Numbered from the stretch's first letter, positions 1-56,666 are shown. The stretch: DNA of 56,666 nucleotides from Candidatus Aegiribacteria sp. (GCA_030613065.1 JAUWMQ010000004.1:1-56666), one strand, 5' to 3'. The notes: generated by a model not told the origin, from the letters alone. A program made the numbers and translations.

Positions 1-78
1 TCCCGGGACAAGTATTCAAAGAGATACAGCTTCATTGACTTTACATGTCTGATTTCACATTTTCACCAAACTTCAGAA

Positions 79-110
79 CTCATGTTATGTTAAGCTTAAC
101 ATAACATGAG
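79..110. repeat. Perfect 32-bp palindrome (imperfect arms extend to about 69-120) upstream of the restriction endonuclease gene
   Basis: CTCATGTTATGTTAAGCTTAACATAACATGAG equals its own reverse complement; TTCAG (72-76) also pairs with CTGAA (113-117). Confidence 0.9.
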
Positions 111-153
111 CCCTGAACTTAAAGAAATTATTCGTAAATAAGCACAAATTTCA

Positions 154-906
154 GTGAGAACGGAGTATATATTGAAACTAAAAGAAGCAATCGAAAATCT
201 TGGTGAAAAAGAAGCTATCTCTCAAGCCAATACACTCGCAACAGACATTGGAGTTAATTGGAATAATGGCATTTGCCATGTGTTCTCTGTGATTGTAAAA
301 GCCCCTTCAAGAATTCCAAATATTGGTGCAAATAATGATGATAAAATTACAGTAATTCGTAAATGGATTCTGAAGTATCAGAAAGGTTTGGAGAACCGAG
401 CTTCTGTTAGAATTTCCAATCCACCTGGCACCATACCTGATCCAGTCGTCGAAGAGATAATTGCTTCCTGTTTGACTCAACTGAAATCGGATGATCTTAA
501 TAAAATAACTTATGCTCATAGATTGGGAATGTCCGCAGAGAATATTTTAGGTCTTCTCCTTGAAGAATACCTTGCCATCAATTTGAAGAACCATGGCTGG
601 CATTGCGCTTGGGGTGAAACAATAAAATCTGTTGATTTCGTCAATGAGAATGGACGACTCTTGCAGATAAAAAACAGGAGTAATTCCGAAAATAGTTCCA
701 GTAGTCAAATCCGCTATGGAACACTTATAGAAAAGTGGTACAGAATACGGGCTGATAGATTAGAATATATGTGGGATGGCATCAATACTATTTGTGAAAC
801 TAATCATCTTTCAGAAATTTCATTTGTGAAATTTGTTAAAGAAACTCTTACCTCAAATCCAAAAGCTCTTGCTGTGGAAACTAATAATCCCTGGGGAACG
901 ACGTAA
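154..906 (+). CDS. Type II restriction endonuclease, SinI-like family
   Basis: 250 aa, GTG start. HRLGMSAENILGLLLEEYL...WHCAWGETIKSVDF...LQIKNRSNSENSSS matches the SinI-family pattern (PD-(D/E)xK-type VDF...QIK). Convergent with a C5 methyltransferase. Confidence 0.8.
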   Translation: MRTEYILKLKEAIENLGEKEAISQANTLATDIGVNWNNGICHVFSVIVKAPSRIPNIGANNDDKITVIRKWILKYQKGLENRASVRISNPPGTIPDPVVEEIIASCLTQLKSDDLNKITYAHRLGMSAENILGLLLEEYLAINLKNHGWHCAWGETIKSVDFVNENGRLLQIKNRSNSENSSSSQIRYGTLIEKWYRIRADRLEYMWDGINTICETNHLSEISFVKFVKETLTSNPKALAVETNNPWGTT

Positions 907-949
907 TTGGAATAGAACAGAATTCGACGCACTACTAAATATTACTGAA

Positions 950-2380
950 TCAGGAAAATACCAGTTCTAATTGTTCAGAGGCGTGTTTATTCTTTTCAAG
1001 CTCTAGTGTAAAATGATTTTTCCACTCTTCATGATCTGTATACTTGTATCTGGAGTATTTAAAGTCAGGAAATTGCTTAATTTCTTCTTCTCTTAGCATT
1101 TTGACTATTAGACTACCAACCGCCTTACCTAAACTGGCTGGAACAGCATTCCCAATCTGCTTATACTGTTGAATTAATGCCCCTGCAAATTCCCATGAAT
1201 CCGGGAATTCCTGTATTCGCTTGTACTCTTGCACAGACAAAGGTCTATTTTCTTCAGGATGAGCTAAATCTGTTGCAGGCATAGCAGGGTGAGTTACAAG
1301 AGTTGGTGAAGGCTTATTCCATGCAAGTCTACGTAAAAATCCTGTTTTCCCACCACCAGCATAATAAGATTTACCCATTGCTTCTTTTTGAAGATCTTCT
1401 GGAAGATCTTTCCAGTTTTGACCTGGCCCTAGTAATCTGTAATACTTCAATCGCTTTTCCGGGAAATTCAAATGATCATGCTTTGGAATATTTGCTATAC
1501 ATGATCGTAGATTATTCCACTTTCGCAAACCGTACTCTCGTGATTCAGAATGTGTTGGGATTAAAAAGGGAGCCACTCTACCATCGCGAGAACAGACAAT
1601 AATGACTCTTTCTCTTTTCTGGGGTGTACCAAAATTTGCTGAATTATATAAATTGAAAGAATAACCATATCCCGATTTCTCTAAAATTCTCAATATGAAA
1701 TTAAGAGCACCTCCCTTGAGCTCATCCTCTAAAAGATCAGGAAATCCTTCACCACGTTGATCATGTGGTCTATGAGCCATCGGGGAAGAAAGAAGACCTC
1801 TTACATTTTCAATTACAATAAATTTAGGATGCAGTTCGAATGCCAACTCTAAGTATTTAAGAAATACATTTCCCCTATCATCATCAAATCCTTTTCTTTT
1901 ACCTGCGGTGCTGAAAGCCTGGCAGGGTGGGCCACCAATGACAAGATCAATATCATCAGAAGACGAGAGCTTTGCAGCCTCCAGTATATCTACTGCGTTA
2001 TAGTTATTTATATCTCCAAGTAAAGCTGTATCCGGTCTATTTAAGGCAATAGTCTGCCTACAGTATTTATCGATCTCGCAGACCAGTCTTACATTAAAAC
2101 CAGCTTTCTCTATACCCAAATCAAGCCCCATAGCTCCGGAAAAGAAGCTTAATGCAATAGGCCTCGCATCAGTCATCTTCGGAATGTTGTATGCAACATG
2201 ATCTTCTGCAATTTTATGTGCAGTAAGCAAACCATACTTATCAACACTCTCTTGATCTATTAACCAAGCATTACCAAATTTCCTTGCGGCAATCTCCCCA
2301 CTTCGACAAAGAGTTCTTACGCGTTGATCACTTAATTTTAATCGAACCGATGCTTCTTTAATGCTGATAATGGTACTCAT
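950..2380 (-). CDS. DNA (cytosine-5)-methyltransferase with N-terminal excisionase-like HTH
   Basis: Motifs I (FFSGAMG), IV (GGPPCQAFS), VI (ENVRGL), VIII (QKRERV), X (GNAVP). First ~50 aa ([36 protein letters not shown]) are HTH_17-like. AGGAGG SD 9 nt upstream. Confidence 0.95.
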
Positions 2381-2443
2381 GGTATATTTCCTCCTCGAAA
2401 CTCCACATGAGTACCATCATAGCGCAAGTCTGCAAAATGTCAA
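2370..2443 (-). promoter_or_regulatory. Sigma70-type promoter of the methyltransferase, overlapped by a 12-bp inverted repeat (candidate autoregulatory operator)
   Basis: Minus strand TTGACA (2443-2438), 16 nt, TATGAT (2421-2416). Arms ATGGTACTCATG (2370-2381) and CATGAGTACCAT (2406-2417) cover the start codon and the -10/TSS region. Confidence 0.65.
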
Positions 2444-2608
2444 TACTCGAATGAAGACCCTAATCACGTTAAAGAAGAAAATTAATTCCTAGAAAATAGT
2501 GGTTGAATTTGTCCATCAAGAATCCCCTTGTGTTCAGAGGCAAACGGTACTATGGTTTTTTGAGGAGTTATAGTAAATTCAAACAACATTCTATTTGGGT
2601 GGGTAAGA

Positions 2609-3208
2609 ATGAATGATTTAGAAAATTTATTCAAGCAACTTAATTTAATAGTCGGATTTCTTGATGTCTCCGATGAAGATGTTTATAATCAGATAAAGAA
2701 TCATGACAGATTTAACCTCGGTGTTTCAATTGAGGATTTATACGATAATAGTTTTGAGAACTATAGGAATCACATAACAACATCTGCACTTATCTTGGGA
2801 ATTTCCCACTTCGAAAATTATATCACGAAGATAATAGCTAAACTCCTAGTAATGATGCCCAGTAGCAATATGATAAAGGTAAGTATATCTACATTTCAAG
2901 AATGTGGAAATGACTATTTGAGAATATTGGGAAATGAGCAAGCAAGAAAATTAACATTTTCGGAAAAAATAAATTTTATAAAAAAGATATATTCAGATTC
3001 TGATACATCCCAAATTAATGAAATCATTTATGTTAATAAAATTAGAAATTGCTTAATCCATAATAATGGCTATGCTGACGAAAGACTCTCTCCAAATTTT
3101 TCTAATGGAGAAAAAATCTATTTATCATCGGGACAAATTAATGGATATGGATTAACTGTAAGAGATTTTGCTAAATATTTATGGAATCTTGCAAATCCAC
3201 CAGATTGA
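2609..3208 (+). CDS. Hypothetical protein with HEPN-like RxxxxH motif (putative RNase/defence effector)
   Basis: 199 aa, very AT-rich, predicted helical. IRNCLIH near the C-terminus and an upstream ISHFENY segment resemble HEPN families. Sits between an RM system and an attC-like site. Confidence 0.55.
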   Translation: MNDLENLFKQLNLIVGFLDVSDEDVYNQIKNHDRFNLGVSIEDLYDNSFENYRNHITTSALILGISHFENYITKIIAKLLVMMPSSNMIKVSISTFQECGNDYLRILGNEQARKLTFSEKINFIKKIYSDSDTSQINEIIYVNKIRNCLIHNNGYADERLSPNFSNGEKIYLSSGQINGYGLTVRDFAKYLWNLANPPD

Positions 3209-3261
3209 TTATTTTCAGCATATTATGACAGTTCTCACTATTTGGAGAATAACATACTAAG

Positions 3262-3344
3262 TCAGAACAACTAAATTCAACAGAACTGCGGCTCTGAACA
3301 TCAGTGCCCATATTATTGCAGTCTGCTGATTTAGGGCGTTCTAC
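3262..3344 (+). mobile_element. Integron attC-like recombination site (83 bp)
   Basis: R'' TCAGAAC, 5 nt, L'' AATTCAAC ... L' GCTGATT, 6 nt, R' GTTCTAC. The arms pair (AGAAC..CTAAATTCAACAGAACTGC vs GCAGTCTGCTGATTTAG..GTTCT) with two unpaired extra bases on the left arm, the canonical attC layout. Lies 53 nt after a cassette-like ORF. Confidence 0.7.
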
Positions 3345-3398
3345 CACATGTGAATTTATCGTATTACCGGATAATGTTGTTTCGCATGGGAGATTGAT

Positions 3399-3650
3399 TT
3401 GAACAGTGGTATGGTCTTTCAGTTCAAAAGATATTCAATACATGACGGCCCCGGGATAAGGACAACCGTATTTCTAAAGGGATGTCCTCTGTCATGTGCC
3501 TGGTGTCATAACCCCGAAAGTTGCTTCAGCGAACCACAACTTGCCGTATTCCCTTCAAGATGCATCGGTTGCGGGACCTGAAGGGCCCTACTTCTGCGAT
3601 CTGTCAGAAGAGCTTCAGAACGAGATTATCGAGAGAACTGCGCACGGATG
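3399..3650 (+). pseudogene. Truncated glycyl-radical enzyme activating protein (PflA-like radical SAM with ferredoxin insert)
   Basis: YSIHDGPGIRTTVFLKGCPLSCAWCHNPES (CxxxCxxC), then CIGCGT-stop at 3579-3581. Frameshifted relics of CPxxAI (GPTSAI) and ENCAR(C) continue to about 3650, where hypB ends. Full-length members are about 300 aa. Confidence 0.8.
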
Positions 3651-4316
3651 TTAACTGTAACTGGATTCTACAAACGTACAGAACTCCTCGATACCTTCGC
3701 CGGTTCTGGCGGAGACTGTGAAAACCTGGACATCAGGGTTGAGGCTTCTGCACTCCTCGATTGCCCTGTCCACATCGAAATCAAGGTGAGGAATAAGGTC
3801 CATCTTGTTAATTATGAGCACGTTGATACTGCTGAAAAGGCTTGGGTACTTGAGAATCTTGTCATCACCTTCGGGAACCGAAAGAAGACCGATCCTCATA
3901 TCTTCGCCAAGGTCGTAACCGCTGGGGCAGATAAGATTCCCCACGTTCTCAATCGCCAGTAACTCAAGTTCCGAAGGATCAAGATCCATATGGTCCAATG
4001 CGTGATTGACAGCGTGGGCATCAAGATGGCAGGCGCCTCCTGTCTCTATCTGCCATGCCTGACAACCAGCCTTTTCAATTCTTTCAGCGTCCCTTCTCGT
4101 CTGGACATCACCCTCTATTACAGCCATTCTGGATCCAAAGAAACGGGCCATGGACTCCAGAACTGTGGTTTTACCCGCCCCGGGTGAACTGATGAGATTC
4201 AATGTATAGATACCCTTTTCGCTGAGCAGTTTTCTATTTTCCGCTGCAAAACGGTCGTTTTTGTTCATGACGGATGTCGTTATGTCCACTTTCCGTTCAA
4301 TTGTGTCATCACACAT
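3651..4316 (-). CDS. hypB: Hydrogenase nickel incorporation GTPase HypB
   Basis: NLISSPGAGKTT, VIEGD, TGGACHLDA, ENVGNLICP, NKMD. Start placed at MCDD (4316) behind a purine-rich SD, just past the hypA stop. Confidence 0.95.
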   Translation of the reverse strand: MCDDTIERKVDITTSVMNKNDRFAAENRKLLSEKGIYTLNLISSPGAGKTTVLESMARFFGSRMAVIEGDVQTRRDAERIEKAGCQAWQIETGGACHLDAHAVNHALDHMDLDPSELELLAIENVGNLICPSGYDLGEDMRIGLLSVPEGDDKILKYPSLFSSINVLIINKMDLIPHLDFDVDRAIEECRSLNPDVQVFTVSARTGEGIEEFCTFVESSYS

Positions 4317-4317
4317 A

Positions 4318-4665
4318 TCAGTCGCTTCCTTCCTCGAGTTCAACGCTGTCCACAGTGAACTCCCTGCCTGAGAGAATTCTCCTGCTTATGGAACCGCAAC
4401 CAGGACAGCCCTGGTAGAAATCTTTTGCTTCGTATTCAGTATTGCATTCAAGGCAGATAAGCTTTGCTCTGGTAAGGTTAATTACCAGTTCCGGTTCTCC
4501 GAATCCTGCCATCCTGGCAACTTCTGTGAAGCAGAATCTCAGGGATTCAGGGGAGATTCCCGAAAGGGGTCCTATAGTAATATTGACTCGATCCAGGAGT
4601 ACTTTTCTGCCAAGAGCATTGCCGATAATTCTGGTCATGTCAGTAGCAAGAGAGAGTTCATGCAT
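4318..4665 (-). CDS. hypA: Hydrogenase maturation nickel metallochaperone HypA
   Basis: MHELSLA N-terminus, two CxxC (CLEC, CPGC), ILSGRE. Start trimmed from the ORF track to the MHE codon. Confidence 0.95.
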   Translation of the reverse strand: MHELSLATDMTRIIGNALGRKVLLDRVNITIGPLSGISPESLRFCFTEVARMAGFGEPELVINLTRAKLICLECNTEYEAKDFYQGCPGCGSISRRILSGREFTVDSVELEEGSD

Positions 4666-4782
4666 ACTAAACCCGCCATTCATTCCGGGAGGAAGCACCG
4701 TGGTTAAAACCTTTTCAGAATGGTAGAATATAACCTGTATTAAATATGTCAATAAGGATCATTCTTATCCGGAAGACAGGAT

Positions 4783-7050
4783 ATGCAGCGACTGAGGCTT
4801 GAGATAAGTGGAGCGGTTCAGGGCGTAGGTTTCAGACCCTTTGTATACCGTCTGGCTCATCGCTATGGTCTGGCCGGGTGGGTATCCAACACATCGAAGG
4901 GTGTGGTTGTTGAAGTGGATGGGGATCCCGAAATTCTTGCGAAGTTCGCAGAAGCTCTTCTGAAAGAAAAACCATCGCTATCCATCGTACAGAACATTCG
5001 CAGTAAATACCTTCTTGCAGCAGGATACTCGAGCTTTAAGATTCTCAAGAGTACCGGGGGAAAGAGGGAGGCATTCATCCTTCCGGATCTGGCCACCTGC
5101 CTGGAATGCTCGCTTGAGATACTTGACCCTGAGAACAGGAGGTATCGATATCCATTCACGAACTGCACCAACTGCGGTCCGAGATATTCAATAATCAATG
5201 CAATTCCGTACGACAGGCCTTCAACGACAATGTCCAGATTCAGAATGTGCAACAAATGCAGGAATGAGTACGAAGATCCGTATGACAGAAGATTCCATGC
5301 CCAGCCCAATGCCTGCCCTGAATGCGGCCCTCATCTTGAACTCTGGGATTCCTCAGGCGTTACCCTGGCAAAGAGGGATGATGCTCTGAGAAGAGCCTCG
5401 GATGAGATACTTGAAGGGAAAATACTTGCGGTTAAAGGGCTTGGCGGCTTCCATCTCATTACCCTTGCCAGCTCAGATGAAGCTGTCCGAACACTCCGTT
5501 CCCGCAAGGGAAGGAAGATGAAGCCCTTTACGCTTATGTCTCCATCGATTTCTCAGGTCTCCGAATTCTGTATGCTATCCTCCGAGGAAAGAGAATCTCT
5601 TCAGTCACCCCGGTCGCCCATCGTTCTTCTCAAAAAGCGCGATAAACAGAATTCGTCTCTCATCATCTCGGAACTGGTTTCCCCATCCAACCCTGAATTT
5701 GGAGTAATGCTGCCCTATACACCGCTTCATATTCTGCTCATGATGGAGATAGGAGAGCCTGTAATCGCCACAAGCGGAAACCTCAGTGATGAGCCAATCT
5801 GCACCGATGAAATTGATGCCCTTCACAGACTGAAAGACATAGCGGATTATTTTCTCGTTCATAACCGCCCAATAGCTCGTCATGTTGATGATTCAATTGT
5901 CAGGATTTTCAAAGAGCGGGAAATGGTACTGCGAAGGGCAAGGGGCTATGCACCGCTCCCTTTGAGTATGGACTTGGAGGCTGAATCCGTTTTCGCCACA
6001 GGAGGGCACCTGAAGAATACCCTGGCCCTCTCAATTGGGAGGAACGTCTTTACAAGTCAGCATATCGGAGATCTGGAGACGACACAGGCCCTCAGGGCTT
6101 TCGATGATGTCTGGAACAGTATTGAAACGTTGTACAACGCGCATCCGGATATTATCGCCTACGACATGCATCCGGACTATATCTCATCTGCACGGGCAAG
6201 AGAATCTCAGATCAGGGGTATTCCAGTTCAGCATCACATTGCACATGTCTATTCCTGCATGCTGGACAGTGGAGTCAGACCACCTCTGCTAGGTGTTTCC
6301 TGGGATGGAACCGGTTACGGTACCGATGGTACAGTGTGGGGGGGTGAATTCTTTCATATTACCGGTGGAACTGTGAAAAGAATTGCTCATCTGAGGCGCT
6401 TCCCTCTGCCCGGCGGAGACAGAGCTGCAGCGGAACCCAGAAGGTCGGCTCTCGGCCTTCTTTCGGAGCTTTATGATGATCCGGTGAAGCACCTTCCCCC
6501 TGACACATTTTCCAGGGAGGAGTCTGATGCCATGCAGAAAATGATATCGTCGAAGCTTAATTCCCCTCTTACCTCAAGTGCGGGAAGGCTGTTTGATGCC
6601 GTTGCATCGATCCTAGATATTCATCAGACTACAGAGTTCGAGGGGCAGGCGGCGATGGCTCTTGAGCACGCAATCGGGAATCGGGAGACTCGGGAATCCT
6701 ATCCCGTTGAAATTATCGAACACCCGTGCGAACCAATGGTAATCGACTGGGCACCACTTATCGAAGGTGTTATCATGGATGCTTCAGAAGGGGTGGATAG
6801 AGGCATCATTTCTGCGAAATTCCACAATACCATGGCAGAAGGGATTGCCGCAGTAGCTGATAGAGCTGGAGAGCGAAAAGTTGCCCTCAGCGGCGGTTGT
6901 TTTCAGAACGTTTATCTTCTGCAGAGGGTTCTTGATATACTCGAAAACAATGGTTATGAACCGTTTATCCACAGGAGCCTTCCTCCAAACGACGGAGGTA
7001 TTGCTCCGGGGCAGGTAATGGCAGCACTACTGATTAATTCCGAAAAATGA
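4783..7050 (+). CDS. hypF: Carbamoyltransferase HypF
   Basis: Acylphosphatase domain (GAVQGVGFRPF), zinc fingers (CTNCGPR, CPECGP), KGLGGFHL, QHHIAH, PNDGGIAPGQ. Confidence 0.97.
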   Translation: MQRLRLEISGAVQGVGFRPFVYRLAHRYGLAGWVSNTSKGVVVEVDGDPEILAKFAEALLKEKPSLSIVQNIRSKYLLAAGYSSFKILKSTGGKREAFILPDLATCLECSLEILDPENRRYRYPFTNCTNCGPRYSIINAIPYDRPSTTMSRFRMCNKCRNEYEDPYDRRFHAQPNACPECGPHLELWDSSGVTLAKRDDALRRASDEILEGKILAVKGLGGFHLITLASSDEAVRTLRSRKGRKMKPFTLMSPSISQVSEFCMLSSEERESLQSPRSPIVLLKKRDKQNSSLIISELVSPSNPEFGVMLPYTPLHILLMMEIGEPVIATSGNLSDEPICTDEIDALHRLKDIADYFLVHNRPIARHVDDSIVRIFKEREMVLRRARGYAPLPLSMDLEAESVFATGGHLKNTLALSIGRNVFTSQHIGDLETTQALRAFDDVWNSIETLYNAHPDIIAYDMHPDYISSARARESQIRGIPVQHHIAHVYSCMLDSGVRPPLLGVSWDGTGYGTDGTVWGGEFFHITGGTVKRIAHLRRFPLPGGDRAAAEPRRSALGLLSELYDDPVKHLPPDTFSREESDAMQKMISSKLNSPLTSSAGRLFDAVASILDIHQTTEFEGQAAMALEHAIGNRETRESYPVEIIEHPCEPMVIDWAPLIEGVIMDASEGVDRGIISAKFHNTMAEGIAAVADRAGERKVALSGGCFQNVYLLQRVLDILENNGYEPFIHRSLPPNDGGIAPGQVMAALLINSEK

Positions 7051-7063
7051 CAGGAGTATACTG

Positions 7064-7330
7064 ATGTGTCTGGGAGTACCCGGGAAGATCGAGGAGATAT
7101 CTGGGAATGATGATCCTGTATTCGTTACAGGCAAGGTCAATTTCGGAGGTGTACTGAGGGAGGTCAGCCTTGCCGGCATAAAAGACGCGCATGTTGGTGA
7201 CTGGGTGATAGTGCATGCCGGTTTTGCACTCAACAAACTGAATGAGGAAGAGGCTTCGGAAGTGTTTGAGTACCTGAGACAGATTTCCGAATTCGGCAGG
7301 GCCGAGCTTGAGGATTCAGACGACACCTGA
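7064..7330 (+). CDS. hypC: Hydrogenase assembly chaperone HypC
   Basis: MCLGVPGKI N-terminus, VGDWVIVHAGFA. Confidence 0.97.
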   Translation: MCLGVPGKIEEISGNDDPVFVTGKVNFGGVLREVSLAGIKDAHVGDWVIVHAGFALNKLNEEEASEVFEYLRQISEFGRAELEDSDDT

Positions 7331-7355
7331 GCCCGGAAAGAAGAGGTGAAAAAGG

Positions 7356-8450
7356 TTGAAGTACGTTTCGGAATATCGTGAGAGAGAATCGGCGCTGAAG
7401 TATGCCGGGCTTATCGGAAAAATGGTCACAAAGGACTGGAGTATAATGGAGGTCTGTGGCGGGCAGACTCATTCCATTGTAAAATACGGTATTGATCAGC
7501 TTCTGCCTGATTCCGTAACTCTTATACACGGGCCGGGATGCCCTGTATGTGTTACTCCCATTGAACTTATCGATCAGGCTGCTGAAATCGCCGGGTTTGA
7601 AAACGTTATCTTCTGTTCATTCGGTGATATGCTGCGGGTTCCGGGAAGCTGCAGTGACCTGCTGAGGGTCAAGGCATCCGGTGGGGATGTGAGAATGGTT
7701 TACTCCCCTATTGATGCTATACAAATAGCTGCAGGTAATCCCGACAAGGAAATAGTATTCTTCGCAGTGGGTTTCGAAACCACTGCCCCTGTCACAGCCG
7801 CTGCCGTGCTTCAGGCTGAACAGCTTGGCCTGGATAACTTCTCAATGCTTGTATCCCATGTACTTGTCCCACCCGCAATCAAGACTGTTTTATCAGGCGA
7901 GGATTGTGCTATCCAGGGATTTCTTGCTGCCGGGCACGTCTGTTCCGTAATGGGATATACCGAATACGAACCGATTGCGGAAAAGTACGGTGTACCGATT
8001 GTTGTAACCGGTTTTGAACCCCTTGATATTCTTGAGGGTGTTCACATGTGTCTGAAACAGCTTGAACAGGGCAGGACGGAAGTGGAAAACCAATACCTGC
8101 GTGCCGTTTCCAGGGAAGGAAACAGGCCTGCTATTGAACTTATGAGAAGTGTTTTCGAGATAACAGACCGCAAGTGGCGGGGAATAGGCAGAATCCCCGA
8201 CAGCGGGTTCATGCTCAGGGAGCAGTTCTCAAAGTTCGATGCAGGAAAGAAATTCAAAGTCAGCAGCCATGAAGTTGATGAACCTGCGATCTGCATATCC
8301 GGTGAGGTTCTCAGAGGTAATAAAAAACCTTTCGAATGTGTTGCCTTTGGAGAAGAATGCACTCCTGAACACCCACTTGGAGCACCTATGGTCTCGTCTG
8401 AAGGAGCGTGCGCAGCCTATTACCGATACAGACTTGCCAGGAAGAAATAA
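7356..8450 (+). CDS. hypD: Hydrogenase formation protein HypD
   Basis: [25 protein letters not shown], [17 protein letters not shown]. TTG start. Confidence 0.97.
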
Positions 8451-9505
8451 TGAATGACACCAGAATAACTGATATGATATGCCCGATTCCCCTCTCGGAT
8501 TACCCTGAAATTACTATGGCGCATGGTGGTGGTGGAAGGCTGATGAACGATCTTATCGACAGGGTCATCCTGAAGGCGTTCTCGAATCCCATTCTTGATT
8601 CGAGGCATGACGGTGCCGTTTTAGAGGCAGGGAAGGGAAAGCTGGCATTCGCAACAGATTCGCATGTCATTACTCCGTTGTTCTTTCCCGGTGGCGATAT
8701 AGGCACTCTTTCCGTATACGGAACCGTTAATGATCTGGCCATGTGCGGAGCAGATGCCAGATGGCTCAGCGCCGGTTTCATTATAGAAGAAGGTTTTTCT
8801 ATGGAGACCCTCTGGAGGGTTGTTGTTTCTATGGCTGAAGCATCCATGAAAACGGGCGTGTCGATAGTTACCGGAGATACAAAGGTGGTGGATAAAGGCA
8901 AGGGAGACGGTATCTATATCAATACCGCTGGGATAGGCATCATTCCGGCTGGGATTGAGATCTCTCCGTCAAGAGTTAGAGAAGGTGACGCGGTAGTTCT
9001 CAGCGGTGATATTGGCAGACATGGTATAGCTATAATGGCTATTCGTGAAGGGATCAGGTTTGAGAGTACAATCCGCAGCGACCTGGCTCCACTCAATTCC
9101 ATTACAGGAGACCTCCTGAGGGAGGGGCTTGATATACACTGCATGAGGGATCTTACAAGAGGAGGCCTTGCCAGCGGGTTGAATGAGATAGCTTCTATGA
9201 CCGATTGCTCCATCAGGATACAGGAGAGTCTGATCCCTGTTCATGATGAAGTTCTGGGCGCATGTGAGATACTTGGTTTTGATCCACTTTACGTAGCAAA
9301 TGAGGGTAGATTCGTTGTCATCCTTCCACGGGAAAACGGCGAAAGAGCTGTGGAAATTCTGAGAGGGCATGATATAGGACGTCAGGCTGAGATAATAGGT
9401 TTCGTTGAGAAACCTTCTTATGCTGACGTATTGATGATCAGCAGTATCGGTTCAGAGAGAATCATCGATATGATGAGCGGTGAACAGCTGCCCAGGATCT
9501 GCTGA
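8450..9505 (+). CDS. hypE: Carbamoyl dehydratase HypE
   Basis: [22 protein letters not shown]-terminal LPRIC. ATG at 8450 overlaps the hypD TAA. Confidence 0.97.
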
Positions 9506-9532
9506 CGAAGAAGCTTCCTTAAACAGCAGGTT

Positions 9533-10741
9533 TCATTCCGGAACGTACCCCTTAACCTTGACTACTTCCTTTGGAATCCTGAGGGCCGGTCTTATCAGAG
9601 GCCCTTCATCTGCTGGACAGATGTGAATATCAAAGCCGAAGATACTGCCCTTTCCCGGTTCACTGATAATGTAGACCCTTCCACCGTGCATGTCGATTAT
9701 CCTTTTGACTATTGAAAGCCCCAGACCTATTCCACCGACTTTCTGACCCGAAACATCGTTATCCTTGATCCTTACGAATTCCCTGAAAAGCTTCTTCTGA
9801 TTCTCTTCCGAAATACCGATACCGTTATCCTCCACTTCCAGAGAAACCACAGATTTGTCCCGGGTGCTGCTGCGGACAACGATACTGCCTTTCTCGGGAG
9901 TGTATTTGATAGCGTTTGTAACGAGATTTGTGATTACCTCACGGATAAGCCGTTCAACGCCTCCCACAGGAGGCAGATTATCTTCAAGGTTACATGTCAG
10001 TGTTTGTTTCCTGTTATGAGCCAGATCCTGATTTGCGCTGACAACGTTGCTGATGAGTCCATTGAGGTCAATCATTTTTGCCTGTTTCTTTATCTGGGAT
10101 GGATCCTCAAGCTGGGCGAAAAGCTGAAAATCCCGCAGAAAAGATGCTGCTTCGTCAAGTCTGGCATGCATTCTTGTAACCAGATGCTCCTGCTTCTCTG
10201 TGAGAGAATCACCGAGAAGGGTCTGAAGGCTGTGAAGCAGCATGGTAGTCGCAGAAACTGGAGACTTCATATCATGTATGGCGATATGGAGAAACGCCTT
10301 TCTGAGCTTGGCGAATTCCCTGAGTGAGGAATTTGCTTTTCTGAGCCTTTCACTGCGTTCCCGCAGAGCTCTGTGCGTCTTCATCAGCTCAATACTGAGC
10401 TCTCCGATGACAAAGGCAACTATCATAAAGAACAGAACTCGGATAATATCCGCCCAGAGGGGGCTTCCGGAATTGGAAATGGAGCTGAGAACAAGCACAT
10501 CCAGCCCCAGTATCATGGCAACAAAAATAGCTTTCCTGCCCCACCAGAAACCGGCGAAAATAATGGGTATGTATGCGAAATGAGAGTACCCGATACTCTC
10601 CCGACGATCAAGATGGAAGTAAGCGGTGATTACTATAAAAGCAATCGAAAGGACACATATGATAACGAATCTGTTAATAGAGCTTGGAACACTGTCCTGC
10701 ATGATTCCAGAATGCGGTAATCTGTTCTTATCTTCGGTCAT
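9533..10741 (-). CDS. Membrane-bound sensor histidine kinase (HisKA + HATPase_c)
   Basis: About 4 N-terminal hydrophobic segments; H box HDMKSP, N box NLVTNAIKYT, G1 VEDNGIGI, G2 GIGLGLSIV. Confidence 0.9.
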   Translation of the reverse strand: MTEDKNRLPHSGIMQDSVPSSINRFVIICVLSIAFIVITAYFHLDRRESIGYSHFAYIPIIFAGFWWGRKAIFVAMILGLDVLVLSSISNSGSPLWADIIRVLFFMIVAFVIGELSIELMKTHRALRERSERLRKANSSLREFAKLRKAFLHIAIHDMKSPVSATTMLLHSLQTLLGDSLTEKQEHLVTRMHARLDEAASFLRDFQLFAQLEDPSQIKKQAKMIDLNGLISNVVSANQDLAHNRKQTLTCNLEDNLPPVGGVERLIREVITNLVTNAIKYTPEKGSIVVRSSTRDKSVVSLEVEDNGIGISEENQKKLFREFVRIKDNDVSGQKVGGIGLGLSIVKRIIDMHGGRVYIISEPGKGSIFGFDIHICPADEGPLIRPALRIPKEVVKVKGYVPE

Positions 10742-10815
10742 ATTCTGTCACTTTCGAATGCATAGGTTAGTGTTTGAATGAAGTAAGATAGTCTGAAATG
10801 GGTGTACTTGTCCAG

Positions 10816-12189
10816 TTAACGAATTCTCCATAAAGCGACGGAATCTTCTCCGCATATTACGTTTCTGTCGCTTCCGAAACCTGTGAGGAATTCCAATGAA
10901 TTACCGGCTTCCGATATCAGGTCTGAGTACTGTTCGGGAAATGCAAGAAGGTAATCCGCCCGTTCCGAAATCCATTGCCATCCTTCTCTGGAGGATCCCG
11001 GGAGCCTTTCCGCCGTAACAAGGCCGTCGAGATCCAGTATCTCCATATCGGTTATCCATTTCACAGCTCCGATATCAGCCGCTGCTACAGTCTGTGCAGG
11101 CGATGCCACAGTGGATATGTACTGTGCCGGTCTTACATCTATGGAATAAACGTCATACGAAGCGTCTGCTCTTCTACCCGCAAAGATGATCAGGCCCGGC
11201 AGCATGGAAACGGCAAGAATAAATACATTCAATTTCCATCGCCGGAGCCCTCTGAGCCAGTGTCCGGCAGCAAGTACAGCTGCTGTAAGAGCAGGTACAT
11301 AATACCGCATCTGGAAGAAGCTGTTAGGCTGAAGATATATGGATACAGCGAAAAGCAGCAGTGGAATGAGTGCCATCGAGGTTTCAAGCCGCCTTTTCCC
11401 CTTGCCTTTCAGCAATGCTGTGATTGAAACAGCTGCCGCGAAAAGCAGAAGTGGCGATGTTATCAATAAACCCTTCAATAGACCGGGAAGACCTGCATAG
11501 GCTGAAGCGAACCATGACACCGGATTCTTGGCATAGAATGTTGAAGGGAGGAGGAGGTCCATAGAATGGATGTTCCAGAACACCCATAGAAGACCGATGA
11601 ACACTGATGGAGCTGCAAGACGAAGTATATTTGCGGGAGTTCTATTTTTCATGGAGACCGCAAGGGGTATAACGAGGATCGCCAGTTCGGGCCGAACAAG
11701 GAATGCTCCCGAGAGAATGAATGATGAAACCGGTATTCCGCTTCCATCTCTTACGCATCTCCATACCGCGACTACAGCCAGGCATGATAATGCTGTTTCC
11801 ATCCCGCTGGAAGCATGGAAAAAGAAGGGTCCCGTCATCAGAAGGAGTATCGCCGTGAAGGGAGGAAGCAGGAAAAGAGCTGCGCCTGCCGCGATCAGAG
11901 AAAGCAGCATCAGTACGATTGGTGCAATGGTGGTTCCAGCCAGAGAAGACAGAGATGAGGGCAGCAGCCAAAGAGGACTTGTGAACCCCGAAGAGGGTTC
12001 TGCACCATTGAAACAGAGGGGTGCAGAGGAGATGAGGCTTCTTCCGTAAACCAGGTGTATATAGGTGTCATCCATGGGAGGGATACTGCTGACGTACCCT
12101 GAAAGTACAACCAGCAGAATTACTGCTGCGACCAGGAGCATAGGAACTTTAAACTGAACGGATATCTTTCTTCTCGGGGGCTTCTTCAT
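10816..12189 (-). CDS. Polytopic membrane protein, GT-C glycosyltransferase-like
   Basis: Acidic DDTYIH motif after the first TM, then many hydrophobic segments, GMET and VRPE motifs typical of GT-C/AftD-like proteins. Confidence 0.5.
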   Translation of the reverse strand: MKKPPRRKISVQFKVPMLLVAAVILLVVLSGYVSSIPPMDDTYIHLVYGRSLISSAPLCFNGAEPSSGFTSPLWLLPSSLSSLAGTTIAPIVLMLLSLIAAGAALFLLPPFTAILLLMTGPFFFHASSGMETALSCLAVVAVWRCVRDGSGIPVSSFILSGAFLVRPELAILVIPLAVSMKNRTPANILRLAAPSVFIGLLWVFWNIHSMDLLLPSTFYAKNPVSWFASAYAGLPGLLKGLLITSPLLLFAAAVSITALLKGKGKRRLETSMALIPLLLFAVSIYLQPNSFFQMRYYVPALTAAVLAAGHWLRGLRRWKLNVFILAVSMLPGLIIFAGRRADASYDVYSIDVRPAQYISTVASPAQTVAAADIGAVKWITDMEILDLDGLVTAERLPGSSREGWQWISERADYLLAFPEQYSDLISEAGNSLEFLTGFGSDRNVICGEDSVALWRIR

Positions 12190-12324
12190 AACGATTTTAT
12201 CACCCGTACCGCGCTCACCGTCAAGGGCAGCGGGAAATGATTTTGCAGTGGACAGAGACCGGGTGTCGTGTTAAAATTGTGGCATGTGTTCAACGATTAG
12301 TAAACTACGCGGGAGACTGCTTAC

Positions 12325-12696
12325 TTGAGAATAATCGGTGTTGGAATAGATATAGTTGATATCGGAATTTTCAGAAGCCGTCTTGATGATGGCATGGTAA
12401 GTGAACTATTCCTCCCTGGGGAAATCGAATACTGTTCATCCCGGGCTCGCCCTTGGGAAAGCTATGCAGCAAGATTTGCCGCGAAGGAAGCATCCTTCAA
12501 GGCTCTGGGCGCCGGATTGTCCCAAGGCTTGCGCTGGAAAAATGTCGAAATAATCAAAGAGGAATCCGGTGCAGTATCCGTTCAGTTAAATGGGCGAGCG
12601 CTGGAACAGGCAAGAGATAAACAGGTAAAGCAGGTACGCCTTTCCATCAGCCATAGCGGAGATAATGCTATAGCCGTTGTCACTATGGAGGGCTGA
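12325..12696 (+). CDS. acpS: Holo-[acyl-carrier-protein] synthase
   Basis: GVGIDIV, AARFAAKEASFKALG, LSISHS. TTG start after GGGAG. Confidence 0.95.
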   Translation: MRIIGVGIDIVDIGIFRSRLDDGMVSELFLPGEIEYCSSRARPWESYAARFAAKEASFKALGAGLSQGLRWKNVEIIKEESGAVSVQLNGRALEQARDKQVKQVRLSISHSGDNAIAVVTMEG

Positions 12697-12725
12697 TAGA
12701 GAATCGAAGGATTGGAGGAGTCAGC

Positions 12726-14474
12726 TTGAGTAATATCGGATCTTATAACGAGAGAATGAAGAAATTCGACTGGGATATCGCAAAGTATATTCTTGACTGG
12801 AAGGAAGGAGAACTCCTTAATATTGGAGCCATCTGTTCGGACAGAATATGCGGCAGAGGTGATGGAAATAAAACAGCACTTATATGGGAAGGTTTCGGGG
12901 ATAAGAGTGCCAGATATTCTTTCGACGATCTCAGGGTCTATTCAAACGGCTTCGCTGAATTCCTCAGCGAGCAGGGAATCGAACCAGGAGACAGAGTCTG
13001 CATCTTCATGGACAAGATACCAAGCCTTTATTTCTCTTTTCTTGGTGTTCTCAAACTGGGTGCAGTCGCGCAACCGCTTTTCTCGGCATTTGGTGACGAA
13101 TCCCTGGAAGTAAGACTTGCCAGTGCTGGAACAAGGGCAATTCTTACGACTCAAAAACATGTTAGGAAAGTCCGGAAAATCAAAGATAGACTGCCGGAGC
13201 TTGAGAGGATAATAGTTGTAGAGGGGAATCCCGATAAACTTAAGGAAGGCGAGCTTTTCTTCGATGTGGAGAACAGTCCAAGAGTGGAAGAGTTCGATGT
13301 CTATCATTCAACGCCTGAAACCCCTTCAGTTCTTCATTACACATCAGGAACAACAGGTCAGCCGAAGGGTGCCCTTCATGTTCACAATTCCGTCTGGGGC
13401 CAGGCACTTACAACAAGCTGGGTGCTTGATCTGCAGGATGATGATATCTACTGGTGTACGGCGGATCCCGGATGGGTTACCGGGACCAGCTACGGTATTA
13501 TCGGACCCTGGGCACTGGGAGCTACACAGTGTGTTCTCGATTCAGGTTTTACATCTTCTCGGTGGTACAAGTTCATTCAGGATAACAGGATAACCGTATG
13601 GTATTCAGCCCCTACCGCCATCAGAGCGCTTATGAAAGATGGTGATGAGCTGGTCAGTACATTCGATCTCGCATCACTTCGGCACCTCGCTTCAGTGGGT
13701 GAGCCACTGAATGCTGAGGCAGTCATATGGAGCGGGGAAGTATTCGACGGACTCAAATTTCATGATACCTTCTGGCAGACGGAAACCGGTTCCATAATGA
13801 TTACGAACTATCCTGGAATGGAGATACGACCCGGTTCGATGGGTAAACCTTTTCCCGGCATCAGAGCCGCTGTTCTGGACCTTTCCACCCTAAAACCTTT
13901 AGATGAGCACGGAAAAGTTGGATTAATAGCTTTCAGTCCCGGATGGCCATCAATGTTCAGGCAGTACTGGAACCAGCCTGATGTTTACAGAAGCAAGTTC
14001 GTTGGAGCCTCCGAGAATGCAATGCCTGATGAGCTCAGGACCAATCCCGACCTCTGGTACGTCTCAGGTGACAGGGCAAGCATTGATAAGGATGGATACT
14101 TCTGGTTCGTTGGCAGGGACGATGATGTTATAAACACCGGAGGACACCTTGTAGGGCCTTTCGAAATCGAATCAGCCCTTGTTGAACATGAAGCCATTGC
14201 CGAGGCAGCTGCGATCGGAAAACCGGACAAAGTCAACATGGAGGTTGTAAAGGCATTCGTTACATTAAAACCTGGTTTCGAGCCCTCGGATGAGCTTGAA
14301 CTGAATATCATGAATTTCATCAGAAAAAGGCTTTCTCCGCTGGCGATGCCCCAGGAGATCGAGTATCGTGATAAACTGCCCAAGACACGTTCAGGCAAGA
14401 TCGTCAGAAGGTATCTCAGAGCAATTGAATGGGGAGAAGAGGCTGGCGATCTGTCATCCCTTTCCGACGAATAG
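12726..14474 (+). CDS. acsA: Acetate--CoA ligase-like adenylating enzyme (AMP-forming)
   Basis: YTSGTTGQPKG, GWVTG, SVGEP, DTFWQTETG, GRDDDVI, LPKTRSGKIVRR. TTG start after GGAGGAG. Confidence 0.85.
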   Translation: MSNIGSYNERMKKFDWDIAKYILDWKEGELLNIGAICSDRICGRGDGNKTALIWEGFGDKSARYSFDDLRVYSNGFAEFLSEQGIEPGDRVCIFMDKIPSLYFSFLGVLKLGAVAQPLFSAFGDESLEVRLASAGTRAILTTQKHVRKVRKIKDRLPELERIIVVEGNPDKLKEGELFFDVENSPRVEEFDVYHSTPETPSVLHYTSGTTGQPKGALHVHNSVWGQALTTSWVLDLQDDDIYWCTADPGWVTGTSYGIIGPWALGATQCVLDSGFTSSRWYKFIQDNRITVWYSAPTAIRALMKDGDELVSTFDLASLRHLASVGEPLNAEAVIWSGEVFDGLKFHDTFWQTETGSIMITNYPGMEIRPGSMGKPFPGIRAAVLDLSTLKPLDEHGKVGLIAFSPGWPSMFRQYWNQPDVYRSKFVGASENAMPDELRTNPDLWYVSGDRASIDKDGYFWFVGRDDDVINTGGHLVGPFEIESALVEHEAIAEAAAIGKPDKVNMEVVKAFVTLKPGFEPSDELELNIMNFIRKRLSPLAMPQEIEYRDKLPKTRSGKIVRRYLRAIEWGEEAGDLSSLSDE

Positions 14475-14493
14475 ATTACAGAAAGGAGCTGAA

Positions 14494-14742
14494 ATGGATG
14501 AGATGAAGAAAGTAATTCTTGAGTATATAGTTGATGAGTACCTTGATGAAGATGATGAGGATGAAGTTTCCTTTAATACTCCGCTGATCTCTTCAGGAAT
14601 TGTAGACAGTTTCTCAATGGTTTCCCTGAAAAGATTCCTTGAGACTAAATACAGCATTAAACTCTCCGATGAAGAAGCTACACCGGAAGCTTTTGATACA
14701 GTGAATTCAATCTGCAGGCTGGTTGATAAACATCTGGGATAA
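14494..14742 (+). CDS. Acyl carrier protein
   Basis: 82 aa, highly acidic, GIVDSF phosphopantetheine motif. AAGGAG SD before ATG 14494. Confidence 0.9.
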   Translation: MDEMKKVILEYIVDEYLDEDDEDEVSFNTPLISSGIVDSFSMVSLKRFLETKYSIKLSDEEATPEAFDTVNSICRLVDKHLG

Positions 14743-14758
14743 ATGGGGGTAAGATCTT

Positions 14759-16006
14759 ATGGCATTTTCAGACAGTACGAGAGGCCTGTTTACGGATGAG
14801 ATAGAGAAAATCAAGGAAGGTGGTCTCTTCAAGGAAAAAAGATTCATCTGCTCCGCACAGGACGCGGAAATTGAAGTTGAGTATCCCGAAGGTGCATCCC
14901 ATGAGAAAGTTCTCAATTTCTGCGCGAATAATTACCTGGGACTCTCAAGTCATCCCGACGTGATCAAGGCCGCCCACGAAGGTCTCGATACTCGAGGCTA
15001 CGGAATGAGTTCCGTCAGGTTCATTTGCGGTACACAGGACATACACAGGGAACTTCAGGATAAGGTGTCCATTTTTCTGGGTATGGAAGATACGCTTCTA
15101 TTCCCCTCCTGCATGGATGCTAATTCCGGTGTTTTTGAAGCAATACTGGGGCAGGAGGATGTGATAATTGCCGACAGGCTTATCCATGCATCCCTCGTTG
15201 ACGGCATCCGTCTCTGTTCAGCAGAGTACGATACTTTCAAGCATATGGATATGAAGCATCTGAAGAAAAAACTTGAGCTTCATCAGGACAAAAGAACCAG
15301 GCTTGTGGTAACGGACGGCGTGTTCTCCATGGACGGTGATCTTGCACCCCTGGACGAAATGGTTGACCTTTGCAACCGGTACGATGCCATGCTTCTGGTT
15401 GACGATTCCCATGCATCTGGATTCATAGGAAAGACCGGCAGAGGAACCCACGAACATTTCGGTGTTATCGACGGTGTTGATCTTGTCACAACCACTTTCG
15501 GAAAGGGACTGGGAGGAGCTTCAGGAGGCTGCGTATCCGGCCGGAGGGAGCTGATAGAACTCTGCCGTCAGAAGGCAAGACCATACCTGTTCAGTAACTC
15601 ACTTGCTCCTCCAATTGTTAATGCTTCCATCAAGGTCATCGACCTTGTATCAAGTTCAACTGAGCGACGTGACAAGCTGGAATGGAATACGAAGTACTTC
15701 CGTGAAAAAATGAAGGATGCAGGACTGGATATGCGTTCCGGCGAGACACCAATCGTTCCTGTGATGCTGTACAATGCCAAGCTGGCGAACGATATGGCAA
15801 GGGATATGTATGCCGAGGGAATTTATGTAATAGGATTCTGTTTCCCGGTCGTTCCCGCTGGAAAAGCCAGAATACGTGTTCAGCTTTCTGCTGCCCACGA
15901 GAAGGCACACCTTGATAAATGCGTAGAAGCTTTCAAAAAGGTTGGGAAGAAGTACGGAATACTCGGGCTTGGTAAGAGCGAGATTATCGATAAATACGGT
16001 ATGTAG
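14759..16006 (+). CDS. PLP-dependent alpha-oxoamine synthase, Kbl-like (divergent paralogue)
   Basis: NFCANNYLGL, SSVRFICGT, DGVFSMDG, DDSHASG, TFGKGLGG (PLP Lys), RPYLFSN. Differs from canonical Kbl at FPSCMDAN and DRLIHAS. Confidence 0.85.
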   Translation: MAFSDSTRGLFTDEIEKIKEGGLFKEKRFICSAQDAEIEVEYPEGASHEKVLNFCANNYLGLSSHPDVIKAAHEGLDTRGYGMSSVRFICGTQDIHRELQDKVSIFLGMEDTLLFPSCMDANSGVFEAILGQEDVIIADRLIHASLVDGIRLCSAEYDTFKHMDMKHLKKKLELHQDKRTRLVVTDGVFSMDGDLAPLDEMVDLCNRYDAMLLVDDSHASGFIGKTGRGTHEHFGVIDGVDLVTTTFGKGLGGASGGCVSGRRELIELCRQKARPYLFSNSLAPPIVNASIKVIDLVSSSTERRDKLEWNTKYFREKMKDAGLDMRSGETPIVPVMLYNAKLANDMARDMYAEGIYVIGFCFPVVPAGKARIRVQLSAAHEKAHLDKCVEAFKKVGKKYGILGLGKSEIIDKYGM

Positions 16007-16015
16007 CCATCGGCT

Positions 16016-16048
16016 GACGGGGACACGTACCCGCTGTGTGTCCCCATC
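16016..16048 (+). terminator. GC-rich hairpin after the acpS-acs-acp-AOS cluster
   Basis: GGGGACAC (16019-16026) / GTGTCCCC (16038-16045). No U-tract, so the terminator role is uncertain. Confidence 0.4.
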
Positions 16049-16072
16049 CACTCGTCCCTTGCATATGAATCG

Positions 16073-16101
16073 TTGACATGACACATCTCAGGTGCTATCG
16101 T
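16073..16101 (+). promoter_or_regulatory. Sigma70-type promoter for the DUF485-actP genes
   Basis: TTGACA, 17 nt, TATCGT with a TGn extended -10. Confidence 0.5.
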
Positions 16102-16227
16102 GCGCCCTTATAGATAGCGACCGGCAGGGATCATGCGGGCCGCCACTATGGCGGTGTTGACCGGTATTTCCAGGTTAGGATCTCCGTATGCCGATTTAAG
16201 ATTCACATATATGACTAGGAGTGCAAG

Positions 16228-16530
16228 ATGGACCATGGACCGACTACAGAATATCATGAGTGCGATGAATTACTGAAGTACAAGCAGAAGGCAGGCTTGC
16301 AGTTATTCTTCATTTACTCTGGCATTTACGGCATATTCGTTCTACTGAACACCCTTTTCCCGAGCATGATGGAGTCCGTCATATTCTTCGGCCTGAACCT
16401 CGCCATCGTCTATGGATTCGGTCTAATCATTACCGCCATTCTCCTCGGGCTGGTCTACAACAACCGGTGCACCAGGATGGAGAAGCGTCTTGATACTGGC
16501 GGCATAAAGACTGAAGGAGGCAAGGAATGA
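16228..16530 (+). CDS. DUF485 (YjcH-like) small membrane protein
   Basis: 100 aa, two TM segments, GLNLAIVYGFG...YNNRC. ATGA overlap with the downstream SSS transporter, as in yjcH-actP. Confidence 0.8.
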   Translation: MDHGPTTEYHECDELLKYKQKAGLQLFFIYSGIYGIFVLLNTLFPSMMESVIFFGLNLAIVYGFGLIITAILLGLVYNNRCTRMEKRLDTGGIKTEGGKE

Positions 16531-18446
16531 TCTACACGGCTTCTCCTTTTGCAGTCGGTATCTTCTTCGCGGTCGTAGCGGCGGTATTGGGCATCTCCTT
16601 TTACTTCGGCAGGAAGACCACTTCTGCCAAGGGATACTTCGCTGCAGGCGGAAATATCCACTGGTCTGTGAACGGCATCGCTTTCGCGGGTGATTACCTC
16701 TCCGCTGCCTCTTTCCTTGGCATCTGCGGCATGATAGCCTTCTCAGGTTTCGATGGATTCCTTTACTCCATCGGCTACCTGGCGGGGTGGGTTGTTGCCC
16801 TCTTCGTGGTCGCCGAGCCGCTGAAGCGTCTGGGCAAGTTTACTTTTGCTGACGCACTGGACTCCAAATTCGGCTCCAGGGGTATCCGCTTAATGGCTGC
16901 CATCAGCACGCTCGTCGTCTCAATCTTCTACCTCATACCCCAGATGGTCGGCGCAGGTGCTCTGGTTACTCCGCTTCTCGGACTCCCTCACTGGGTTGGT
17001 GTCACTCTTGTGGGCGGTATCGTCATCTTCATAGTGACTACTGCCGGTATGAAGTCCACAACTTACGTGCAGTTTCTCAAGGGAGCTCTCCTGATGGTAT
17101 TCTCCCTCCTTCTAGTATTTCTGGTGATCGGCAAGGGGATCAATTTAGAACCCTCTGAGAATTACCACGATTTCATCACACTGCAGGCGGAGCTGACCGA
17201 TGACTCAGTCACATCCGTAAGCGATCCGGCCTATACCATTGTGGGGGAATACTCGAAGAACGACCTGCGGTTTGTGAAGCTGGAAAAAGACGGCATCAGC
17301 AACTGGTGGAAACTGGAGACAGAGACCTGCACACTCACCGAAGCTCTCACCATCGTCACCCTGACGGATGGGGCCGTCCTCTACAACGGTGCCCCCAGGG
17401 AGGAACAGCTCTTTTTTCCCGTGGGCAGCATGCACGAAATAACTGTCGACGGTGAGCAGGTTGAAAGTGTCAGCGGCCTGAACGCTATCAGCTTCCTGGC
17501 TGTAATCCAGGAGAGCGAGGTAGTCAGGTTCATTGCCGACGTCTTCACATCGGGTGATGAACGGGTCCGCATCTGGTACCAGGAGGTCACCCCCGGCAAC
17601 GAGATACTCAGCCCCGGCCTTAAGTTCCACATAGATGAAGGCTCTACCTTCGCCGACAAATTGAATTTCATATCCCTTATGCTCGCACTCTTCTTCGGTA
17701 CCGCAGCTCTGCCGCATGTACTCATCAGGTACTACACGGTTTCAACACCAGCCGCCGCAAGGAAGTCCACTATTGTGGCCATATCGGCCATTGGTTTCTT
17801 CTACATCCTTACCCTCTATATGGGCCTTGGCGCCATGATAAGCGGGGTATTGGACGTGGAGAGCTCAAATATGTCCGCTCCACTCCTCTCACAGTCGTTC
17901 GGTACCCTTATGTTCGCTTGCATCTCCGCCATCGCCTTCGCGACCGTATTGGGAACCGTAAGCGGCCTGATTGTAGCATCATCGGGCGCAGTCGCCCATG
18001 ATTTCATAGACAGATTCCTGGGTAAGAAACTCACCGACCACAAGAAGGTCATCGCCGGCAAATTCGCTGCCGTGGGGACAGGCATCATCGCGATACTGCT
18101 GGGCATCGCGTTTAAGGGAATGAATGTAGCTTACCTGGTGGGACTCGCTTTCGCCATTGCAGCTTCCGCCAACCTTCCCTCAATACTGATGCTGCTCTTC
18201 TGGAAGAAGACCACCTCGAAGGGAATAGCTGCTTCCATAGCAACTGGTATTGTATTGGCAGTCGGCCTTATCCTTCTTTCACCGAGCATGTTCGTCAGGT
18301 ATGGGCTGGAAGCTTCGGCGGCACCGCTCCCCCTGGACAATCCTGGAATCATATCAATCCCGCTTAGTTTTGCTGTGCTCATCATCGTATCTCTGATGAC
18401 CGGGAAGAAAGACCAGCCACAGGAAGAGAAAGCATTGATCAGCTGA
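16527..18446 (+). CDS. actP: Sodium/cation:solute symporter, ActP (acetate permease)-like, with a large soluble insertion
   Basis: AFAGDYLSAASFLG, YLIPQMVGAG, GMKSTTYVQF, GTAALPHVLIRYYTV, AASANLP. About 170-aa hydrophilic insert between TM blocks. Confidence 0.75.
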   Translation: MIYTASPFAVGIFFAVVAAVLGISFYFGRKTTSAKGYFAAGGNIHWSVNGIAFAGDYLSAASFLGICGMIAFSGFDGFLYSIGYLAGWVVALFVVAEPLKRLGKFTFADALDSKFGSRGIRLMAAISTLVVSIFYLIPQMVGAGALVTPLLGLPHWVGVTLVGGIVIFIVTTAGMKSTTYVQFLKGALLMVFSLLLVFLVIGKGINLEPSENYHDFITLQAELTDDSVTSVSDPAYTIVGEYSKNDLRFVKLEKDGISNWWKLETETCTLTEALTIVTLTDGAVLYNGAPREEQLFFPVGSMHEITVDGEQVESVSGLNAISFLAVIQESEVVRFIADVFTSGDERVRIWYQEVTPGNEILSPGLKFHIDEGSTFADKLNFISLMLALFFGTAALPHVLIRYYTVSTPAAARKSTIVAISAIGFFYILTLYMGLGAMISGVLDVESSNMSAPLLSQSFGTLMFACISAIAFATVLGTVSGLIVASSGAVAHDFIDRFLGKKLTDHKKVIAGKFAAVGTGIIAILLGIAFKGMNVAYLVGLAFAIAASANLPSILMLLFWKKTTSKGIAASIATGIVLAVGLILLSPSMFVRYGLEASAAPLPLDNPGIISIPLSFAVLIIVSLMTGKKDQPQEEKALIS

Positions 18447-18514
18447 GCGAATTAAGGATGGCTTCCGACTGCCATAAATAAAGTTACGTGACAGGATTGT
18501 GATAGGTTGAATCG

Positions 18515-19018
18515 GTGAATCGAAGTCGTGTTTGCGAGGTGACACTGAACGGGAAGACCGGAAAACCCTCTATAGCGAGGAGTTTCATCGGGGCGCTGAA
18601 TGATGAACGGATAATCACGGAGAAGGGGGGGTTCCTCTTCAAGGTACTTGCTGCCGGTGACAGACTCGTGCTGGGTATTACGCCCTGCTTCATAGATGGC
18701 GGAAGAACCTACCACTACGACACTCAGTTACCAGGTGAGAACGAGTTCACTCTGATCGGAAGCGTTACGCCGGCCGGTACATTCGATATTCTCTTCAAGC
18801 CGCTTTCAACAGAGCTGGCACCTGAAGATATCCTGAAATACGCTGACACCTATGTGATGTTCGCCCGATTTCTGCTTGAGAACGGATACTCGGGGCAGGG
18901 AAAGCTGGGCACGGTGACCGTCAATATGCTACGGGAGGCGGGGCTCTTCCACCCGGTGCCGGAGGATCTGGCCGGGCTCGCATCCGGAGTATATTCGCTT
19001 GACGAACAGGATAGTTAA
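18515..19018 (+). CDS. Hypothetical protein
   Basis: 167-aa ORF with plausible soluble composition; no family recognised. Confidence 0.55.
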   Translation: MNRSRVCEVTLNGKTGKPSIARSFIGALNDERIITEKGGFLFKVLAAGDRLVLGITPCFIDGGRTYHYDTQLPGENEFTLIGSVTPAGTFDILFKPLSTELAPEDILKYADTYVMFARFLLENGYSGQGKLGTVTVNMLREAGLFHPVPEDLAGLASGVYSLDEQDS

Positions 19019-19896
19019 GCCGGATGATTCCTGAGGTAGTAATCGATGCATGCATAGACCAGCAGGTCGACAATGAGTCCCCACAGGGCTGTAAGCTGCG
19101 ACTGGTAGAACAGGAATACCTGTGTCACGAAGATGTTCACCAGAACAGCCTGTCTGAACCAGTGGACTGCTTTCCTTCTGGAGGATTTCAGTACCAGAAG
19201 CCCGATGAGCACAAGAATACTGCTGCAAAACGCTCCCGTCAGTGAAAGGCCTGAAACATTTTCCATAGGCACCCAGCCGGGATTTATCCAGCCCAGTATG
19301 GCGGCGAACTGAACAAGGCTTGTAAATACGAAGAAAATCATAATCCCTGGAATGACGCTTGGCACCGTCAGAATACGCATTAGAAAGGTTTTGGATATGC
19401 TCCTTACGTAATCGTAACCTTTCAGCCAGCGGGATTCACTGCTGCTTTCAAGTTCCTTTCTGATTGCTTTGTTCACTTTAATCTCCCGTTCAGAGAGTGG
19501 ATGGAATACCACCATTCTACGGAAAATCAGATACATGACTATGAAGATGATATAGACGATTGCTATTGTTGGTTTGAAGAAGTAATCGTTGTCATTGGTT
19601 ATGAATTTGCCCAGTTCATCTATGAACAGGCCGAAACCGATCCCGCTGATGAATGCTGCCAGGCGCCGTAACGAGGGGTTCCAGTAATAGAAGACCATTA
19701 CAAGCGACAAAAGCATCAGAAGACCTCCCCACAGCATATGAGCTATATGGAGTGAACCGAATGCGATTTTTGGATAACCGGTCAATGCCAGGAAAGCCCG
19801 GTTGATGAGAATAGTGGCGATCGAAATTACAAGTAGCAGTTCAAACAGCTCACCAGCGTCTGAATCTCTTACCAGATTCTTTCTTTCTGATCTCAA
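19015..19896 (-). CDS. Hypothetical membrane protein
   Basis: 293 aa, multiple TM segments, HIAHMLWGG and GFGLFIDELGKF motifs. Confidence 0.7.
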   Translation of the reverse strand: MRSERKNLVRDSDAGELFELLLVISIATILINRAFLALTGYPKIAFGSLHIAHMLWGGLLMLLSLVMVFYYWNPSLRRLAAFISGIGFGLFIDELGKFITNDNDYFFKPTIAIVYIIFIVMYLIFRRMVVFHPLSEREIKVNKAIRKELESSSESRWLKGYDYVRSISKTFLMRILTVPSVIPGIMIFFVFTSLVQFAAILGWINPGWVPMENVSGLSLTGAFCSSILVLIGLLVLKSSRRKAVHWFRQAVLVNIFVTQVFLFYQSQLTALWGLIVDLLVYACIDYYLRNHPA

Positions 19897-19921
19897 GGTA
19901 ATACCAGGTCTTTGCGGATTG

Positions 19922-20356
19922 CTAGAAAATGAATCTGATCCCTATTCCACCATTCAGGTCAAAATCAACGTCTGGAACAATATCCAATATTCCGGCAATC
20001 TCAATAAACAGATCCAGTGGCGCTCCGCCCGGCAGCCACGATATGCCAACCGGTACACGGGCTCCCAGATGTGCGTTATCGGCCAGAATAACTCTTCCGC
20101 CAATACCGTAATAAACAGGTATCAAGCCGTTGGAACCGTTAATAAGGCCATAATCGTGCCAGAGATAATCGACATGTATATGGAGTTTATCATCATTGTC
20201 ATTAAGAGACCAGGATATGGCTCCGTCAAGAGCGGTATTTCTATCGAACCACATTTTAGCACTGATTCCTGTTGGTTCCCCAAGTATTATGCCAAGCTCG
20301 AAGCCTCCGGGGCCCGTGGAGGAAAACAGAAGGGAAGTGATCAGGAAAACAATCAT
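19922..20356 (-). CDS. Small outer-membrane beta-barrel protein (DUF3996-like)
   Basis: Signal-peptide-like start, LGIILGEPTGISAK, alternating beta pattern, terminal GIRFIF. AAGGAG SD before ATG 20356. Confidence 0.7.
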   Translation of the reverse strand: MIVFLITSLLFSSTGPGGFELGIILGEPTGISAKMWFDRNTALDGAISWSLNDNDDKLHIHVDYLWHDYGLINGSNGLIPVYYGIGGRVILADNAHLGARVPVGISWLPGGAPLDLFIEIAGILDIVPDVDFDLNGGIGIRFIF

Positions 20357-20760
20357 GTCAGACTCCTTCTCTATAAATATCAACTACCATTTCTAACAGC
20401 TATTCACATCATATATATGAAATTTATACTCATGCAGTACCGGCATGCAAGAGCTCGCATCTGGTTGATTACTTAAATGCATATATAACAATTATTTATG
20501 AACGCTTATTAACTCAGTATATAGCGTTCAGTTATTCTCTGAGTGACTGGATGCGAACAGTAACCTGTTGCCAGTTATCAGTGAAATTTGTACAATCATG
20601 CATATCAATGAATTGGTGGAAGCCTTTGCAGATGTTACTTAGGCATTGTTAGCACTGGACAATTGTTAACTGTTAATTAAGAATATAAGGCAGGGTATTG
20701 CAAGAATGTTGAATAATTGTTCAGGATAGAATCTACCGTTCAAATCGAAAGGACACAAAA

Positions 20761-21114
20761 ATGAAAGAACTTCACAAAATACTGGAAGCACTTGTAGAAG
20801 TCAGCGGTATTGATGTTGCGGTCTGCGTTGGAAGAGACGGTTTTGTTATTGATGCCGCATCAACCGGTACTGCTGATACTGAAGCCATAGGAGCGATGGT
20901 ATCCACTGGTATGGGTTCCGCTGAAAGTGTGGGCCGTGAGCTGGGCCTGGAAGAAATGGATCAGGCAATGATGGAGTACAAAGGCGGTATAGTCATGATG
21001 ACTGCACTGGGCAGCGATGCTCTTCTCGTCATTGTTGCAAACAAAGATGCAAATCTTGGAGGGATCCGTCTTCAGGTTAGAAGAAACGCTCCTAAACTTG
21101 AGGCAGCACTTTAA
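20761..21114 (+). CDS. Roadblock/LC7 domain protein (MglB/MglC-like)
   Basis: 117 aa, VCVGRDGFVI...AIGAM...NLGGIRL roadblock pattern. AAAGGA SD. Confidence 0.9.
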   Translation: MKELHKILEALVEVSGIDVAVCVGRDGFVIDAASTGTADTEAIGAMVSTGMGSAESVGRELGLEEMDQAMMEYKGGIVMMTALGSDALLVIVANKDANLGGIRLQVRRNAPKLEAAL

Positions 21115-21147
21115 TCATTTACTTTCCGGGAAGCGGGTATTCTGCAG

Positions 21148-21660
21148 ATGCAATTACCAAAACGTGCAGATTCAATGGCAATTAAGGACATACTCTTACA
21201 TCTTGTTAAACGTTGCGAAGCTGTTACTGCTCTGCTGATAAGCAGGGAGGGTATCTGCATAAGCAAAGCCGGCAACGTAGAGTCATTGAATTCTACTGCT
21301 CTTGCAGCACTTGTGGCGGGAATGTTCGCTGCTACGAGAGAGGTGGCGAACATAGTAGGCGAAGAGCAGTTCTCGATTCTGCTACAACAGGGAGAGAAGC
21401 GCCATATTCATATTTCTCTGATAGGCCAGAGGAACATGATGGTAGTGGTCTTTGAAGATTACAGAAGAATTGGACGTGTTCGGCACGAAGCCCGGACAAT
21501 AGGTCCCGATCTTATCAGAATACTGGAGAGTAAAGAGAAATCCAAGAAGGAGGATGCCGGGGATATTTCCGTTCCGGAGTTCAGGGAATATGCTCTGAAT
21601 CTCATTGACAGGATATTTGTGGTTGGTGAAGACGAAGATGCCTCATCTCGATCCGACTGA
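21148..21660 (+). CDS. mglB: Roadblock/LC7 protein, MglB-like GAP
   Basis: LLISREG, ALAALVAGMFAATREVANIVGEEQFSILLQQGE, IGRVR and a C-terminal helix (ALNLIDRIF). Directly upstream of mglA. Confidence 0.8.
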   Translation: MQLPKRADSMAIKDILLHLVKRCEAVTALLISREGICISKAGNVESLNSTALAALVAGMFAATREVANIVGEEQFSILLQQGEKRHIHISLIGQRNMMVVVFEDYRRIGRVRHEARTIGPDLIRILESKEKSKKEDAGDISVPEFREYALNLIDRIFVVGEDEDASSRSD

Positions 21661-22222
21661 AAAGCAGATAGTCTTCAAGATCGTGTACTTTGGCCCTGGA
21701 ATGAGCGGTAAGACAACGAACCTGCTCTACATTCACAAGGCCTTGACTGACAAGTACAAGGGAGAAATGCTGGTTCTGGATACGGAAAAGGAGAGGACAT
21801 TGTTTTTTGATTTTTTTCCAGTTTCGCTTGGAACAGTTCAGGGTTACTCCCTCAAGTTTCATCTGTATACCATTCCCGGACAGATATTCTACGAAGCAAG
21901 TCGCAGGATCATACTCGTAGGGGCTGACGGTGTGGTATTTGTCGCTGACTCATCAGCTGACAGATTGAATGATAATACTGAAATGTACAGGTTGATGATT
22001 GAAAATCTCAAGAGTCAAGATATTGATCCATCCTCTTTTCCTATTGTATTACAATATAATAAACGTGATTGCAATCCGAGGCTTGAAATAGGCGAGATAG
22101 AAAGAGAACTTGAGTTAGACGGTATTTCGGTTACCGAATCCATCGCCATCGAGGGCAAGGGAGTGATGAAAACACTGCAGGTTGTAAGTAAGGAGATCAT
22201 CAAGCGTTTTCAGATAAGCTGA
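21638..22222 (+). CDS. mglA: MglA-family small GTPase
   Basis: KIVYFGPGMSGKTTNL, ERTLFFDF, LYTIPGQ, GADGVVFVADS, NKRD. Start MPHL at 21638 overlaps mglB. Confidence 0.93.
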   Translation: MPHLDPTEKQIVFKIVYFGPGMSGKTTNLLYIHKALTDKYKGEMLVLDTEKERTLFFDFFPVSLGTVQGYSLKFHLYTIPGQIFYEASRRIILVGADGVVFVADSSADRLNDNTEMYRLMIENLKSQDIDPSSFPIVLQYNKRDCNPRLEIGEIERELELDGISVTESIAIEGKGVMKTLQVVSKEIIKRFQIS

Positions 22223-22245
22223 TTTGAAAGGATTGAATATCATCT

Positions 22246-22935
22246 ATGTCCATTAACGGTGCGCTGAGTGATATTGGTTTCGTTTCCCTTCTCCAGTTTC
22301 CAAACTCCAGCAGGAAGACAGGTCTCCTTACAGTATTAACCATTGATGGCAAGGCTGAGTTCTACTACAGAAAAGGTGAACTTGTACATGCCAGTTACGG
22401 AAAGAAAACGGGTAGAGAAGTTCTTGTGGATATTGTTGACTGGAATGATGGCCAGTTTACTTTTGAGCCGGATTTGGAACCGGAAGTCACAACCATAAGC
22501 GAAGACCTTCACCACATTCTCATGTGGGCGCTCAAGGAGAGAGACGAGAGGAAGAATGATCAGCAGGAGAATGCTGTCAGCACGGTGGAATTTGATACCG
22601 AGTATTCGGAAAAGCTGGATGAACTCCTGAAAACAGCCTCCGGTATAGAGTACATATGCATTGTTAACGATTACGGACAGCTGATTGCCAGATCAATATC
22701 TGATAGCTCTTTCATACCGCACATTGAATCATTCATGGAATCCATGACCCGCTTCATTGCAGAATATCCCGGCAAAGTAACAGGAAAAACATTCATTGAA
22801 GCTGCTGATATTTCGATCGCGATCTCTGGACTTGATGAAAAACAGACCGTTGTCATTGCTACCGGCCCCGAGATGCAACTCGGAAGACTGGCCATGGCAC
22901 TCGGCAAAATAACAAGAGCTTTAACAGGGGCGTAA
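22246..22935 (+). CDS. DUF4388 (PATAN-like) domain fused to a C-terminal Roadblock-like domain
   Basis: GALSDIGFVSLLQF..KTGLLTV..GELVHA..WNDGQFTF at the N-terminus. C-terminal ICIVNDYGQLI...MQLGRL resembles roadblock. Confidence 0.75.
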   Translation: MSINGALSDIGFVSLLQFPNSSRKTGLLTVLTIDGKAEFYYRKGELVHASYGKKTGREVLVDIVDWNDGQFTFEPDLEPEVTTISEDLHHILMWALKERDERKNDQQENAVSTVEFDTEYSEKLDELLKTASGIEYICIVNDYGQLIARSISDSSFIPHIESFMESMTRFIAEYPGKVTGKTFIEAADISIAISGLDEKQTVVIATGPEMQLGRLAMALGKITRALTGA

Positions 22936-22945
22936 CGGATGTAAA

Positions 22946-24295
22946 ATGAATGATAGAATTAATCTCAATGAATTGCATTTTGAAGAATTTCTTGAGATAT
23001 GCTCCGATTCAGGACTTATTGAGGAAGGAACAGCAAGGGAGATCATCAATTTTGCCAAGTCTATTGGTGGAGTTGGAGCCGTCCCAAGATTTAACGGCGA
23101 ACAGCTGAACAGCACAGGTGATTTTACCGCGTCTCTGGTTTGTATCTATCCAGAAAACATGACCTTCAATAACTATGTAACAACCGAAGAAAATTACTAC
23201 GCCACGGAAATAGCCAGGACTATTGCTCTTATCCCAAGAGTATGGAAGAGTATCACTCCGATCATGCTCCATGCGAATACAGGTCAGGGTAAGACTCACC
23301 TGCTTGCTGCCATTACCAGATCAACCACTAAGAAAACTCTAATTCTTAATACCGTTGATCTGCAGATTGAGTATCAGCACTGTCTTAACGCGGGATTGGA
23401 TAGAGAACTGCGAGACTGGATTACTTCCTATGATCTTCTGATACTGGATGATATTCAGTTCTCCCAGGGTGATCTTCAGTTCCAGAAATATCTCATTTCC
23501 GTGATTAACCGTATGCCCAGGGGCAAACACGGAATAATCACGTCGTCTGATGTTCATCCCGCGAAACTGCTTGATATCGATTCATCGTTCTATTCCCGAC
23601 TGACCTCAGGACTTGTGATCAGGCTTGAAACGGTCAACTTCGATGGCAGAATGGAAATCCTCCGGAATCTTTTCGGCCAGATCGGCATAAAACCGGATGA
23701 GGAAATTCTAAAATTCATTGCTACCAATGTGAAAATGAATGTGAGACAGCTGAAGGCAGCAGGGAGGATGGTCCTTGCTCAAATGCTTGGACCGAGCCAT
23801 GGTGTAACTATCGCTATGGTCAGGGATATCCTCGGTTTCATGCAGATACACACTAAGGATGAACAACGCCCAAAGGCTTCTGAACATAATGTAAAAGAAG
23901 AGATAGCAACTGAAACCACCGTTGATCCAACCCCGTTTATTGTGGTTGATATTGATGAGGAAATTAAGGTTCGTAAAACTGTCCCGGAAACGAGAGTCGC
24001 CAAACCGCCTGAACCAGCCGGATTGGACGATGAAGATCACATATTTAAGGAGGAAACGGTCGCACATCCCTTGAAAACCGGATCTTCAAGTACAACGAGA
24101 TACAGAGATATGGTAGAATCCGCCCAGACGGTTGACAACCAGGTTGCAGCACTGAAAGAGGCAGTCGCAGATAGAATTGAACAGCTAGAGAAAAAGAACG
24201 CCGACTCGAGAGAGATAGATAAACTTAGATTCGCATTAGCTTTCCTGAACGAAGGTAAGCTTGAATCAGCTATGCTCGCTTTGAGACCTGAGTGA
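22946..24295 (+). CDS. DnaA-like AAA+ ATPase lacking the DNA-binding domain IV
   Basis: MTFNNYV..EN..A, Walker A ANTGQGKT, Walker B LILDDIQF, SRLTSGL, NVRQL. No domain IV HTH; an acidic Pro-rich linker and helical tail instead. Confidence 0.75.
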   Translation: MNDRINLNELHFEEFLEICSDSGLIEEGTAREIINFAKSIGGVGAVPRFNGEQLNSTGDFTASLVCIYPENMTFNNYVTTEENYYATEIARTIALIPRVWKSITPIMLHANTGQGKTHLLAAITRSTTKKTLILNTVDLQIEYQHCLNAGLDRELRDWITSYDLLILDDIQFSQGDLQFQKYLISVINRMPRGKHGIITSSDVHPAKLLDIDSSFYSRLTSGLVIRLETVNFDGRMEILRNLFGQIGIKPDEEILKFIATNVKMNVRQLKAAGRMVLAQMLGPSHGVTIAMVRDILGFMQIHTKDEQRPKASEHNVKEEIATETTVDPTPFIVVDIDEEIKVRKTVPETRVAKPPEPAGLDDEDHIFKEETVAHPLKTGSSSTTRYRDMVESAQTVDNQVAALKEAVADRIEQLEKKNADSREIDKLRFALAFLNEGKLESAMLALRPE

Positions 24296-24334
24296 GGTAA
24301 TTTTCATTAAAGCATTAACCTGGGAGGAATTATA

Positions 24335-24817
24335 GTGGGACAGATAAATCGTCTTCATGGTGTTGCGTACCTTCTGGGAGCCCTTGCACATGCATCTGAA
24401 AAGAATCTGGGTAAGAGCAGTCACTCGATATGCGTGCTGGCCGGTATGAAATTCGGCAAGGAGGCAGTTGAAGAAGTGGAACAGACAGATGACCCCGAGA
24501 AAGCTGTTGCACTGCTCAGGGAAGCACTTGAAAAACGGGGAGTAGTCTGGAATTTTGAACCTTTCAAAGGTGAGCGTAACGAGCTTATTGAAAAACGGGA
24601 CGGTGCGGAGGTTATGAGGCTTGTTTTTCGAACCTGTATGGTCAGAAACGCTCTCTTCCGTTATGCACATGAACAGAAGGAATCCATGTGTTACATGGCT
24701 CATGGAGTGTTCGCTGGAGCCATGGAGAAGGTTATGCCCGGTAAGAAAGTTAACCTTGAGATTCTGCATGCAGGTCCCAATGCCTGTCTGAAGGAAATGA
24801 TTCTGGAGGATGAATGA
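24335..24817 (+). CDS. V4R/hydrocarbon-binding-like protein
   Basis: 160 aa, three spaced Cys (RTCMVR, SMCYMAHGVFAG, NACL) in the V4R arrangement. GTG start after GGAGG. Confidence 0.65.
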   Translation: MGQINRLHGVAYLLGALAHASEKNLGKSSHSICVLAGMKFGKEAVEEVEQTDDPEKAVALLREALEKRGVVWNFEPFKGERNELIEKRDGAEVMRLVFRTCMVRNALFRYAHEQKESMCYMAHGVFAGAMEKVMPGKKVNLEILHAGPNACLKEMILEDE

Positions 24818-25728
24818 TGAAAACCAGAATTTCAACCGAATGGTTATCCGGATGTTCAGGATGCCACGTTGCCGTGGTGGATCTTCATGAAAAACTCATT
24901 AAACTGATTGATGATGTTGAGTTCGTACGTATTCCTGTGCTCATGGATGAGAAGGGATATCCTGAAGCTGATGTGGGGTTAGTTGAGGGAGCAATAAGAA
25001 GTAAACATGACAGGAAATCTCTTCTCCGAATGCGGGAAACTTGCAAAACGCTGATTGCTTTTGGTACCTGCGCGGTATATGGTGGTCCATCCGGTATCGG
25101 ATGGTTGTACGGGAAAGATACCATTTTGAACAAGATATACACTGATACCGTAACTGCATCACCTGATGGAAAATTTCCCGACGGAGCACCCGAACTGGAG
25201 CAGAGTGTGACTCCTCTGAATGAAGTTGTAGAAATAGATTTCTACATTCCAGGCTGTCCTCCTCATCCATACTTCATAGCGCTTGCTGTAAAGACTCTTC
25301 TGGGCGCTTCAGTACCAGCCATTTCAACTAAAACCGTCTGTTCAGCATGCAACCGCCGAATGGAAAAGCGTGAAGGTGTGAAGCTTCAGCGAGGCATAAG
25401 TACCGCTCCTGAGGAGGATATATGCTTTTTGAGCCAGGGAGTTATCTGTCTCGGATCAGTAACGCTTGACCGCTGCCAGGCGCAGTGTCCCATCAAGGGA
25501 ATTGCATGCGCCGGATGCGCTGGTCCCTCTATAGATATCATTACCGAACCGCATCTGGATATTCGAACCATGATAGCCAAAAGAATGAGTTTGCTCACTG
25601 GAATAGATAGCTTGGAGATAGTGGACTATATGCAGAAGGAAGCAAGAACATTCTACTCCTACGCTCTCTCATCACCGGTAATCTACAAAAAACCCACTGT
25701 TGAGATCAGGGAGTGGGCGGGAAGATGA
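24814..25728 (+). CDS. [NiFe] hydrogenase small subunit, MvhG-like (group 3)
   Basis: WLSGCSGC, VEGAI, GTCAVYGG, PGCPP, C-terminal Cys-rich region (VCSAC..ICF..CLG..C...CP..GIACAGC). Confidence 0.9.
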   Translation: MMKTRISTEWLSGCSGCHVAVVDLHEKLIKLIDDVEFVRIPVLMDEKGYPEADVGLVEGAIRSKHDRKSLLRMRETCKTLIAFGTCAVYGGPSGIGWLYGKDTILNKIYTDTVTASPDGKFPDGAPELEQSVTPLNEVVEIDFYIPGCPPHPYFIALAVKTLLGASVPAISTKTVCSACNRRMEKREGVKLQRGISTAPEEDICFLSQGVICLGSVTLDRCQAQCPIKGIACAGCAGPSIDIITEPHLDIRTMIAKRMSLLTGIDSLEIVDYMQKEARTFYSYALSSPVIYKKPTVEIREWAGR

Positions 25729-25766
25729 ACCAGAGTCAAATCGAAGCAGGACTATGAGGTTAAACC

Positions 25767-27173
25767 ATGAAAGCAAAGGTAATTGTTGATCCGGTAACCC
25801 GAATAGAGGGTCACGCCAGAATAGTGCTGGAAATAAACGACTCTGGTAATGTGTCCAGTGGGCATTTGCAGGTTCTTGAAATAAGAGGATTCGAAAAACT
25901 GCTTGAGGGCATGGAGCTTTTCAAACTTCCCCTGATAACCGGTCGGATATGCGGCGTATGTCCAGCTGCTCATCATCTGGCATCTGTAACCGCCATAGAG
26001 AACGGTTTGAAAGTGAAGATCCCGGTCGATGCGAAGCTGCTTCGGGAACTTATGTATATGGGGCACATTCTTCATTCCCATGCACTCAGTACATTTGTCC
26101 TTACAGGTCCTGATGTTCTTGTAGGGATTGGAGCCAAACCGGAGGACCGTAGTGTTCTTTCTCTTCTGAACATGGCACCTGAGATCGTTAAAAAGGTACT
26201 CAGACTGAGAAGTATTGGTCAGAGGATCGTTGAGATAGTTGGAGGCAGGGGAGTCCACCCTGTAACATCCGTTCCCGGAGGACAGGCTTCCAGGCCGGAT
26301 GCTGATGAAATCGCAAAAATGGGGCAGTGGGGAATAGAAGCCGGTTCCCTTGTAAAGGAACTCTCAGATGTCCTTGCGAAGAAGCTGGAGAACATCTCAG
26401 ATCTCAGAGAGATCGTAGAACTTCCTTTTCATGCGGTAGCCCTTTCAGATAACGGCAAAGTAACATTTTCCCAGAATGTCTGTAAGGTTCTTGACCCTTC
26501 AGGTGAAGTTGAAAGAACCTTCACCGTTGACGAATACTCCGACAATCTGGTCGAACATCCGATGCAGGGTTCATACATGAGGTCTGTAAGGCTGAAATCT
26601 GGAACAGAGGAGAAGAAGTTCTTCGTTGGTCCCCTTGCAAGGCTCAATGTGAACAGCAGTTTCTCAACACCGGAAGCCAACAAGCTGCTTTCCGATTTCA
26701 GGGGCGGAGGCAGCCCGAGACTCTCCGCAATCGATTATCTTGAAGCCAGACTCATAGAGTTGACGTATAGTGCCGAGAGAATCGCTGAAATCTGCGGAGG
26801 GGAACTGGGGGATGGACCTATCATTACCGATGCTTCCCCGGCGGAAGGCCGTTTCAGAGGTATAGTAGAAGCTCCAAGAGGCATACTGATTCATGATTAC
26901 GAGGCTGATGATGAAGGCAAAATTACCAGCGCGAATCTTATCGTGGCAACGCAGAACAATTACGATGCCATCGATTTTGCGATCACCGCCCTTGCAAAGC
27001 ACTTCAAACAGTCAGGTGATGACAATACTCTGATGAACGGTGCAGAATTCGCACTCAGATGTTTTGACCCATGCCTCGCCTGCGCTACTCATGCTGCGGG
27101 CTGCATGCCTATGAGAATTGAACTCAGGAGAAATGGAAAAATCTTCAGAGAACTCAGAAGGGAGGGCAAATAA
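25767..27173 (+). CDS. [NiFe] hydrogenase large subunit, MvhA-like (group 3c-like)
   Basis: PVTRIEGH, RGFE, L1 RICGVCPAAH, EAPRG, L2 FDPCLACATH, followed by a 26-aa cleavable C-terminal extension. Confidence 0.92.
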   Translation: MKAKVIVDPVTRIEGHARIVLEINDSGNVSSGHLQVLEIRGFEKLLEGMELFKLPLITGRICGVCPAAHHLASVTAIENGLKVKIPVDAKLLRELMYMGHILHSHALSTFVLTGPDVLVGIGAKPEDRSVLSLLNMAPEIVKKVLRLRSIGQRIVEIVGGRGVHPVTSVPGGQASRPDADEIAKMGQWGIEAGSLVKELSDVLAKKLENISDLREIVELPFHAVALSDNGKVTFSQNVCKVLDPSGEVERTFTVDEYSDNLVEHPMQGSYMRSVRLKSGTEEKKFFVGPLARLNVNSSFSTPEANKLLSDFRGGGSPRLSAIDYLEARLIELTYSAERIAEICGGELGDGPIITDASPAEGRFRGIVEAPRGILIHDYEADDEGKITSANLIVATQNNYDAIDFAITALAKHFKQSGDDNTLMNGAEFALRCFDPCLACATHAAGCMPMRIELRRNGKIFRELRREGK

Positions 27174-27895
27174 TGATAAAGATAACAATAGATGAAGATG
27201 CATGCGTAGGATGCGAACTTTGCGTCGATGAATGCCCTACGGATGTTTTCGAATTCAACGAGGAAAAGCAGATACCGGAGGTTGTCCGGGAAAAGGAGTG
27301 TTTCGGCTGTCTCAGCTGCAGTGAAATATGCCCTGCTACTGCGATTACTCACGAGGATATCATACATTCGGAAGATTACTACCATGATGAGGAGAATCTA
27401 AAACTCGCTTCCAAACTTGCAGTTGACGTTCCTCTTCTTCATACACCATCCGATGACAAACATAGAGAAGCAGCGCTTGGAGACCTGGGAATAAGACTGC
27501 TTTCGGTAGCTTCGATATTCCGCCAGACACTTGGAGGAAGTTTTCCCGCAGTTGGTACAATGGCCGGGAGAACGCTTGCTACGCAACTTCCAAGGTACAG
27601 GGTTCCCGAATCACTTCAGGAGGCTCTTGATATCGCAGTACAGCAATTCGCTCCAACATGGGATATCAAGCCTGAGTACGATGGAAGCTCAAAACTGGAG
27701 ATCAAGGTAGGAACCTGCTTTATCCGGGAGCTTTGCGTTGAAGAGGGGATAGAGCTTGGTGGAGACCTGTGTGTACTTTTTTATAATTACATGGCGGGAT
27801 ATATTGGAAAGCTCGGAAATGCTCGTCTGAAACTTATTGAATCATGTCCAGGCAGTAAAGAATGCAAGTACGATGTTGAGGTATTTGTTAAATAA
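27173..27895 (+). CDS. 2x[4Fe-4S] ferredoxin fused to a V4R-like domain
   Basis: CVGCELCVDECP and CFGCLSCSEICP. C-terminal TCFIRELC..LCVLFYNYMAG..CKY resembles the 24335 V4R-like protein. Confidence 0.8.
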   Translation: MIKITIDEDACVGCELCVDECPTDVFEFNEEKQIPEVVREKECFGCLSCSEICPATAITHEDIIHSEDYYHDEENLKLASKLAVDVPLLHTPSDDKHREAALGDLGIRLLSVASIFRQTLGGSFPAVGTMAGRTLATQLPRYRVPESLQEALDIAVQQFAPTWDIKPEYDGSSKLEIKVGTCFIRELCVEEGIELGGDLCVLFYNYMAGYIGKLGNARLKLIESCPGSKECKYDVEVFVK

Positions 27896-28413
27896 TGATA
27901 GCCGATCAACCCATTGTATACCCATTGGGTATAATAGGCGTCGGCAACACTCTTGCTGGAGATGACGGTGCCGGAAATACTGTTGTGAACAGGCTTAAAG
28001 AGAAGTATTCTGACAGGACAGATATATATCTCTACAATCTTGAAACCGATCCTCTTGAACTGTGGGATATACTTCCTTCGGCAAAGAAGTTTATCTTCGT
28101 AGATGCCGTTGCAGGGAAACCTGCCGGCAGGCTTGTTGCGGTGAGAGGAATGAGAAGAGCCTGGCCACCCTCTTTACACAATATGGATCTGCCCACAGTG
28201 ATTAAGCAGCTGTGCCGTCTTCGTCAGGATGTTGAACCAGAATGGAATATCTGGGGGGTTACTATCGATATTCCAGATCATTTACAGGAAGGTCTCTCCA
28301 TAGAAGTATCCGAAGCTGTGGAGAACCTTGTTGAGATATTGTCAGAAAGAATTGAATCAGGAGACTACAGCATCGAAGCACCGATAGTCTTTGAACAATT
28401 TGAGAATACCTGA
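27895..28413 (+). CDS. Hydrogenase maturation endopeptidase (HyaD/HycI family)
   Basis: IIGVGNTLAGDDGAG, FVDAV, SLHN, LSIEVSEAV. Confidence 0.92.
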   Translation: MIADQPIVYPLGIIGVGNTLAGDDGAGNTVVNRLKEKYSDRTDIYLYNLETDPLELWDILPSAKKFIFVDAVAGKPAGRLVAVRGMRRAWPPSLHNMDLPTVIKQLCRLRQDVEPEWNIWGVTIDIPDHLQEGLSIEVSEAVENLVEILSERIESGDYSIEAPIVFEQFENT

Positions 28414-28430
28414 TAAGAAAGGACTGCTCA

Positions 28431-28967
28431 ATGGATCGAGAAGAAAGTTTATTTACACCCGTGGATTTTCTGGAAGAAAAAGATTTTATTCGTGCCTGCA
28501 GTTCACGTACCGCTGAAGAACAGGAAGTTATAATAGATCAGGGGTCTTTCAGTAACGATCTATTCATAATCAAGAGTGGTCGTTTCGTAGTGAGTGATTC
28601 AAAGGGAGAAGAATTTGTTCTTGCCGCACTATCCGAAGGTGATGTGTTCGGTGAAATGGCCTTTTTCAGAAGCGGAATAAGATCGGCCACCGTAACATGT
28701 GTTACTCCCGGTGAGATTCTTTTCATAAGCAGGAAATCATTCAGAGAACTGCACGATAAGCATCCTGATCTTGCGATACGGGTCGCGTGCTCTCTGGGGG
28801 GAATGCTTTCAGACAGACTTAAACAGGCCGATTCGACACTCAGCCTTCTTGTGGATGACAGTGAGCTTAGACAGCGTTACGAAATACGCAGGCTTATGAG
28901 TGAACTGAAGGTTTCGGTTCGCAAGCTTCGCACTAATGATCATGAAGTGAACGATCTCCGTTTCTGA
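28431..28967 (+). CDS. Cyclic-nucleotide-binding domain protein (no HTH)
   Basis: IIDQG..LFIIKSG..VFGEMAFF..RSATV phosphate-binding cassette. The C-terminus is helical, not a Crp HTH. Confidence 0.85.
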   Translation: MDREESLFTPVDFLEEKDFIRACSSRTAEEQEVIIDQGSFSNDLFIIKSGRFVVSDSKGEEFVLAALSEGDVFGEMAFFRSGIRSATVTCVTPGEILFISRKSFRELHDKHPDLAIRVACSLGGMLSDRLKQADSTLSLLVDDSELRQRYEIRRLMSELKVSVRKLRTNDHEVNDLRF

Positions 28968-28987
28968 GTTCTCCACCAGGGGTTAAA

Positions 28988-31900
28988 ATGGATAAGAAGA
29001 CATCCAGCCGCTTCAGTGGTATGGGTATTGATCCTCTTACCGGGCTGCTTGACAGATCCTATATTGATAGTGCTGACAAGAAGTATCTCAGTAGGGATAA
29101 ACCCTGGGCGCTTCTAATGCTTGACGTTGATCACTTTAAACTGATAAACGATATCTACGGGCATCTGACCGGGGACAAGGTTCTCAGACAGACGGCCCTT
29201 ACGATACAGATAAATCTCAAGGAATCAGATACCGCTGTAAGATTTGGCGGGGATGAATTCATAGTGATCCTTCCCGATACCTGTGAAGAGGGGGCGCTTG
29301 ATCTGGCCCAGAGGCTGATTTACGAGATAAAGCGTGTTACATTCACTTCCGGTCTTCATCTAAGTCTTTCCATAGGTGTAAGCCAGAGCAGGAATACCGA
29401 TAAATCCATCATGGACCTGGTCTCACGCGCGGACAGGGCTCTGTACAAAGCTAAGGAGGCCGGCAGAGGCAGGTTCTTTTTTTATACTGAGGACCTTACC
29501 GAAAGTGAAGCACCTGAGATCAGCTTTTCGCATCTTGTGGGACGCAGGCCGGAGCTGCAGAAACTGAGACAGCTCCTTGAAGAATCAGTAACCGATTCAA
29601 GCAGATTTGCAATTATTTCAGGTGAGACCGGTGCAGGCAAGACAAGACTTGTGAATGAATTGCTGAATTACTGCAATTTCATGAAATCAGTTGTCGTGAG
29701 AAATTCGGTGATGGAGTATACACAGTCACAGCCATTCTCCCTTCTGACAGAACCGGTCAGGGAAGTGATGGCAAGCCTTACTGACAGCGAACTTAATGTA
29801 GTACGTGCAGCAGTTGAGCCTGTTCACCCTGCCACTCTTGATCTTTTCCCGGATCTTCAGGCTTCCGTTATGGATGATACTATCTACTTCCGCGAAGAGA
29901 GGCTCAGGTTCAGGATATTCAGGGATATTTCAGTTCTTCTTGCAGCTGTATCCTCTATCCACCCGATTACCATTATTCTGGATAACCTTCACTGGATCAC
30001 CGAGCCGGATCTTGCCATACTGTCATTCGTAGCAAGGAATACCTCCACAGCTAACATCCTGTACCTCTGTATTATGAGAAGGCAGGAATCATCTGATGAG
30101 ACGTTCAAAAAACTCTCCTCAATCAGAACGTCACTGCCCCTTCTCAGTCTTGAGATTGGCAAGATGACTGCTGAAGAAACGCGGAATATGATACTGTTTG
30201 CCCTGAAGGATCCCAATGTACCCTCCGAAGTTCAGGAATTTCTTATTTCCCAGTCCGGAGGGAATCCGCTGTTTCTCAGGGAACTTCTTACCTCATGCGT
30301 GGATTCCGGATACATTACGTGCGATAAATCAGGAGAGAAGATATACAGCCTGCCTGACGATCTGGAAGTACCTGACAGTATTGGACAGATCATTATGTTG
30401 AAGCTGTCCGATGTAAGCAGAGAAGCCGGTGAACTGCTGAAAATTGTCTCCCTCTCTCCGGATCAGTTCACACTTTCGCTGCTTGAGGGCATGACCGGTC
30501 GCGATGAGGTTGAACTTGCGCGAAGACTGGATGAATGTATAAAAGCCGGGCTGATTGAGGAGATCAGTGATGGAAGGAACGCCATCAATTTCAGATTTAC
30601 TCATGGTGCTGTAAGGGATTACCTCTCAGCTGACCTTCCTGATTCACTGAAGCTTACATACCACCAGAGAATGGCGGCCTATTTTGAGGCGTTCTTCAAG
30701 AAGGGTAATAAAGAACTTCTTACTGCTGTTGCATATCATTACTCTCACAGCCAGGATGATGAAAATACCGCGCATTATGCCCTGCTTGCCGCAAATCAGG
30801 CCTTTAACAGGGGTGCCAACAGGAATGCAATCCACTGGTATACTCTCTTCCTTGACAGGATTCCCGCTATTTCAGAGTATGCCGGGATGTTCACCATCCA
30901 TATCAACCTGGGTTCACTTTATTCGATTACCGGTGAAGTTGATAAGGCGGACAGCTACCTTAAACTGGCGCTGGAACTGGCTTCAAATCCCAGGGAGCTT
31001 GCTGCAGTTCATTTAAGGCTTGGAAGAAACAATCTGAACAGGAGCCTCTACTCCGAGACTCTTGAAAATTACGACAAGGCTGTAAGTATTTGCAGGGAGG
31101 ATGATTCAACAGATCCTGCCGTTTTCAGGATCTTTGTTGAAGCACTTATTGAAACATCCTTTGTGCACAGGCTTCAGGGAAACTACGATGAAGCCATCGT
31201 TTGTCTTGACCGGGTTGAAAAAGCCTTGAAAAAAGATAACACCAGAGTATATGAAGATATCATGGCTTTGTACTTAACTAGAAGAGCGGATGTCATATCG
31301 GAGCTGGGTTCCCGGGATGATGCTCTTGAACTATATGAGCGATCTCTGGAGATATACAGAAGAATCGATGACATACACGGTCAGGGCACTGTACTGAATA
31401 ACATGCATTCCATCTATTCCCATCATGGTGATTACGCTACCAGTCTCAGCATTATGGAGGAGACTATCCGTATAAATATGAAACTGGATGACAAACTTGG
31501 TCTCTCAATCGGGTACTACAATATCGCTGAATACTACCAGGAGATAAACATGCTTGATCAGGCCAGGGAGTATTACGACAGATACCTGGAACTGAACGAT
31601 ATCATCAAGAATGAACTTGGCTTTGGATATGGCAGATATGGTCTTGGCAAGCTTCACTGGCTTGAGGGAGAACTTGAAAAATCAAGGTTCTACTTTGAGG
31701 GTGCTCTGGAGATATTCGAAAAACTGCGAATCGACCAGATGAAAATATCCTGTGATCTCATGATATGTCAGATCTATGTTCAGATGGGTGAGTATGATAA
31801 GGCGAAAGAGATACTGGATTCCATCAATGATGATACTAAGATTCCAACAGTTGACCTCAATACACTCTACATGAAGGGTCTTGTGCTCCTTCACCATCCT

Positions 31901-32224
31901 GATTCTAACAGGGAATCCCTTGAACATGCAGAGGAGTTGTTAAGAGAAGTCATTAACTCCTCAACTGATCATTCGGAAGTTGATACCGCAATTTACTATT
32001 CAGCGCTGAATACGGCTCTTAATCGTCTTGGCAGAGATGAAGATATGATTGCAGCCCTTAGAGAAGGCTCCTGCAAACTGGCGGAGCAGCTTCAACACAT
32101 TCAATCCTATTTCATAAGGAACAGCATCATGACCAGACGTGAGATCGCCGAATTCATAGACCTCTGCCGCAGTAATGACCTCCCATTCCCGCCTGATGGG
32201 TTTGTTTTCAATGCGAACAGATAA
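28988..32224 (+). CDS. Diguanylate cyclase (GGDEF) - STAND-like AAA ATPase - TPR protein
   Basis: DPLTGL, DVDHFKLIND.YGH..GD, RFGGDEF; VGRRPE and Walker A GETGAGKT, LDNLHW, GGNPLF, FTHG; TPR-like repeats from about aa 640. Confidence 0.88.
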   Translation: MDKKTSSRFSGMGIDPLTGLLDRSYIDSADKKYLSRDKPWALLMLDVDHFKLINDIYGHLTGDKVLRQTALTIQINLKESDTAVRFGGDEFIVILPDTCEEGALDLAQRLIYEIKRVTFTSGLHLSLSIGVSQSRNTDKSIMDLVSRADRALYKAKEAGRGRFFFYTEDLTESEAPEISFSHLVGRRPELQKLRQLLEESVTDSSRFAIISGETGAGKTRLVNELLNYCNFMKSVVVRNSVMEYTQSQPFSLLTEPVREVMASLTDSELNVVRAAVEPVHPATLDLFPDLQASVMDDTIYFREERLRFRIFRDISVLLAAVSSIHPITIILDNLHWITEPDLAILSFVARNTSTANILYLCIMRRQESSDETFKKLSSIRTSLPLLSLEIGKMTAEETRNMILFALKDPNVPSEVQEFLISQSGGNPLFLRELLTSCVDSGYITCDKSGEKIYSLPDDLEVPDSIGQIIMLKLSDVSREAGELLKIVSLSPDQFTLSLLEGMTGRDEVELARRLDECIKAGLIEEISDGRNAINFRFTHGAVRDYLSADLPDSLKLTYHQRMAAYFEAFFKKGNKELLTAVAYHYSHSQDDENTAHYALLAANQAFNRGANRNAIHWYTLFLDRIPAISEYAGMFTIHINLGSLYSITGEVDKADSYLKLALELASNPRELAAVHLRLGRNNLNRSLYSETLENYDKAVSICREDDSTDPAVFRIFVEALIETSFVHRLQGNYDEAIVCLDRVEKALKKDNTRVYEDIMALYLTRRADVISELGSRDDALELYERSLEIYRRIDDIHGQGTVLNNMHSIYSHHGDYATSLSIMEETIRINMKLDDKLGLSIGYYNIAEYYQEINMLDQAREYYDRYLELNDIIKNELGFGYGRYGLGKLHWLEGELEKSRFYFEGALEIFEKLRIDQMKISCDLMICQIYVQMGEYDKAKEILDSINDDTKIPTVDLNTLYMKGLVLLHHPDSNRESLEHAEELLREVINSSTDHSEVDTAIYYSALNTALNRLGRDEDMIAALREGSCKLAEQLQHIQSYFIRNSIMTRREIAEFIDLCRSNDLPFPPDGFVFNANR

Positions 32225-32237
32225 GTCCGGATCATTC

Positions 32238-33614
32238 ATGAAGGGAAATTTCCAAAGAATACTTCTGGTTTTCCCGGAAACCAGGTATCCCTCGGGACAA
32301 CCGCCTTTGGGACTGGGAATGCTGGTTGCGATCTCCAGGAATCTGAACCGCCAGATCGAAGTGTTCGACATGTCCTTCCGAAGCCATCCTTTTGAGGATA
32401 TGAAGGAGGATCTGATCAGATTCAAGCCGGATACCGTGGGTATTTCCATCATGACGCCTCAGCTTGCTGATGCATGCAGAACAGCCGGGATCGTACGGGA
32501 AATGCTGCCCGAAGCTCTGATTATCGCAGGGGGACCCCATGCTACAGTTCTTCCAGATGATACTATCAGGAGAACCGGAGCAGATCTGGTTTACTCAGGC
32601 GAGGCTGAAAAGGCCTGGGCAGCTCTTCTGAATGGCATTGAACCCTCTGATATCCCGGGTATGACAATGATTAAGGAGGGGGAACTCCTTAGCGTTCCCG
32701 GTCTGATGTTGACAGAAGATCTGGATACTCTTCCGCTACCCGACAGGTCAGTATTCGATATGGAGAAGTACTTCGCTTCATGGTACTCTATGGACAGAGT
32801 TGATCCCCGTCTCAGGGGAACATCCATAATGGCAACCAGGGGGTGCCCTTTCAAGTGTACTTTCTGCCAGCCAACTCTTAGTGAGATATTCGGGAAGAGA
32901 ATACGGAAACGTTCCCCCGGGGCAATTGTCGGGGAACTGGAATCGCTTATAGAGAATTACGGTATCACAGCTTTCATGTTTGAAGATTCAACTTTCATAA
33001 TTGATGCAGAATGGGTTAGAAGCATCTGTGAATTGATGATAGAAAGGGAACTGGGGCTTCGGTGGTGCTGCAATGTCAGGGCGGACCTTCTGACTGAGGA
33101 TCTTCTCGATAGCATGATAAAAGCGGGACTCTCCAAGATAAACATGGGCGTGGAATCTGCGTCCCAGAGGGTACTTGATGAGATCTATGAAAAGGGGATT
33201 ACAGTTGATGGAGTAAGAAGAGCCCTCCGCTTGGCGAAGGAGAGAGGCGTTTACGTTCAGGGCTACTTCATGCTGGGAGCTCCAGGTGAAACACATGAGG
33301 AGATGAAACAGACTATCCGTTTTGCCTCACGGGAACCTTTTGATGATGCCCTCTTCGATATAACAACTCCATTTCCACATACTGAACTCTGGGAAAGAAC
33401 GAAGGAGTTCATCAGAAAGGATTACGAGGATTTCGACTGTTTTCACATATCGGTATACGAACTTGAGGGTTTTAAACCTGGTAAGATAGAGAGAATAAAG
33501 AAGAGAGCCTTCTGGAGGTTCTATCTGCATCCCACAAGAATACTCCAGACATTTAAAACGGTTCTTGGCCCCGGAAATCTTAAAAGGACATTGATCAAGG
33601 CCAGGAGGGTTTGA
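32238..33614 (+). CDS. B12-binding domain radical SAM protein
   Basis: PPLGL, GGPHAT (cobalamin-binding), RGCPFKCTFC, FEDSTF, MGVES. Start MKGN at 32238. Confidence 0.88.
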   Translation: MKGNFQRILLVFPETRYPSGQPPLGLGMLVAISRNLNRQIEVFDMSFRSHPFEDMKEDLIRFKPDTVGISIMTPQLADACRTAGIVREMLPEALIIAGGPHATVLPDDTIRRTGADLVYSGEAEKAWAALLNGIEPSDIPGMTMIKEGELLSVPGLMLTEDLDTLPLPDRSVFDMEKYFASWYSMDRVDPRLRGTSIMATRGCPFKCTFCQPTLSEIFGKRIRKRSPGAIVGELESLIENYGITAFMFEDSTFIIDAEWVRSICELMIERELGLRWCCNVRADLLTEDLLDSMIKAGLSKINMGVESASQRVLDEIYEKGITVDGVRRALRLAKERGVYVQGYFMLGAPGETHEEMKQTIRFASREPFDDALFDITTPFPHTELWERTKEFIRKDYEDFDCFHISVYELEGFKPGKIERIKKRAFWRFYLHPTRILQTFKTVLGPGNLKRTLIKARRV

Positions 33615-33624
33615 TCTAGCAGGA

Positions 33625-35040
33625 GTGACTGGAGGAATTTTGAGCAGAGTACTACTTGTCAACCCACCTTCAGCAGTTGGTGTTTACGAGAAAAGTAAAA
33701 TAAGAGTAGCAATAACAAGTGCCCCTTTCATTACCCTTGCCACGCTCGCGGGAGAGCTTCTAAGGGAGGGTCACCATGTCAGGATCGCTGACCTGATGGT
33801 TGAGGGGGATCCATTTAATACCTACAGGGGAATCCTTGAAGGGTTCCGACCGGAGTATGTCGGGATTACTTTTACAACACCTCTTTTTCATGAGGCTGCT
33901 GAGCTTGCGGGAATGGTTCATGAGCTCCTGCCGGAATCCACGACCATAGCCGGGGGAATACATGCCTCGACACTTCCACGGGAATCCCTGGAATCGGGTA
34001 ACTTCGATCTTGTGGTACTGGGTGAAGGTGAAAAAACCATTGCGGACATATGCGCTGCTACAGATCCTCAGAATATCAAAGGTATTGCCTTCGGAAGGGG
34101 CGATGATTTTACGGTAACACCTGACAGGGAGCTTATTGCTGACCTGGACGATCTTCCGCTGCCGGCCTGGGAGCTTCACGACCTTTCGCGATACAGATCA
34201 CCGCACATCGCCAGCAGAGACAATCCGGTCGGGTACATGGAAACGAACAGGGGCTGCAATCATCATTGCACATTCTGCAGCCAGAGAGTATTCGGCCATA
34301 GTATCAGATCGAAGTCCTCAAAAAGGGTCATCGATGAGATGTTCAGGATGCTTGCGTTGGGCTTCAAGGACATTCACATTAAAGACGACAATTTTACCGC
34401 TGATATAGAAATGGCCAAGGAGACCTGCAGATTGCTGATAGAAGAAAAATTCCCCGCCCCCTGGGCTCTTCCCACTGGTGTTAATGTTGCGGATGTTGAC
34501 AGCGAGTTTTTCCGGCTGGCCAGGGAAGCCGGCTGTTATCAGATCTCTTTCGGTATCGAGAGCGGTGTACCCGAGATACTCAGCGGTGTTAACAAAAAGC
34601 AGTCCCTTGAGAAGATCAGGGAAGCTGTTGAAATGGCTCACGATGCCGGTCTTGAAACGGTAGGCTTTTTCATGATGGGGCTGCCCGGTGACACAGAAAA
34701 GACCATGAAACGGAGTATCCGTTTTGCGCAAAGCCTTCCCCTGACATACGCAAAGGCATCAATGACACTCCCATTTCCCTCTTCCGCTCTTTACCGGCAG
34801 ATAAAGAATGATGGAAGAATCCTCTCTGAGGACTGGCGCAAGTACAACTTTCATTCCACATCGGAGGTATGGAAGCACGAAAATCTGGATTGGAGAACCA
34901 TCCAGCATTACTACTCGCTCTTTCACAGAAAATTCTACTTCAGACCTTCCTACATCTGGGGAAGATTCTGGCGGGACATCAGAATGGGGCAACTTTGGGA
35001 TGACATCAAAGCGGTCCTGGCGAACGACTGGTCGGGCTGA
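33625..35040 (+). CDS. B12-binding domain radical SAM protein
   Basis: LLVNPP, GGIHAS, RGCNHHCTFC, DDNFT, FGIESG, GLPGDT. Confidence 0.88.
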   Translation: MTGGILSRVLLVNPPSAVGVYEKSKIRVAITSAPFITLATLAGELLREGHHVRIADLMVEGDPFNTYRGILEGFRPEYVGITFTTPLFHEAAELAGMVHELLPESTTIAGGIHASTLPRESLESGNFDLVVLGEGEKTIADICAATDPQNIKGIAFGRGDDFTVTPDRELIADLDDLPLPAWELHDLSRYRSPHIASRDNPVGYMETNRGCNHHCTFCSQRVFGHSIRSKSSKRVIDEMFRMLALGFKDIHIKDDNFTADIEMAKETCRLLIEEKFPAPWALPTGVNVADVDSEFFRLAREAGCYQISFGIESGVPEILSGVNKKQSLEKIREAVEMAHDAGLETVGFFMMGLPGDTEKTMKRSIRFAQSLPLTYAKASMTLPFPSSALYRQIKNDGRILSEDWRKYNFHSTSEVWKHENLDWRTIQHYYSLFHRKFYFRPSYIWGRFWRDIRMGQLWDDIKAVLANDWSG

Positions 35041-35125
35041 TTAAATAGGGACGGAGGCTTTTTAAACGCAAATGGTGAATAAAACATACCAATGCTCATT
35101 AATAGATACACATTATTAGCGTCTC

Positions 35126-35680
35126 GTGAATAAAATGCCTCCGTCCCTATTTATTAGTAGCTTGCAGAGCCAGTTCGGCGAGGTATCCATTGTTTTCTTT
35201 AATACTACATCAGGTCCAACTGTAAAAAGGATTTTCCTCAGCAGCGAAAATACATCCGGGTCAATCCTTGCATTCAGATCATTCCCTGAAATTCACGATG
35301 GATCAACTGAATCAATCAGAATACTCGCAGGAGAAATCAGGAAATTGTTCTCAGGAGGAATACCGGAGTTCAATATCCGTATTCTCGATTTCAGTGTTTG
35401 CTCGGGTTTTCAGCGAAAAGTGCTTATGGAGGAGAGAAAAATCCCCAGGGGAGATGTCCGAAGTTACGGCTGGCTTGCCCTCAGGATAGGGGAGTCCGGC
35501 GCAGCAAGGGCTGTTGGCAACGCACTGGCCACCAATCCATTTCCATTGATTATTCCATGCCACAGGGCAATCAGGTCAGATGGCACTATTGGCGGCTTTC
35601 AGGGAGGTACTGCTATGAAACGCGACCTCCTTGAGATGGAGGGGATAACCTTTAATCACTCAGGCAGAGTGCAGACTTAA
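35126..35680 (+). CDS. ogt: Methylated-DNA--protein-cysteine methyltransferase
   Basis: IPRGDVRSYG, RAVGNA..NP, IIPCHR active site. Confidence 0.93.
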   Translation: MNKMPPSLFISSLQSQFGEVSIVFFNTTSGPTVKRIFLSSENTSGSILAFRSFPEIHDGSTESIRILAGEIRKLFSGGIPEFNIRILDFSVCSGFQRKVLMEERKIPRGDVRSYGWLALRIGESGAARAVGNALATNPFPLIIPCHRAIRSDGTIGGFQGGTAMKRDLLEMEGITFNHSGRVQT

Positions 35681-35714
35681 TCTCTTCCGGTATGTTCAGT
35701 GCTGGCTATCTGCG

Positions 35715-35740
35715 AATGAGACATTATAAAAAGTCTCATT
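35715..35740. repeat. 8-bp inverted repeat after ogt (terminator or operator)
   Basis: AATGAGAC, 10 nt, GTCTCATT. Confidence 0.5.
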
Positions 35741-35764
35741 ATCAGAAGAATCCTGTAAAACGCA

Positions 35765-35792
35765 TTGACATGGAAAGTGAGACAAATAATAT
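35765..35792 (+). promoter_or_regulatory. Sigma70-type promoter upstream of the Omp28-like gene leader
   Basis: TTGACA, 16 nt, TAATAT. Confidence 0.45.
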
Positions 35793-36095
35793 TTCTTATT
35801 GAAATTATAGGAATTATCTTACATATGGAGGTGGGACATGTATTTGCATCATAGAATCTGATTAACAGTCATGAACTCCGTGAGAGTTCCAGAATAACAA
35901 TACGCAGCTAGTTGCTGTTCCTTCAAATGAACTGACTCCCTGTTAATTCACAGCAGCCATGCTGTGTAACAGTGGAGGAGGTACAGATATGCTGCAGTTA
36001 TCCGCAGCTTTCATAAAACCGACTGAGTAGAGCCACAAAAAATTGCCTGACATGAAATCGCAATAAATTCAAAATTACTTAATCGGGAGATCATA

Positions 36096-37106
36096 ATGAA
36101 AATTTATATTACAATATTGATATTAATAATATCATGTATGACATTCGCTGCAGAAAGGGTCGTTCTTCTTGAGGATTTCACAAATTGCGGATGTGGTCCA
36201 TGCTGGAGCTTCGAACCTACTCTGAATGCTTTCATAAGCAGCCATTCCGGCGACCTTGCCGTTGTTCGGCCACATGTATCATGGCCGTCGTCCTCCGATC
36301 CCATTTATCAGGCAAATCCGGGTGAGCAGAACTATCGCAGGAGTATTTACGGAGTAAATTTGGTTCCCTGGATTCAGTTTGATGGAACCATAAAGGCTAC
36401 TTTAAGTTCCGGCGGACTGATCAGTGCTTTCAACTCCAGAATGGCCGTTCCATGTTATCTGGAGATCCAGGTGGAGAACTACGTGAGCTTCGGGACAGGT
36501 ACAATAGAGATCACCATGATCGCTGAGGAGGATCTTGGTGATACGAACCTGAAGGTTCATGCGATCATAGTTGAGAGCGGGATACCCGGCACAGGGTACT
36601 TTGCCAGTTCAACTTTCGAGCAGGCTTTCAGAGAGGAACTTTTCGGCAGCAGCGGGCAAGATGTAGTTTTTGGACCATCGTATCCTGACACTGTTGTTGT
36701 GAATGTGGATTATGACACAGGTATCTGGGTGTTCAGTAATCTTCACCTGGCAGTGTTCGTGCAGAATCACAGTTCTTCCGGTACAGAAGTACATAACGCC
36801 TGGTACGATTATCTTGGAGCTGTAACAGGTGTAGAAGGACAGGAATATGAAGAATTGAATGGTGATGAGCTGGTAGTACAGGTCAGTCCTAATCCCTCAA
36901 ACGGAAGAATTTCCATTACAACTGGAAAGCTTAATGAGGGAACTGCTGTTCTTGCTATTTACGATACCAGCGGTAGATGTATCACAAACATGACTGTTCG
37001 GGATGACGAAGTATCCCGGTTTGAAATAGATGAAACCGGAGTGTACTTCGCAAGAATAACCTCAGGAGGACAGATAGGCACCTCCAGAATTGTGGTTATC
37101 AGATAG
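36096..37106 (+). CDS. Omp28-related secreted protein with T9SS type A-like C-terminal domain
   Basis: Signal peptide, VLLEDFTNCGCGPC thioredoxin-like motif, YGVNLVP, C-terminal VSPNPSNG...GVYFARI. Confidence 0.8.
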   Translation: MKIYITILILIISCMTFAAERVVLLEDFTNCGCGPCWSFEPTLNAFISSHSGDLAVVRPHVSWPSSSDPIYQANPGEQNYRRSIYGVNLVPWIQFDGTIKATLSSGGLISAFNSRMAVPCYLEIQVENYVSFGTGTIEITMIAEEDLGDTNLKVHAIIVESGIPGTGYFASSTFEQAFREELFGSSGQDVVFGPSYPDTVVVNVDYDTGIWVFSNLHLAVFVQNHSSSGTEVHNAWYDYLGAVTGVEGQEYEELNGDELVVQVSPNPSNGRISITTGKLNEGTAVLAIYDTSGRCITNMTVRDDEVSRFEIDETGVYFARITSGGQIGTSRIVVIR

Positions 37107-37154
37107 AACGGCCAATGGTGACTGAAATCCGTGAATTGGAGGATAGACTGAATT

Positions 37155-37775
37155 ATGTACAAGCAATTCATATTGTTCTTCATGCTGGCATTTAATGCCG
37201 GTGGAGGCAGTATTGAGATCGGCACTGATGAGTTCTTTTCGAACAATCCCTTCTGTGCCAGTTGCGCAGACGATATGAGATACCAGACCCTCTACCTTGA
37301 GAGTGAAATAGGAAATTCTATCGAAATACAGTCAATATCACTTATGAGGACACCGGCGGGAGGTACCAGCGTCACACTGGATACACTTGCCATATACATC
37401 GGATACTCGAAGGGCGGTGAGCTCGGGACTAATTTTGATGGCAATTACCAACCAGGAACGAAACAGCTGGTATTCTGGGAAGAAAATTGTACCATCAATG
37501 CGCCTGAGCCTATCCAGTGGTTCTCTATAGATCTTGAAAACCCGTTCAACTACAATGGCATCGGCAACCTCATCATAGAGTATACATGGCCTGATGGTCA
37601 CGATGAGGTCTTCAACTATAACTGGACAGGAACATTAAAGAGATCTTTGACAGGCGGATGGGCATCCTCTACCGGTTTCACGACCCAGGATTGTCCCCAC
37701 ATTCTGCTTTCAGGTAACCTGAGCCTCCAGAGTGAGACATTCGGCTTCATAAAAAGCCTTTTCGGCAGGGAGTAG
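37155..37775 (+). CDS. Secreted hypothetical protein ending in TFGFIKSLF
   Basis: Signal peptide, beta-rich body (RYQTLY..EIG, YNGIGNLIIE), amphipathic terminal motif. Confidence 0.75.
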   Translation: MYKQFILFFMLAFNAGGGSIEIGTDEFFSNNPFCASCADDMRYQTLYLESEIGNSIEIQSISLMRTPAGGTSVTLDTLAIYIGYSKGGELGTNFDGNYQPGTKQLVFWEENCTINAPEPIQWFSIDLENPFNYNGIGNLIIEYTWPDGHDEVFNYNWTGTLKRSLTGGWASSTGFTTQDCPHILLSGNLSLQSETFGFIKSLFGRE

Positions 37776-37794
37776 AATCAGTATACGGTAGAGC

Positions 37795-37825
37795 AGCGCC
37801 AGTGGAGCTAAACTCCACTGGCGCT
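37795..37825. terminator. 13-bp perfect hairpin downstream of the secreted-protein genes
   Basis: AGCGCCAGTGGAG-CTAAA-CTCCACTGGCGCT. No clear U-tract. Confidence 0.55.
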
Positions 37826-37922
37826 TCGTAATAAACCGAATCTGATTTGAATATACCGATATTCTAGTATGTTTCAGGCTTCCATTTCTATCGATGTACA
37901 AAGATGCTGAAAGGTCAAAATA

Positions 37923-39125
37923 ATGTATACTGAACATTTTCAGGAGATATTGGTATCCAAACTTGAAAAGGCCGAGAAGAGCGGTATGCTCAAGAGGGAA
38001 AGAGTTATTACATCCAGACAGGGAACCAGAGTAGAGGTTGAGCATTCCGGGGAAGTACTCAATTTCTGCGCAAACAACTACCTGGGGTTTTCAGGTGATC
38101 AGAGGCTTGTTGAAAGGGCCTGCGAGATACTCGAAGCAAGGGGCTTCGGCCTGTCATCGGTCCGTTTCATATGTGGTACTCAGGATATTCATAAGGAACT
38201 TGAGAAGAAAATCTCTGATTTTCTTCTCAAGGACGACACAATACTGTATTCCAGTTGCTTCGATGCCAATGGGGGGCTTTTTGAGCCTCTGCTGACTGAT
38301 GCTGATGCAATTATTTCCGATCAGCTGAACCATGCTTCTATTATCGATGGCTTAAGACTATGCAAGGCGAAAAGATATCGATACAGCCATGTTGACCTGG
38401 AGGATCTTGAAGCCGTACTGATCCATGCACGCAGCGCAAGGATCAAGGCTATCGTGACCGACGGAGTTTTCTCAATGGATGGAGAAATAGCTCCACTCCC
38501 TGGAATTTGCGATCTTGCAGAGAAATACGGAGCGCTGCTTATTGTTGATGACTCCCATGCAACGGGTTTCATTGGAGAGAATGGCAGAGGAACTCTTGAA
38601 TATCACGGAGTATCCGAGAGAGTGGATATTGTAACGTCAACTTTCGGAAAAGCCCTTGGAGGTGCTTCAGGAGGGTTCACTACAGGGCCGGCGGAAGTTA
38701 TCGAGATGCTCAGACAGCGATCCAGGCCATACCTGTTCTCGAACACACTCGCTCCGGTAGTTGCTGGAACGACAATTGCCGTTATTGACCTTATAGAGAA
38801 ATCCAGTGATGAAAGGGACAGGCTCAGGGATAATCAGAGACGCTTCAGAAGGAAAATGACTGAAGCCGGATTCAGGATCATCAAGGGTGATCATCCTATC
38901 GTACCTGTCCTTTTTGGTCATCTGCCGGACGATGCAGCACTCGCGCAGAGATTCGCCGATGAACTTCTCAAGAAAGGCATTTATGCCATAGGATTCTTCT
39001 ATCCAGTAGTTCCCCGTGGGGAGTCAAGGATAAGGATTCAGATTTCGGCAGCTCATACAACCCAGCAGGTGGATATCTGCGTTGAAGTGTTCAAAGATGT
39101 TGGTAAAATACTTGGAGTGCTCTAA
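37923..39125 (+). CDS. kbl: Glycine C-acetyltransferase (2-amino-3-ketobutyrate CoA ligase)
   Basis: NFCANNYLG, YSSCFDANGG, SDQLNHASIIDG, DDSHATG, TFGKALGGASGG, RPYLFSN. Confidence 0.93.
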   Translation: MYTEHFQEILVSKLEKAEKSGMLKRERVITSRQGTRVEVEHSGEVLNFCANNYLGFSGDQRLVERACEILEARGFGLSSVRFICGTQDIHKELEKKISDFLLKDDTILYSSCFDANGGLFEPLLTDADAIISDQLNHASIIDGLRLCKAKRYRYSHVDLEDLEAVLIHARSARIKAIVTDGVFSMDGEIAPLPGICDLAEKYGALLIVDDSHATGFIGENGRGTLEYHGVSERVDIVTSTFGKALGGASGGFTTGPAEVIEMLRQRSRPYLFSNTLAPVVAGTTIAVIDLIEKSSDERDRLRDNQRRFRRKMTEAGFRIIKGDHPIVPVLFGHLPDDAALAQRFADELLKKGIYAIGFFYPVVPRGESRIRIQISAAHTTQQVDICVEVFKDVGKILGVL

Positions 39126-39179
39126 GTTAAGTTTTGGTCCCACTTGACACAGGTATACTGAATTTATCAGATACCCATT

Positions 39180-39824
39180 ATGAGTACAAAATCCATTAAC
39201 GAATCATTATTCGGAATGATAAGACGGCAGCTTCTTTGCCTTTTCTTTCTAAATCCGGGAAGATCGTACTTCCTCCTTGAACTGGTGGATATTCTCCGTA
39301 CAGGAAGGGGAGGTGTGCAAAGGGAGCTTGCCAACCTTGTTGATTCAGGGATTATTGTCAGAGAAAAATCAGGCATGAAGGTTCTTTTCAGTCTGTCGGA
39401 AGACTGTCCTGTTACTGATGAGATTCAGAGACTACTTGGTAAGCTGATTGATTATGTCGAAATGCTATCCCTCGTAATCAGGGATTGTGAGGCAGCAATC
39501 AAGACCGCTGTGATCTCCTCAGAGGAAAAAGGAGAGGGCTCATTATCCCCGAAACTCCTTGTCTCATTCGATGGAGACTCTGAAACATTCTGCAGCGAAA
39601 TCGAAAGAATAGAACTACTGACTGGAATTGAGATCACACTTTTTGCAGTTCGTCCTCATGAGCTTAAAGAATACATCAGAAATAATCCTGAAGCGAAGTG
39701 GATATCGGAAGGATCCTGGAAACTTCTTGCTGGAACAGCAGAGGATCTTATCCCTGACGATTCTGCCCGGGAATCCGAAATAAGAGAACCGGACCTGTTT
39801 TCAGGAACCGGCTTCAACTGTTAA
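39180..39824 (+). CDS. Winged-HTH protein with degenerate nucleotidyltransferase-like C-terminus
   Basis: LFFLNPGRSYFLLEL..GRGGVQRELANL..SGII is typical of HTH-MNT proteins; the GS/DxD catalytic motif is not visible. Confidence 0.55.
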   Translation: MSTKSINESLFGMIRRQLLCLFFLNPGRSYFLLELVDILRTGRGGVQRELANLVDSGIIVREKSGMKVLFSLSEDCPVTDEIQRLLGKLIDYVEMLSLVIRDCEAAIKTAVISSEEKGEGSLSPKLLVSFDGDSETFCSEIERIELLTGIEITLFAVRPHELKEYIRNNPEAKWISEGSWKLLAGTAEDLIPDDSARESEIREPDLFSGTGFNC

Positions 39825-39836
39825 CGGACCAGGGTA

Positions 39837-41090
39837 TTGACCTTTATAAGAGACAGGCAGTTCTATAGATTCTCAGCCTACGGATTTCTAAAGAATCTGC
39901 GCTTTTTCGAACCATTCATCATTCTGTATTTCAGAGAGATTGGATTTTCTTTCCTGGAAATCGGTATACTCTTCGCTATTAGAGAGATATCGACAGTATT
40001 ACTTGAAGTACCCACTGGTTTCGTGGCGGATATCGGAGGAAGAAAGACCTCGATGGTATTCTCCATGGCCGCATACGTAGTCAGCTTCCTGACTTTCTTC
40101 TTCTTCCCGTCCTATATAGCCGCAGCTGGTGCTATGATCCTGTTCGCATGCGGCGAAGCCTTCAGGACGGGTACTCACAAAGCCATGATCCTTGAATACC
40201 TCAGGCTTACAGGCCAGGAGGAGTGGAAACCGGATTATTATGGTGCCACAAGAGCTGCTTCTAAGCTGGGCTCGGCGATAAACGCCCTGATAGCAGCCAC
40301 CCTGGTTCTTATATCCGGAAGCTACAGGTACATTTTCCTTGCTGCAGCTCTTCCGTGTGTAATCAATATGATCAACCTGGCCTCATACCCCGGAACTCTC
40401 AATGGAACGGATGTTGGAAGTCACCGCACAAGTCCCGGTATCAAGGATACTCTTAAGTATTTTGTATCAATATTCAGGGACCCTGACACTCGTCTCAGTA
40501 TTATGAACTCCGCTGTTTTTGACGGATTTTTCAAGGTTCTCAAGGAATACCTTCAGCCGGTTCTGAAAGCGATGGCTATTGGGCTGCCGCTGTTAACCGC
40601 GCTGAGCGCTGACAGGAGAACTGCAATTGTAGTAGGTATTGTCTATTTTGTTCTATTTCTTGCGGCAAGTACCGCATCTCGATGTTCCGGGAAATTCAGC
40701 AGGCGGATAAAGGGTGTTGTAAAGTCCATCAATATCACATGGATTATCGGTTTCACCGCGCTGATAATTGCCGGTATTTTTCAGGAACTGTCATTGTATG
40801 TGGTTGTAATAGTGGCATATCTTGTTCTATTCACACTTCAGAATTTAAGGAGACCCCTCTGTGTTACCTATATCAGCGATAAGGTTCCTCACATGGTTAT
40901 GGCTTCAGGACTTTCTGTAGAATCGCTCATTAAAACGCTATTTATGGCGATTCTCGCTCCTGTGTGCGGTTACGTAGCTGATCTGGCTGGTGTGGGAATT
41001 ACCGTAGCATCCGCCGGGTTGTTGATGGGGCTTCTGTATGTACCGTTGAGACTTAGAAAACAAGTGGAGGAGTCAGCTTCCGTTCTCTGA
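39837..41090 (+). CDS. MFS transporter
   Basis: About 12 hydrophobic segments, EVPTGFVADIGGRK motif A, SGLSVES. Confidence 0.9.
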   Translation: MTFIRDRQFYRFSAYGFLKNLRFFEPFIILYFREIGFSFLEIGILFAIREISTVLLEVPTGFVADIGGRKTSMVFSMAAYVVSFLTFFFFPSYIAAAGAMILFACGEAFRTGTHKAMILEYLRLTGQEEWKPDYYGATRAASKLGSAINALIAATLVLISGSYRYIFLAAALPCVINMINLASYPGTLNGTDVGSHRTSPGIKDTLKYFVSIFRDPDTRLSIMNSAVFDGFFKVLKEYLQPVLKAMAIGLPLLTALSADRRTAIVVGIVYFVLFLAASTASRCSGKFSRRIKGVVKSINITWIIGFTALIIAGIFQELSLYVVVIVAYLVLFTLQNLRRPLCVTYISDKVPHMVMASGLSVESLIKTLFMAILAPVCGYVADLAGVGITVASAGLLMGLLYVPLRLRKQVEESASVL

Positions 41091-41405
41091 TCTCTCTGGC
41101 AGTTCTTCATCGACTCTCCGCTTAATCACAAGAATGGTGCTGCCGAGGCAAGCGCCGAATGTGGCCACTTCCCATCCATCTTTCTGTTTTTCAGCAATGA
41201 TATCGGAAACTTTGCCTTTGAGACTCCAGAATATCTGGATAATCTCATGTTCGTATCTATAACCGTTATTGACAAGGATAAGCATATTCGTGCCGGAGAT
41301 ATCTCCTAGAGCAACTACGTTCCAGTTCATTTTTTCGCTGTTTTCAATAGTCTTTTTCATGGCTGCGGCACTTTTCCATGAAGCAGGAATCAACATGTGC
41401 TTCAA
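41073..41405 (-). CDS. Hypothetical protein (true start may be 41360)
   Basis: 110-aa ORF with an internal duplicated pattern (WNVVALG..LIL / WEVATFG..LVIKR). Confidence 0.5.
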   Translation of the reverse strand: MKHMLIPASWKSAAAMKKTIENSEKMNWNVVALGDISGTNMLILVNNGYRYEHEIIQIFWSLKGKVSDIIAEKQKDGWEVATFGACLGSTILVIKRRVDEELPERSENGS

Positions 41406-41529
41406 GATTCATCCCCTTTCATTGGTTATCAATTGGGAATCCAGATATTATCGACCAGGATTGTTTCAGAATTCCCCCTCTCAGTTACATAAATAGTACC
41501 TTCAGGAAAGATAAGCAATAGCAATGCAA

Positions 41530-42885
41530 CTACCTGATATAGCCGAGATCATGCAGTGCTCTTTCCACTTTCTGCACAAAGGGAACAGTCAATGGATGAC
41601 CTTTGGGAGGAAGGGACCAGTAGTAATAAAGCTGGTCAATTGTCTCCCTGTTGGGAACCAGAGGATTGAGTTCAAAGGGATCATTATTCAGGTCATAGAG
41701 GACCGGGGGTAATTCTTGCGGGTTTCCTATTACGATCATGTTTTCAAGCCTTACAGCTGCAATATCCGGAGTTGTCCAAATGAGGTTGCTTGATGGTATG
41801 TACCTCGCGGTTCTGGTTGAATTGACGCTTAGTATATTTCTTCCGTCGGTCCATATGGGAATATCCATGTTTGCTATACCCAGTACCGTGGGCAGAATGT
41901 CCATCTGGGCAACCAGTTCATCGTTCACACCAACAGGTATACCGGGACCTGAGATAATTAGTGGTACATCAAGTAATTCCTGGTAGAGTGTATGTCCATG
42001 CCCCATGCCGTCATGCTCCATAAATTCCTCACCATGATCTCCAACGATGATGAATACTGTATTCTCAAGTGTGCCCCTGGTCTTTATTTCAGATATCAGC
42101 CGGCCAATCTGGTTGTCCGTGAAAGCGAGTTCAGAGTCGTAAAGACCAAGCATAATCTCAAGCTGGGCAGAGTCCATTCCAACAAGACCCTGGTTCAGGT
42201 CCTGTACATCGTTCCTGTCACCCCAGAATTCGTTAAAAAGAGTATCAGATTTGGGATCGGAATAAAGAGTATCCCATGGGTGCGGGGGAGAGTAGGGAAG
42301 GTGCGGGTCGAAGAAATGAATAGCCGCGAAGAGAGGTTTGGATGGATCTCTATTTGCGTCGTACCATATAAGGTAATCGTTAACTGTATCCCGGGCGTTT
42401 CTGGAGCTTGCTTTGCCTGCCAGGCCCTGACAATCGAAATGATCAAAACCCTGATTGAAACCGAAGTCCTCACTCATTAAGATTACGTTGTAGAAGGCAG
42501 CAGTCTGATATCCCGCACCTCGTTTTATCAGCAGGGGAATGGTAGGAAGAGCAGCGTCAATGCCGTAGAAGGCGCCATTGAATACGCCTGCTCCGTGGGC
42601 ATGCTGAGTAAGGCCTGTCATGATAGTCGCCATTGCGGGAAGAGTCCAGCTGCTCTGTCCCTGAACACGCGTCCAGATGGTTCCGCAGGAAGCAAGGCTG
42701 TCCAGCACAGGAGTTGTCTCCCTGTAATATCCATTTATAGATAGATGGTCAGCCCTTATATTATCAATAAGAATAAGGACTATGTCAGGATATCTGCTTG
42801 AAAAGCTTTCCCCTCCTCCGCATCCGGACAGATTGAGTACCGGGATAATCAGAATGAGTATAAGGATAAGTATCAGCTTTTTCAT
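41530..42885 (-). CDS. Sulfatase/alkaline-phosphatase superfamily lipoprotein
   Basis: Lipobox LSGC, ILIDNIRADH, SWTLPA, HFFDPHLPY, GDHGEEF, H..TLYQE..VPLII. ATGA overlap with the thiC stop. Confidence 0.85.
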   Translation of the reverse strand: MKKLILILILILIIPVLNLSGCGGGESFSSRYPDIVLILIDNIRADHLSINGYYRETTPVLDSLASCGTIWTRVQGQSSWTLPAMATIMTGLTQHAHGAGVFNGAFYGIDAALPTIPLLIKRGAGYQTAAFYNVILMSEDFGFNQGFDHFDCQGLAGKASSRNARDTVNDYLIWYDANRDPSKPLFAAIHFFDPHLPYSPPHPWDTLYSDPKSDTLFNEFWGDRNDVQDLNQGLVGMDSAQLEIMLGLYDSELAFTDNQIGRLISEIKTRGTLENTVFIIVGDHGEEFMEHDGMGHGHTLYQELLDVPLIISGPGIPVGVNDELVAQMDILPTVLGIANMDIPIWTDGRNILSVNSTRTARYIPSSNLIWTTPDIAAVRLENMIVIGNPQELPPVLYDLNNDPFELNPLVPNRETIDQLYYYWSLPPKGHPLTVPFVQKVERALHDLGYIR

Positions 42886-44189
42886 TGTTCCTGTTTCTCC
42901 CTATTCTTTTCAAAAGCTCTCCTGGTCGTTTTCAGGGCACACAGATGGCCACACATTGAGCATACATCACCGTCCGAAGGTAGGGCTTCATTTCTCTCCT
43001 TTCTCGCGGTAAGGGGATCCATTGCAAGTTTGTATTGTGTCTCCCAGTCGAAATTGCTTCTGGCTTCCGCCATAAGGTTATCCGATTCCATCGCCCCGTT
43101 AATCCCTTTAGCTATATCTGCGGCATGCGCCGCAATCCTTGCAGAGATTACACCTGTTTTTACATCGTCGACATTGGGAAGTCTCAGGTGTTCGGCAGGG
43201 GTCACGTAACAAAGGAAATCCGCACCGTACCATCCCGCCAGCGCACCGCCTATAGCGGAGGTTATGTGATCGTATCCCGGAGCGATATCCGTGACAATTG
43301 GGCCGAGAACGTAGAAGGGGGCATTGTTGCAGAGACTCTTCTGCATTCTGATATTCTCGGCAATTTTATCCAATTGAACGTGTCCAGGGCCTTCTATCAT
43401 TACCTGAACTCCAGCATCATGGGAACGTTTCTGTAATTCACCAAGGGATATCAGTTCCTCAATCTGGGCCTGGTCAGAAGCGTCCGAAAGGCATCCCGGT
43501 CTCAGACCATCACCAAGTGAGAAGGTGACATCGTACGCATAAAGGATCTCAATCAATCTGTCAAAATGCTCGTATAGCGGGTTTTCCTTCCCTCTTTTTT
43601 CCATCCATTCCGCCATAAGAGAGCCACCTCTTGAGACTATTCCCAGCTTTCTTCCCTGTGTCTTGAGAAGCTGAAGAGCTCTCCTGGTAACGCCGCAGTG
43701 AAGTGTCAGATAATCTACGCCCATTTTGCAGTGATCCTCTACTGCGGAAAACATCTCCTCCACTGAGACATCACTTACATCCTTTTCCTCTCTCATTGCC
43801 TTACCGAACACCTGGTAGAGTGGGACTGTACCTATTGGCACAGGACTTCTTTCCAAGATTCTGCTCAATATTGATTTCCATTGCGAACCCGTTGACAGGT
43901 CCATCACTGTATGAGCACCGTAAGCTACAGCAACTTTCAGTTTCTCGAGTTCGACTTCCGTAGATTCCAGATCTTCAGAGCTTCCTATATTCGCGTTGAT
44001 CTTGATTGTCATACCCTTGCCTATGGCTATGGGCTTGCGGATATCATGGGTGTTGTTGGCCGGTATAACTATTGTACCATCAGCCAGACCTTCAATCAGG
44101 CTGTTAATGCGAACTCCCTCGCATTCAGCTGTTCTGCTTACAATTTCAAGAGCTTTCCCGCTCTTTGCTGCTTCAATTATGGTTTTCAT
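42882..44189 (-). CDS. thiC: Phosphomethylpyrimidine synthase ThiC
   Basis: KINANIG, MDLSTG, GTVPLYQ, VSRGG, SLGDGLRPG, EGPGH, CYVTPAEHL, CSMCGHLC. True start MKT at 44189; the longer ORF reads through the riboswitch. Confidence 0.96.
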   Translation of the reverse strand: MKTIIEAAKSGKALEIVSRTAECEGVRINSLIEGLADGTIVIPANNTHDIRKPIAIGKGMTIKINANIGSSEDLESTEVELEKLKVAVAYGAHTVMDLSTGSQWKSILSRILERSPVPIGTVPLYQVFGKAMREEKDVSDVSVEEMFSAVEDHCKMGVDYLTLHCGVTRRALQLLKTQGRKLGIVSRGGSLMAEWMEKRGKENPLYEHFDRLIEILYAYDVTFSLGDGLRPGCLSDASDQAQIEELISLGELQKRSHDAGVQVMIEGPGHVQLDKIAENIRMQKSLCNNAPFYVLGPIVTDIAPGYDHITSAIGGALAGWYGADFLCYVTPAEHLRLPNVDDVKTGVISARIAAHAADIAKGINGAMESDNLMAEARSNFDWETQYKLAMDPLTARKERNEALPSDGDVCSMCGHLCALKTTRRAFEKNREKQEQ

Positions 44190-44199
44190 GCCCAAGTCT

Positions 44200-44280
44200 T
44201 CCGTTCTCCCTCCGCTGGTGCTAACCAGATCAGGTTCATAGGGTATGTTCTCAGCCTTGGAAAGGCACCCCCTCAATACA
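44200..44280 (-). ncRNA. TPP riboswitch
   Basis: Minus strand GGGGTGCC-TTTCCAA-GGCTGAGA-ACATACCC-TATGAACCTGATCTGGTTAGCACCAGCGGAGGGAG, a canonical thi-box ending about 15 nt before the thiC ATG. Confidence 0.95.
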
Positions 44281-44367
44281 AAGTCCACTATCTATTCTTA
44301 ACAGTTTCGTCTAAAAGTCAAGTGCGCATAAGGTAGATTTTTATTATTGTTCTGCTGGAGGTGAGAA

Positions 44368-44670
44368 ATGACTGAGAAGAGCAGAGATGAAGATAAATTG
44401 GTTCCGGTCCTTGAAGCCAGGGATGAACTGGAAGCTATCACCATACAGGCATTTCTTGAAAGCCAGGGGATAGATTCGGCAATAAGAAGCAGGCAGATAC
44501 CCATGTACGATGGAATCGCCAGGGTCTGGAACCCTGTCTGGGGATACGTTTTGGTAATGGAGGAAAACCACGATAAGGCCGAAGAACTCATCATGGAGTA
44601 CCTGGATTCGTGCAGCAGCAGTGAAGGAATTGAAGAAGAGGAAGACTCCGGGGAGGATATGGATTTATGA
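44368..44670 (+). CDS. DUF2007-like putative signal-transducing protein
   Basis: EAITIQAFLESQGI...VLVMEENHDKAEELI. Confidence 0.75.
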   Translation: MTEKSRDEDKLVPVLEARDELEAITIQAFLESQGIDSAIRSRQIPMYDGIARVWNPVWGYVLVMEENHDKAEELIMEYLDSCSSSEGIEEEEDSGEDMDL

Positions 44671-46370
44671 CAGTTCTGCTGCTTCTTAACAGCCTGTTTC
44701 TGAGTGTCAGTGGATGGTACACTGTTCCCGCACCTCCTGACTCTGCTGTATTCTCCGAAGAACTTGCTGAGGAGCATTCAGAAGTTCTGATCTTTATGGC
44801 CAGAAGCGGATGGAGCCCGGAGTGGCTTGATACAGCTATGCTGTCAGTTTCAATGCTGGAGCAATATCCTTCGGACTCAGCCTTGATCGCATGGGCGGCC
44901 TCGCTCATGGATGTTCCCTTCAGAACAGAGATAACACCAATGCTGAGAATAGAGATAACACCAGTGCTGATTGAATATGGTGATTCTTACATCATACCGG
45001 ATATGGAATCTGTCGTTGATAATCCGCAGCTCCTGGAAGCATTTTTCAGGAGAATCCAGCATATCATAGCCGCTGGAGGAGAACCTGAAGAGCAGGAGAG
45101 AATTGTTGAAATAATAATCGATTCCTGGACTGATCTTCCGGCTGACACGAAGATATTATCCCTGGAAATCCTGGGAAAACTTGGGATCGACATTACAGGT
45201 GATATCCAGATCGCGGAAATGGAAAATGCAAGCATGAGGGCTGCTGCCAGGTATTGCAGCGAGCTTGGCAAAGAGTATGCATTCAATATTGAAGGTAACG
45301 AATCTCCCCTTGAAAGAATCTATTCAGCCGCCTGCAGTCCACCTGAAGAAGCCGCTGCGATGTTATATGACCCGTTGTGGGCTGTAAGATACAATGCGGT
45401 CACAACTTCTGATCCTGCTGTGTTGGAACCGGTTCTGGATGATTCCATTCCGTATGTTGCTCTTGCGGCGGCGATAGCAAGAAGGGATGCTGGATATTCC
45501 GATGGTACTGCAGCAATCAGGAAAATCGCTTTATTGGAAGGCCCTGTGGGAAATATGGCCGCAGAAGAATTAGGTACTGACGATATGATTCTTTTGATGG
45601 AACTCATGACCCATCGTGAGCCTGGAAGGAGGAGCGCTGCGCAGACGGCCTGGCTAAGCGATTCACTACCTGTGGATTCACTTACGGAAGGAATGTGGCT
45701 TTCCGACCCTTACTGGCTGATTCCTGTTTCCTGGGCCTGGCACCTTCTGGATATCTCCGATTCGGTTCATGCCGAAAATGCTCTGCAGTATATACAGTCA
45801 CGGCGTGCAAACTATGCCGATACTGTCATGATCGATGAATACACTGCTGTACTCCGAAGCCTTCTTGAAGATCCTCCGGAAGAGGAGAGTAATGAGTATT
45901 CCGGTTGGACTCAATATCATCTTCCATTTGATATCGAAACCGAGGTGCCGGATACGGTAATAATCAGGATGGACATCGGTGACCTCTTGATAGATTTATG
46001 GGTTGATACAGCTCCGATTGCCTGCAGCAACTTTCTGCACCTCGCGGAGAGCGGATTTTACGATGGAATAAGTTTTCATAGAGTGATTCCGGGTTTTGTT
46101 GCTCAGGCAGGCTGCCCCGAGGGAACAGGAACAGGTGGTCCCGGCTACAATCTCCCCAATGAAAGAAGCTTAATGCATTTCGGCAGGGGGGTGCTGGGTA
46201 TGGCGGACGCCGGTCTCAATACTGCAGGCAGCCAGTTCTTCGTAATGCTCGATGACCACGGAAGACTGGATGGAAGGTATACCGTATTCGGCTGCGTTAT
46301 CAACACTGAATCACTTGATGAAATCACAGTTGGTACAATTATTAATGAAGTGGTTTTCAGCGGCGAATGA
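44667..46370 (+). CDS. Cyclophilin-type peptidyl-prolyl isomerase with helical (HEAT-like) N-terminal region
   Basis: C-terminal APIACSNF, FYDG..FHRVIPGFVAQAG, GVLGMA..G..TAGSQFF, YTVFG. Confidence 0.85.
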   Translation: MTVLLLLNSLFLSVSGWYTVPAPPDSAVFSEELAEEHSEVLIFMARSGWSPEWLDTAMLSVSMLEQYPSDSALIAWAASLMDVPFRTEITPMLRIEITPVLIEYGDSYIIPDMESVVDNPQLLEAFFRRIQHIIAAGGEPEEQERIVEIIIDSWTDLPADTKILSLEILGKLGIDITGDIQIAEMENASMRAAARYCSELGKEYAFNIEGNESPLERIYSAACSPPEEAAAMLYDPLWAVRYNAVTTSDPAVLEPVLDDSIPYVALAAAIARRDAGYSDGTAAIRKIALLEGPVGNMAAEELGTDDMILLMELMTHREPGRRSAAQTAWLSDSLPVDSLTEGMWLSDPYWLIPVSWAWHLLDISDSVHAENALQYIQSRRANYADTVMIDEYTAVLRSLLEDPPEEESNEYSGWTQYHLPFDIETEVPDTVIIRMDIGDLLIDLWVDTAPIACSNFLHLAESGFYDGISFHRVIPGFVAQAGCPEGTGTGGPGYNLPNERSLMHFGRGVLGMADAGLNTAGSQFFVMLDDHGRLDGRYTVFGCVINTESLDEITVGTIINEVVFSGE

Positions 46371-46395
46371 ACACTTGCCTCTCCGAAAGGATGAC

Positions 46396-47358
46396 ATGAC
46401 CCGAATGATTAACAGAATCCTTGTTACAGGTGCCCTTGGTCAGATAGGTTCCGAACTTACCGCCGAACTTCGAAAAAGATATGGCAGGGACAATGTAGTC
46501 GCGTCGGATATTAAATTCGACGAGAGCAGTCCCGTTGTAAATGCAGGTCCTTGGGCATTGCTTGATGTTACAGACGCAGAAGCCGTTGAAAAGAGGATAA
46601 TTGATAACAGGATCGACTCGATATTTCACATGGCCGCAATACTCTCGGCCACCGGGGAGGAAAATCCCCAGCTCTGCTGGAAAGTCAACATGGATGGAAC
46701 CATGAACATCCTTGAGGCGGCCAGGAAGAACGACCTGTCAAGGGTGATAATACCCAGCTCCATAGCTGCCTTCGGCCCTGAGACTCCAAGGGAAAACACA
46801 CCCCAGGAGACGATACTGAGGCCCAAGACCATGTACGGGGTAACCAAGGTTTCGGGGGAACTGCTCTGCGATTATTATGTTCGAAAATTCAATCTTGATG
46901 TAAGAGGTCTGCGCTATCCGGGGATAATCTCCTCGGAAACCCCTCCAGGAGGGGGAACCACCGATTACGCAGTAGATATCTATTACAAAGCTATTGAAGA
47001 GGGAAGGTACACCTGTTTCGTTAAAAAGGATACGATGCTGCCGATGATGTATATGCCGGACTGCATCAAGGCCACTCTGGATCTTGCTGAAGCCGATTTT
47101 AACGATCTTGTTCATTACAGTGATTTCAACGTAGGAGCGCTTTCGGTAAGCGCCGGAGATATTACCGAAAGCATAAGGAAGCATATACCGGATTTCGAGG
47201 TTGATTACGTACCTGATCACCGCCAGGCGATAGCCGATACCTGGCCAATGGGAGTGGACGATTCTGCTGCCCGAGAGGAATGGGGCTGGGAACCTGACTG
47301 GGATCTGGATGCAATGACCGCGGATATGCTGGAGAAGCTCAGGGCAAAACTCTTATAA
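46396..47358 (+). CDS. tdh: L-threonine 3-dehydrogenase (SDR/epimerase type)
   Basis: GALGQIG, SATGE, PSSIAAFG, MYGVTK, PGGGTTDYAV, MMYMPD. Confidence 0.88.
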   Translation: MTRMINRILVTGALGQIGSELTAELRKRYGRDNVVASDIKFDESSPVVNAGPWALLDVTDAEAVEKRIIDNRIDSIFHMAAILSATGEENPQLCWKVNMDGTMNILEAARKNDLSRVIIPSSIAAFGPETPRENTPQETILRPKTMYGVTKVSGELLCDYYVRKFNLDVRGLRYPGIISSETPPGGGTTDYAVDIYYKAIEEGRYTCFVKKDTMLPMMYMPDCIKATLDLAEADFNDLVHYSDFNVGALSVSAGDITESIRKHIPDFEVDYVPDHRQAIADTWPMGVDDSAAREEWGWEPDWDLDAMTADMLEKLRAKLL

Positions 47359-47362
47359 AGAG

Positions 47363-50300
47363 TTAAAGCGGACGCGCAAGAATTACTACATCGCAGGTTT
47401 CGCAGTATTCACCCGTTTCTTCAGCCCTGGAGTTCAGGTATATGATATACCTTCCTACCGGAAGCCGTCCGCCATTCTCACTGGTTCCGTTCCAGGTAAC
47501 GATCTTCGATAAACCACACATTTCCCTGTTCAGAAGCTGCAGCAGAAGCCTGCCCTGAACGTTGTAAATCTCCAGTGTAACTTCATTCTCAGAGTGCTGG
47601 AAGTTCATCTCTATAGTAAGAACATCGTCACGGCCGTTTCCATCAGGGGAGAAGGGGTCGGGGTAGTAATCCAGGAATTTTCCCGAGCCTCCCCCTTCTG
47701 CCGCAGAGCAGCTGTTTTCTCTGCCTGGTGTGCCTCCGCTAGTGCAGCTGCTCCAGCTTGAGGCTTCATATCCGCTGAAATCCTGGCTAATTTTCTCGAG
47801 GCTCACCCCCGAAGAACCGCCCCAGTCGTCATCGTATGGCACATAATCCATTACGTAAAATGAAGAATCCCGTAACATGAGAATATCCGCCCACTCCTCT
47901 CCCTGTTGGGTACTGTTGTTCAGTACAGGCCAGCCACCTGGCTGCAGAACGGGGCATTGAACAGCAGGCCAGATCGTCCTGAAAAGGGAGGAATCGGAAA
48001 CCAGAACAGCGAAACTGTCCGGCTGTATTGTCATACTGTCGCTGCAGAAAACAAAACGGTCTCTTGAATCCTCGAAGGTCCAGCCGAAAAGCTGCACAGG
48101 ATCTGCAGATCTGTTCAGGATTTCCACCCATTCCGGGTTGCCCTGGGAGGGGCTGTACATAATTTCGTTAATAACTACCGGACCTGGTTCGTTCCATACG
48201 CACGATGTGGAATCATCGGCTGGGAAGGTATCATCCTGGCAGACAGCCACTGCGAAAAGAAGCATGTCACCGCTGCAGGAATTCCACCCGCAGTCAGCAA
48301 GAATCGTATCTCCAGGGGTTACTATACCGCAAATGTAGCTGTCTATCAGTTCTCCTGTCGATGGTGTACCGCTTTCATCAACATCTGCGTAGAAATAAAC
48401 AGTCATACCGCCAACGGGAATAGTATCCGTTCCTGAATTGGCGAATTCCGCAAGTAAATAAATAGTCTCGTTTCCGGGGCCCATGGGGGGTATGCATTCC
48501 ATATATTCGGCGTACGCGTTTACTCCTTCAATGAAATAAGGGGGAGGAGCGCCGGGTGAAGGCCCTTCAGCGGAAGCGAACCAGTTCTCTTCACAATCCG
48601 GTTCTTCAGGCTGCTTCCGCTGAACGCTGTTGTCTTCCCCGGGGTCAAAGGGAATTCCATCAAGTCCATCGTCATCCCGCATAAGTGGATCATCATAATC
48701 GAGGGGGGTTCCGTATGTGGACATTACATCGCAGGATGCTGTGCCATACGCTGGATAAAGGGTGATGGGAGCCGTCTGGGAAAGCCCATCACCAAGAGGA
48801 GTGGTTCCGGTCCTGAGAATCAGAGTTCCGGGGTTGAAATCGTAGGGTTGGCTGCCATTGGTATATTCACGATCAAGAATTACTCCGTAACAGCCAGGTA
48901 GCAGGTAGTTTGATTGAACTGCATCTGGGTCCTGGAGAATCCCGTACTCATCGATCCAGGGAATCATCTCATCAAGAGCATCACCATCGGTAAAACTGCA
49001 TTCTGAGATATCAAAAACACCTGGCCCCGGATAGTAGATCTCGATAAATTCGTCGTTATCCTCCAGAGAGGGATTGCATAGAACTTCCGTTACCACAAGG
49101 GGGATACCTTCTCCGGACCTGAAGCTTTCAAGCAGGACGTCGTTCTCCGGTACCATATCTCCTTCAAGATGAACCCCTGCAGCTGCAAGGTAGTACCCGG
49201 TTTCAGGGGCACTGACCGTCACTGTGATGGTATCGGCTTGCCCGGGGTAGAGAGAATCAGCTGTTTCGATGCAGCATATTTCATCGGGCTGTGGAAGTGA
49301 ATCTGCGTTGGAATCAATGAAGATGGTCACTTCAAGCTCGTATGCTGTGGCTGTACCCCGGTTCGACACTACCGATGCTATCTGCAGGGGTTGCCCCGGT
49401 TGGGACTGCGAAGGGGTTAGTATGAGTGAATCGACTGCTGCGTCTGAAGTGTCGGTGAATACTGCCGGGCACCCCGGTGTTCCCCCCTCGGGTGAAACAA
49501 CCCAGCAGTATTCCTCATCCGGATAGTCTGAGGATTTTCGTTCAACGCTATAATACTCTCCTGGATCATAGGGTATACCGTCAAGTCCGTCATCATCGCA
49601 TAGAAGAGGGTCATCGTATTGAAGAGGAGTTCCATAGGTTGAAAGTACATTAACCTGAGCGGTACCCAGCATGCTGTAAAAGGTTACAGGATCGCTGCCT
49701 GTGAGCCCGTTGCCTATGGTTGTATTCTCAACTGTAAATACGAATGTGGATTCGGCAAGGTCGTACTCCTGCATACTTCCGGCGTATTCCGGGTCCATAA
49801 TAAGCCCATAGTATCCCGCCGGTATAGAGCTGGCGTAAATTGCATCGGGGTCGATGAGAAGAGTCTCGTACCATTCACAGACGTAATCAAGTGCATCTCC
49901 GTCTGTAAAGGAGCATCCGCAGACAGAGAAAATTCCGGGACCGGGGTAGTAGATCTCGATGAATTCACCCGAGTCCTCATCAAGTGGATTGCACAGAACC
50001 TCCGTAATCACCGGGTTAACTCCACCTCCAACTGCAAGAACAGATGATGCAAAGTCGTCATCAGGATATTCATCCTCCGGTACATCAGCAACAGCGGAGG
50101 GGAGGAACCAGCCCTGCTCAAGCGATATGAAAGCAGTAAAAGTTTCAGTATATCCAGGCTGAAGAACCGTTGCTGAGAATTCCGCGAGGATTTCATCTGG
50201 TGATGCGCTGGAATCGCCCTGACTATCAAGGAATAGAAGAAGTGTACCTGAGGGTGGAACGGTGTTTCCAGTGCATGTGAAGTTAGCCATGATCTGGAAC

Positions 50301-50986
50301 AGCTCACCCGGTACTGGCTCTGATGGAACCGTCCATACGCTGTCGCATGAGATGTTGAGAGTATCGGGAGGCGCTTCAGCATGGGAGCCGGGGGATCCGC
50401 CTTCAGGACCCGCTGACCAGAAGGTTTCAAGGTCAGGCGAGGTCCAGGGGAAACGTTCTACAGTTCTACCCTCCCCGGGATCGAAGGGTATACCGTCAAG
50501 GCCGTCATCGTCGCGGTTCTGCCATATATCAGAAGGTACGGGTGTTCCGTAAGTACTTACAGCATTACTGTCAGCGGTTCCACCCGGATTGAACAGTGTG
50601 AGGGGATCCGATGAAGCAGCAAGGCCGTTACATATGGAATGGTCTCCGGTTGTGAGTATCAATGTACCGGCAGGTATGTCATAGACCGGAGCGTCTGGAT
50701 AATCCAGCTCGAAGACCAGGGCGAAGCCGAAAGGCGGTATCGTATCGGTTCCCAGAATCATTCCCGCGTGCGGGAAAAGCCCGTGAACTCCCTCATCCCA
50801 TGGCAGAAGTTCATCAAGTGCATCTCCATCTGTAATTGTATAGCCTCCGAGACAGAAGGGTACCGAAGAGGGATTGTAAATCTCTACGAATTCCCCGGAA
50901 ATTTCGAGGAGCGGGTCAGGAGCGATTTCAGTTATCACAAGAGGTTGTGAAACCAGTACGAACTGCAGGATAGAGTAAAATATCAT
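47363..50986 (-). CDS. Large secreted protein with repeated lamin-tail and CARDB-like domains and FlgD/T9SS-like C-terminal Ig domain
   Basis: Four (I/V)(T/N)E..P......EF(V/I)EI repeats, three DDDGLDGIP motifs about 306 aa apart, C-terminal PDPFSPDG..WNG..GRLPVGRY. Confidence 0.85.
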   Translation of the reverse strand: MIFYSILQFVLVSQPLVITEIAPDPLLEISGEFVEIYNPSSVPFCLGGYTITDGDALDELLPWDEGVHGLFPHAGMILGTDTIPPFGFALVFELDYPDAPVYDIPAGTLILTTGDHSICNGLAASSDPLTLFNPGGTADSNAVSTYGTPVPSDIWQNRDDDGLDGIPFDPGEGRTVERFPWTSPDLETFWSAGPEGGSPGSHAEAPPDTLNISCDSVWTVPSEPVPGELFQIMANFTCTGNTVPPSGTLLLFLDSQGDSSASPDEILAEFSATVLQPGYTETFTAFISLEQGWFLPSAVADVPEDEYPDDDFASSVLAVGGGVNPVITEVLCNPLDEDSGEFIEIYYPGPGIFSVCGCSFTDGDALDYVCEWYETLLIDPDAIYASSIPAGYYGLIMDPEYAGSMQEYDLAESTFVFTVENTTIGNGLTGSDPVTFYSMLGTAQVNVLSTYGTPLQYDDPLLCDDDGLDGIPYDPGEYYSVERKSSDYPDEEYCWVVSPEGGTPGCPAVFTDTSDAAVDSLILTPSQSQPGQPLQIASVVSNRGTATAYELEVTIFIDSNADSLPQPDEICCIETADSLYPGQADTITVTVSAPETGYYLAAAGVHLEGDMVPENDVLLESFRSGEGIPLVVTEVLCNPSLEDNDEFIEIYYPGPGVFDISECSFTDGDALDEMIPWIDEYGILQDPDAVQSNYLLPGCYGVILDREYTNGSQPYDFNPGTLILRTGTTPLGDGLSQTAPITLYPAYGTASCDVMSTYGTPLDYDDPLMRDDDGLDGIPFDPGEDNSVQRKQPEEPDCEENWFASAEGPSPGAPPPYFIEGVNAYAEYMECIPPMGPGNETIYLLAEFANSGTDTIPVGGMTVYFYADVDESGTPSTGELIDSYICGIVTPGDTILADCGWNSCSGDMLLFAVAVCQDDTFPADDSTSCVWNEPGPVVINEIMYSPSQGNPEWVEILNRSADPVQLFGWTFEDSRDRFVFCSDSMTIQPDSFAVLVSDSSLFRTIWPAVQCPVLQPGGWPVLNNSTQQGEEWADILMLRDSSFYVMDYVPYDDDWGGSSGVSLEKISQDFSGYEASSWSSCTSGGTPGRENSCSAAEGGGSGKFLDYYPDPFSPDGNGRDDVLTIEMNFQHSENEVTLEIYNVQGRLLLQLLNREMCGLSKIVTWNGTSENGGRLPVGRYIIYLNSRAEETGEYCETCDVVILARPL

Positions 50987-51469
50987 ATCTCTTTGAGTTT
51001 ATCCGTAAGTATCCGGATCTGTCAAGCTCAGGGCAGAATTTCAAACCCCAGCAGACCGGGGAGGGATACACTGAAGTGTGCAGGTAAGGGGCTTAATGTA
51101 ATTCATGGAAGGCATGGCATCCTGCAATGAGAAGAGACTGCAGGGAATGAAAAGTGCTCGCCAGGGGGATTAACGGCTACGAAGATTGTTTAATAGCGAA
51201 ATACTGCTGTAAGTACTGAAGAATTCCTTTTCACAAGCAACAATGCGCTCCGAATCAAGCAGGGCTTGGTAATCGGAGTCCCATTTCATTGCACCAGATT
51301 AACTCTCGCCTTTCCTGCCAGGGCGACTCCGATATCACATATCCCACATTCAGGATAAGAACCGTCGCCGGAGAGGGAGACTCTCTTCTGTTTCCAGAAA
51401 ATCAAGGGGATCTTCAGCCCTTGATACAGATGTGTACTGGTATTCCTTTCAGTGCAAATAAGTATCCTG

Positions 51470-52648
51470 CTAAAGACATTTCTCTATGGAAATATTCTGT
51501 AACTCATTATCGAATACGATGACAAAATTCAAAGGTGTATTTGCTGGGCATTCAATAGTAAATAACCCTGTCTCCTGATATCTGAATCTCTGATTGGATG
51601 ATACTGGTAATTGTTTTGCATAACTATTGTATACAAGAATGTCTTTCGGAGGATAGAGGGAAAATTCCGAATTGTACTCAACCTGAAGCGACTGTGGATC
51701 AGTACGCTTTGTTTTAACTATCTTGAAGAATTCTGTTTCATCGGTAGAACTTATATCGCTAAGGTTTTCTGCCCAATTCTCTAGAAGATTTTGGAATGCT
51801 ATTCCAAATTTCTCTATAATTATGTTGTTGAAATTCTTATCACAAGAAGAATTTCTGAAAAGTTTAACCAGAGTATCGTTCCCGTATTGTTCTTCAAGAT
51901 ATATTACAAAAGACAAAGCTGATTGGTAGAGTGGGTAGTATCTCATGTGGAAAACTGTGGCATCCCAATCATTTACCTTATCTCCAAGATAACTTAATCC
52001 AGCAACTGTCACTGCTCTCGCACATGTGTTGGCATGAGCGCGTTTCCGATCAAACGCATTGGCTGCTCGAAATCCGCAGAGCTGGGCAAAGCCCTCATCA
52101 AAGAACTTCCTTATCCCGAATTCTTCCGGGCATACTCTAAATCCAAGAGTATTTCTGAGGTACAAGTGTGTTATCTCATGTACGATAGCATGGATGACAA
52201 TTTCACAGTCGTGTGGCCTCTTCCTGTAATGACCAACTTTTAAATAGACATCGTTCAGATTACCATTAAACGGTGATGGACCAGATCCATCCATGAAGAA
52301 GAAAGTTGTTTGTGTCTGGATATCTGGGAAATTAACTGCCAACCAGTCAGTTACTGTTTCGATATTCAATAAGAAGTACTCAGAAAGATCTCGAACTCGA
52401 GAATCGATTACAACTCGGAAATGTCTACCGGAATACTCGAAGCCTGAAGGTTGGAAATCTCCGATAGCGAAGCGTCGTTGTGAATTGAGATCTGGATTGC
52501 TCTGAAGATATTCCTCGAGTTCTCTTGCCCTTTGATATTGGCCGTTGTGTAGATAGAGCATTATCAAGATCCTGGCATAGAATAGTTTACGCTCTGCTTT
52601 TTTAGTATTACTTATCCTGTTCTCAGCAAGAGTGCAGAACAGCTTCAT
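51470..52648 (-). CDS. Hypothetical protein with HExxH...E zinc-peptidase (gluzincin-like) motif
   Basis: IVHEITHLYL followed by FFDEGFAQ and YLEEQYG. AT-rich relative to neighbours. Confidence 0.65.
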   Translation of the reverse strand: MKLFCTLAENRISNTKKAERKLFYARILIMLYLHNGQYQRARELEEYLQSNPDLNSQRRFAIGDFQPSGFEYSGRHFRVVIDSRVRDLSEYFLLNIETVTDWLAVNFPDIQTQTTFFFMDGSGPSPFNGNLNDVYLKVGHYRKRPHDCEIVIHAIVHEITHLYLRNTLGFRVCPEEFGIRKFFDEGFAQLCGFRAANAFDRKRAHANTCARAVTVAGLSYLGDKVNDWDATVFHMRYYPLYQSALSFVIYLEEQYGNDTLVKLFRNSSCDKNFNNIIIEKFGIAFQNLLENWAENLSDISSTDETEFFKIVKTKRTDPQSLQVEYNSEFSLYPPKDILVYNSYAKQLPVSSNQRFRYQETGLFTIECPANTPLNFVIVFDNELQNISIEKCL

Positions 52649-52906
52649 TGTTGCTGGTGAATAAGCCAGTCTCTTTAGAAATCTATCTTTTCTTGAAGCT
52701 AAGCTGATCCGATTCCTCCGTCATTATAATGTGTATGTGAATTCCATATCCGAATCTTCAACTCCATAAATATAGACTAATTGAGTCGGCTATATCGTGT
52801 CAAGTCAATAAAATCGGTATTGTGTGTTTTGAGTTTGTGTATATGCGTTTGAATTACATGGTTTTCAGGAATCTGTTTATCAGGATATCCTGCTGTATTT
52901 TTTGGT

Positions 52907-53413
52907 TCAGTTGCTGATGGCGCTGTTAAGGATCGTTTCGGCGATCGATTCGAGTCCTGCTGTGTGCCAGCCCAGGGAGGAGGCTGTTAGAGGTAATTCG
53001 AGAGTGGCACTTTCATTGTTCGGCATGTTGATGGTTATGAAGGCCATGGCCGTGCTTTCAGCTGACTGGATGCTGTCAATAGCTATTGAACTGCTGTTGA
53101 TAGTCTGATAATGTCCGGGGGATGAGATCAGCATTTCAAGCACAGCTGTGCTGTTCCAGAAATTGATCTCATTGGGAGCGGCTTCAAGGCGGAAAGAGGC
53201 GAAGAGTTCTCCCAGTTCTGCCGGGGTCAGTGTTTTCATTGTTTCGAGGTATTCTCCGCACATCTGAAGGATGTTTTCTGAGCAGGCAGGGCTGAGAGTA
53301 CTCAGGAAAGTGGAGGGGGAACCATCCTGAATGGCGCTCCAGGTATCCAGTATTGCCTCTTCGGGTGTATTTGCGCTAAGCATCGCCAGTACCAGAATGA
53401 TTCCCCGCAGCAT
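52907..53413 (-). CDS. Secreted hypothetical protein
   Basis: 168 aa with signal-peptide-like N-terminus, co-oriented and 3 nt from the SIMPL gene. Confidence 0.65.
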   Translation of the reverse strand: MLRGIILVLAMLSANTPEEAILDTWSAIQDGSPSTFLSTLSPACSENILQMCGEYLETMKTLTPAELGELFASFRLEAAPNEINFWNSTAVLEMLISSPGHYQTINSSSIAIDSIQSAESTAMAFITINMPNNESATLELPLTASSLGWHTAGLESIAETILNSAISN

Positions 53414-53416
53414 GAT

Positions 53417-54136
53417 CTACTGAACTATTTCGTAGGTTGCGGATACTTCGACGGATATTGAGAATGCACCAGGTGTAACCGGTGGTGATTCCGCGTAGTA
53501 TCCAAGTCCGCCGCCGTAGTTGTCGTAGGCCCCGTAGGAGGTGGGGGAATAGTTTGTCCATTCGCTGATGCCTGTAATTCTGCCAAGGGTTACTCCGAAA
53601 TTGTCCGCAAGCTGCTCGGCCTTGTCCCTTGCACCCTCAGCGGCTCTGCTTCTGGCTTCTTCGAAGAGAGCTTCTGTGTCCTCAACATAGAAGGATACTC
53701 CGTTGATGGAGTTGGCGCCTGCGCTCACTACAGCTGCGAGTATACCGCCTACGGAGCTTATATCCCGGATTTCCGCCTTTACGTAGTGGGTAACTACATA
53801 TTCCATTTCACCGGTGTAGTCGTATTCGTAATCGTCCCATACTTCCTGAACCCAGAGGCTGTAGCTGGTGGTCTGCATGTCTGCACCCGCTACACCTTCC
53901 CTGCGGGCAGCGGCCATTGCAGCTTCTACCAGCTGTGCAGCATCGTTAACGGCAAGATCGGGTTTTGATCTTGTAATGCTTACTCCGAACACTACCGAAG
54001 CTACGTCAGGTTCCGCACTTGCAGAGCCGGTTGCTGTGGAGCTTATCGTTGCAGGATATTCCCATGAATCCTGTCCTGTTGCAATACCGGTCATCGCAAG
54101 GATGACCAGAAGCATAATGATTCCGGTTCTTTTCAT
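53417..54136 (-). CDS. SIMPL/DUF541 domain periplasmic protein
   Basis: Signal peptide, ATGSASAEPD, GANSINGVSF, A...ARDKAEQLA...LGRI, VEVSATY. Confidence 0.88.
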   Translation of the reverse strand: MKRTGIIMLLVILAMTGIATGQDSWEYPATISSTATGSASAEPDVASVVFGVSITRSKPDLAVNDAAQLVEAAMAAARREGVAGADMQTTSYSLWVQEVWDDYEYDYTGEMEYVVTHYVKAEIRDISSVGGILAAVVSAGANSINGVSFYVEDTEALFEEARSRAAEGARDKAEQLADNFGVTLGRITGISEWTNYSPTSYGAYDNYGGGLGYYAESPPVTPGAFSISVEVSATYEIVQ

Positions 54137-54201
54137 GTCTTATTCCTTTCATTTCAGGTTGCATACCTGTTCGTGCTTCTTATAGAATCAGAGGTGAGAA
54201 G

Positions 54202-54621
54202 TTATTCCCCTATTATTTTCACCATGACACGTTTCCGCCGCCTGCCATCGAACTCACCGTAGAATATCTGTTCCCAGGGGCCAAGGTCCAGCTTTCCATC
54301 GGTAACGGCTACAACTACTTCCCTTCCCATAATCTGCCGCTTGTGATGGGCATCTCCGTTGTCTTCACCCGTTCTGTTATGTCTGTATCGAGAAACTGGC
54401 TCATGTGGTGCAAGCTGTTCGAGCCATTCATCGTAATCCTGAATTAGACCAGGTTCATCGTCATTTATGTAAACACTTGCAGTAATATGCATTGCATTTA
54501 CAAGGCAGAGACCTTCTTTTATACCGCTTACTCGCAATTCCTTGTCAACGGCCGGTGTGATATTGATATAACCTCTCCGATTCGGAGTGTTGAACCAGAG
54601 GTATTCTCTGTGTGATTTCAT
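54202..54621 (-). CDS. yjbQ: YjbQ/UPF0047 family protein
   Basis: [36 protein letters not shown]. Confidence 0.9.
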
Positions 54622-54959
54622 ATCTGCTCCCAGTAAGGTAAAACCTCGTTTTCACCAAGTATATCCTTTTCTAACATCACAAGTTCCCATTCGGGGTTGT
54701 ACATGAGCTTCTCTGCTTCACCCAGTACCCTTTTTACTCCGGCCTCAGTACCTGAAATGAAAACAGCTGCCAGCCATGCACGCTGAATCAGGTTAGAAGG
54801 GCCAACCTGAGCGACGGAGAATCCCATATTGTAAAGTCGGTCCTTCAGGGAACGGAGATGACCTCTTCTGTCCTTAAGGGTTCTGCAGCCCCTGAAGAAG
54901 AGCTCAGCCCTGATCATCCCAATGAAGTAGTCAATCTTTATATTCTCAATTGTAATCAA
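54618..54959 (-). CDS. DUF503 (YlxP-like) protein; start uncertain
   Basis: [14 protein letters not shown]...FSVAQVG pattern. Confidence 0.7.
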
Positions 54960-55049
54960 CTCCAGCTTGTACCGTCACATTCCCTCCGACATAGATAAGA
55001 ATTGTACTGATGTGAAGATAATACAAGGATGGATTGAAGTAATGCAGCC

Positions 55050-56666
55050 TTATTTGTTTTCAAGCTGGAGGAAGAGAGCGGCAAGAGGGGGTAGTGTAAG
55101 GCTTACGGAGTGCGGAAGACCATGCATACCGTAAGGCTTTGAATGGATTCTTCCGAGGTTTCCCTTGCCGGAACCACCGTAGATATCTGAGTCTGTATTA
55201 AGAAGTTCGGTGTATGTACCCTCTTGGGGTACTCCGACCAGATAATTCTCCCGCATGACCGGGGTCATGTTGAAAACGCATACAACGTGGCCGCCTTCAC
55301 CAGAGTTTCTGAGGAACGAAACAACAGTTGCCTGTGTATCGCTGAAGTCTATCCATCTGAAACCTTCCGGACTACAGTCGAGTTTGTGAAATGCGGGGTT
55401 GCGCATGATTATCGTATTCAGATCGCTCACGAATGTTTTCAGCCTGGAATGCTCGTCGTACTGGATAAGATTCCAGTCAAGCTCCGTATCATGGTTCCAT
55501 TCCTTCCACTGACCGAACTCGCTGCCCATGAAAAGGAGCTTTTTACCAGGATGTGCCCACTGGTAGGATAGAAGGAGCCTTAAATTTGCGAACTGCTGCC
55601 ACCTGTCTCCGGGGCATTTGCTCAGGAGGGATGATTTACCGTGCACCACCTCATCGTGTGAAAAGGGAAGTACGAAATTCTCGCTGAAGGCGTAAAGGAG
55701 GGAAAAGGTCAGATTTTCAAGATGGTGCTTACGGTGAACTGGTTCCATCTGGAAGAAGGAAAGAGTATCGTGCATCCAGCCCATGTTCCATTTGAATGTG
55801 AATCCAAGGCCCCCATGTTCCACTGGAGTAGTGACACCTGGCCAGGCGGTACTCTCTTCAGCTATGGTCATGGTTCCCGGAAAATCCTTTGCAATTATGG
55901 AGTTAAGGGTTTTCATAAATTCTATGGCGCCATTGTTCTCCCTGCCTCCATATTCGTTCGGTATCCACTCACCATCTTCGCGTGAGTAGTCAAGGTAGAG
56001 CATTGAGGCTACTGCATCAACTCTTAGTCCGTCAATATGGTATTTATCCAGCCAGAACAGTCCGCGCGCTACAAGGAAGTTCCTGACTTCCTGTCTGTCG
56101 TAATTGAAAACAAGGGTCTTCCAGTCGGGATGGGTTCCTTTTCTGGGGTCTTCATGCTCGTAAAGGCATGTTCCGTCGAACCTGGCAAGACCGGTGGCAT
56201 CCGAAGGGAAATGAGCGGGTGCCCAGTCCAGTATCACTCCAATATCAGCTTTGTGGCATCTATTCACGAATTGCTGGAAATGCTCCGGTTTTCCAAGACG
56301 GCTTGTTGGGGCGAAGTAACCTATGGTCTGATACCCCCAGGAGCCGTCGAATGGATGTTCCATTACAGGAAGCAGCTCTACGTGAGTAAATCCGAGCTTC
56401 TTTAAGTAAGGAATAAGATCATCCGCCAGTTCGTCCCAGGATGTGAAATCTCTCCAGTCCGGTGATCCCTTCCAGGAGGTGGCATGCATCTCGTATATGG
56501 ACATGGGGGAGGTAAAGGGGTTCTGTCTGTCTCTATTTTTCATCCATGCGGAATCAGTCCACTCGAACGAATTGATATCGGCTACCACGGAGGCGGTTCT
56601 TGGGCGGAATTCAGCTGCCAGAGCCATCGGGTCTGATTTCTCGATGATTTCTCCGGCATTTGTTCG
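55050..56666 (-). CDS. glgB: 1,4-alpha-glucan branching enzyme GlgB, 5'-truncated by the window edge
   Basis: IYEMH, SWGYQ, DWAPAHFP, DGLRVDAVASMLY, AEES, KWNMGWMHD, LPFSHDEVVHGK. The frame stays open to 56666 (…EKSDPMAL). Confidence 0.96.
   Translation of the reverse strand, partial: RTNAGEIIEKSDPMALAAEFRPRTASVVADINSFEWTDSAWMKNRDRQNPFTSPMSIYEMHATSWKGSPDWRDFTSWDELADDLIPYLKKLGFTHVELLPVMEHPFDGSWGYQTIGYFAPTSRLGKPEHFQQFVNRCHKADIGVILDWAPAHFPSDATGLARFDGTCLYEHEDPRKGTHPDWKTLVFNYDRQEVRNFLVARGLFWLDKYHIDGLRVDAVASMLYLDYSREDGEWIPNEYGGRENNGAIEFMKTLNSIIAKDFPGTMTIAEESTAWPGVTTPVEHGGLGFTFKWNMGWMHDTLSFFQMEPVHRKHHLENLTFSLLYAFSENFVLPFSHDEVVHGKSSLLSKCPGDRWQQFANLRLLLSYQWAHPGKKLLFMGSEFGQWKEWNHDTELDWNLIQYDEHSRLKTFVSDLNTIIMRNPAFHKLDCSPEGFRWIDFSDTQATVVSFLRNSGEGGHVVCVFNMTPVMRENYLVGVPQEGTYTELLNTDSDIYGGSGKGNLGRIHSKPYGMHGLPHSVSLTLPPLAALFLQLENK

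Follow-up and report, generated by a model that had tools for sequence, protein, structure and literature searches.

Components of the locus analysed here recall several described systems. The acs-yjcH-actP genes of E. coli form an acetate-scavenging operon. CitC and MadH, the acetate:SH-ACP ligases of citrate lyase and malonate decarboxylase, catalyse the ATP-dependent acetylation of a protein-bound thiol. In the AasR/AcpR/SPT system of Caulobacter and other Rhodobacteria, the carrier depends on AcpS for its holo form, AasR acylates its cognate AcpR only and not CoA, and SPT prefers acyl-AcpR; the stated rationale is the diversion of the acid from the CoA pool (PMC9386255). For the Kbl of Cupriavidus necator (CnKBL), the cavity and catalytic residues are N52, V81, H138, S187, H215, K246, L274, F275 and R370 (PMC9814548).

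Here we describe a four-gene module in a 56,666-nucleotide stretch of DNA from Candidatus Aegiribacteria sp. (the window). Judged from its sequence, it appears to be a variant without earlier description, in which Kbl would act on an acetyl group held by its own small carrier instead of CoA. Our preferred reading, which we place at a probability of about one half, is that the module provides a carrier-protein-dependent Kbl step of the threonine/glycine pathway, with the anabolic direction preferred.

A compact module of four genes

A first-pass annotation of the window had proposed a cluster of acpS, an acetate ligase gene, a carrier protein gene and a divergent kbl, separated by gaps of 16–29 nt. 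The four ORFs were found as described, all on the + strand with gaps of 29, 19 and 16 nt (Table 1). The sequence motifs it had pointed to could likewise be located: ADPGWVTGTSYG, ASVGEPLN and HDTFWQTETG in the ligase translation, and FPSCMDAN and DRLIHAS in the Kbl paralogue (AOS'), as opposed to YSSCFDAN and DQLNHAS in the canonical kbl, which also carries L269 and S273. The separate canonical kbl and the tdh were both recovered elsewhere in the window. The tdh ORF extends over 46252–47358 and matches the solved TDH structures 7cgv, 2yy7 and 4yr9 (E down to 4.8e-124); as homology to SDR-type TDH starts near residue 51, a start near 46396 is plausible. Downstream of AOS', a DUF485 gene overlaps an ActP-type ORF by 4 nt. 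This symporter scores 440 bits with NF058657 and 400 bits with NF006903 (ActP), both under the cut-offs, and matches PF00474.

Table 1 Positions of the module genes and of related genes in the window
Feature	Position	Strand	Remarks
acpS, AcpS-type 4'-phosphopantetheinyl transferase	12325..12696	+	123 aa; first gene of module; PF01648, TIGR00556
AcsA-type AMP-forming acetate ligase, putative acetate-[ACP] ligase	12726..14474	+	582 aa; NF003313 near cut-off, 9g79 relative
Dedicated acidic carrier protein (ACP)	14494..14742	+	82 aa; attachment Ser39 in VDSF; best-read start ATG at 14494
AOS', Kbl-derived alpha-oxoamine synthase, putatively ACP-dependent	14759..16006	+	415 aa; TIGR01822, 1fc4 relative
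DUF485 (YjcH-like) small membrane protein, ActP partner	16228..16530	+	PF04341 38 bits
ActP/MctC-type sodium:solute symporter (acetate/monocarboxylate permease)	16527..18446	+	NF058657, NF006903, PF00474
Canonical (CoA-type) kbl paralogue	37923..39125	+	TIGR01822 597.8 bits
SDR-type L-threonine 3-dehydrogenase (tdh)	46396..47358	+	solved TDH matches; ORF readable from 46252

The carrier protein and its transferase

The acpS product has the profile matches of an AcpS-type phosphopantetheinyl transferase (PF01648, 64 bits against a cut-off of 25; TIGR00556, 84 against 45; TIGR00516, 60.0 against 59.8), and its 123 aa agree with the length of ∼120 aa typical of such enzymes. The carrier scored slightly under the PF00550 PP-binding threshold (20.6 against 20.8 bits) and under the cut-offs of all NCBIfam ACP models, the top one being ACP_for_OlsHI (62.8 against 130). 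Its AF2 model (pLDDT 91) shows a helical bundle of the carrier-protein type, in which the invariant Ser39 opens a helix spanning residues 39–53. Foldseek matched the model to PCP, ACP and DltC structures with a probability of 1.0, the top matches being PigG, PltL, ACPs and DltC (TM 0.83–0.87). As modelled, the protein is closest to carriers that are loaded by stand-alone adenylating enzymes. It is acidic (net charge −9, pI 4.25) and ∼70% identical across more than 15 phyla, and the core LISxGIVDSFSMVSLK...ATPEAFDTV is invariant among its relatives.

An acetate-type ligase and a distinct Kbl clade

The ligase misses the cut-off of the acetate-CoA ligase (EC 6.2.1.1) model NF003313 marginally, by 4 bits (725 against 729); among solved structures its best match is Acs 9g79 (572 aa, 541 bits). 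The acetate-pocket motifs WVTG, VGEP and WQTETG and the catalytic-lysine motif SGKI/PKTRSGKI are at least 95% conserved in 122 ligases of the clade. They correspond to V310, T311, V386, W414 and Lys609 of S. enterica Acs, whose roles we take to be those assigned in the structures of the Gulick laboratory. The predicted pocket is acetate-sized. Arg526 of the A8 loop, which S. enterica Acs, 9g79 and 8rpk all have, is replaced by leucine in all 122 clade ligases (GGHLV), and V516→D and R580→M are further clade-fixed changes relative to S. enterica Acs. The equivalent of R584 and basic residues at the R191 and R194 positions are retained, so that CoA use is possible. A 14-aa insertion in the ligase, earlier taken for a family feature, turned out on clade comparison to be specific to the Fermentibacteria lineage.

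AOS' exceeds the Kbl (EC 2.3.1.29) cut-offs of TIGR01822 (572.8 against 493 bits) and NF005394 (569.9 against 460). It scores 455 bits against E. coli Kbl (1fc4) and is 50% identical to the canonical paralogue of the window. All nine CnKBL residues, including the PLP lysine, are present in 136 of 136 AOS' sequences, as N57, V86, H143, S190, H218, K249, L277, F278 and R373. The AOS' sequences form one monophyletic clade inside Kbl, with a signature found in all 136 members (P116, M119, R140, V/I142, D158, K161, H167, H/Y175, K178, C269 and A273), a 5-aa N-terminal insertion and a C-terminal tail. The clade-fixed changes all lie outside the Kbl cavity. They include positions that are otherwise nearly invariant: where every AOS' has M119, V/I142, C269 and A273, 52 canonical Kbl sequences have F/Y (52), N (52), L (51) and S (45). 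The basic residues R140, K161, H167, H175, K178, R303 and K406 have been added in AOS', and together with the terminal additions they would fit docking of a carrier with the strongly negative charge of the one encoded next to it.

Recurrence and genomic context

The first-pass annotation had suggested a survey of the cluster across genomes. Our comparative set comprises ∼270 loci, all from MAGs or SAGs and spread over many mostly uncultured phyla; the module has so far been seen in uncultured bacteria only. In the neighbourhood survey 112 of 115 AOS' genes had the carrier gene immediately upstream, and 94 of 101 were accompanied by the ligase, amounting to the conserved co-occurrence of ANL ligase, specialised ACP and AOS enzyme that marks the AasR/AcpR/SPT arrangement. 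Well over 150 distinct genomes share this gene order, far beyond what chance would produce, and the architecture was repeated in an independent, motif-drawn sample from additional phyla. Median intergenic gaps across module loci are 16–41 nt. The position of acpS varies: of 68 well-flanked loci, 47 have it linked to the module, whereas the module of many Bacteroidales lacks it. The four genes co-evolve, pairwise identities co-varying with those of AOS' (Spearman 0.90 for the ligase, 0.65 for the ACP and 0.66 for acpS). Relatives also transcribe the ligase, ACP and AOS' together in situ, on a 1,424-nt metatranscriptome contig from sediment that is ∼89% identical to positions 14189–15606 and spans the 3' end of the ligase gene, the ACP gene and AOS'.

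Tdh is encoded beside the module in 31 of the 68 well-flanked loci and belongs to two non-homologous families, Zn-type (20 loci) and SDR-type (11 loci). A canonical kbl adjoins the module in 35 of the 68, often in the same gene string. Beside tdh, some loci of Zixibacteria and Ignavibacteriales encode a BMC-domain protein. Two unrelated acetate-transporter families follow AOS': the DUF485–ActP pair in Fermentibacteria relatives and, at the same place in other phyla, a SatP/YaaH-type acetate channel. The order of ligase, DUF485 gene and actP resembles that of the E. coli acs-yjcH-actP operon, a likeness that favours acetate uptake and activation. A search for regulatory RNA found none pointing to glycine or threonine control.

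Proposed pathway and alternative readings

We infer every chemical step of the pathway, and above all its direction. Acetate would enter through DUF485/ActP here and SatP elsewhere. From its family, AcpS should convert the apo-carrier to the holo form at Ser39. The family, pocket and context of the ligase suggest that it activates acetate as the adenylate and passes the acetyl group on to the pantetheine thiol of the carrier rather than to CoA, giving acetyl-S-ACP. The PLP-containing AOS' would then dock the acidic carrier and catalyse acetyl-S-ACP + glycine ↔ 2-amino-3-oxobutanoate + HS-ACP, as its conserved active site and obligate adjacency to the carrier gene suggest. Tdh, judged from gene context, probably links 2-amino-3-oxobutanoate to L-threonine. 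A private ACP pool, charged by conversion of ATP to AMP + PPi and separate from the acetyl-CoA/CoA pool, could push the unfavourable Claisen condensation and drive acetate and glycine towards threonine; catabolism would be left to the canonical CoA-dependent Kbl. In profile score both enzymes lie near families that depend on CoA, and it is the gene context that argues for ACP over CoA as the thioester partner of AOS'. Co-expression of canonical kbl with an anabolic AOS' would open a futile shunt from acetyl-ACP through AKB to acetyl-CoA, which weakens the directional part of the proposal. It also counts against the preferred reading that the lineages with the module are fermentative anaerobes, usually acetate excreters.

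More tentatively, the module may support a carrier-dependent, ATP-driven synthesis of L-threonine, and hence of isoleucine precursors, from external acetate and glycine by way of acetyl-ACP, 2-amino-3-oxobutanoate and reverse Tdh. Such a route, which we regard as possible rather than probable, could add to the aspartate/homoserine pathway, or take its place, across many uncultured anaerobic phyla, and would be the first amino-acid case of an ACP/CoA separation of synthesis and degradation. The proposed split, with synthesis on ACP and degradation on CoA, mirrors fatty-acid metabolism and the logic of AasR/AcpR/SPT.

The same enzymes could instead conserve energy in catabolism. Tdh would oxidise threonine, AOS' and holo-ACP would cleave 2-amino-3-oxobutanoate to glycine and acetyl-ACP, the ligase would run in reverse (acetyl-ACP + AMP + PPi → acetate + ATP + holo-ACP), and acetate would leave through ActP or SatP. 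The lineages that carry the module are anaerobes from sediment, digesters and soil, and tdh and canonical kbl, normally a catabolic pair, are neighbours of the module and often share its strand. Symporters are reversible, the AMP-forming Acs of Syntrophus aciditrophicus reportedly runs in reverse for ATP synthesis, and altered energetics could lie behind the clade-fixed R526→L exchange close to the adenylate site. However, catabolism offers no evident reason for a private carrier in place of CoA, because canonical Kbl and ordinary acetyl-CoA-to-acetate enzymes would suffice. ActP, SatP and the acs-yjcH-actP arrangement are classically devices of acetate uptake and scavenging, and the neighbourhoods show nothing pointing to a supply of PPi. 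We consider this direction unlikely.

Distinctly improbable, in our judgement, is an ACP-dependent condensation that leads to another product. This could be aminoacetone, formed by decarboxylation and leading to pyrazines, 1-amino-2-propanol or methylglyoxal. It could also arise from another acyl or amino partner, such as glycolyl-ACP with glycine (towards a 4-hydroxythreonine/PLP branch), or propionyl-ACP or alanine/serine (towards other products). ActP-family transporters also move glycolate, which would suit the former pairing. Next to the cofactor AOS' is unlike every canonical Kbl, with N142→V/I beside the PLP-stacking histidine, F119→M in the phosphate-binding SxF motif, L269→C and S273→A. 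The occasional BMC-domain protein at tdh would also accord with such a product, as would the spontaneous decarboxylation of 2-amino-3-oxobutanoate to aminoacetone (PMC9814548). Yet all seven residues with which the CnKBL cavity holds glycine or threonine are invariant in AOS', the ligase pocket is that for acetate, and no downstream tailoring genes are conserved in the neighbourhoods; that the module is linked to Tdh of two types speaks for the keto-acid/threonine pair as the node.

The locus might also hold nothing special, merely an ordinary acetyl-CoA synthetase, a CoA-dependent Kbl isozyme, a housekeeping transferase and a passenger ACP. Database labels take this line, the module enzymes being listed as plain Kbl and acetyl-CoA synthetase, with AOS' named 'glycine C-acetyltransferase' and the carrier 'acyl carrier protein' in public records; AOS' does lie above the Kbl cut-off, the ligase falls barely short of its own, and acpS resembles standard AcpS and can be absent. 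A passenger, however, would not have kept its place between ligase and AOS' so consistently (112 of 115 cases) across so many phyla at such high identity, and AOS', which forms a clade of its own marked by fixed differences, coexists with canonical kbl in the genome, often at the same locus. We consider this reading very unlikely.

Hardly tenable is a sphingoid, sulfonolipid or other lipid-type aminoketone pathway from long-chain acyl-ACP: the ligase–ACP–AOS trio has the architecture of AasR/AcpR/SPT (PMC9386255), and acyl-ACP use has been reported for some Bacteroidota AOS enzymes such as SulA (PMC9304779), but AOS' falls far under the SPT models (329/640, 284/500 and 247/670 bits, score/cut-off) and scores only 201 bits against the SulA structure 7u7h compared with 455 for Kbl, the ligase keeps the tryptophan that closes the acetate pocket, and no reductase or acyltransferase genes are conserved nearby. 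The lipid-precursor option of the first-pass annotation is accordingly disfavoured, while its proposal of ACP loading and condensation with glycine gains strong comparative support from gene adjacency, co-evolution, the acetate pocket, the glycine/AKB cavity and the linkage to Tdh, kbl and transporters.

Comparison with described systems

Among the systems closest to the carrier-dependent Kbl step proposed here is the Tdh-Kbl pathway (E. coli kbl-tdh; C. necator tdh-kbl, PMC9814548). Profile scores place AOS' in the Kbl family, its catalytic and substrate cavity is the same, and the module is linked to Tdh and canonical Kbl. In contrast to AOS', canonical Kbl takes free CoA and has no carrier, ligase or transferase partner, whereas AOS' forms a separate clade, set apart by at least 11 fixed substitutions, the insertion near its N terminus and the C-terminal tail, and is paired with a dedicated ACP.

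Small acidic carriers encoded beside their ligases are found in PigG/PigI, PltL/PltF and DltC/DltA, which provide the best structural matches of the ACP model. These carriers differ in handling amino-acid cargo, in secondary metabolism or teichoic-acid D-alanylation, and are only 17–29% identical to the module ACP. In the CitC and MadH systems, as proposed here, acetyl-ACP enters C–C bond cleavage or formation in central metabolism, but their prosthetic group is 2'-(5''-phosphoribosyl)-3'-dephospho-CoA, their carriers and ligases come from other families, at least in the case of CitC, and a PLP enzyme is not involved. E. coli acs-yjcH-actP likewise has an AMP-forming acetate ligase gene followed on the same strand by DUF485 and ActP-type symporter genes; the module differs by the ACP and Kbl paralogue between ligase and transporter genes, the upstream acpS and the R526→L exchange in the ligase.

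With AasR/AcpR/SPT the module has in common an ANL-family ligase, a specialised ACP, an alpha-oxoamine synthase and AcpS; exclusion of CoA was demonstrated for AasR and may apply here. That system handles long-chain fatty acids and serine through a decarboxylative SPT to yield a lipid product (PMC9386255), whereas the module has an AcsA-type ligase with an acetate pocket, a Kbl-type synthase with a glycine cavity, an amino-acid/acetate context and different protein subfamilies. By analogy, the module would work like the AasR/AcpR/SPT family without being a member of it.

Gene organization and expression of the module

Four genes, encoding a phosphopantetheinyl transferase (acpS), an AcsA-type ligase, a small acyl carrier protein (ACP) and AOS', an α-oxoamine synthase paralogous to Kbl, follow one another in the same orientation on the + strand, 29, 19 and 16 nt apart, and are here called the module. 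The first-pass annotation had proposed that a short acyl group is loaded onto this dedicated ACP and then condensed with glycine or another small amino acid, and every sequence detail it quoted proved correct on re-reading of the window ORFs. A promoter-like site was found at 12249-12277, and the stretch separating AOS' from the DUF485 gene had no terminator, in a scan whose promoter and terminator counts were at or below shuffle expectation. No riboswitch or leader RNA was found near the module when the window and six loci were searched with Rfam.

The window derives from a member of Candidatus Fermentibacteria/Aegiribacteria. It is 87-95% identical to relatives, and 98% of its sampled words were present in one cold-seep metagenome run. 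Four sediment metatranscriptomes contained contigs from relatives that were ~88-95% identical. One of these, of 1424 nt, spans 14189-15606 and thereby joins AOS' and the ACP to the 3' end of the ligase gene; others map to 14369-14783 and 14600-14771, and further ones continue beyond the stop codon of AOS' in the direction of DUF485. The module is therefore transcribed in situ, with at least ligase, ACP and AOS' on one RNA, as judged from assembled contigs of relatives in which DNA carry-over is possible.

Elsewhere in the window, a TPP riboswitch (RF00059; 58.7 bits, gathering score 54.3) stands immediately upstream of thiC, whose true start is probably further downstream because the mechanical ORF start overlaps the aptamer. 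The genes for a SinI-type restriction endonuclease and a C5 cytosine methylase with an HTH domain face each other; because this stretch (154-2380) has a GC content of 0.38 versus ~0.47 elsewhere in the window, it is probably an acquired restriction-modification system. The maturation genes hypF, hypD and hypE lie just upstream of the module neighbourhood and, together with NiFe-hydrogenase small and large subunit genes, fit a fermentative, H2-cycling lifestyle. Two tandem B12-binding radical-SAM genes follow a gene for a GGDEF-AAA-TPR protein.

Features of the window and, in the last three rows, of homologous loci (L061, L093, L111; coordinates local to each locus)
Feature	Position	Strand	Description
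Restriction endonuclease	154-906	+	SinI type
C5 cytosine methylase	950-2380	-	with HTH domain
hypF, hypD, hypE	4783-9505		maturation genes
Histidine kinase and membrane protein	9533-12189	-	402 aa and 457 aa (polytopic)
acpS	12325-12696	+	123 aa; ordinary AcpS-type phosphopantetheinyl transferase
AMP-forming ligase	12726-14474	+	582 aa; short AcsA type of acetyl-CoA synthetase
Carrier protein (ACP)	14494-14742	+	82 aa, counted from the ATG at 14494
AOS'	14759-16006	+	415 aa; PLP enzyme
DUF485 gene	16228-16530	+	221 nt beyond AOS'
ActP/MctC-type sodium:solute symporter	16527-18446	+	after the DUF485 gene
NiFe-hydrogenase subunits	24814-27173		small and large
GGDEF-AAA-TPR protein	28988-32224		1078 aa
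B12-binding radical-SAM genes	32175-35040		479 and 471 aa, tandem
Second kbl	37923-39125		canonical motifs YSSCFDAN and DQLNHAS; 50% identity to AOS'
thiC	42882-44288	-	ORF; PF01964
TPP riboswitch	44188-44282	-	RF00059
SDR-type L-threonine 3-dehydrogenase	~46396-47358
Sister-group Kbl, L061	2666-3919
Sister-group Kbl, L093	1964-3223
Sister-group Kbl, L111	8288-9547

The module recurs across phyla

Two protein-guided scans and one motif scan (back-translated FPSCMDAN) of one-genome-per-species contigs gathered 273 loci, all from MAGs or SAGs; a cultured host was sought in these three scans and none was found. Complete or nearly complete MAGs with the module include CP070795.1, CP070686.1, OY762280.1 and OY970265.1. 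The hosts belong to Fermentibacteria, Zixibacteria, Aminicenantes and other Acidobacteriota, Gemmatimonadota, Bacteroidales, Ignavibacteriales, Calditrichaeota, Cloacimonadota, KSB1, Marinimicrobia, Delongbacteria, Krumholzibacteria, Eisenbacteria, WOR-3, Elusimicrobiota, Planctomycetota, Bipolaricaulota and others. The survey across genomes that the first-pass annotation had called for showed the cluster to be recurrent: among 121 non-redundant AOS' genes, the carrier gene was directly upstream in 112 of the 115 with enough flank and the ligase was present in 94 of 101 loci. Where a locus extended at least 5 kb upstream and at least 3 kb downstream, acpS was there in 47 of 68 cases, and its position varied (upstream, downstream or adjoining canonical kbl). 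An unordered, motif-drawn sample gave the same architecture. Pairwise identities of the four proteins co-vary (Spearman coefficients against AOS' of 0.90, 0.65 and 0.66), and the module has therefore been inherited as one unit.

Three loci from Eisenbacteria and a Cloacimonadales MAG (L019, L026 and L089) carry a full-signature AOS' with no ACP or ligase gene within the fetched flank; their partner genes may lie at another site, or these enzymes may need no such partners. The ligase-ACP junction tolerates insertions, with extra genes found in L016 (3741-5627), L021 (2721-3374) and L029 (2038-3205). We rejected these inserts as pathway partners, since on manual reading they look mobile or defence-type (NYN-like, anti-sigma/STAS-like).

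AOS' combines a Kbl active site with clade-specific changes

AOS' passes the curated Kbl equivalog model (572.8, cut-off 493) and none of the SPT, BioF, ALAS and CqsA profile models; among solved structures E. coli Kbl is nearest (1fc4, 455 bits). In a neighbour-joining tree it is monophyletic (43/43 representatives). The clade is unusually well conserved, with a median identity of 77% versus 58% among canonical Kbl of the same loci. All 136 AOS' sequences share P116, M119, R140, V/I142, D158, K161, H167, H/Y175, K178, C269 and A273 (window AOS' numbering), an N-terminal 5-aa insertion (V40-E41-x-P43-x-G45) and, at the C-terminus, a conserved tail of ~13 aa. At the corresponding key positions 52 canonical Kbl, including E. 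coli Kbl and the window's second copy, have S/A, F/Y, N, L and S.

In Cupriavidus necator Kbl structures the substrate cavity is formed by N52, V81, H138, H215, L274, F275 and R370, and the catalytic residues are S187 and K246 (PMC9814548). Because all nine are identical in 136/136 AOS', the site that binds glycine and 2-amino-3-oxobutanoate is untouched. The fixed changes fall elsewhere and bring in several basic residues. Such a pattern would be expected if an acidic carrier protein had taken the place of CoA as thioester donor.

In the same tree the sister group of the clade consists of canonical-signature Kbl encoded directly downstream of AOS' in Delongbacteria-type loci, and tandem duplication of kbl may have given rise to AOS'. 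A short ORF downstream of AOS' in L047 (8090-8293) repeats the conserved C-terminal tail (KVGAKYGILGLGKKVIIEMYGM) and looks like what is left of a partial duplication.

The carrier protein and the ligase

The carrier narrowly misses the Pfam PP-binding threshold (20.6 versus 20.8). Its AlphaFold model, computed with 32 sequences, has a pLDDT of 91 and the helical bundle of a carrier protein, with the invariant Ser39 predicted to open helix II; the best structural matches are PigG and PltL, both stand-alone carriers, as well as various ACPs and DltC (TM 0.83-0.87). The protein is strongly acidic (median net charge -9, pI 4.25) and its core is near-invariant (LISxGIVDSFSMVSLKxFLExKYxI..PD..ATPEAFDTV). 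The family search scored at least 8,000 candidates at E ≤ 0.001. Public records name the carrier merely 'acyl carrier protein' and AOS' merely 'glycine C-acetyltransferase'. The top NCBIfam match, ACP_for_OlsHI of ornithine lipids, was discarded as a lead: the score was below half its cut-off and no GH3-like gene lies nearby.

The ligase scores 725 bits against NF003313 (cut-off 729) and 541 bits against the solved 572-aa Acs 9g79. Alignment shows that it retains the acetate pocket of Salmonella enterica Acs, namely V310/T311 (WVTG), V386 (VGEP) and W414 (WQTETG), as well as Lys609 and Arg584; pocket and adenylation Lys motif are conserved across 122 ligase-clade sequences. The PxxxxGK acetylation motif is also kept, so lysine acetylation may be a control. 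Relative to both S. enterica Acs and 9g79, the clade has fixed R526→L (GGHLV), V516→D and R580→M. Carrier-loading adenylation domains and DltA have Arg at the same A8 position, and we therefore dropped R526→L as a marker of CoA versus ACP use and take it as a marker of the clade. A 14-aa insertion in the window ligase was likewise set aside as a family feature, being confined to the Fermentibacteria lineage.

Neighbouring genes point to threonine and acetate

When neighbouring ORFs of 159 loci were clustered into families, the recurrent neighbours beyond the core four were Zn-dependent E. coli-type threonine 3-dehydrogenase (Tdh), SDR-type Tdh and canonical kbl. Among 68 well-flanked loci these occurred 20, 11 and 35 times, respectively, with at least one of them in 44. 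The string tdh-acpS-lig-ACP-AOS' (lig, ligase gene) is typical of Zixibacteria, Ignavibacteriales and Cloacimonadota, and Bacteroidales have tdh-kbl-lig-ACP-AOS' or tdh-lig-ACP-AOS'-kbl. As two non-homologous Tdh families have been recruited to the same module, there is good evidence that 2-amino-3-oxobutanoate/threonine is its metabolic node. Downstream of AOS', DUF485 plus ActP in Fermentibacteria is replaced in several other phyla by a SatP/YaaH-type acetate channel (assigned by manual reading of signature motifs), a non-homologous replacement that points to acetate. Regex motifs for ThrC, ThrB and aspartokinase had no match in 2.7 Mb of module loci, which are loci and not whole genomes.

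Three further groups of neighbours were assigned by eye. A Pat-like protein of ~890 aa (NDP-forming ACS domain plus C-terminal GNAT) is encoded near the module in some Aminicenantes and Bacteroidales (L067, L117, L137, L145, L147, L151, L154-L156 and others), and a porin-like protein recurs too. In Zixibacteria and Ignavibacteriales a protein with a BMC-like N-terminus and a Pro/Ala-rich tail is encoded directly upstream of tdh-acpS-lig-ACP-AOS' (L041, 1478-2215; L057, L059, L121, L125), and the same loci except L059 have a sigma-54 activator with TPR repeats. These neighbours may hint at regulation, or at a reactive intermediate, for example aminoacetone, being sequestered. In Aminicenantes (L127, L133, L136, L137, L141, L143, L145) a methylglyoxal synthase-like gene lies two or three genes upstream of acpS, with uvrA-like and mntP-like genes between. 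It drew attention because aminoacetone and methylglyoxal are chemically linked; the arrangement is probably lineage synteny. Divergently upstream of acpS in the window are genes for a histidine kinase and a polytopic membrane protein, the latter with no Pfam or NCBIfam match. Only Fermentibacteria loci (L001, L004, L008, L010, L011) share this arrangement, which marks it as lineage synteny and not part of the module.

Proposed mechanism and direction

We propose that AcpS primes the carrier and that the ligase would form acetyl-AMP and then move the acetyl group to the carrier thiol. AOS' would catalyse acetyl-S-ACP + glycine ↔ 2-amino-3-oxobutanoate + HS-ACP, and Tdh would join 2-amino-3-oxobutanoate to L-threonine. 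A private, ATP-charged acetyl-ACP pool could drive the unfavourable condensation towards threonine, leaving degradation to the CoA-dependent Kbl. We give an ACP-dependent acetyl/glycine/2-amino-3-oxobutanoate system a probability of about 0.7, a value that combines both directions in which it might run.

Threonine synthesis is the most likely of the directional readings, although we put the odds of an ACP-dependent system running anabolically at about even. This direction is favoured by analogy with AasR/AcpR/SPT, a characterized ACP-dependent system, and is supported by the uptake-type transporter context. What counts most against it is the frequent presence of canonical kbl in the same gene string, since co-expression with AOS' would open a shunt that turns acetyl-ACP into acetyl-CoA. 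The module might instead convert threonine to glycine and acetyl-ACP, and the latter to acetate and ATP with the ligase running backward, which we regard as unlikely. A decarboxylative or otherwise altered AOS' product, suggested by fixed changes beside the cofactor (N142→V/I, F119→M, L269→C) in an enzyme with an intact Kbl cavity, is less probable still.

Comparison with known systems

Searches of the literature on Kbl or threonine dehydrogenase with ACP, acetyl-ACP or acetyl-CoA synthetase, and on threonine synthesis by reverse Tdh/Kbl, found no description of the module, nor was one found among curated profile families. If the biochemistry holds, 'glycine C-acetyltransferase' and 'acetyl-CoA synthetase' annotations hide an undescribed ACP-dependent branch of threonine, glycine and acetate metabolism. 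Metabolic reconstructions of dominant sediment, soil and digester lineages would then change in how they treat acetate assimilation, the sinks for glycine and the calling of threonine auxotrophy, and α-oxoamine synthase enzymology would gain a natural Kbl scaffold that recognizes a protein-bound C2 thioester.

The module resembles the acs-yjcH-actP operon with an ACP and a Kbl inserted. Its ligase is a relative of AcsA narrowly under the cut-off and lacking Arg526; AOS' is a Kbl family member by profile and active site, but departs from the family outside the cavity, at positions that are otherwise invariant. The nearest precedent established by experiment is AasR/AcpR/SPT, in which the 'acyl-CoA synthetase' acylates its cognate specialized ACP alone, leaving CoA unmodified, and the acyl-ACP so formed is the preferred substrate of the oxoamine synthase; its authors suggest that the acid is thereby steered away from CoA-dependent catabolism (PMC9386255). 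The module would work alike without being a member of that system, and, if so, the principle of a private carrier diverting an acid from the CoA pool would extend from lipids to a central amino-acid node.

Follow-up and report, generated by a model that had tools for sequence, protein, structure and literature searches.

The window analysed here is a 56,666-nucleotide stretch (Candidatus Aegiribacteria sp., GCA_030613065.1 JAUWMQ010000004.1:1-56666) from an uncultured cold-seep bacterium. At positions 24335-28413 it encodes a tightly coupled [NiFe] hydrogenase cassette in the order V4R-like protein A, small subunit (HydS), large subunit (HydL), ferredoxin-V4R fusion protein D and maturation protease (Table 1). 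Gene A has a GTG start with a GGAGG ribosome-binding site 7 nt ahead and overlaps the small-subunit gene at ATGA; TAATG overlaps couple the large-subunit stop to the start of D, and D to the protease gene. The cassette is part of a run of 12 genes, from 20761 to 32224, in which every gap is 39 nt or less or the genes overlap. Transcription is seen in a relative, where a 2.5 kb metatranscriptome contig covers the DnaA-like gene, the V4R gene, HydS and the start of HydL; this evidence consists of assembled contigs from a strain 90-95% identical and may include DNA carry-over.

Table 1. Genes of the hydrogenase cassette, its neighbours and the hyp maturation genes in the window.
Feature	Position	Strand	Evidence or remarks
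hypB	3651-4343	-	Pfam cobW/HypB
hypA	within 4318-4752	-	MHE + two CxxC motifs
hypF	4783-7050	+	Pfam HypF
hypC	7064-7330	+	N-terminus MCLGVPG
hypD	7356-8450	+	Pfam HypD
hypE	8408-9505	+	Pfam AIRS
RoblA, Roadblock/LC7 (MglB-like)	20761-21114	+	Pfam Robl_LC7 1.4e-16
RoblB, second Roadblock/LC7	21148-21660	+	Pfam Robl_LC7 1.3e-08
MglA-family Ras-like GTPase	21638-22222	+	Thermus MglA 3t12_A 4.8e-55
PATAN (DUF4388/PatA_N) protein, weak Roadblock-like C-terminus	22246-22935	+	DUF4388 7e-19, Robl_LC7 0.047
DnaA-like AAA+ ATPase	22946-24295	+	Pfam Bac_DnaA 2e-22
V4R-like protein A, stand-alone	24335-24817	+	160 aa; invariant C101, C119, C151 + H123
[NiFe]-hydrogenase small subunit, MvhG-like	24814-25728	+	PDB + NCBIfam matches
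[NiFe]-hydrogenase large subunit, MvhA-like	25767-27173	+	L1/L2 motifs, PDB match
Fusion protein D	27173-27895	+	240 aa; 2x[4Fe-4S] ferredoxin + V4R/ATC_hydrolase-like domain
Hydrogenase maturation endopeptidase (HycI/HybD family)	27895-28413	+	TIGR00072 84 bits, cutoff 47
Cyclic-nucleotide-binding protein	28431-28967	+	Pfam cNMP_binding 1.6e-20; 17 nt past protease
GGDEF diguanylate cyclase-AAA_16 NTPase-TPR fusion	28988-32224	+	Pfam GGDEF 2.8e-38, AAA_16, TPR

The closest solved relatives of both hydrogenase subunits belong to the F420-non-reducing, group 3c MvhAGD-MvhB system of methanogens (5ODC, 9SW6). For the small subunit the closest PDB entry is MvhG (5odc_E, 5.9e-70), with which the cluster cysteines line up; for the large subunit it is MvhA (5odc_F, 2e-89), followed by 7t2r_D and 5xf9_D. 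The small subunit has cysteines for three Fe-S clusters and no Tat signal, and the large subunit has the L1 and L2 motifs RICGVC and DPCLACATH and a C-terminal extension of 26 residues beyond the L2 His. The three-cluster small subunit, the NiFe motifs and C-terminal processing are all shared with Mvh. The presence of hyp genes and a dedicated protease indicates a functional NiFe centre. Judged by its sequence, the hydrogenase is a cytoplasmic, Mvh-like (group-3-type) [NiFe] enzyme, with the MvhA/MvhG-like core and the RxCGxC/DPCxxCxxH motifs of group 3c (Mvh/Vhu). The NCBIfam equivalog cutoffs are missed by the large subunit (VhuA, 292.5 bits vs 800) and by the small subunit (VhuG, 216.9 bits vs 450), and the group 3c hallmark, coupling to MvhD and HdrABC, is absent as a recurrent family within ~7 kb on each side of the cassette in 72 loci.

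The cassette does not show the hallmarks of two classes of sensory hydrogenase. The large subunits of group 2b enzymes (HoxBC/HupUV) lack a C-terminal extension and a dedicated protease, and their partner is the HoxJ/HupT histidine kinase. The window cassette is Mvh-like rather than group 2, retains both extension and protease gene, and has no HoxJ-type kinase in the operon. Retention of the extension and protease, as in catalytic enzymes and unlike group 2b, counts against a sensory role; only in an archaeal variant, L085, does the large subunit stop directly after the second Cys pair. The putative sensory enzymes of group 2c have the L2 consensus SFDxCLVCTVH (PMC4853749), which the window's CFDPCLACATH does not follow.

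The proteins encoded on either side of the two subunits resemble V4R domains. An AF2 model of A (pLDDT 80) retrieves in Foldseek the V4R domains of PoxR, MopR and DmpR, then Bet3 (E 6e-5 to 1e-3, TM ~0.5). The C-terminal domain of D likewise has MopR, PoxR and DmpR as its best matches (E 1e-4; rmsd ~4.2 Å over ~150 columns), with H-NOX and Bet3 also matched. Both display a two-layer alpha/beta arrangement of N-terminal helices, a long central helix and a 4-5-stranded sheet, and the predicted structures support placing A and the C-terminal domain of D in the V4R/Bet3/H-NOX superfamily fold. At the level of Pfam, A reaches 13.8 bits against a V4R (PF02830) gathering threshold of 31, only 12 of 30 A-family members give even a weak V4R match, and D gives none. 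D matches PF14196 (ATC_hydrolase) in 21/21 family members (best 2e-8), although the window copy, at 19 bits, is below the cutoff of 28.1. The best structural matches, the XylR/DmpR-type V4R domains (PoxR 5FRU, MopR 5KBE, DmpR 6IY8) and archaeal/eukaryotic TRAPPC3/Bet3, have in common with A and D the two-layer fold and a Cys cluster tying the sheet to the long helix; V4R/TRAPPC3 proteins form dimers, and A and D may resemble them in this too. Unlike the XylR/DmpR type, to which their sequence similarity is marginal, A and D carry no AAA+ or DNA-binding output and are tied to hydrogenase and ferredoxin partners. Where bacterial members of the V4R/H-NOX superfamily have been characterised (for example PoxR, MopR, DmpR and H-NOX), they serve as sensor domains.

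Residues 1-60 of D form a 2x[4Fe-4S] ferredoxin (Fer4 families) and residues ~95-240 the V4R/ATC_hydrolase-like part. The two CxxCxxCxxxCP motifs of the ferredoxin, CVGCELCVDECP and CFGCLSCSEICP, contribute eight cysteines that are all invariant across 30 homologues. The nearest relatives of this domain are polyferredoxins, MvhB among them (9sfi_O, 9sw6_G); the polyferredoxin has 12 clusters, D a single 2x[4Fe-4S] unit joined to its V4R part. A and D are distant paralogues, as supported by pairwise BLASTP (E=9e-5) and hhalign (E=1.5e-3). From 1.84 billion proteins, a profile of the D C-terminal domain also retrieves some of 161-162 aa (P0288, P0297, P0298 and P0302; E=6e-6 to 1e-3) that align with the A family and have the same invariant cysteines; P0297 matches A directly at 7e-25.

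Three cysteines are invariant in both families and are superposed by profile-profile alignment, lying in A within TC101MVR, C119YMAHGVFAG and NAC151 and in D within TC182FIR, C200VLFYNYMAG and EC231, positions that agree with the predicted secondary structure (strand end, helix and strand). A further cysteine, C188 (C-x5-C), is invariant in D, where A has an invariant histidine instead (C119-x3-H123). Cys is found at +6 in 119/119 motif-bearing D copies and His at C-x3-H in 120/120 A copies among the matches listed, while 62 of 65 other relatives have one or both. V4R and TRAPPC3 proteins possess an established structural zinc site, which in PoxR, MopR and Thor-TRAPPC3 is a Cys cluster linking sheet and long helix (PMC10933270, PMC5847659). 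The variation of the fourth ligand between Cys and His adds to the likeness. The site in A and D is thus probably zinc and not necessarily a redox centre; its match to the structural site gives no evidence of one. A sequence-only reading of this DNA had described two V4R-like proteins with a shared three-Cys pattern around the hydrogenase, the downstream one with two CxxCxxCxxxCP motifs and translationally coupled to the large subunit. All of these gene features are present and the V4R-like character of both proteins is upheld; the three-Cys pattern is real, but a fourth Cys in D and a His in A have to be added to it.

The cassette occurs in more than 70 loci of metagenome assemblies, spread over about six bacterial phyla, and we found no published description of it. 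Throughout L003-L074 (Fermentibacterota, Acidobacteriota, Desulfuromonadales/Geobacter, Methylomirabilota, Eisenbacteria and Fibrobacterota), the order A-HydS-HydL-FdV4R-protease is kept except on cut contigs and in one decayed locus. A has 309 homologues; the 120 listed also fall in several phyla and show at least 63% identity. Rearranged forms are informative. In L086, L088 and L091 an 83-aa ferredoxin gene precedes a separate 152-aa V4R gene, and in L085 and L089 a tandem V4R-V4R fusion lies ahead of the small subunit. L085 combines its tandem V4R with a ferredoxin gene and a Roadblock gene; its cluster mate, NPA96889.1, belongs to a Thermoproteota archaeon, and tandem variants occur in Thermoproteota archaea. 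The V4R heterodimer suggested by the earlier reading gains support from the tandem fusions, and the ferredoxin-V4R link from the split versions; together these variants support an A:D pair that may work with the ferredoxin as one unit.

Upstream of the cassette lies a signalling module. RoblA matches Asgard Roadblock, CvnB5 and MglB in the PDB (MglB ~1e-4) and scores 100-116 bits against the cassette-adjacent gene of Acidobacteriota and Desulfuromonadales; in most other phyla its orthologue is directly upstream of the V4R gene. RoblB adjoins mglA, an arrangement conserved in 17 loci, and the window thus has an MglA-family GTPase with Roadblock/LC7 proteins, RoblA and RoblB, encoded next to it. 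The GTPase also matches Myxococcus MglA in the PDB (~2e-51) and on this similarity is a true MglA. The mglA reading frame possibly starts at 21605, and the M at 21638 agrees with homologues. PATAN neighbours of MglA/MglB have been recorded before (PMC4316618), and in both L001 and L091 a PatA_N-Robl_LC7 fusion precedes the cassette. The DnaA-like ATPase, between the GTPase module and the cassette, is present in 18 loci, in Fermentibacterota only; the cNMP-binding gene occurs in 12 loci and the GGDEF-AAA_16-TPR gene in 7 Aegiribacteria loci.

Clustering of all neighbours in 72 loci shows Roadblock/PATAN recurring in 54; the only other recurrent families are MglA, RoblB, the DnaA-like ATPase, cNMP-binding and GGDEF. 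Within ~7 kb on each side of the cassette these loci share no recurrent redox-partner family, whether Hdr, MvhD, flavoprotein or other, and none is annotated in nine Pfam-annotated loci (L001, L083, L085-L091). Upstream sequence reaches 1.5 kb or more in 57 loci, and 53 of these have a Roadblock-domain gene upstream within 2.5 kb of the V4R gene, on the same strand in 47 of the 53. It is often joined by PATAN, MglA GTPase, kinase, response-regulator, GGDEF or cNMP genes, with MglA adjacency limited to Fermentibacterota and some Acidobacteriota. In L088 two Roadblock genes and PatA_N accompany an MglA/Arf-like GTPase and a response regulator/histidine kinase pair; L090 has a Roadblock gene and then a 1963-aa Ser/Thr kinase-HEAT-TPR protein; L091 has PatA_N-Roadblock and a ParA-like ATPase; and L001 has a histidine kinase and a response regulator-PatA_N-Roadblock fusion. 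ParA/MinD-like ATPases adjoin the cassette in both L083 and L091.

The mvh operon has the order mvhD-G-A-B, and the cassette parallels it as accessory gene, small subunit, large subunit and ferredoxin-type gene, A occupying the slot of MvhD and D that of MvhB. Unlike Mvh, it has a V4R protein in the upstream slot and neither the [2Fe-2S] protein MvhD nor linked HdrABC. The sequence-only reading had cast the V4R pair as a transducer that takes electrons from the hydrogenase in place of MvhD/MvhB. The slots and the absence of MvhD and Hdr support this in part, for the replacement rather than for electron transfer to the V4R domains. The reading overlooked the most telling context, the linkage to signalling genes, which suggests sensing or transduction. 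Like group 2b HoxBC/HupUV and the sensory group C [FeFe] HydS, this is a cytoplasmic hydrogenase encoded with signal-transduction proteins, and by analogy with H2 sensors an attached sensor-type domain would read the H2-dependent redox state of Fe-S clusters. In contrast to the PAS-histidine kinase HoxJ/HupT, the proposed transducer is a V4R pair with Roadblock, and outputs include a Ras-like GTPase. Ras-like GTPases with Roadblock dimers are also found in the MglA/MglB switch, actinobacterial conservons (CvnA-D) and eukaryotic TRAPP/Ragulator, and the combination of Bet3 fold, Roadblock/longin and GTPase resembles TRAPP, although Roadblock differs from longin; hydrogenase or Fe-S proteins, present in the cassette, are not known from these systems.

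The Roadblock linkage could reflect localisation or assembly instead of signalling. An ordinary hydrogenase would then be cargo or effector: MglA-GTP, PATAN or ParA-like proteins would bring it to a pole or a site on the membrane by way of the V4R pair and Roadblock, acting as a TRAPP/Ragulator-like adaptor. MglA is known as a polarity GTPase, ParA/MinD-like ATPases do occur in two loci, and Bet3 fold, Roadblock/longin and small GTPase mirror TRAPP/Ragulator platforms (PMC10933270, PMC3747258). Many loci, however, have Roadblock and no nearby GTPase or ParA gene, and the histidine kinase/response regulator, GGDEF, cNMP-binding and Ser/Thr kinase neighbours point to signalling, not positioning. 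No soluble hydrogenase is known to us to be positioned by a GTPase, and we consider the model improbable. Quite improbable, too, is an H2-dependent reductase whose V4R-pair pocket would hold a hydrophobic small molecule, as substrate or cofactor (quinone-like, a tetrapyrrole or a sulfur compound), to be reduced via the fused ferredoxin. Other group 3 enzymes have comparable substrate-specific partners in FrhB, HoxFU and the beta/gamma subunits of sulfhydrogenase. Related pockets bind phenols (V4R), palmitate (Bet3) and heme (H-NOX), the helix of A that lines the pocket (TCMVRNALFRYAHEQK.SLCYMAHGVFAGAME) is nearly invariant, D matches a Pfam family with an enzyme-derived name, and to our knowledge no group 3 hydrogenase lacks an acceptor-specific module. 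Against this, neighbour clustering in the 72 loci reveals no conserved substrate pathway, the Roadblock/signalling linkage goes unexplained, and we know of no V4R/H-NOX domain that catalyses redox chemistry.

A role in energy metabolism is a stronger competitor, though still unlikely. Here a catalytic cytosolic hydrogenase working in both directions would deliver its electrons through ferredoxin-V4R and V4R, which would replace MvhD/MvhB and supply soluble ferredoxin or an unlinked HdrA-type partner, with V4R as docking scaffold. The MvhA/MvhG-like core, the mvhDGAB-like gene order, the polyferredoxin (MvhB) affinity of D, and the C-terminal extension, protease and hyp genes typical of catalytic enzymes all fit. 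In Aegiribacteria MLS_C, moreover, the present type is apparently the single [NiFe] hydrogenase and Hdr is unlinked, elsewhere in the genome (PMC4846661), which leaves room for a metabolic role. Such a role does not account for the near-universal Roadblock gene and varied signalling neighbours, for the conservation of two sensor-fold domains (at least 63% identity among the homologues listed, from several phyla), or for the lack of redox-partner families noted above. Signalling-gene linkage without a conserved redox partner favours sensing/transduction over a metabolic electron outlet, and the adjoining Roadblock and small-GTPase genes in many phyla make a hydrogen/redox sensor more likely than a plain metabolic enzyme.

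We therefore tentatively favour, at somewhat short of an even chance, an H2/redox-sensing hydrogenase that signals through the V4R pair to a Roadblock/GTPase switch. In place of its customary partners (MvhD/Hdr, or NAD(P)- or F420-reducing subunits) it would use the small 2x[4Fe-4S] ferredoxin and a V4R pair made up of A and the C-terminal half of D, with A, D, HydS and HydL plausibly forming one complex. H2 would be split at the hyp-matured NiFe site and electrons would pass through the three small-subunit clusters to the two clusters of the D ferredoxin. The redox state of this Fe-S chain would alter the A:D heterodimer, whose domains may dimerise via their N-terminal helices, with a Cys3(Cys/His) metal site holding them together. 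This conformational relay would hand the state to the Roadblock protein encoded almost always beside the V4R pair, and from there the signal would reach lineage-specific outputs: in the window the MglA GTPase, two MglB-like proteins, PATAN, and the cNMP-binding and GGDEF proteins, and in other loci histidine kinase/response regulators, a Ser/Thr kinase or ParA-like ATPases. The hydrogenase may in this way exert GTPase/polarity or second-messenger control.

The hydrogenase genes lie in a run of twelve plus-strand genes that overlap or are separated by at most 39 nt. This operon contains a cassette of five genes, A-HydS-HydL-D-protease, in which the V4R-like protein A precedes the small (HydS) and large (HydL) [NiFe]-hydrogenase subunits, and the ferredoxin-V4R fusion D is followed by a maturation protease. 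Gene A starts at a GTG with a GGAGG site ahead and overlaps the small-subunit gene in ATGA; TAATG overlaps join the large subunit to D, with GGGAGG ahead, and D to the protease gene. These junctions indicate translational coupling. The N-terminus of D contains two canonical [4Fe-4S] motifs, CVGCELCVDECP and CFGCLSCSEICP, and all eight motif cysteines are invariant in 30 homologues. The gene content, the coupling of D to the large subunit and the D motifs described in the sequence-only reading were all correct as written. A 189-residue ORF antisense to A has no supporting evidence and is most likely spurious. Promoter-like and terminator-like sites in a scan of 19–36 kb occur at chance level (29 versus 26.4 expected, and 13 versus 13.3 expected, respectively).

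Coordinates of features in the window and in homologous loci (numbered with L)
Sequence	Feature	Position	Strand	Length (aa)
Window	Restriction endonuclease and methyltransferase	154-2380		
Window	hypB, hypA	within 3651-9505	-	
Window	hypF, hypC, hypD, hypE	within 3651-9505	+	
Window	HATPase_c histidine-kinase-like gene	9533-10741	-	
Window	Twelve-gene run	20761-32224	+	
Window	Roadblock orthologue, first operon gene	20761-21114	+	
Window	DnaA-like AAA+ ATPase	22946-24295	+	449
Window	ORF antisense to A	24266-24835	-	189
Window	A	24335-24817	+	160
Window	[NiFe]-hydrogenase small subunit	24814-25728	+	
Window	[NiFe]-hydrogenase large subunit	25767-27173	+	
Window	D	27173-27895	+	240
Window	Maturation protease	27895-28413	+	
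Window	Tandem B12-binding radical SAM genes	32175-35040		
Window	Type IX sorting-domain protein	36096-37106		
Window	Type IX sorting-domain protein	47363-50986		
L020	XylR_N + V4R protein	1520-2167		
L072	Decayed locus	9232-11240		
L083	ParA/MinD-like ATPase	6949-7761		
L085	Large subunit	6310-7458		382
L091	ParA/MinD-like ATPase	9000-9818		

The closest solved relatives of the hydrogenase are MvhG of Methanothermococcus thermolithotrophicus for the small subunit (5odc_E, 5.9e-70) and MvhA for the large (5odc_F, 2e-89), followed in the PDB matches of the latter by the electron-bifurcating NiFe-HydABCSL (7t2r_D) and an NAD-reducing enzyme (5xf9_D). The small subunit has no Tat signal, and in the alignment with MvhG its cysteines for all three clusters (proximal, medial and distal) are matched. 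The large subunit contains the motifs RICGVC and DPCLACATH, the second followed by a 26-residue extension. Scores against the NCBIfam equivalogs VhuA (292 versus a cutoff of 800) and VhuG (217 versus 450) fall short. The hyp genes are all present (hypA, B, F, C, D, E), 15 kb upstream of the hydrogenase, and hypB and hypE are also found downstream of the cassette in several Fermentibacterota loci. The hyp set of the window adjoins a histidine-kinase-like gene with a HATPase_c domain. It is concluded that the enzyme is a cytoplasmic, maturable relative of group 3c and not an Mvh orthologue; its core is Mvh-like, yet judged by MvhD and Hdr the window enzyme falls outside Mvh. The GGDEF gene downstream of the cassette raised the option of group 2c, whose sensory hydrogenases are linked to diguanylate cyclases; this was rejected because the L2 motif differs from that of group 2c and the best matches belong to group 3.

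Public annotations of proteins A, D and their homologues read ‘hypothetical protein’, ‘4Fe-4S binding protein’ or ‘predicted hydrocarbon binding protein’. Protein A scores 13.8 bits against Pfam V4R, below the cutoff of 31, and D matches Pfam ATC_hydrolase (PF14196) weakly. Across the families, weak V4R matches occur in 12/30 A proteins, and all 21 D C-terminal domains match PF14196 (best 2e-8). Galperin and colleagues described the HNOB, V4R and ATC_hydrolase families as related and as having in common a cluster of three conserved cysteines (PMC5847659). No V4R structure was recovered from the PDB by sequence searches, whether with A itself, with the profile of its family or with that of the D C-terminal domain, and the link to V4R structures was detected by fold comparison only. 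AlphaFold2 models (A, mean pLDDT 80; D C-terminal domain, pLDDT 80–92) have as top PDB matches the V4R sensor domains of PoxR, MopR and DmpR, with E-values of 6e-5 for A and 1e-4 for D (rmsd about 4.2 Å over about 150 columns), followed by Bet3/TRAPP subunits, H-NOX, BcsD and YslB. The D ferredoxin domain is modelled poorly (pLDDT 33–55), which makes the cluster-to-V4R placement in the model unusable.

The two proteins are also related to each other (BLASTP 9e-5; hhalign 1.5e-3), and the alignments pair C101 with C182, C119 with C200 and C151 with C231. Among 1.84 billion representative proteins, the D C-terminal profile finds only 63 clusters, some of which are 161–162-residue proteins alignable with the A family, whose invariant cysteines they also have. 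Several of these relatives mix A and D motifs (for example CPVRQVC, LCHLGHGYLAG and HAGINAC), and one D-profile hit, P0297, matches A directly at 7e-25. The family-wide weak Pfam hits, the fold matches and the relatedness of A and D together support a V4R-like assignment at the fold-superfamily level, where the earlier V4R call is upheld; the proposed comparison with V4R, H-NOX and Bet3 structures gives matches to all three for both models. Compared with V4R proteins proper, A and D share the fold but fall below the Pfam threshold for membership.

The three-cysteine pattern that had been noticed in A and D holds throughout, with all three residues invariant across both proteins and their relatives. 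The candidate for a fourth ligand takes either of two positions. In each of the 119 motif-bearing D proteins, a cysteine lies six residues past the first and the histidine is missing; in A this cysteine is absent and a histidine lies four residues past C119, the equivalent of D C200 (120/120 proteins). Other motif-bearing relatives have the cysteine, the histidine or both in 62/65 cases. Such alternation is what would be expected of a tetrahedral Cys3(Cys/His) site, and the candidate ligands are located in the models at a strand end, on the long helix and on the last strand. Ligand positions are known to vary between homologues (PMC10933270). A structural zinc site is the conservative reading, although the sequences would also allow a redox-active Fe or Fe-S center.

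Homologue searches returned 282 proteins for D and 309 for A, with the best matches from Candidatus Aegiribacteria (Fermentibacterota), and the window itself comes from a cold-seep metagenome. Scanning one genome per species yielded 72 true loci, all in metagenome-assembled genomes, from Fermentibacterota, Acidobacteriota (Thermoanaerobaculia, Holophaga, Bryobacterales), Desulfuromonadales/Geobacter/Pelobacter, Methylomirabilota, Eisenbacteria and Fibrobacterota/Chitinispirillaceae. The A-HydS-HydL-D-protease order is kept wherever the contig is long enough, and this V4R subfamily adjoins a hydrogenase in every locus examined. One candidate hydrogenase-less exception, L072, was rejected as a decayed locus: fragments of RoblB, the second Roadblock/LC7 protein, and an MglA piece of 65 N-terminal residues are joined to the final 38 residues of HydL, and a frameshift disrupts D, reflecting either a deletion or an assembly artefact.

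Distant variants rearrange the same parts. In a split form (L086, L087, L088, L090, L091), an 83–90-residue 2x[4Fe-4S] ferredoxin is followed by a separate V4R protein of 151–166 residues. In a fused form (L085, L089), a tandem V4R-V4R protein of ~310 residues precedes the small subunit, and a separate ferredoxin follows; one cluster member of this form comes from a Thermoproteota archaeon. As evidence of the Rosetta-stone type, these fusions and fissions suggest that the ferredoxin and the two V4R domains work together. The L085 large subunit matches no Pfam family and keeps RICGSC. It ends CMHCASL, three residues past the second cysteine pair, with no histidine and no C-terminal extension, like sensor-type or protease-independent enzymes.

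Clustering of every remaining ORF up to about 7 kb from the cassette across the 72 loci reveals six recurrent families: Roadblock/PATAN proteins (54 loci), the DnaA-like ATPase (18), a second Roadblock protein (17), MglA (14), a cNMP-binding protein (12) and a GGDEF-AAA-TPR protein (7). The only other recurrent family, an unannotated set of opposite-strand ORFs of ~247 residues in ten further loci, is taken to be spurious antisense. No recurrent Hdr, MvhD, flavoprotein or NAD(P) module is found within this distance. Upstream sequence of 1.5 kb or more is available for 57 loci; in 53 of them a Roadblock-domain gene lies no more than 2.5 kb upstream of the V4R gene. The two genes share a strand in 47 of the 53, and the distance is typically 35–260 nt in Acidobacteriota and Desulfuromonadales. 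In the window the Roadblock orthologue opens the operon and is followed by a second Roadblock protein, a true MglA (matching Thermus MglA at 4.8e-55), a PATAN (DUF4388/PatA_N) protein and the DnaA-like ATPase, with cNMP-binding and GGDEF proteins downstream of the protease. PATAN genes close to mglA and mglB have been noted previously (PMC4316618), and the survey of prokaryotic Ras-like GTPases by Wuichet and Søgaard-Andersen does not mention hydrogenases.

The Roadblock theme is repeated in the distant variants with other outputs: PATAN, Roadblock and a ParA-like ATPase (L083, L091); two Roadblock genes and PATAN together with an MglA/Arf-like GTPase and a paired response regulator and histidine kinase (L088); Roadblock with a 1963-residue Ser/Thr kinase-HEAT-TPR protein (L090); and Roadblock in the archaeal-type L085. 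Locus L001 encodes a histidine kinase and a response regulator-PATAN-Roadblock fusion. The ParA/MinD-like genes of L083 and L091, two unrelated loci, adjoin the cassette and hint at a positioning component.

Several lineage-specific genes accompany the module. The DnaA-like AAA+ ATPase, with a long charged C-terminal region, lies between the MglA/PATAN and V4R genes; it is kept in 18 Fermentibacterota loci and absent in other phyla. L020 and six further Fermentibacterota loci encode extra canonical XylR_N + V4R proteins (PF02830, 3.2e-08, above threshold) upstream of and a few kb from the Roadblock/MglA genes, and thus some lineages have three or four V4R-fold proteins per module. Two tandem B12-binding radical SAM genes directly follow the GGDEF-AAA-TPR gene with a slight overlap, and six related loci have a similar putative pair behind their GGDEF gene (12 copies). 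Elsewhere in the window, a segment of low GC (0.38 versus about 0.47 elsewhere) encodes a SinI-type restriction endonuclease and an HTH-containing C-5 cytosine methyltransferase; lying at the edge of the window, it is probably a mobile restriction-modification island. Proteins that carry sorting domains for type IX secretion (Por_Secre_tail, CHU_C) fit an FCB superphylum origin.

Sequencing runs found for the window are DNA only, from a cold-seep metagenome, and expression was assessed by proxy in L063, a Fermentibacteria chromosome locus with the same gene order. Metatranscriptome contigs 90–95% identical to L063 cover the Roadblock-to-protease region at similar low depth, and one of them, 2504 nt long, extends from the DnaA-like gene across V4R and HydS into HydL. 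This suggests co-transcription of the cassette in a relative, as read from assembled contigs that belong to a related strain and may include carried-over DNA.

On the simplest interpretation, the cassette would encode a sensory hydrogenase complex. Characterised bacterial V4R and H-NOX domains are sensors, and the Roadblock fold is a platform for small GTPases; this reading is favored because of that precedent and because Roadblock is the sole conserved neighbor, among signalling genes and with redox partners absent. H2 would set the redox state of the Fe-S chain as far as the D ferredoxin domain, the V4R pair would turn that state into a protein-protein signal to Roadblock, and Roadblock would relay it to lineage-specific outputs. 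Confidence in a sensor is slightly below even, because these relay steps are inferred only and because the C-terminal extension, the protease and the nearby hyp genes are kept as in catalytic hydrogenases. The same features favor the metabolic electron-output module of the sequence-only reading, in which a heterodimer of A and D takes electrons from the hydrogenase in place of MvhD/MvhB, as does Aegiribacteria MLS_C, where this is apparently the only [NiFe] enzyme and an unlinked Hdr is encoded elsewhere in the genome. However, the neighborhood offers varied signalling proteins instead of redox partners, and a metabolic output is considered unlikely.

The combination of Bet3-fold, Roadblock and small-GTPase proteins recalls TRAPP and Ragulator, a resemblance and not membership, and TRAPP/Ragulator-type components of Asgard archaea are reported not to be operon-linked (PMC10933270). 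Two further readings are about equally improbable: a TRAPP-like localisation adaptor carrying the hydrogenase as cargo, and a reductase that would use H2 to reduce a ligand bound in the V4R pocket. In its logic the proposed sensory complex resembles the regulatory hydrogenases, both group 2b [NiFe] and sensory [FeFe] HydS; it differs from them in lineage, processing and transducer. A bolder and more doubtful form of the sensory proposal is a new class of H2 sensor, in bacteria and Thermoproteota archaea, in which an Mvh-derived hydrogenase would signal hydrogen or redox state through a ferredoxin-linked Bet3-fold (V4R) pair and Roadblock to an MglA-type Ras-like GTPase. If true, it would be a prokaryotic, redox-gated, TRAPP/Ragulator-like GTPase regulator, and H2 level could steer pilus or flagellum behavior, or c-di-GMP and cNMP signalling.

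Group 3 [NiFe] hydrogenases fall into classes set by their partner module (F420, NADP, NAD or Hdr), and to our knowledge every one is defined by the module on its small subunit, here a ferredoxin and V4R pair. A full-text literature search found no paper linking a hydrogenase with V4R or Roadblock genes, and the co-mentions opened were unrelated. The enzyme is regarded as a group 3 [NiFe] hydrogenase whose partner module is new and whose context, also new, is probably one of signalling. The cassette, of which no description was found in the literature, would add a partner type to group 3, and it occurs widely among uncultured anaerobes from sediments, digesters and soils (Fermentibacterota, Acidobacteriota, Geobacter relatives, Fibrobacterota), with archaeal versions. 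H2 is the variable that controls the thermodynamics of fermenter and syntroph metabolism. If the complex is a sensor, it would show how these organisms measure H2 and would be the first link of a hydrogenase to a Ras-like GTPase switch. Encoded together in one operon, the Bet3-fold, Roadblock and small-GTPase genes offer a tractable prokaryotic analogue of the eukaryotic TRAPP/Ragulator platforms.
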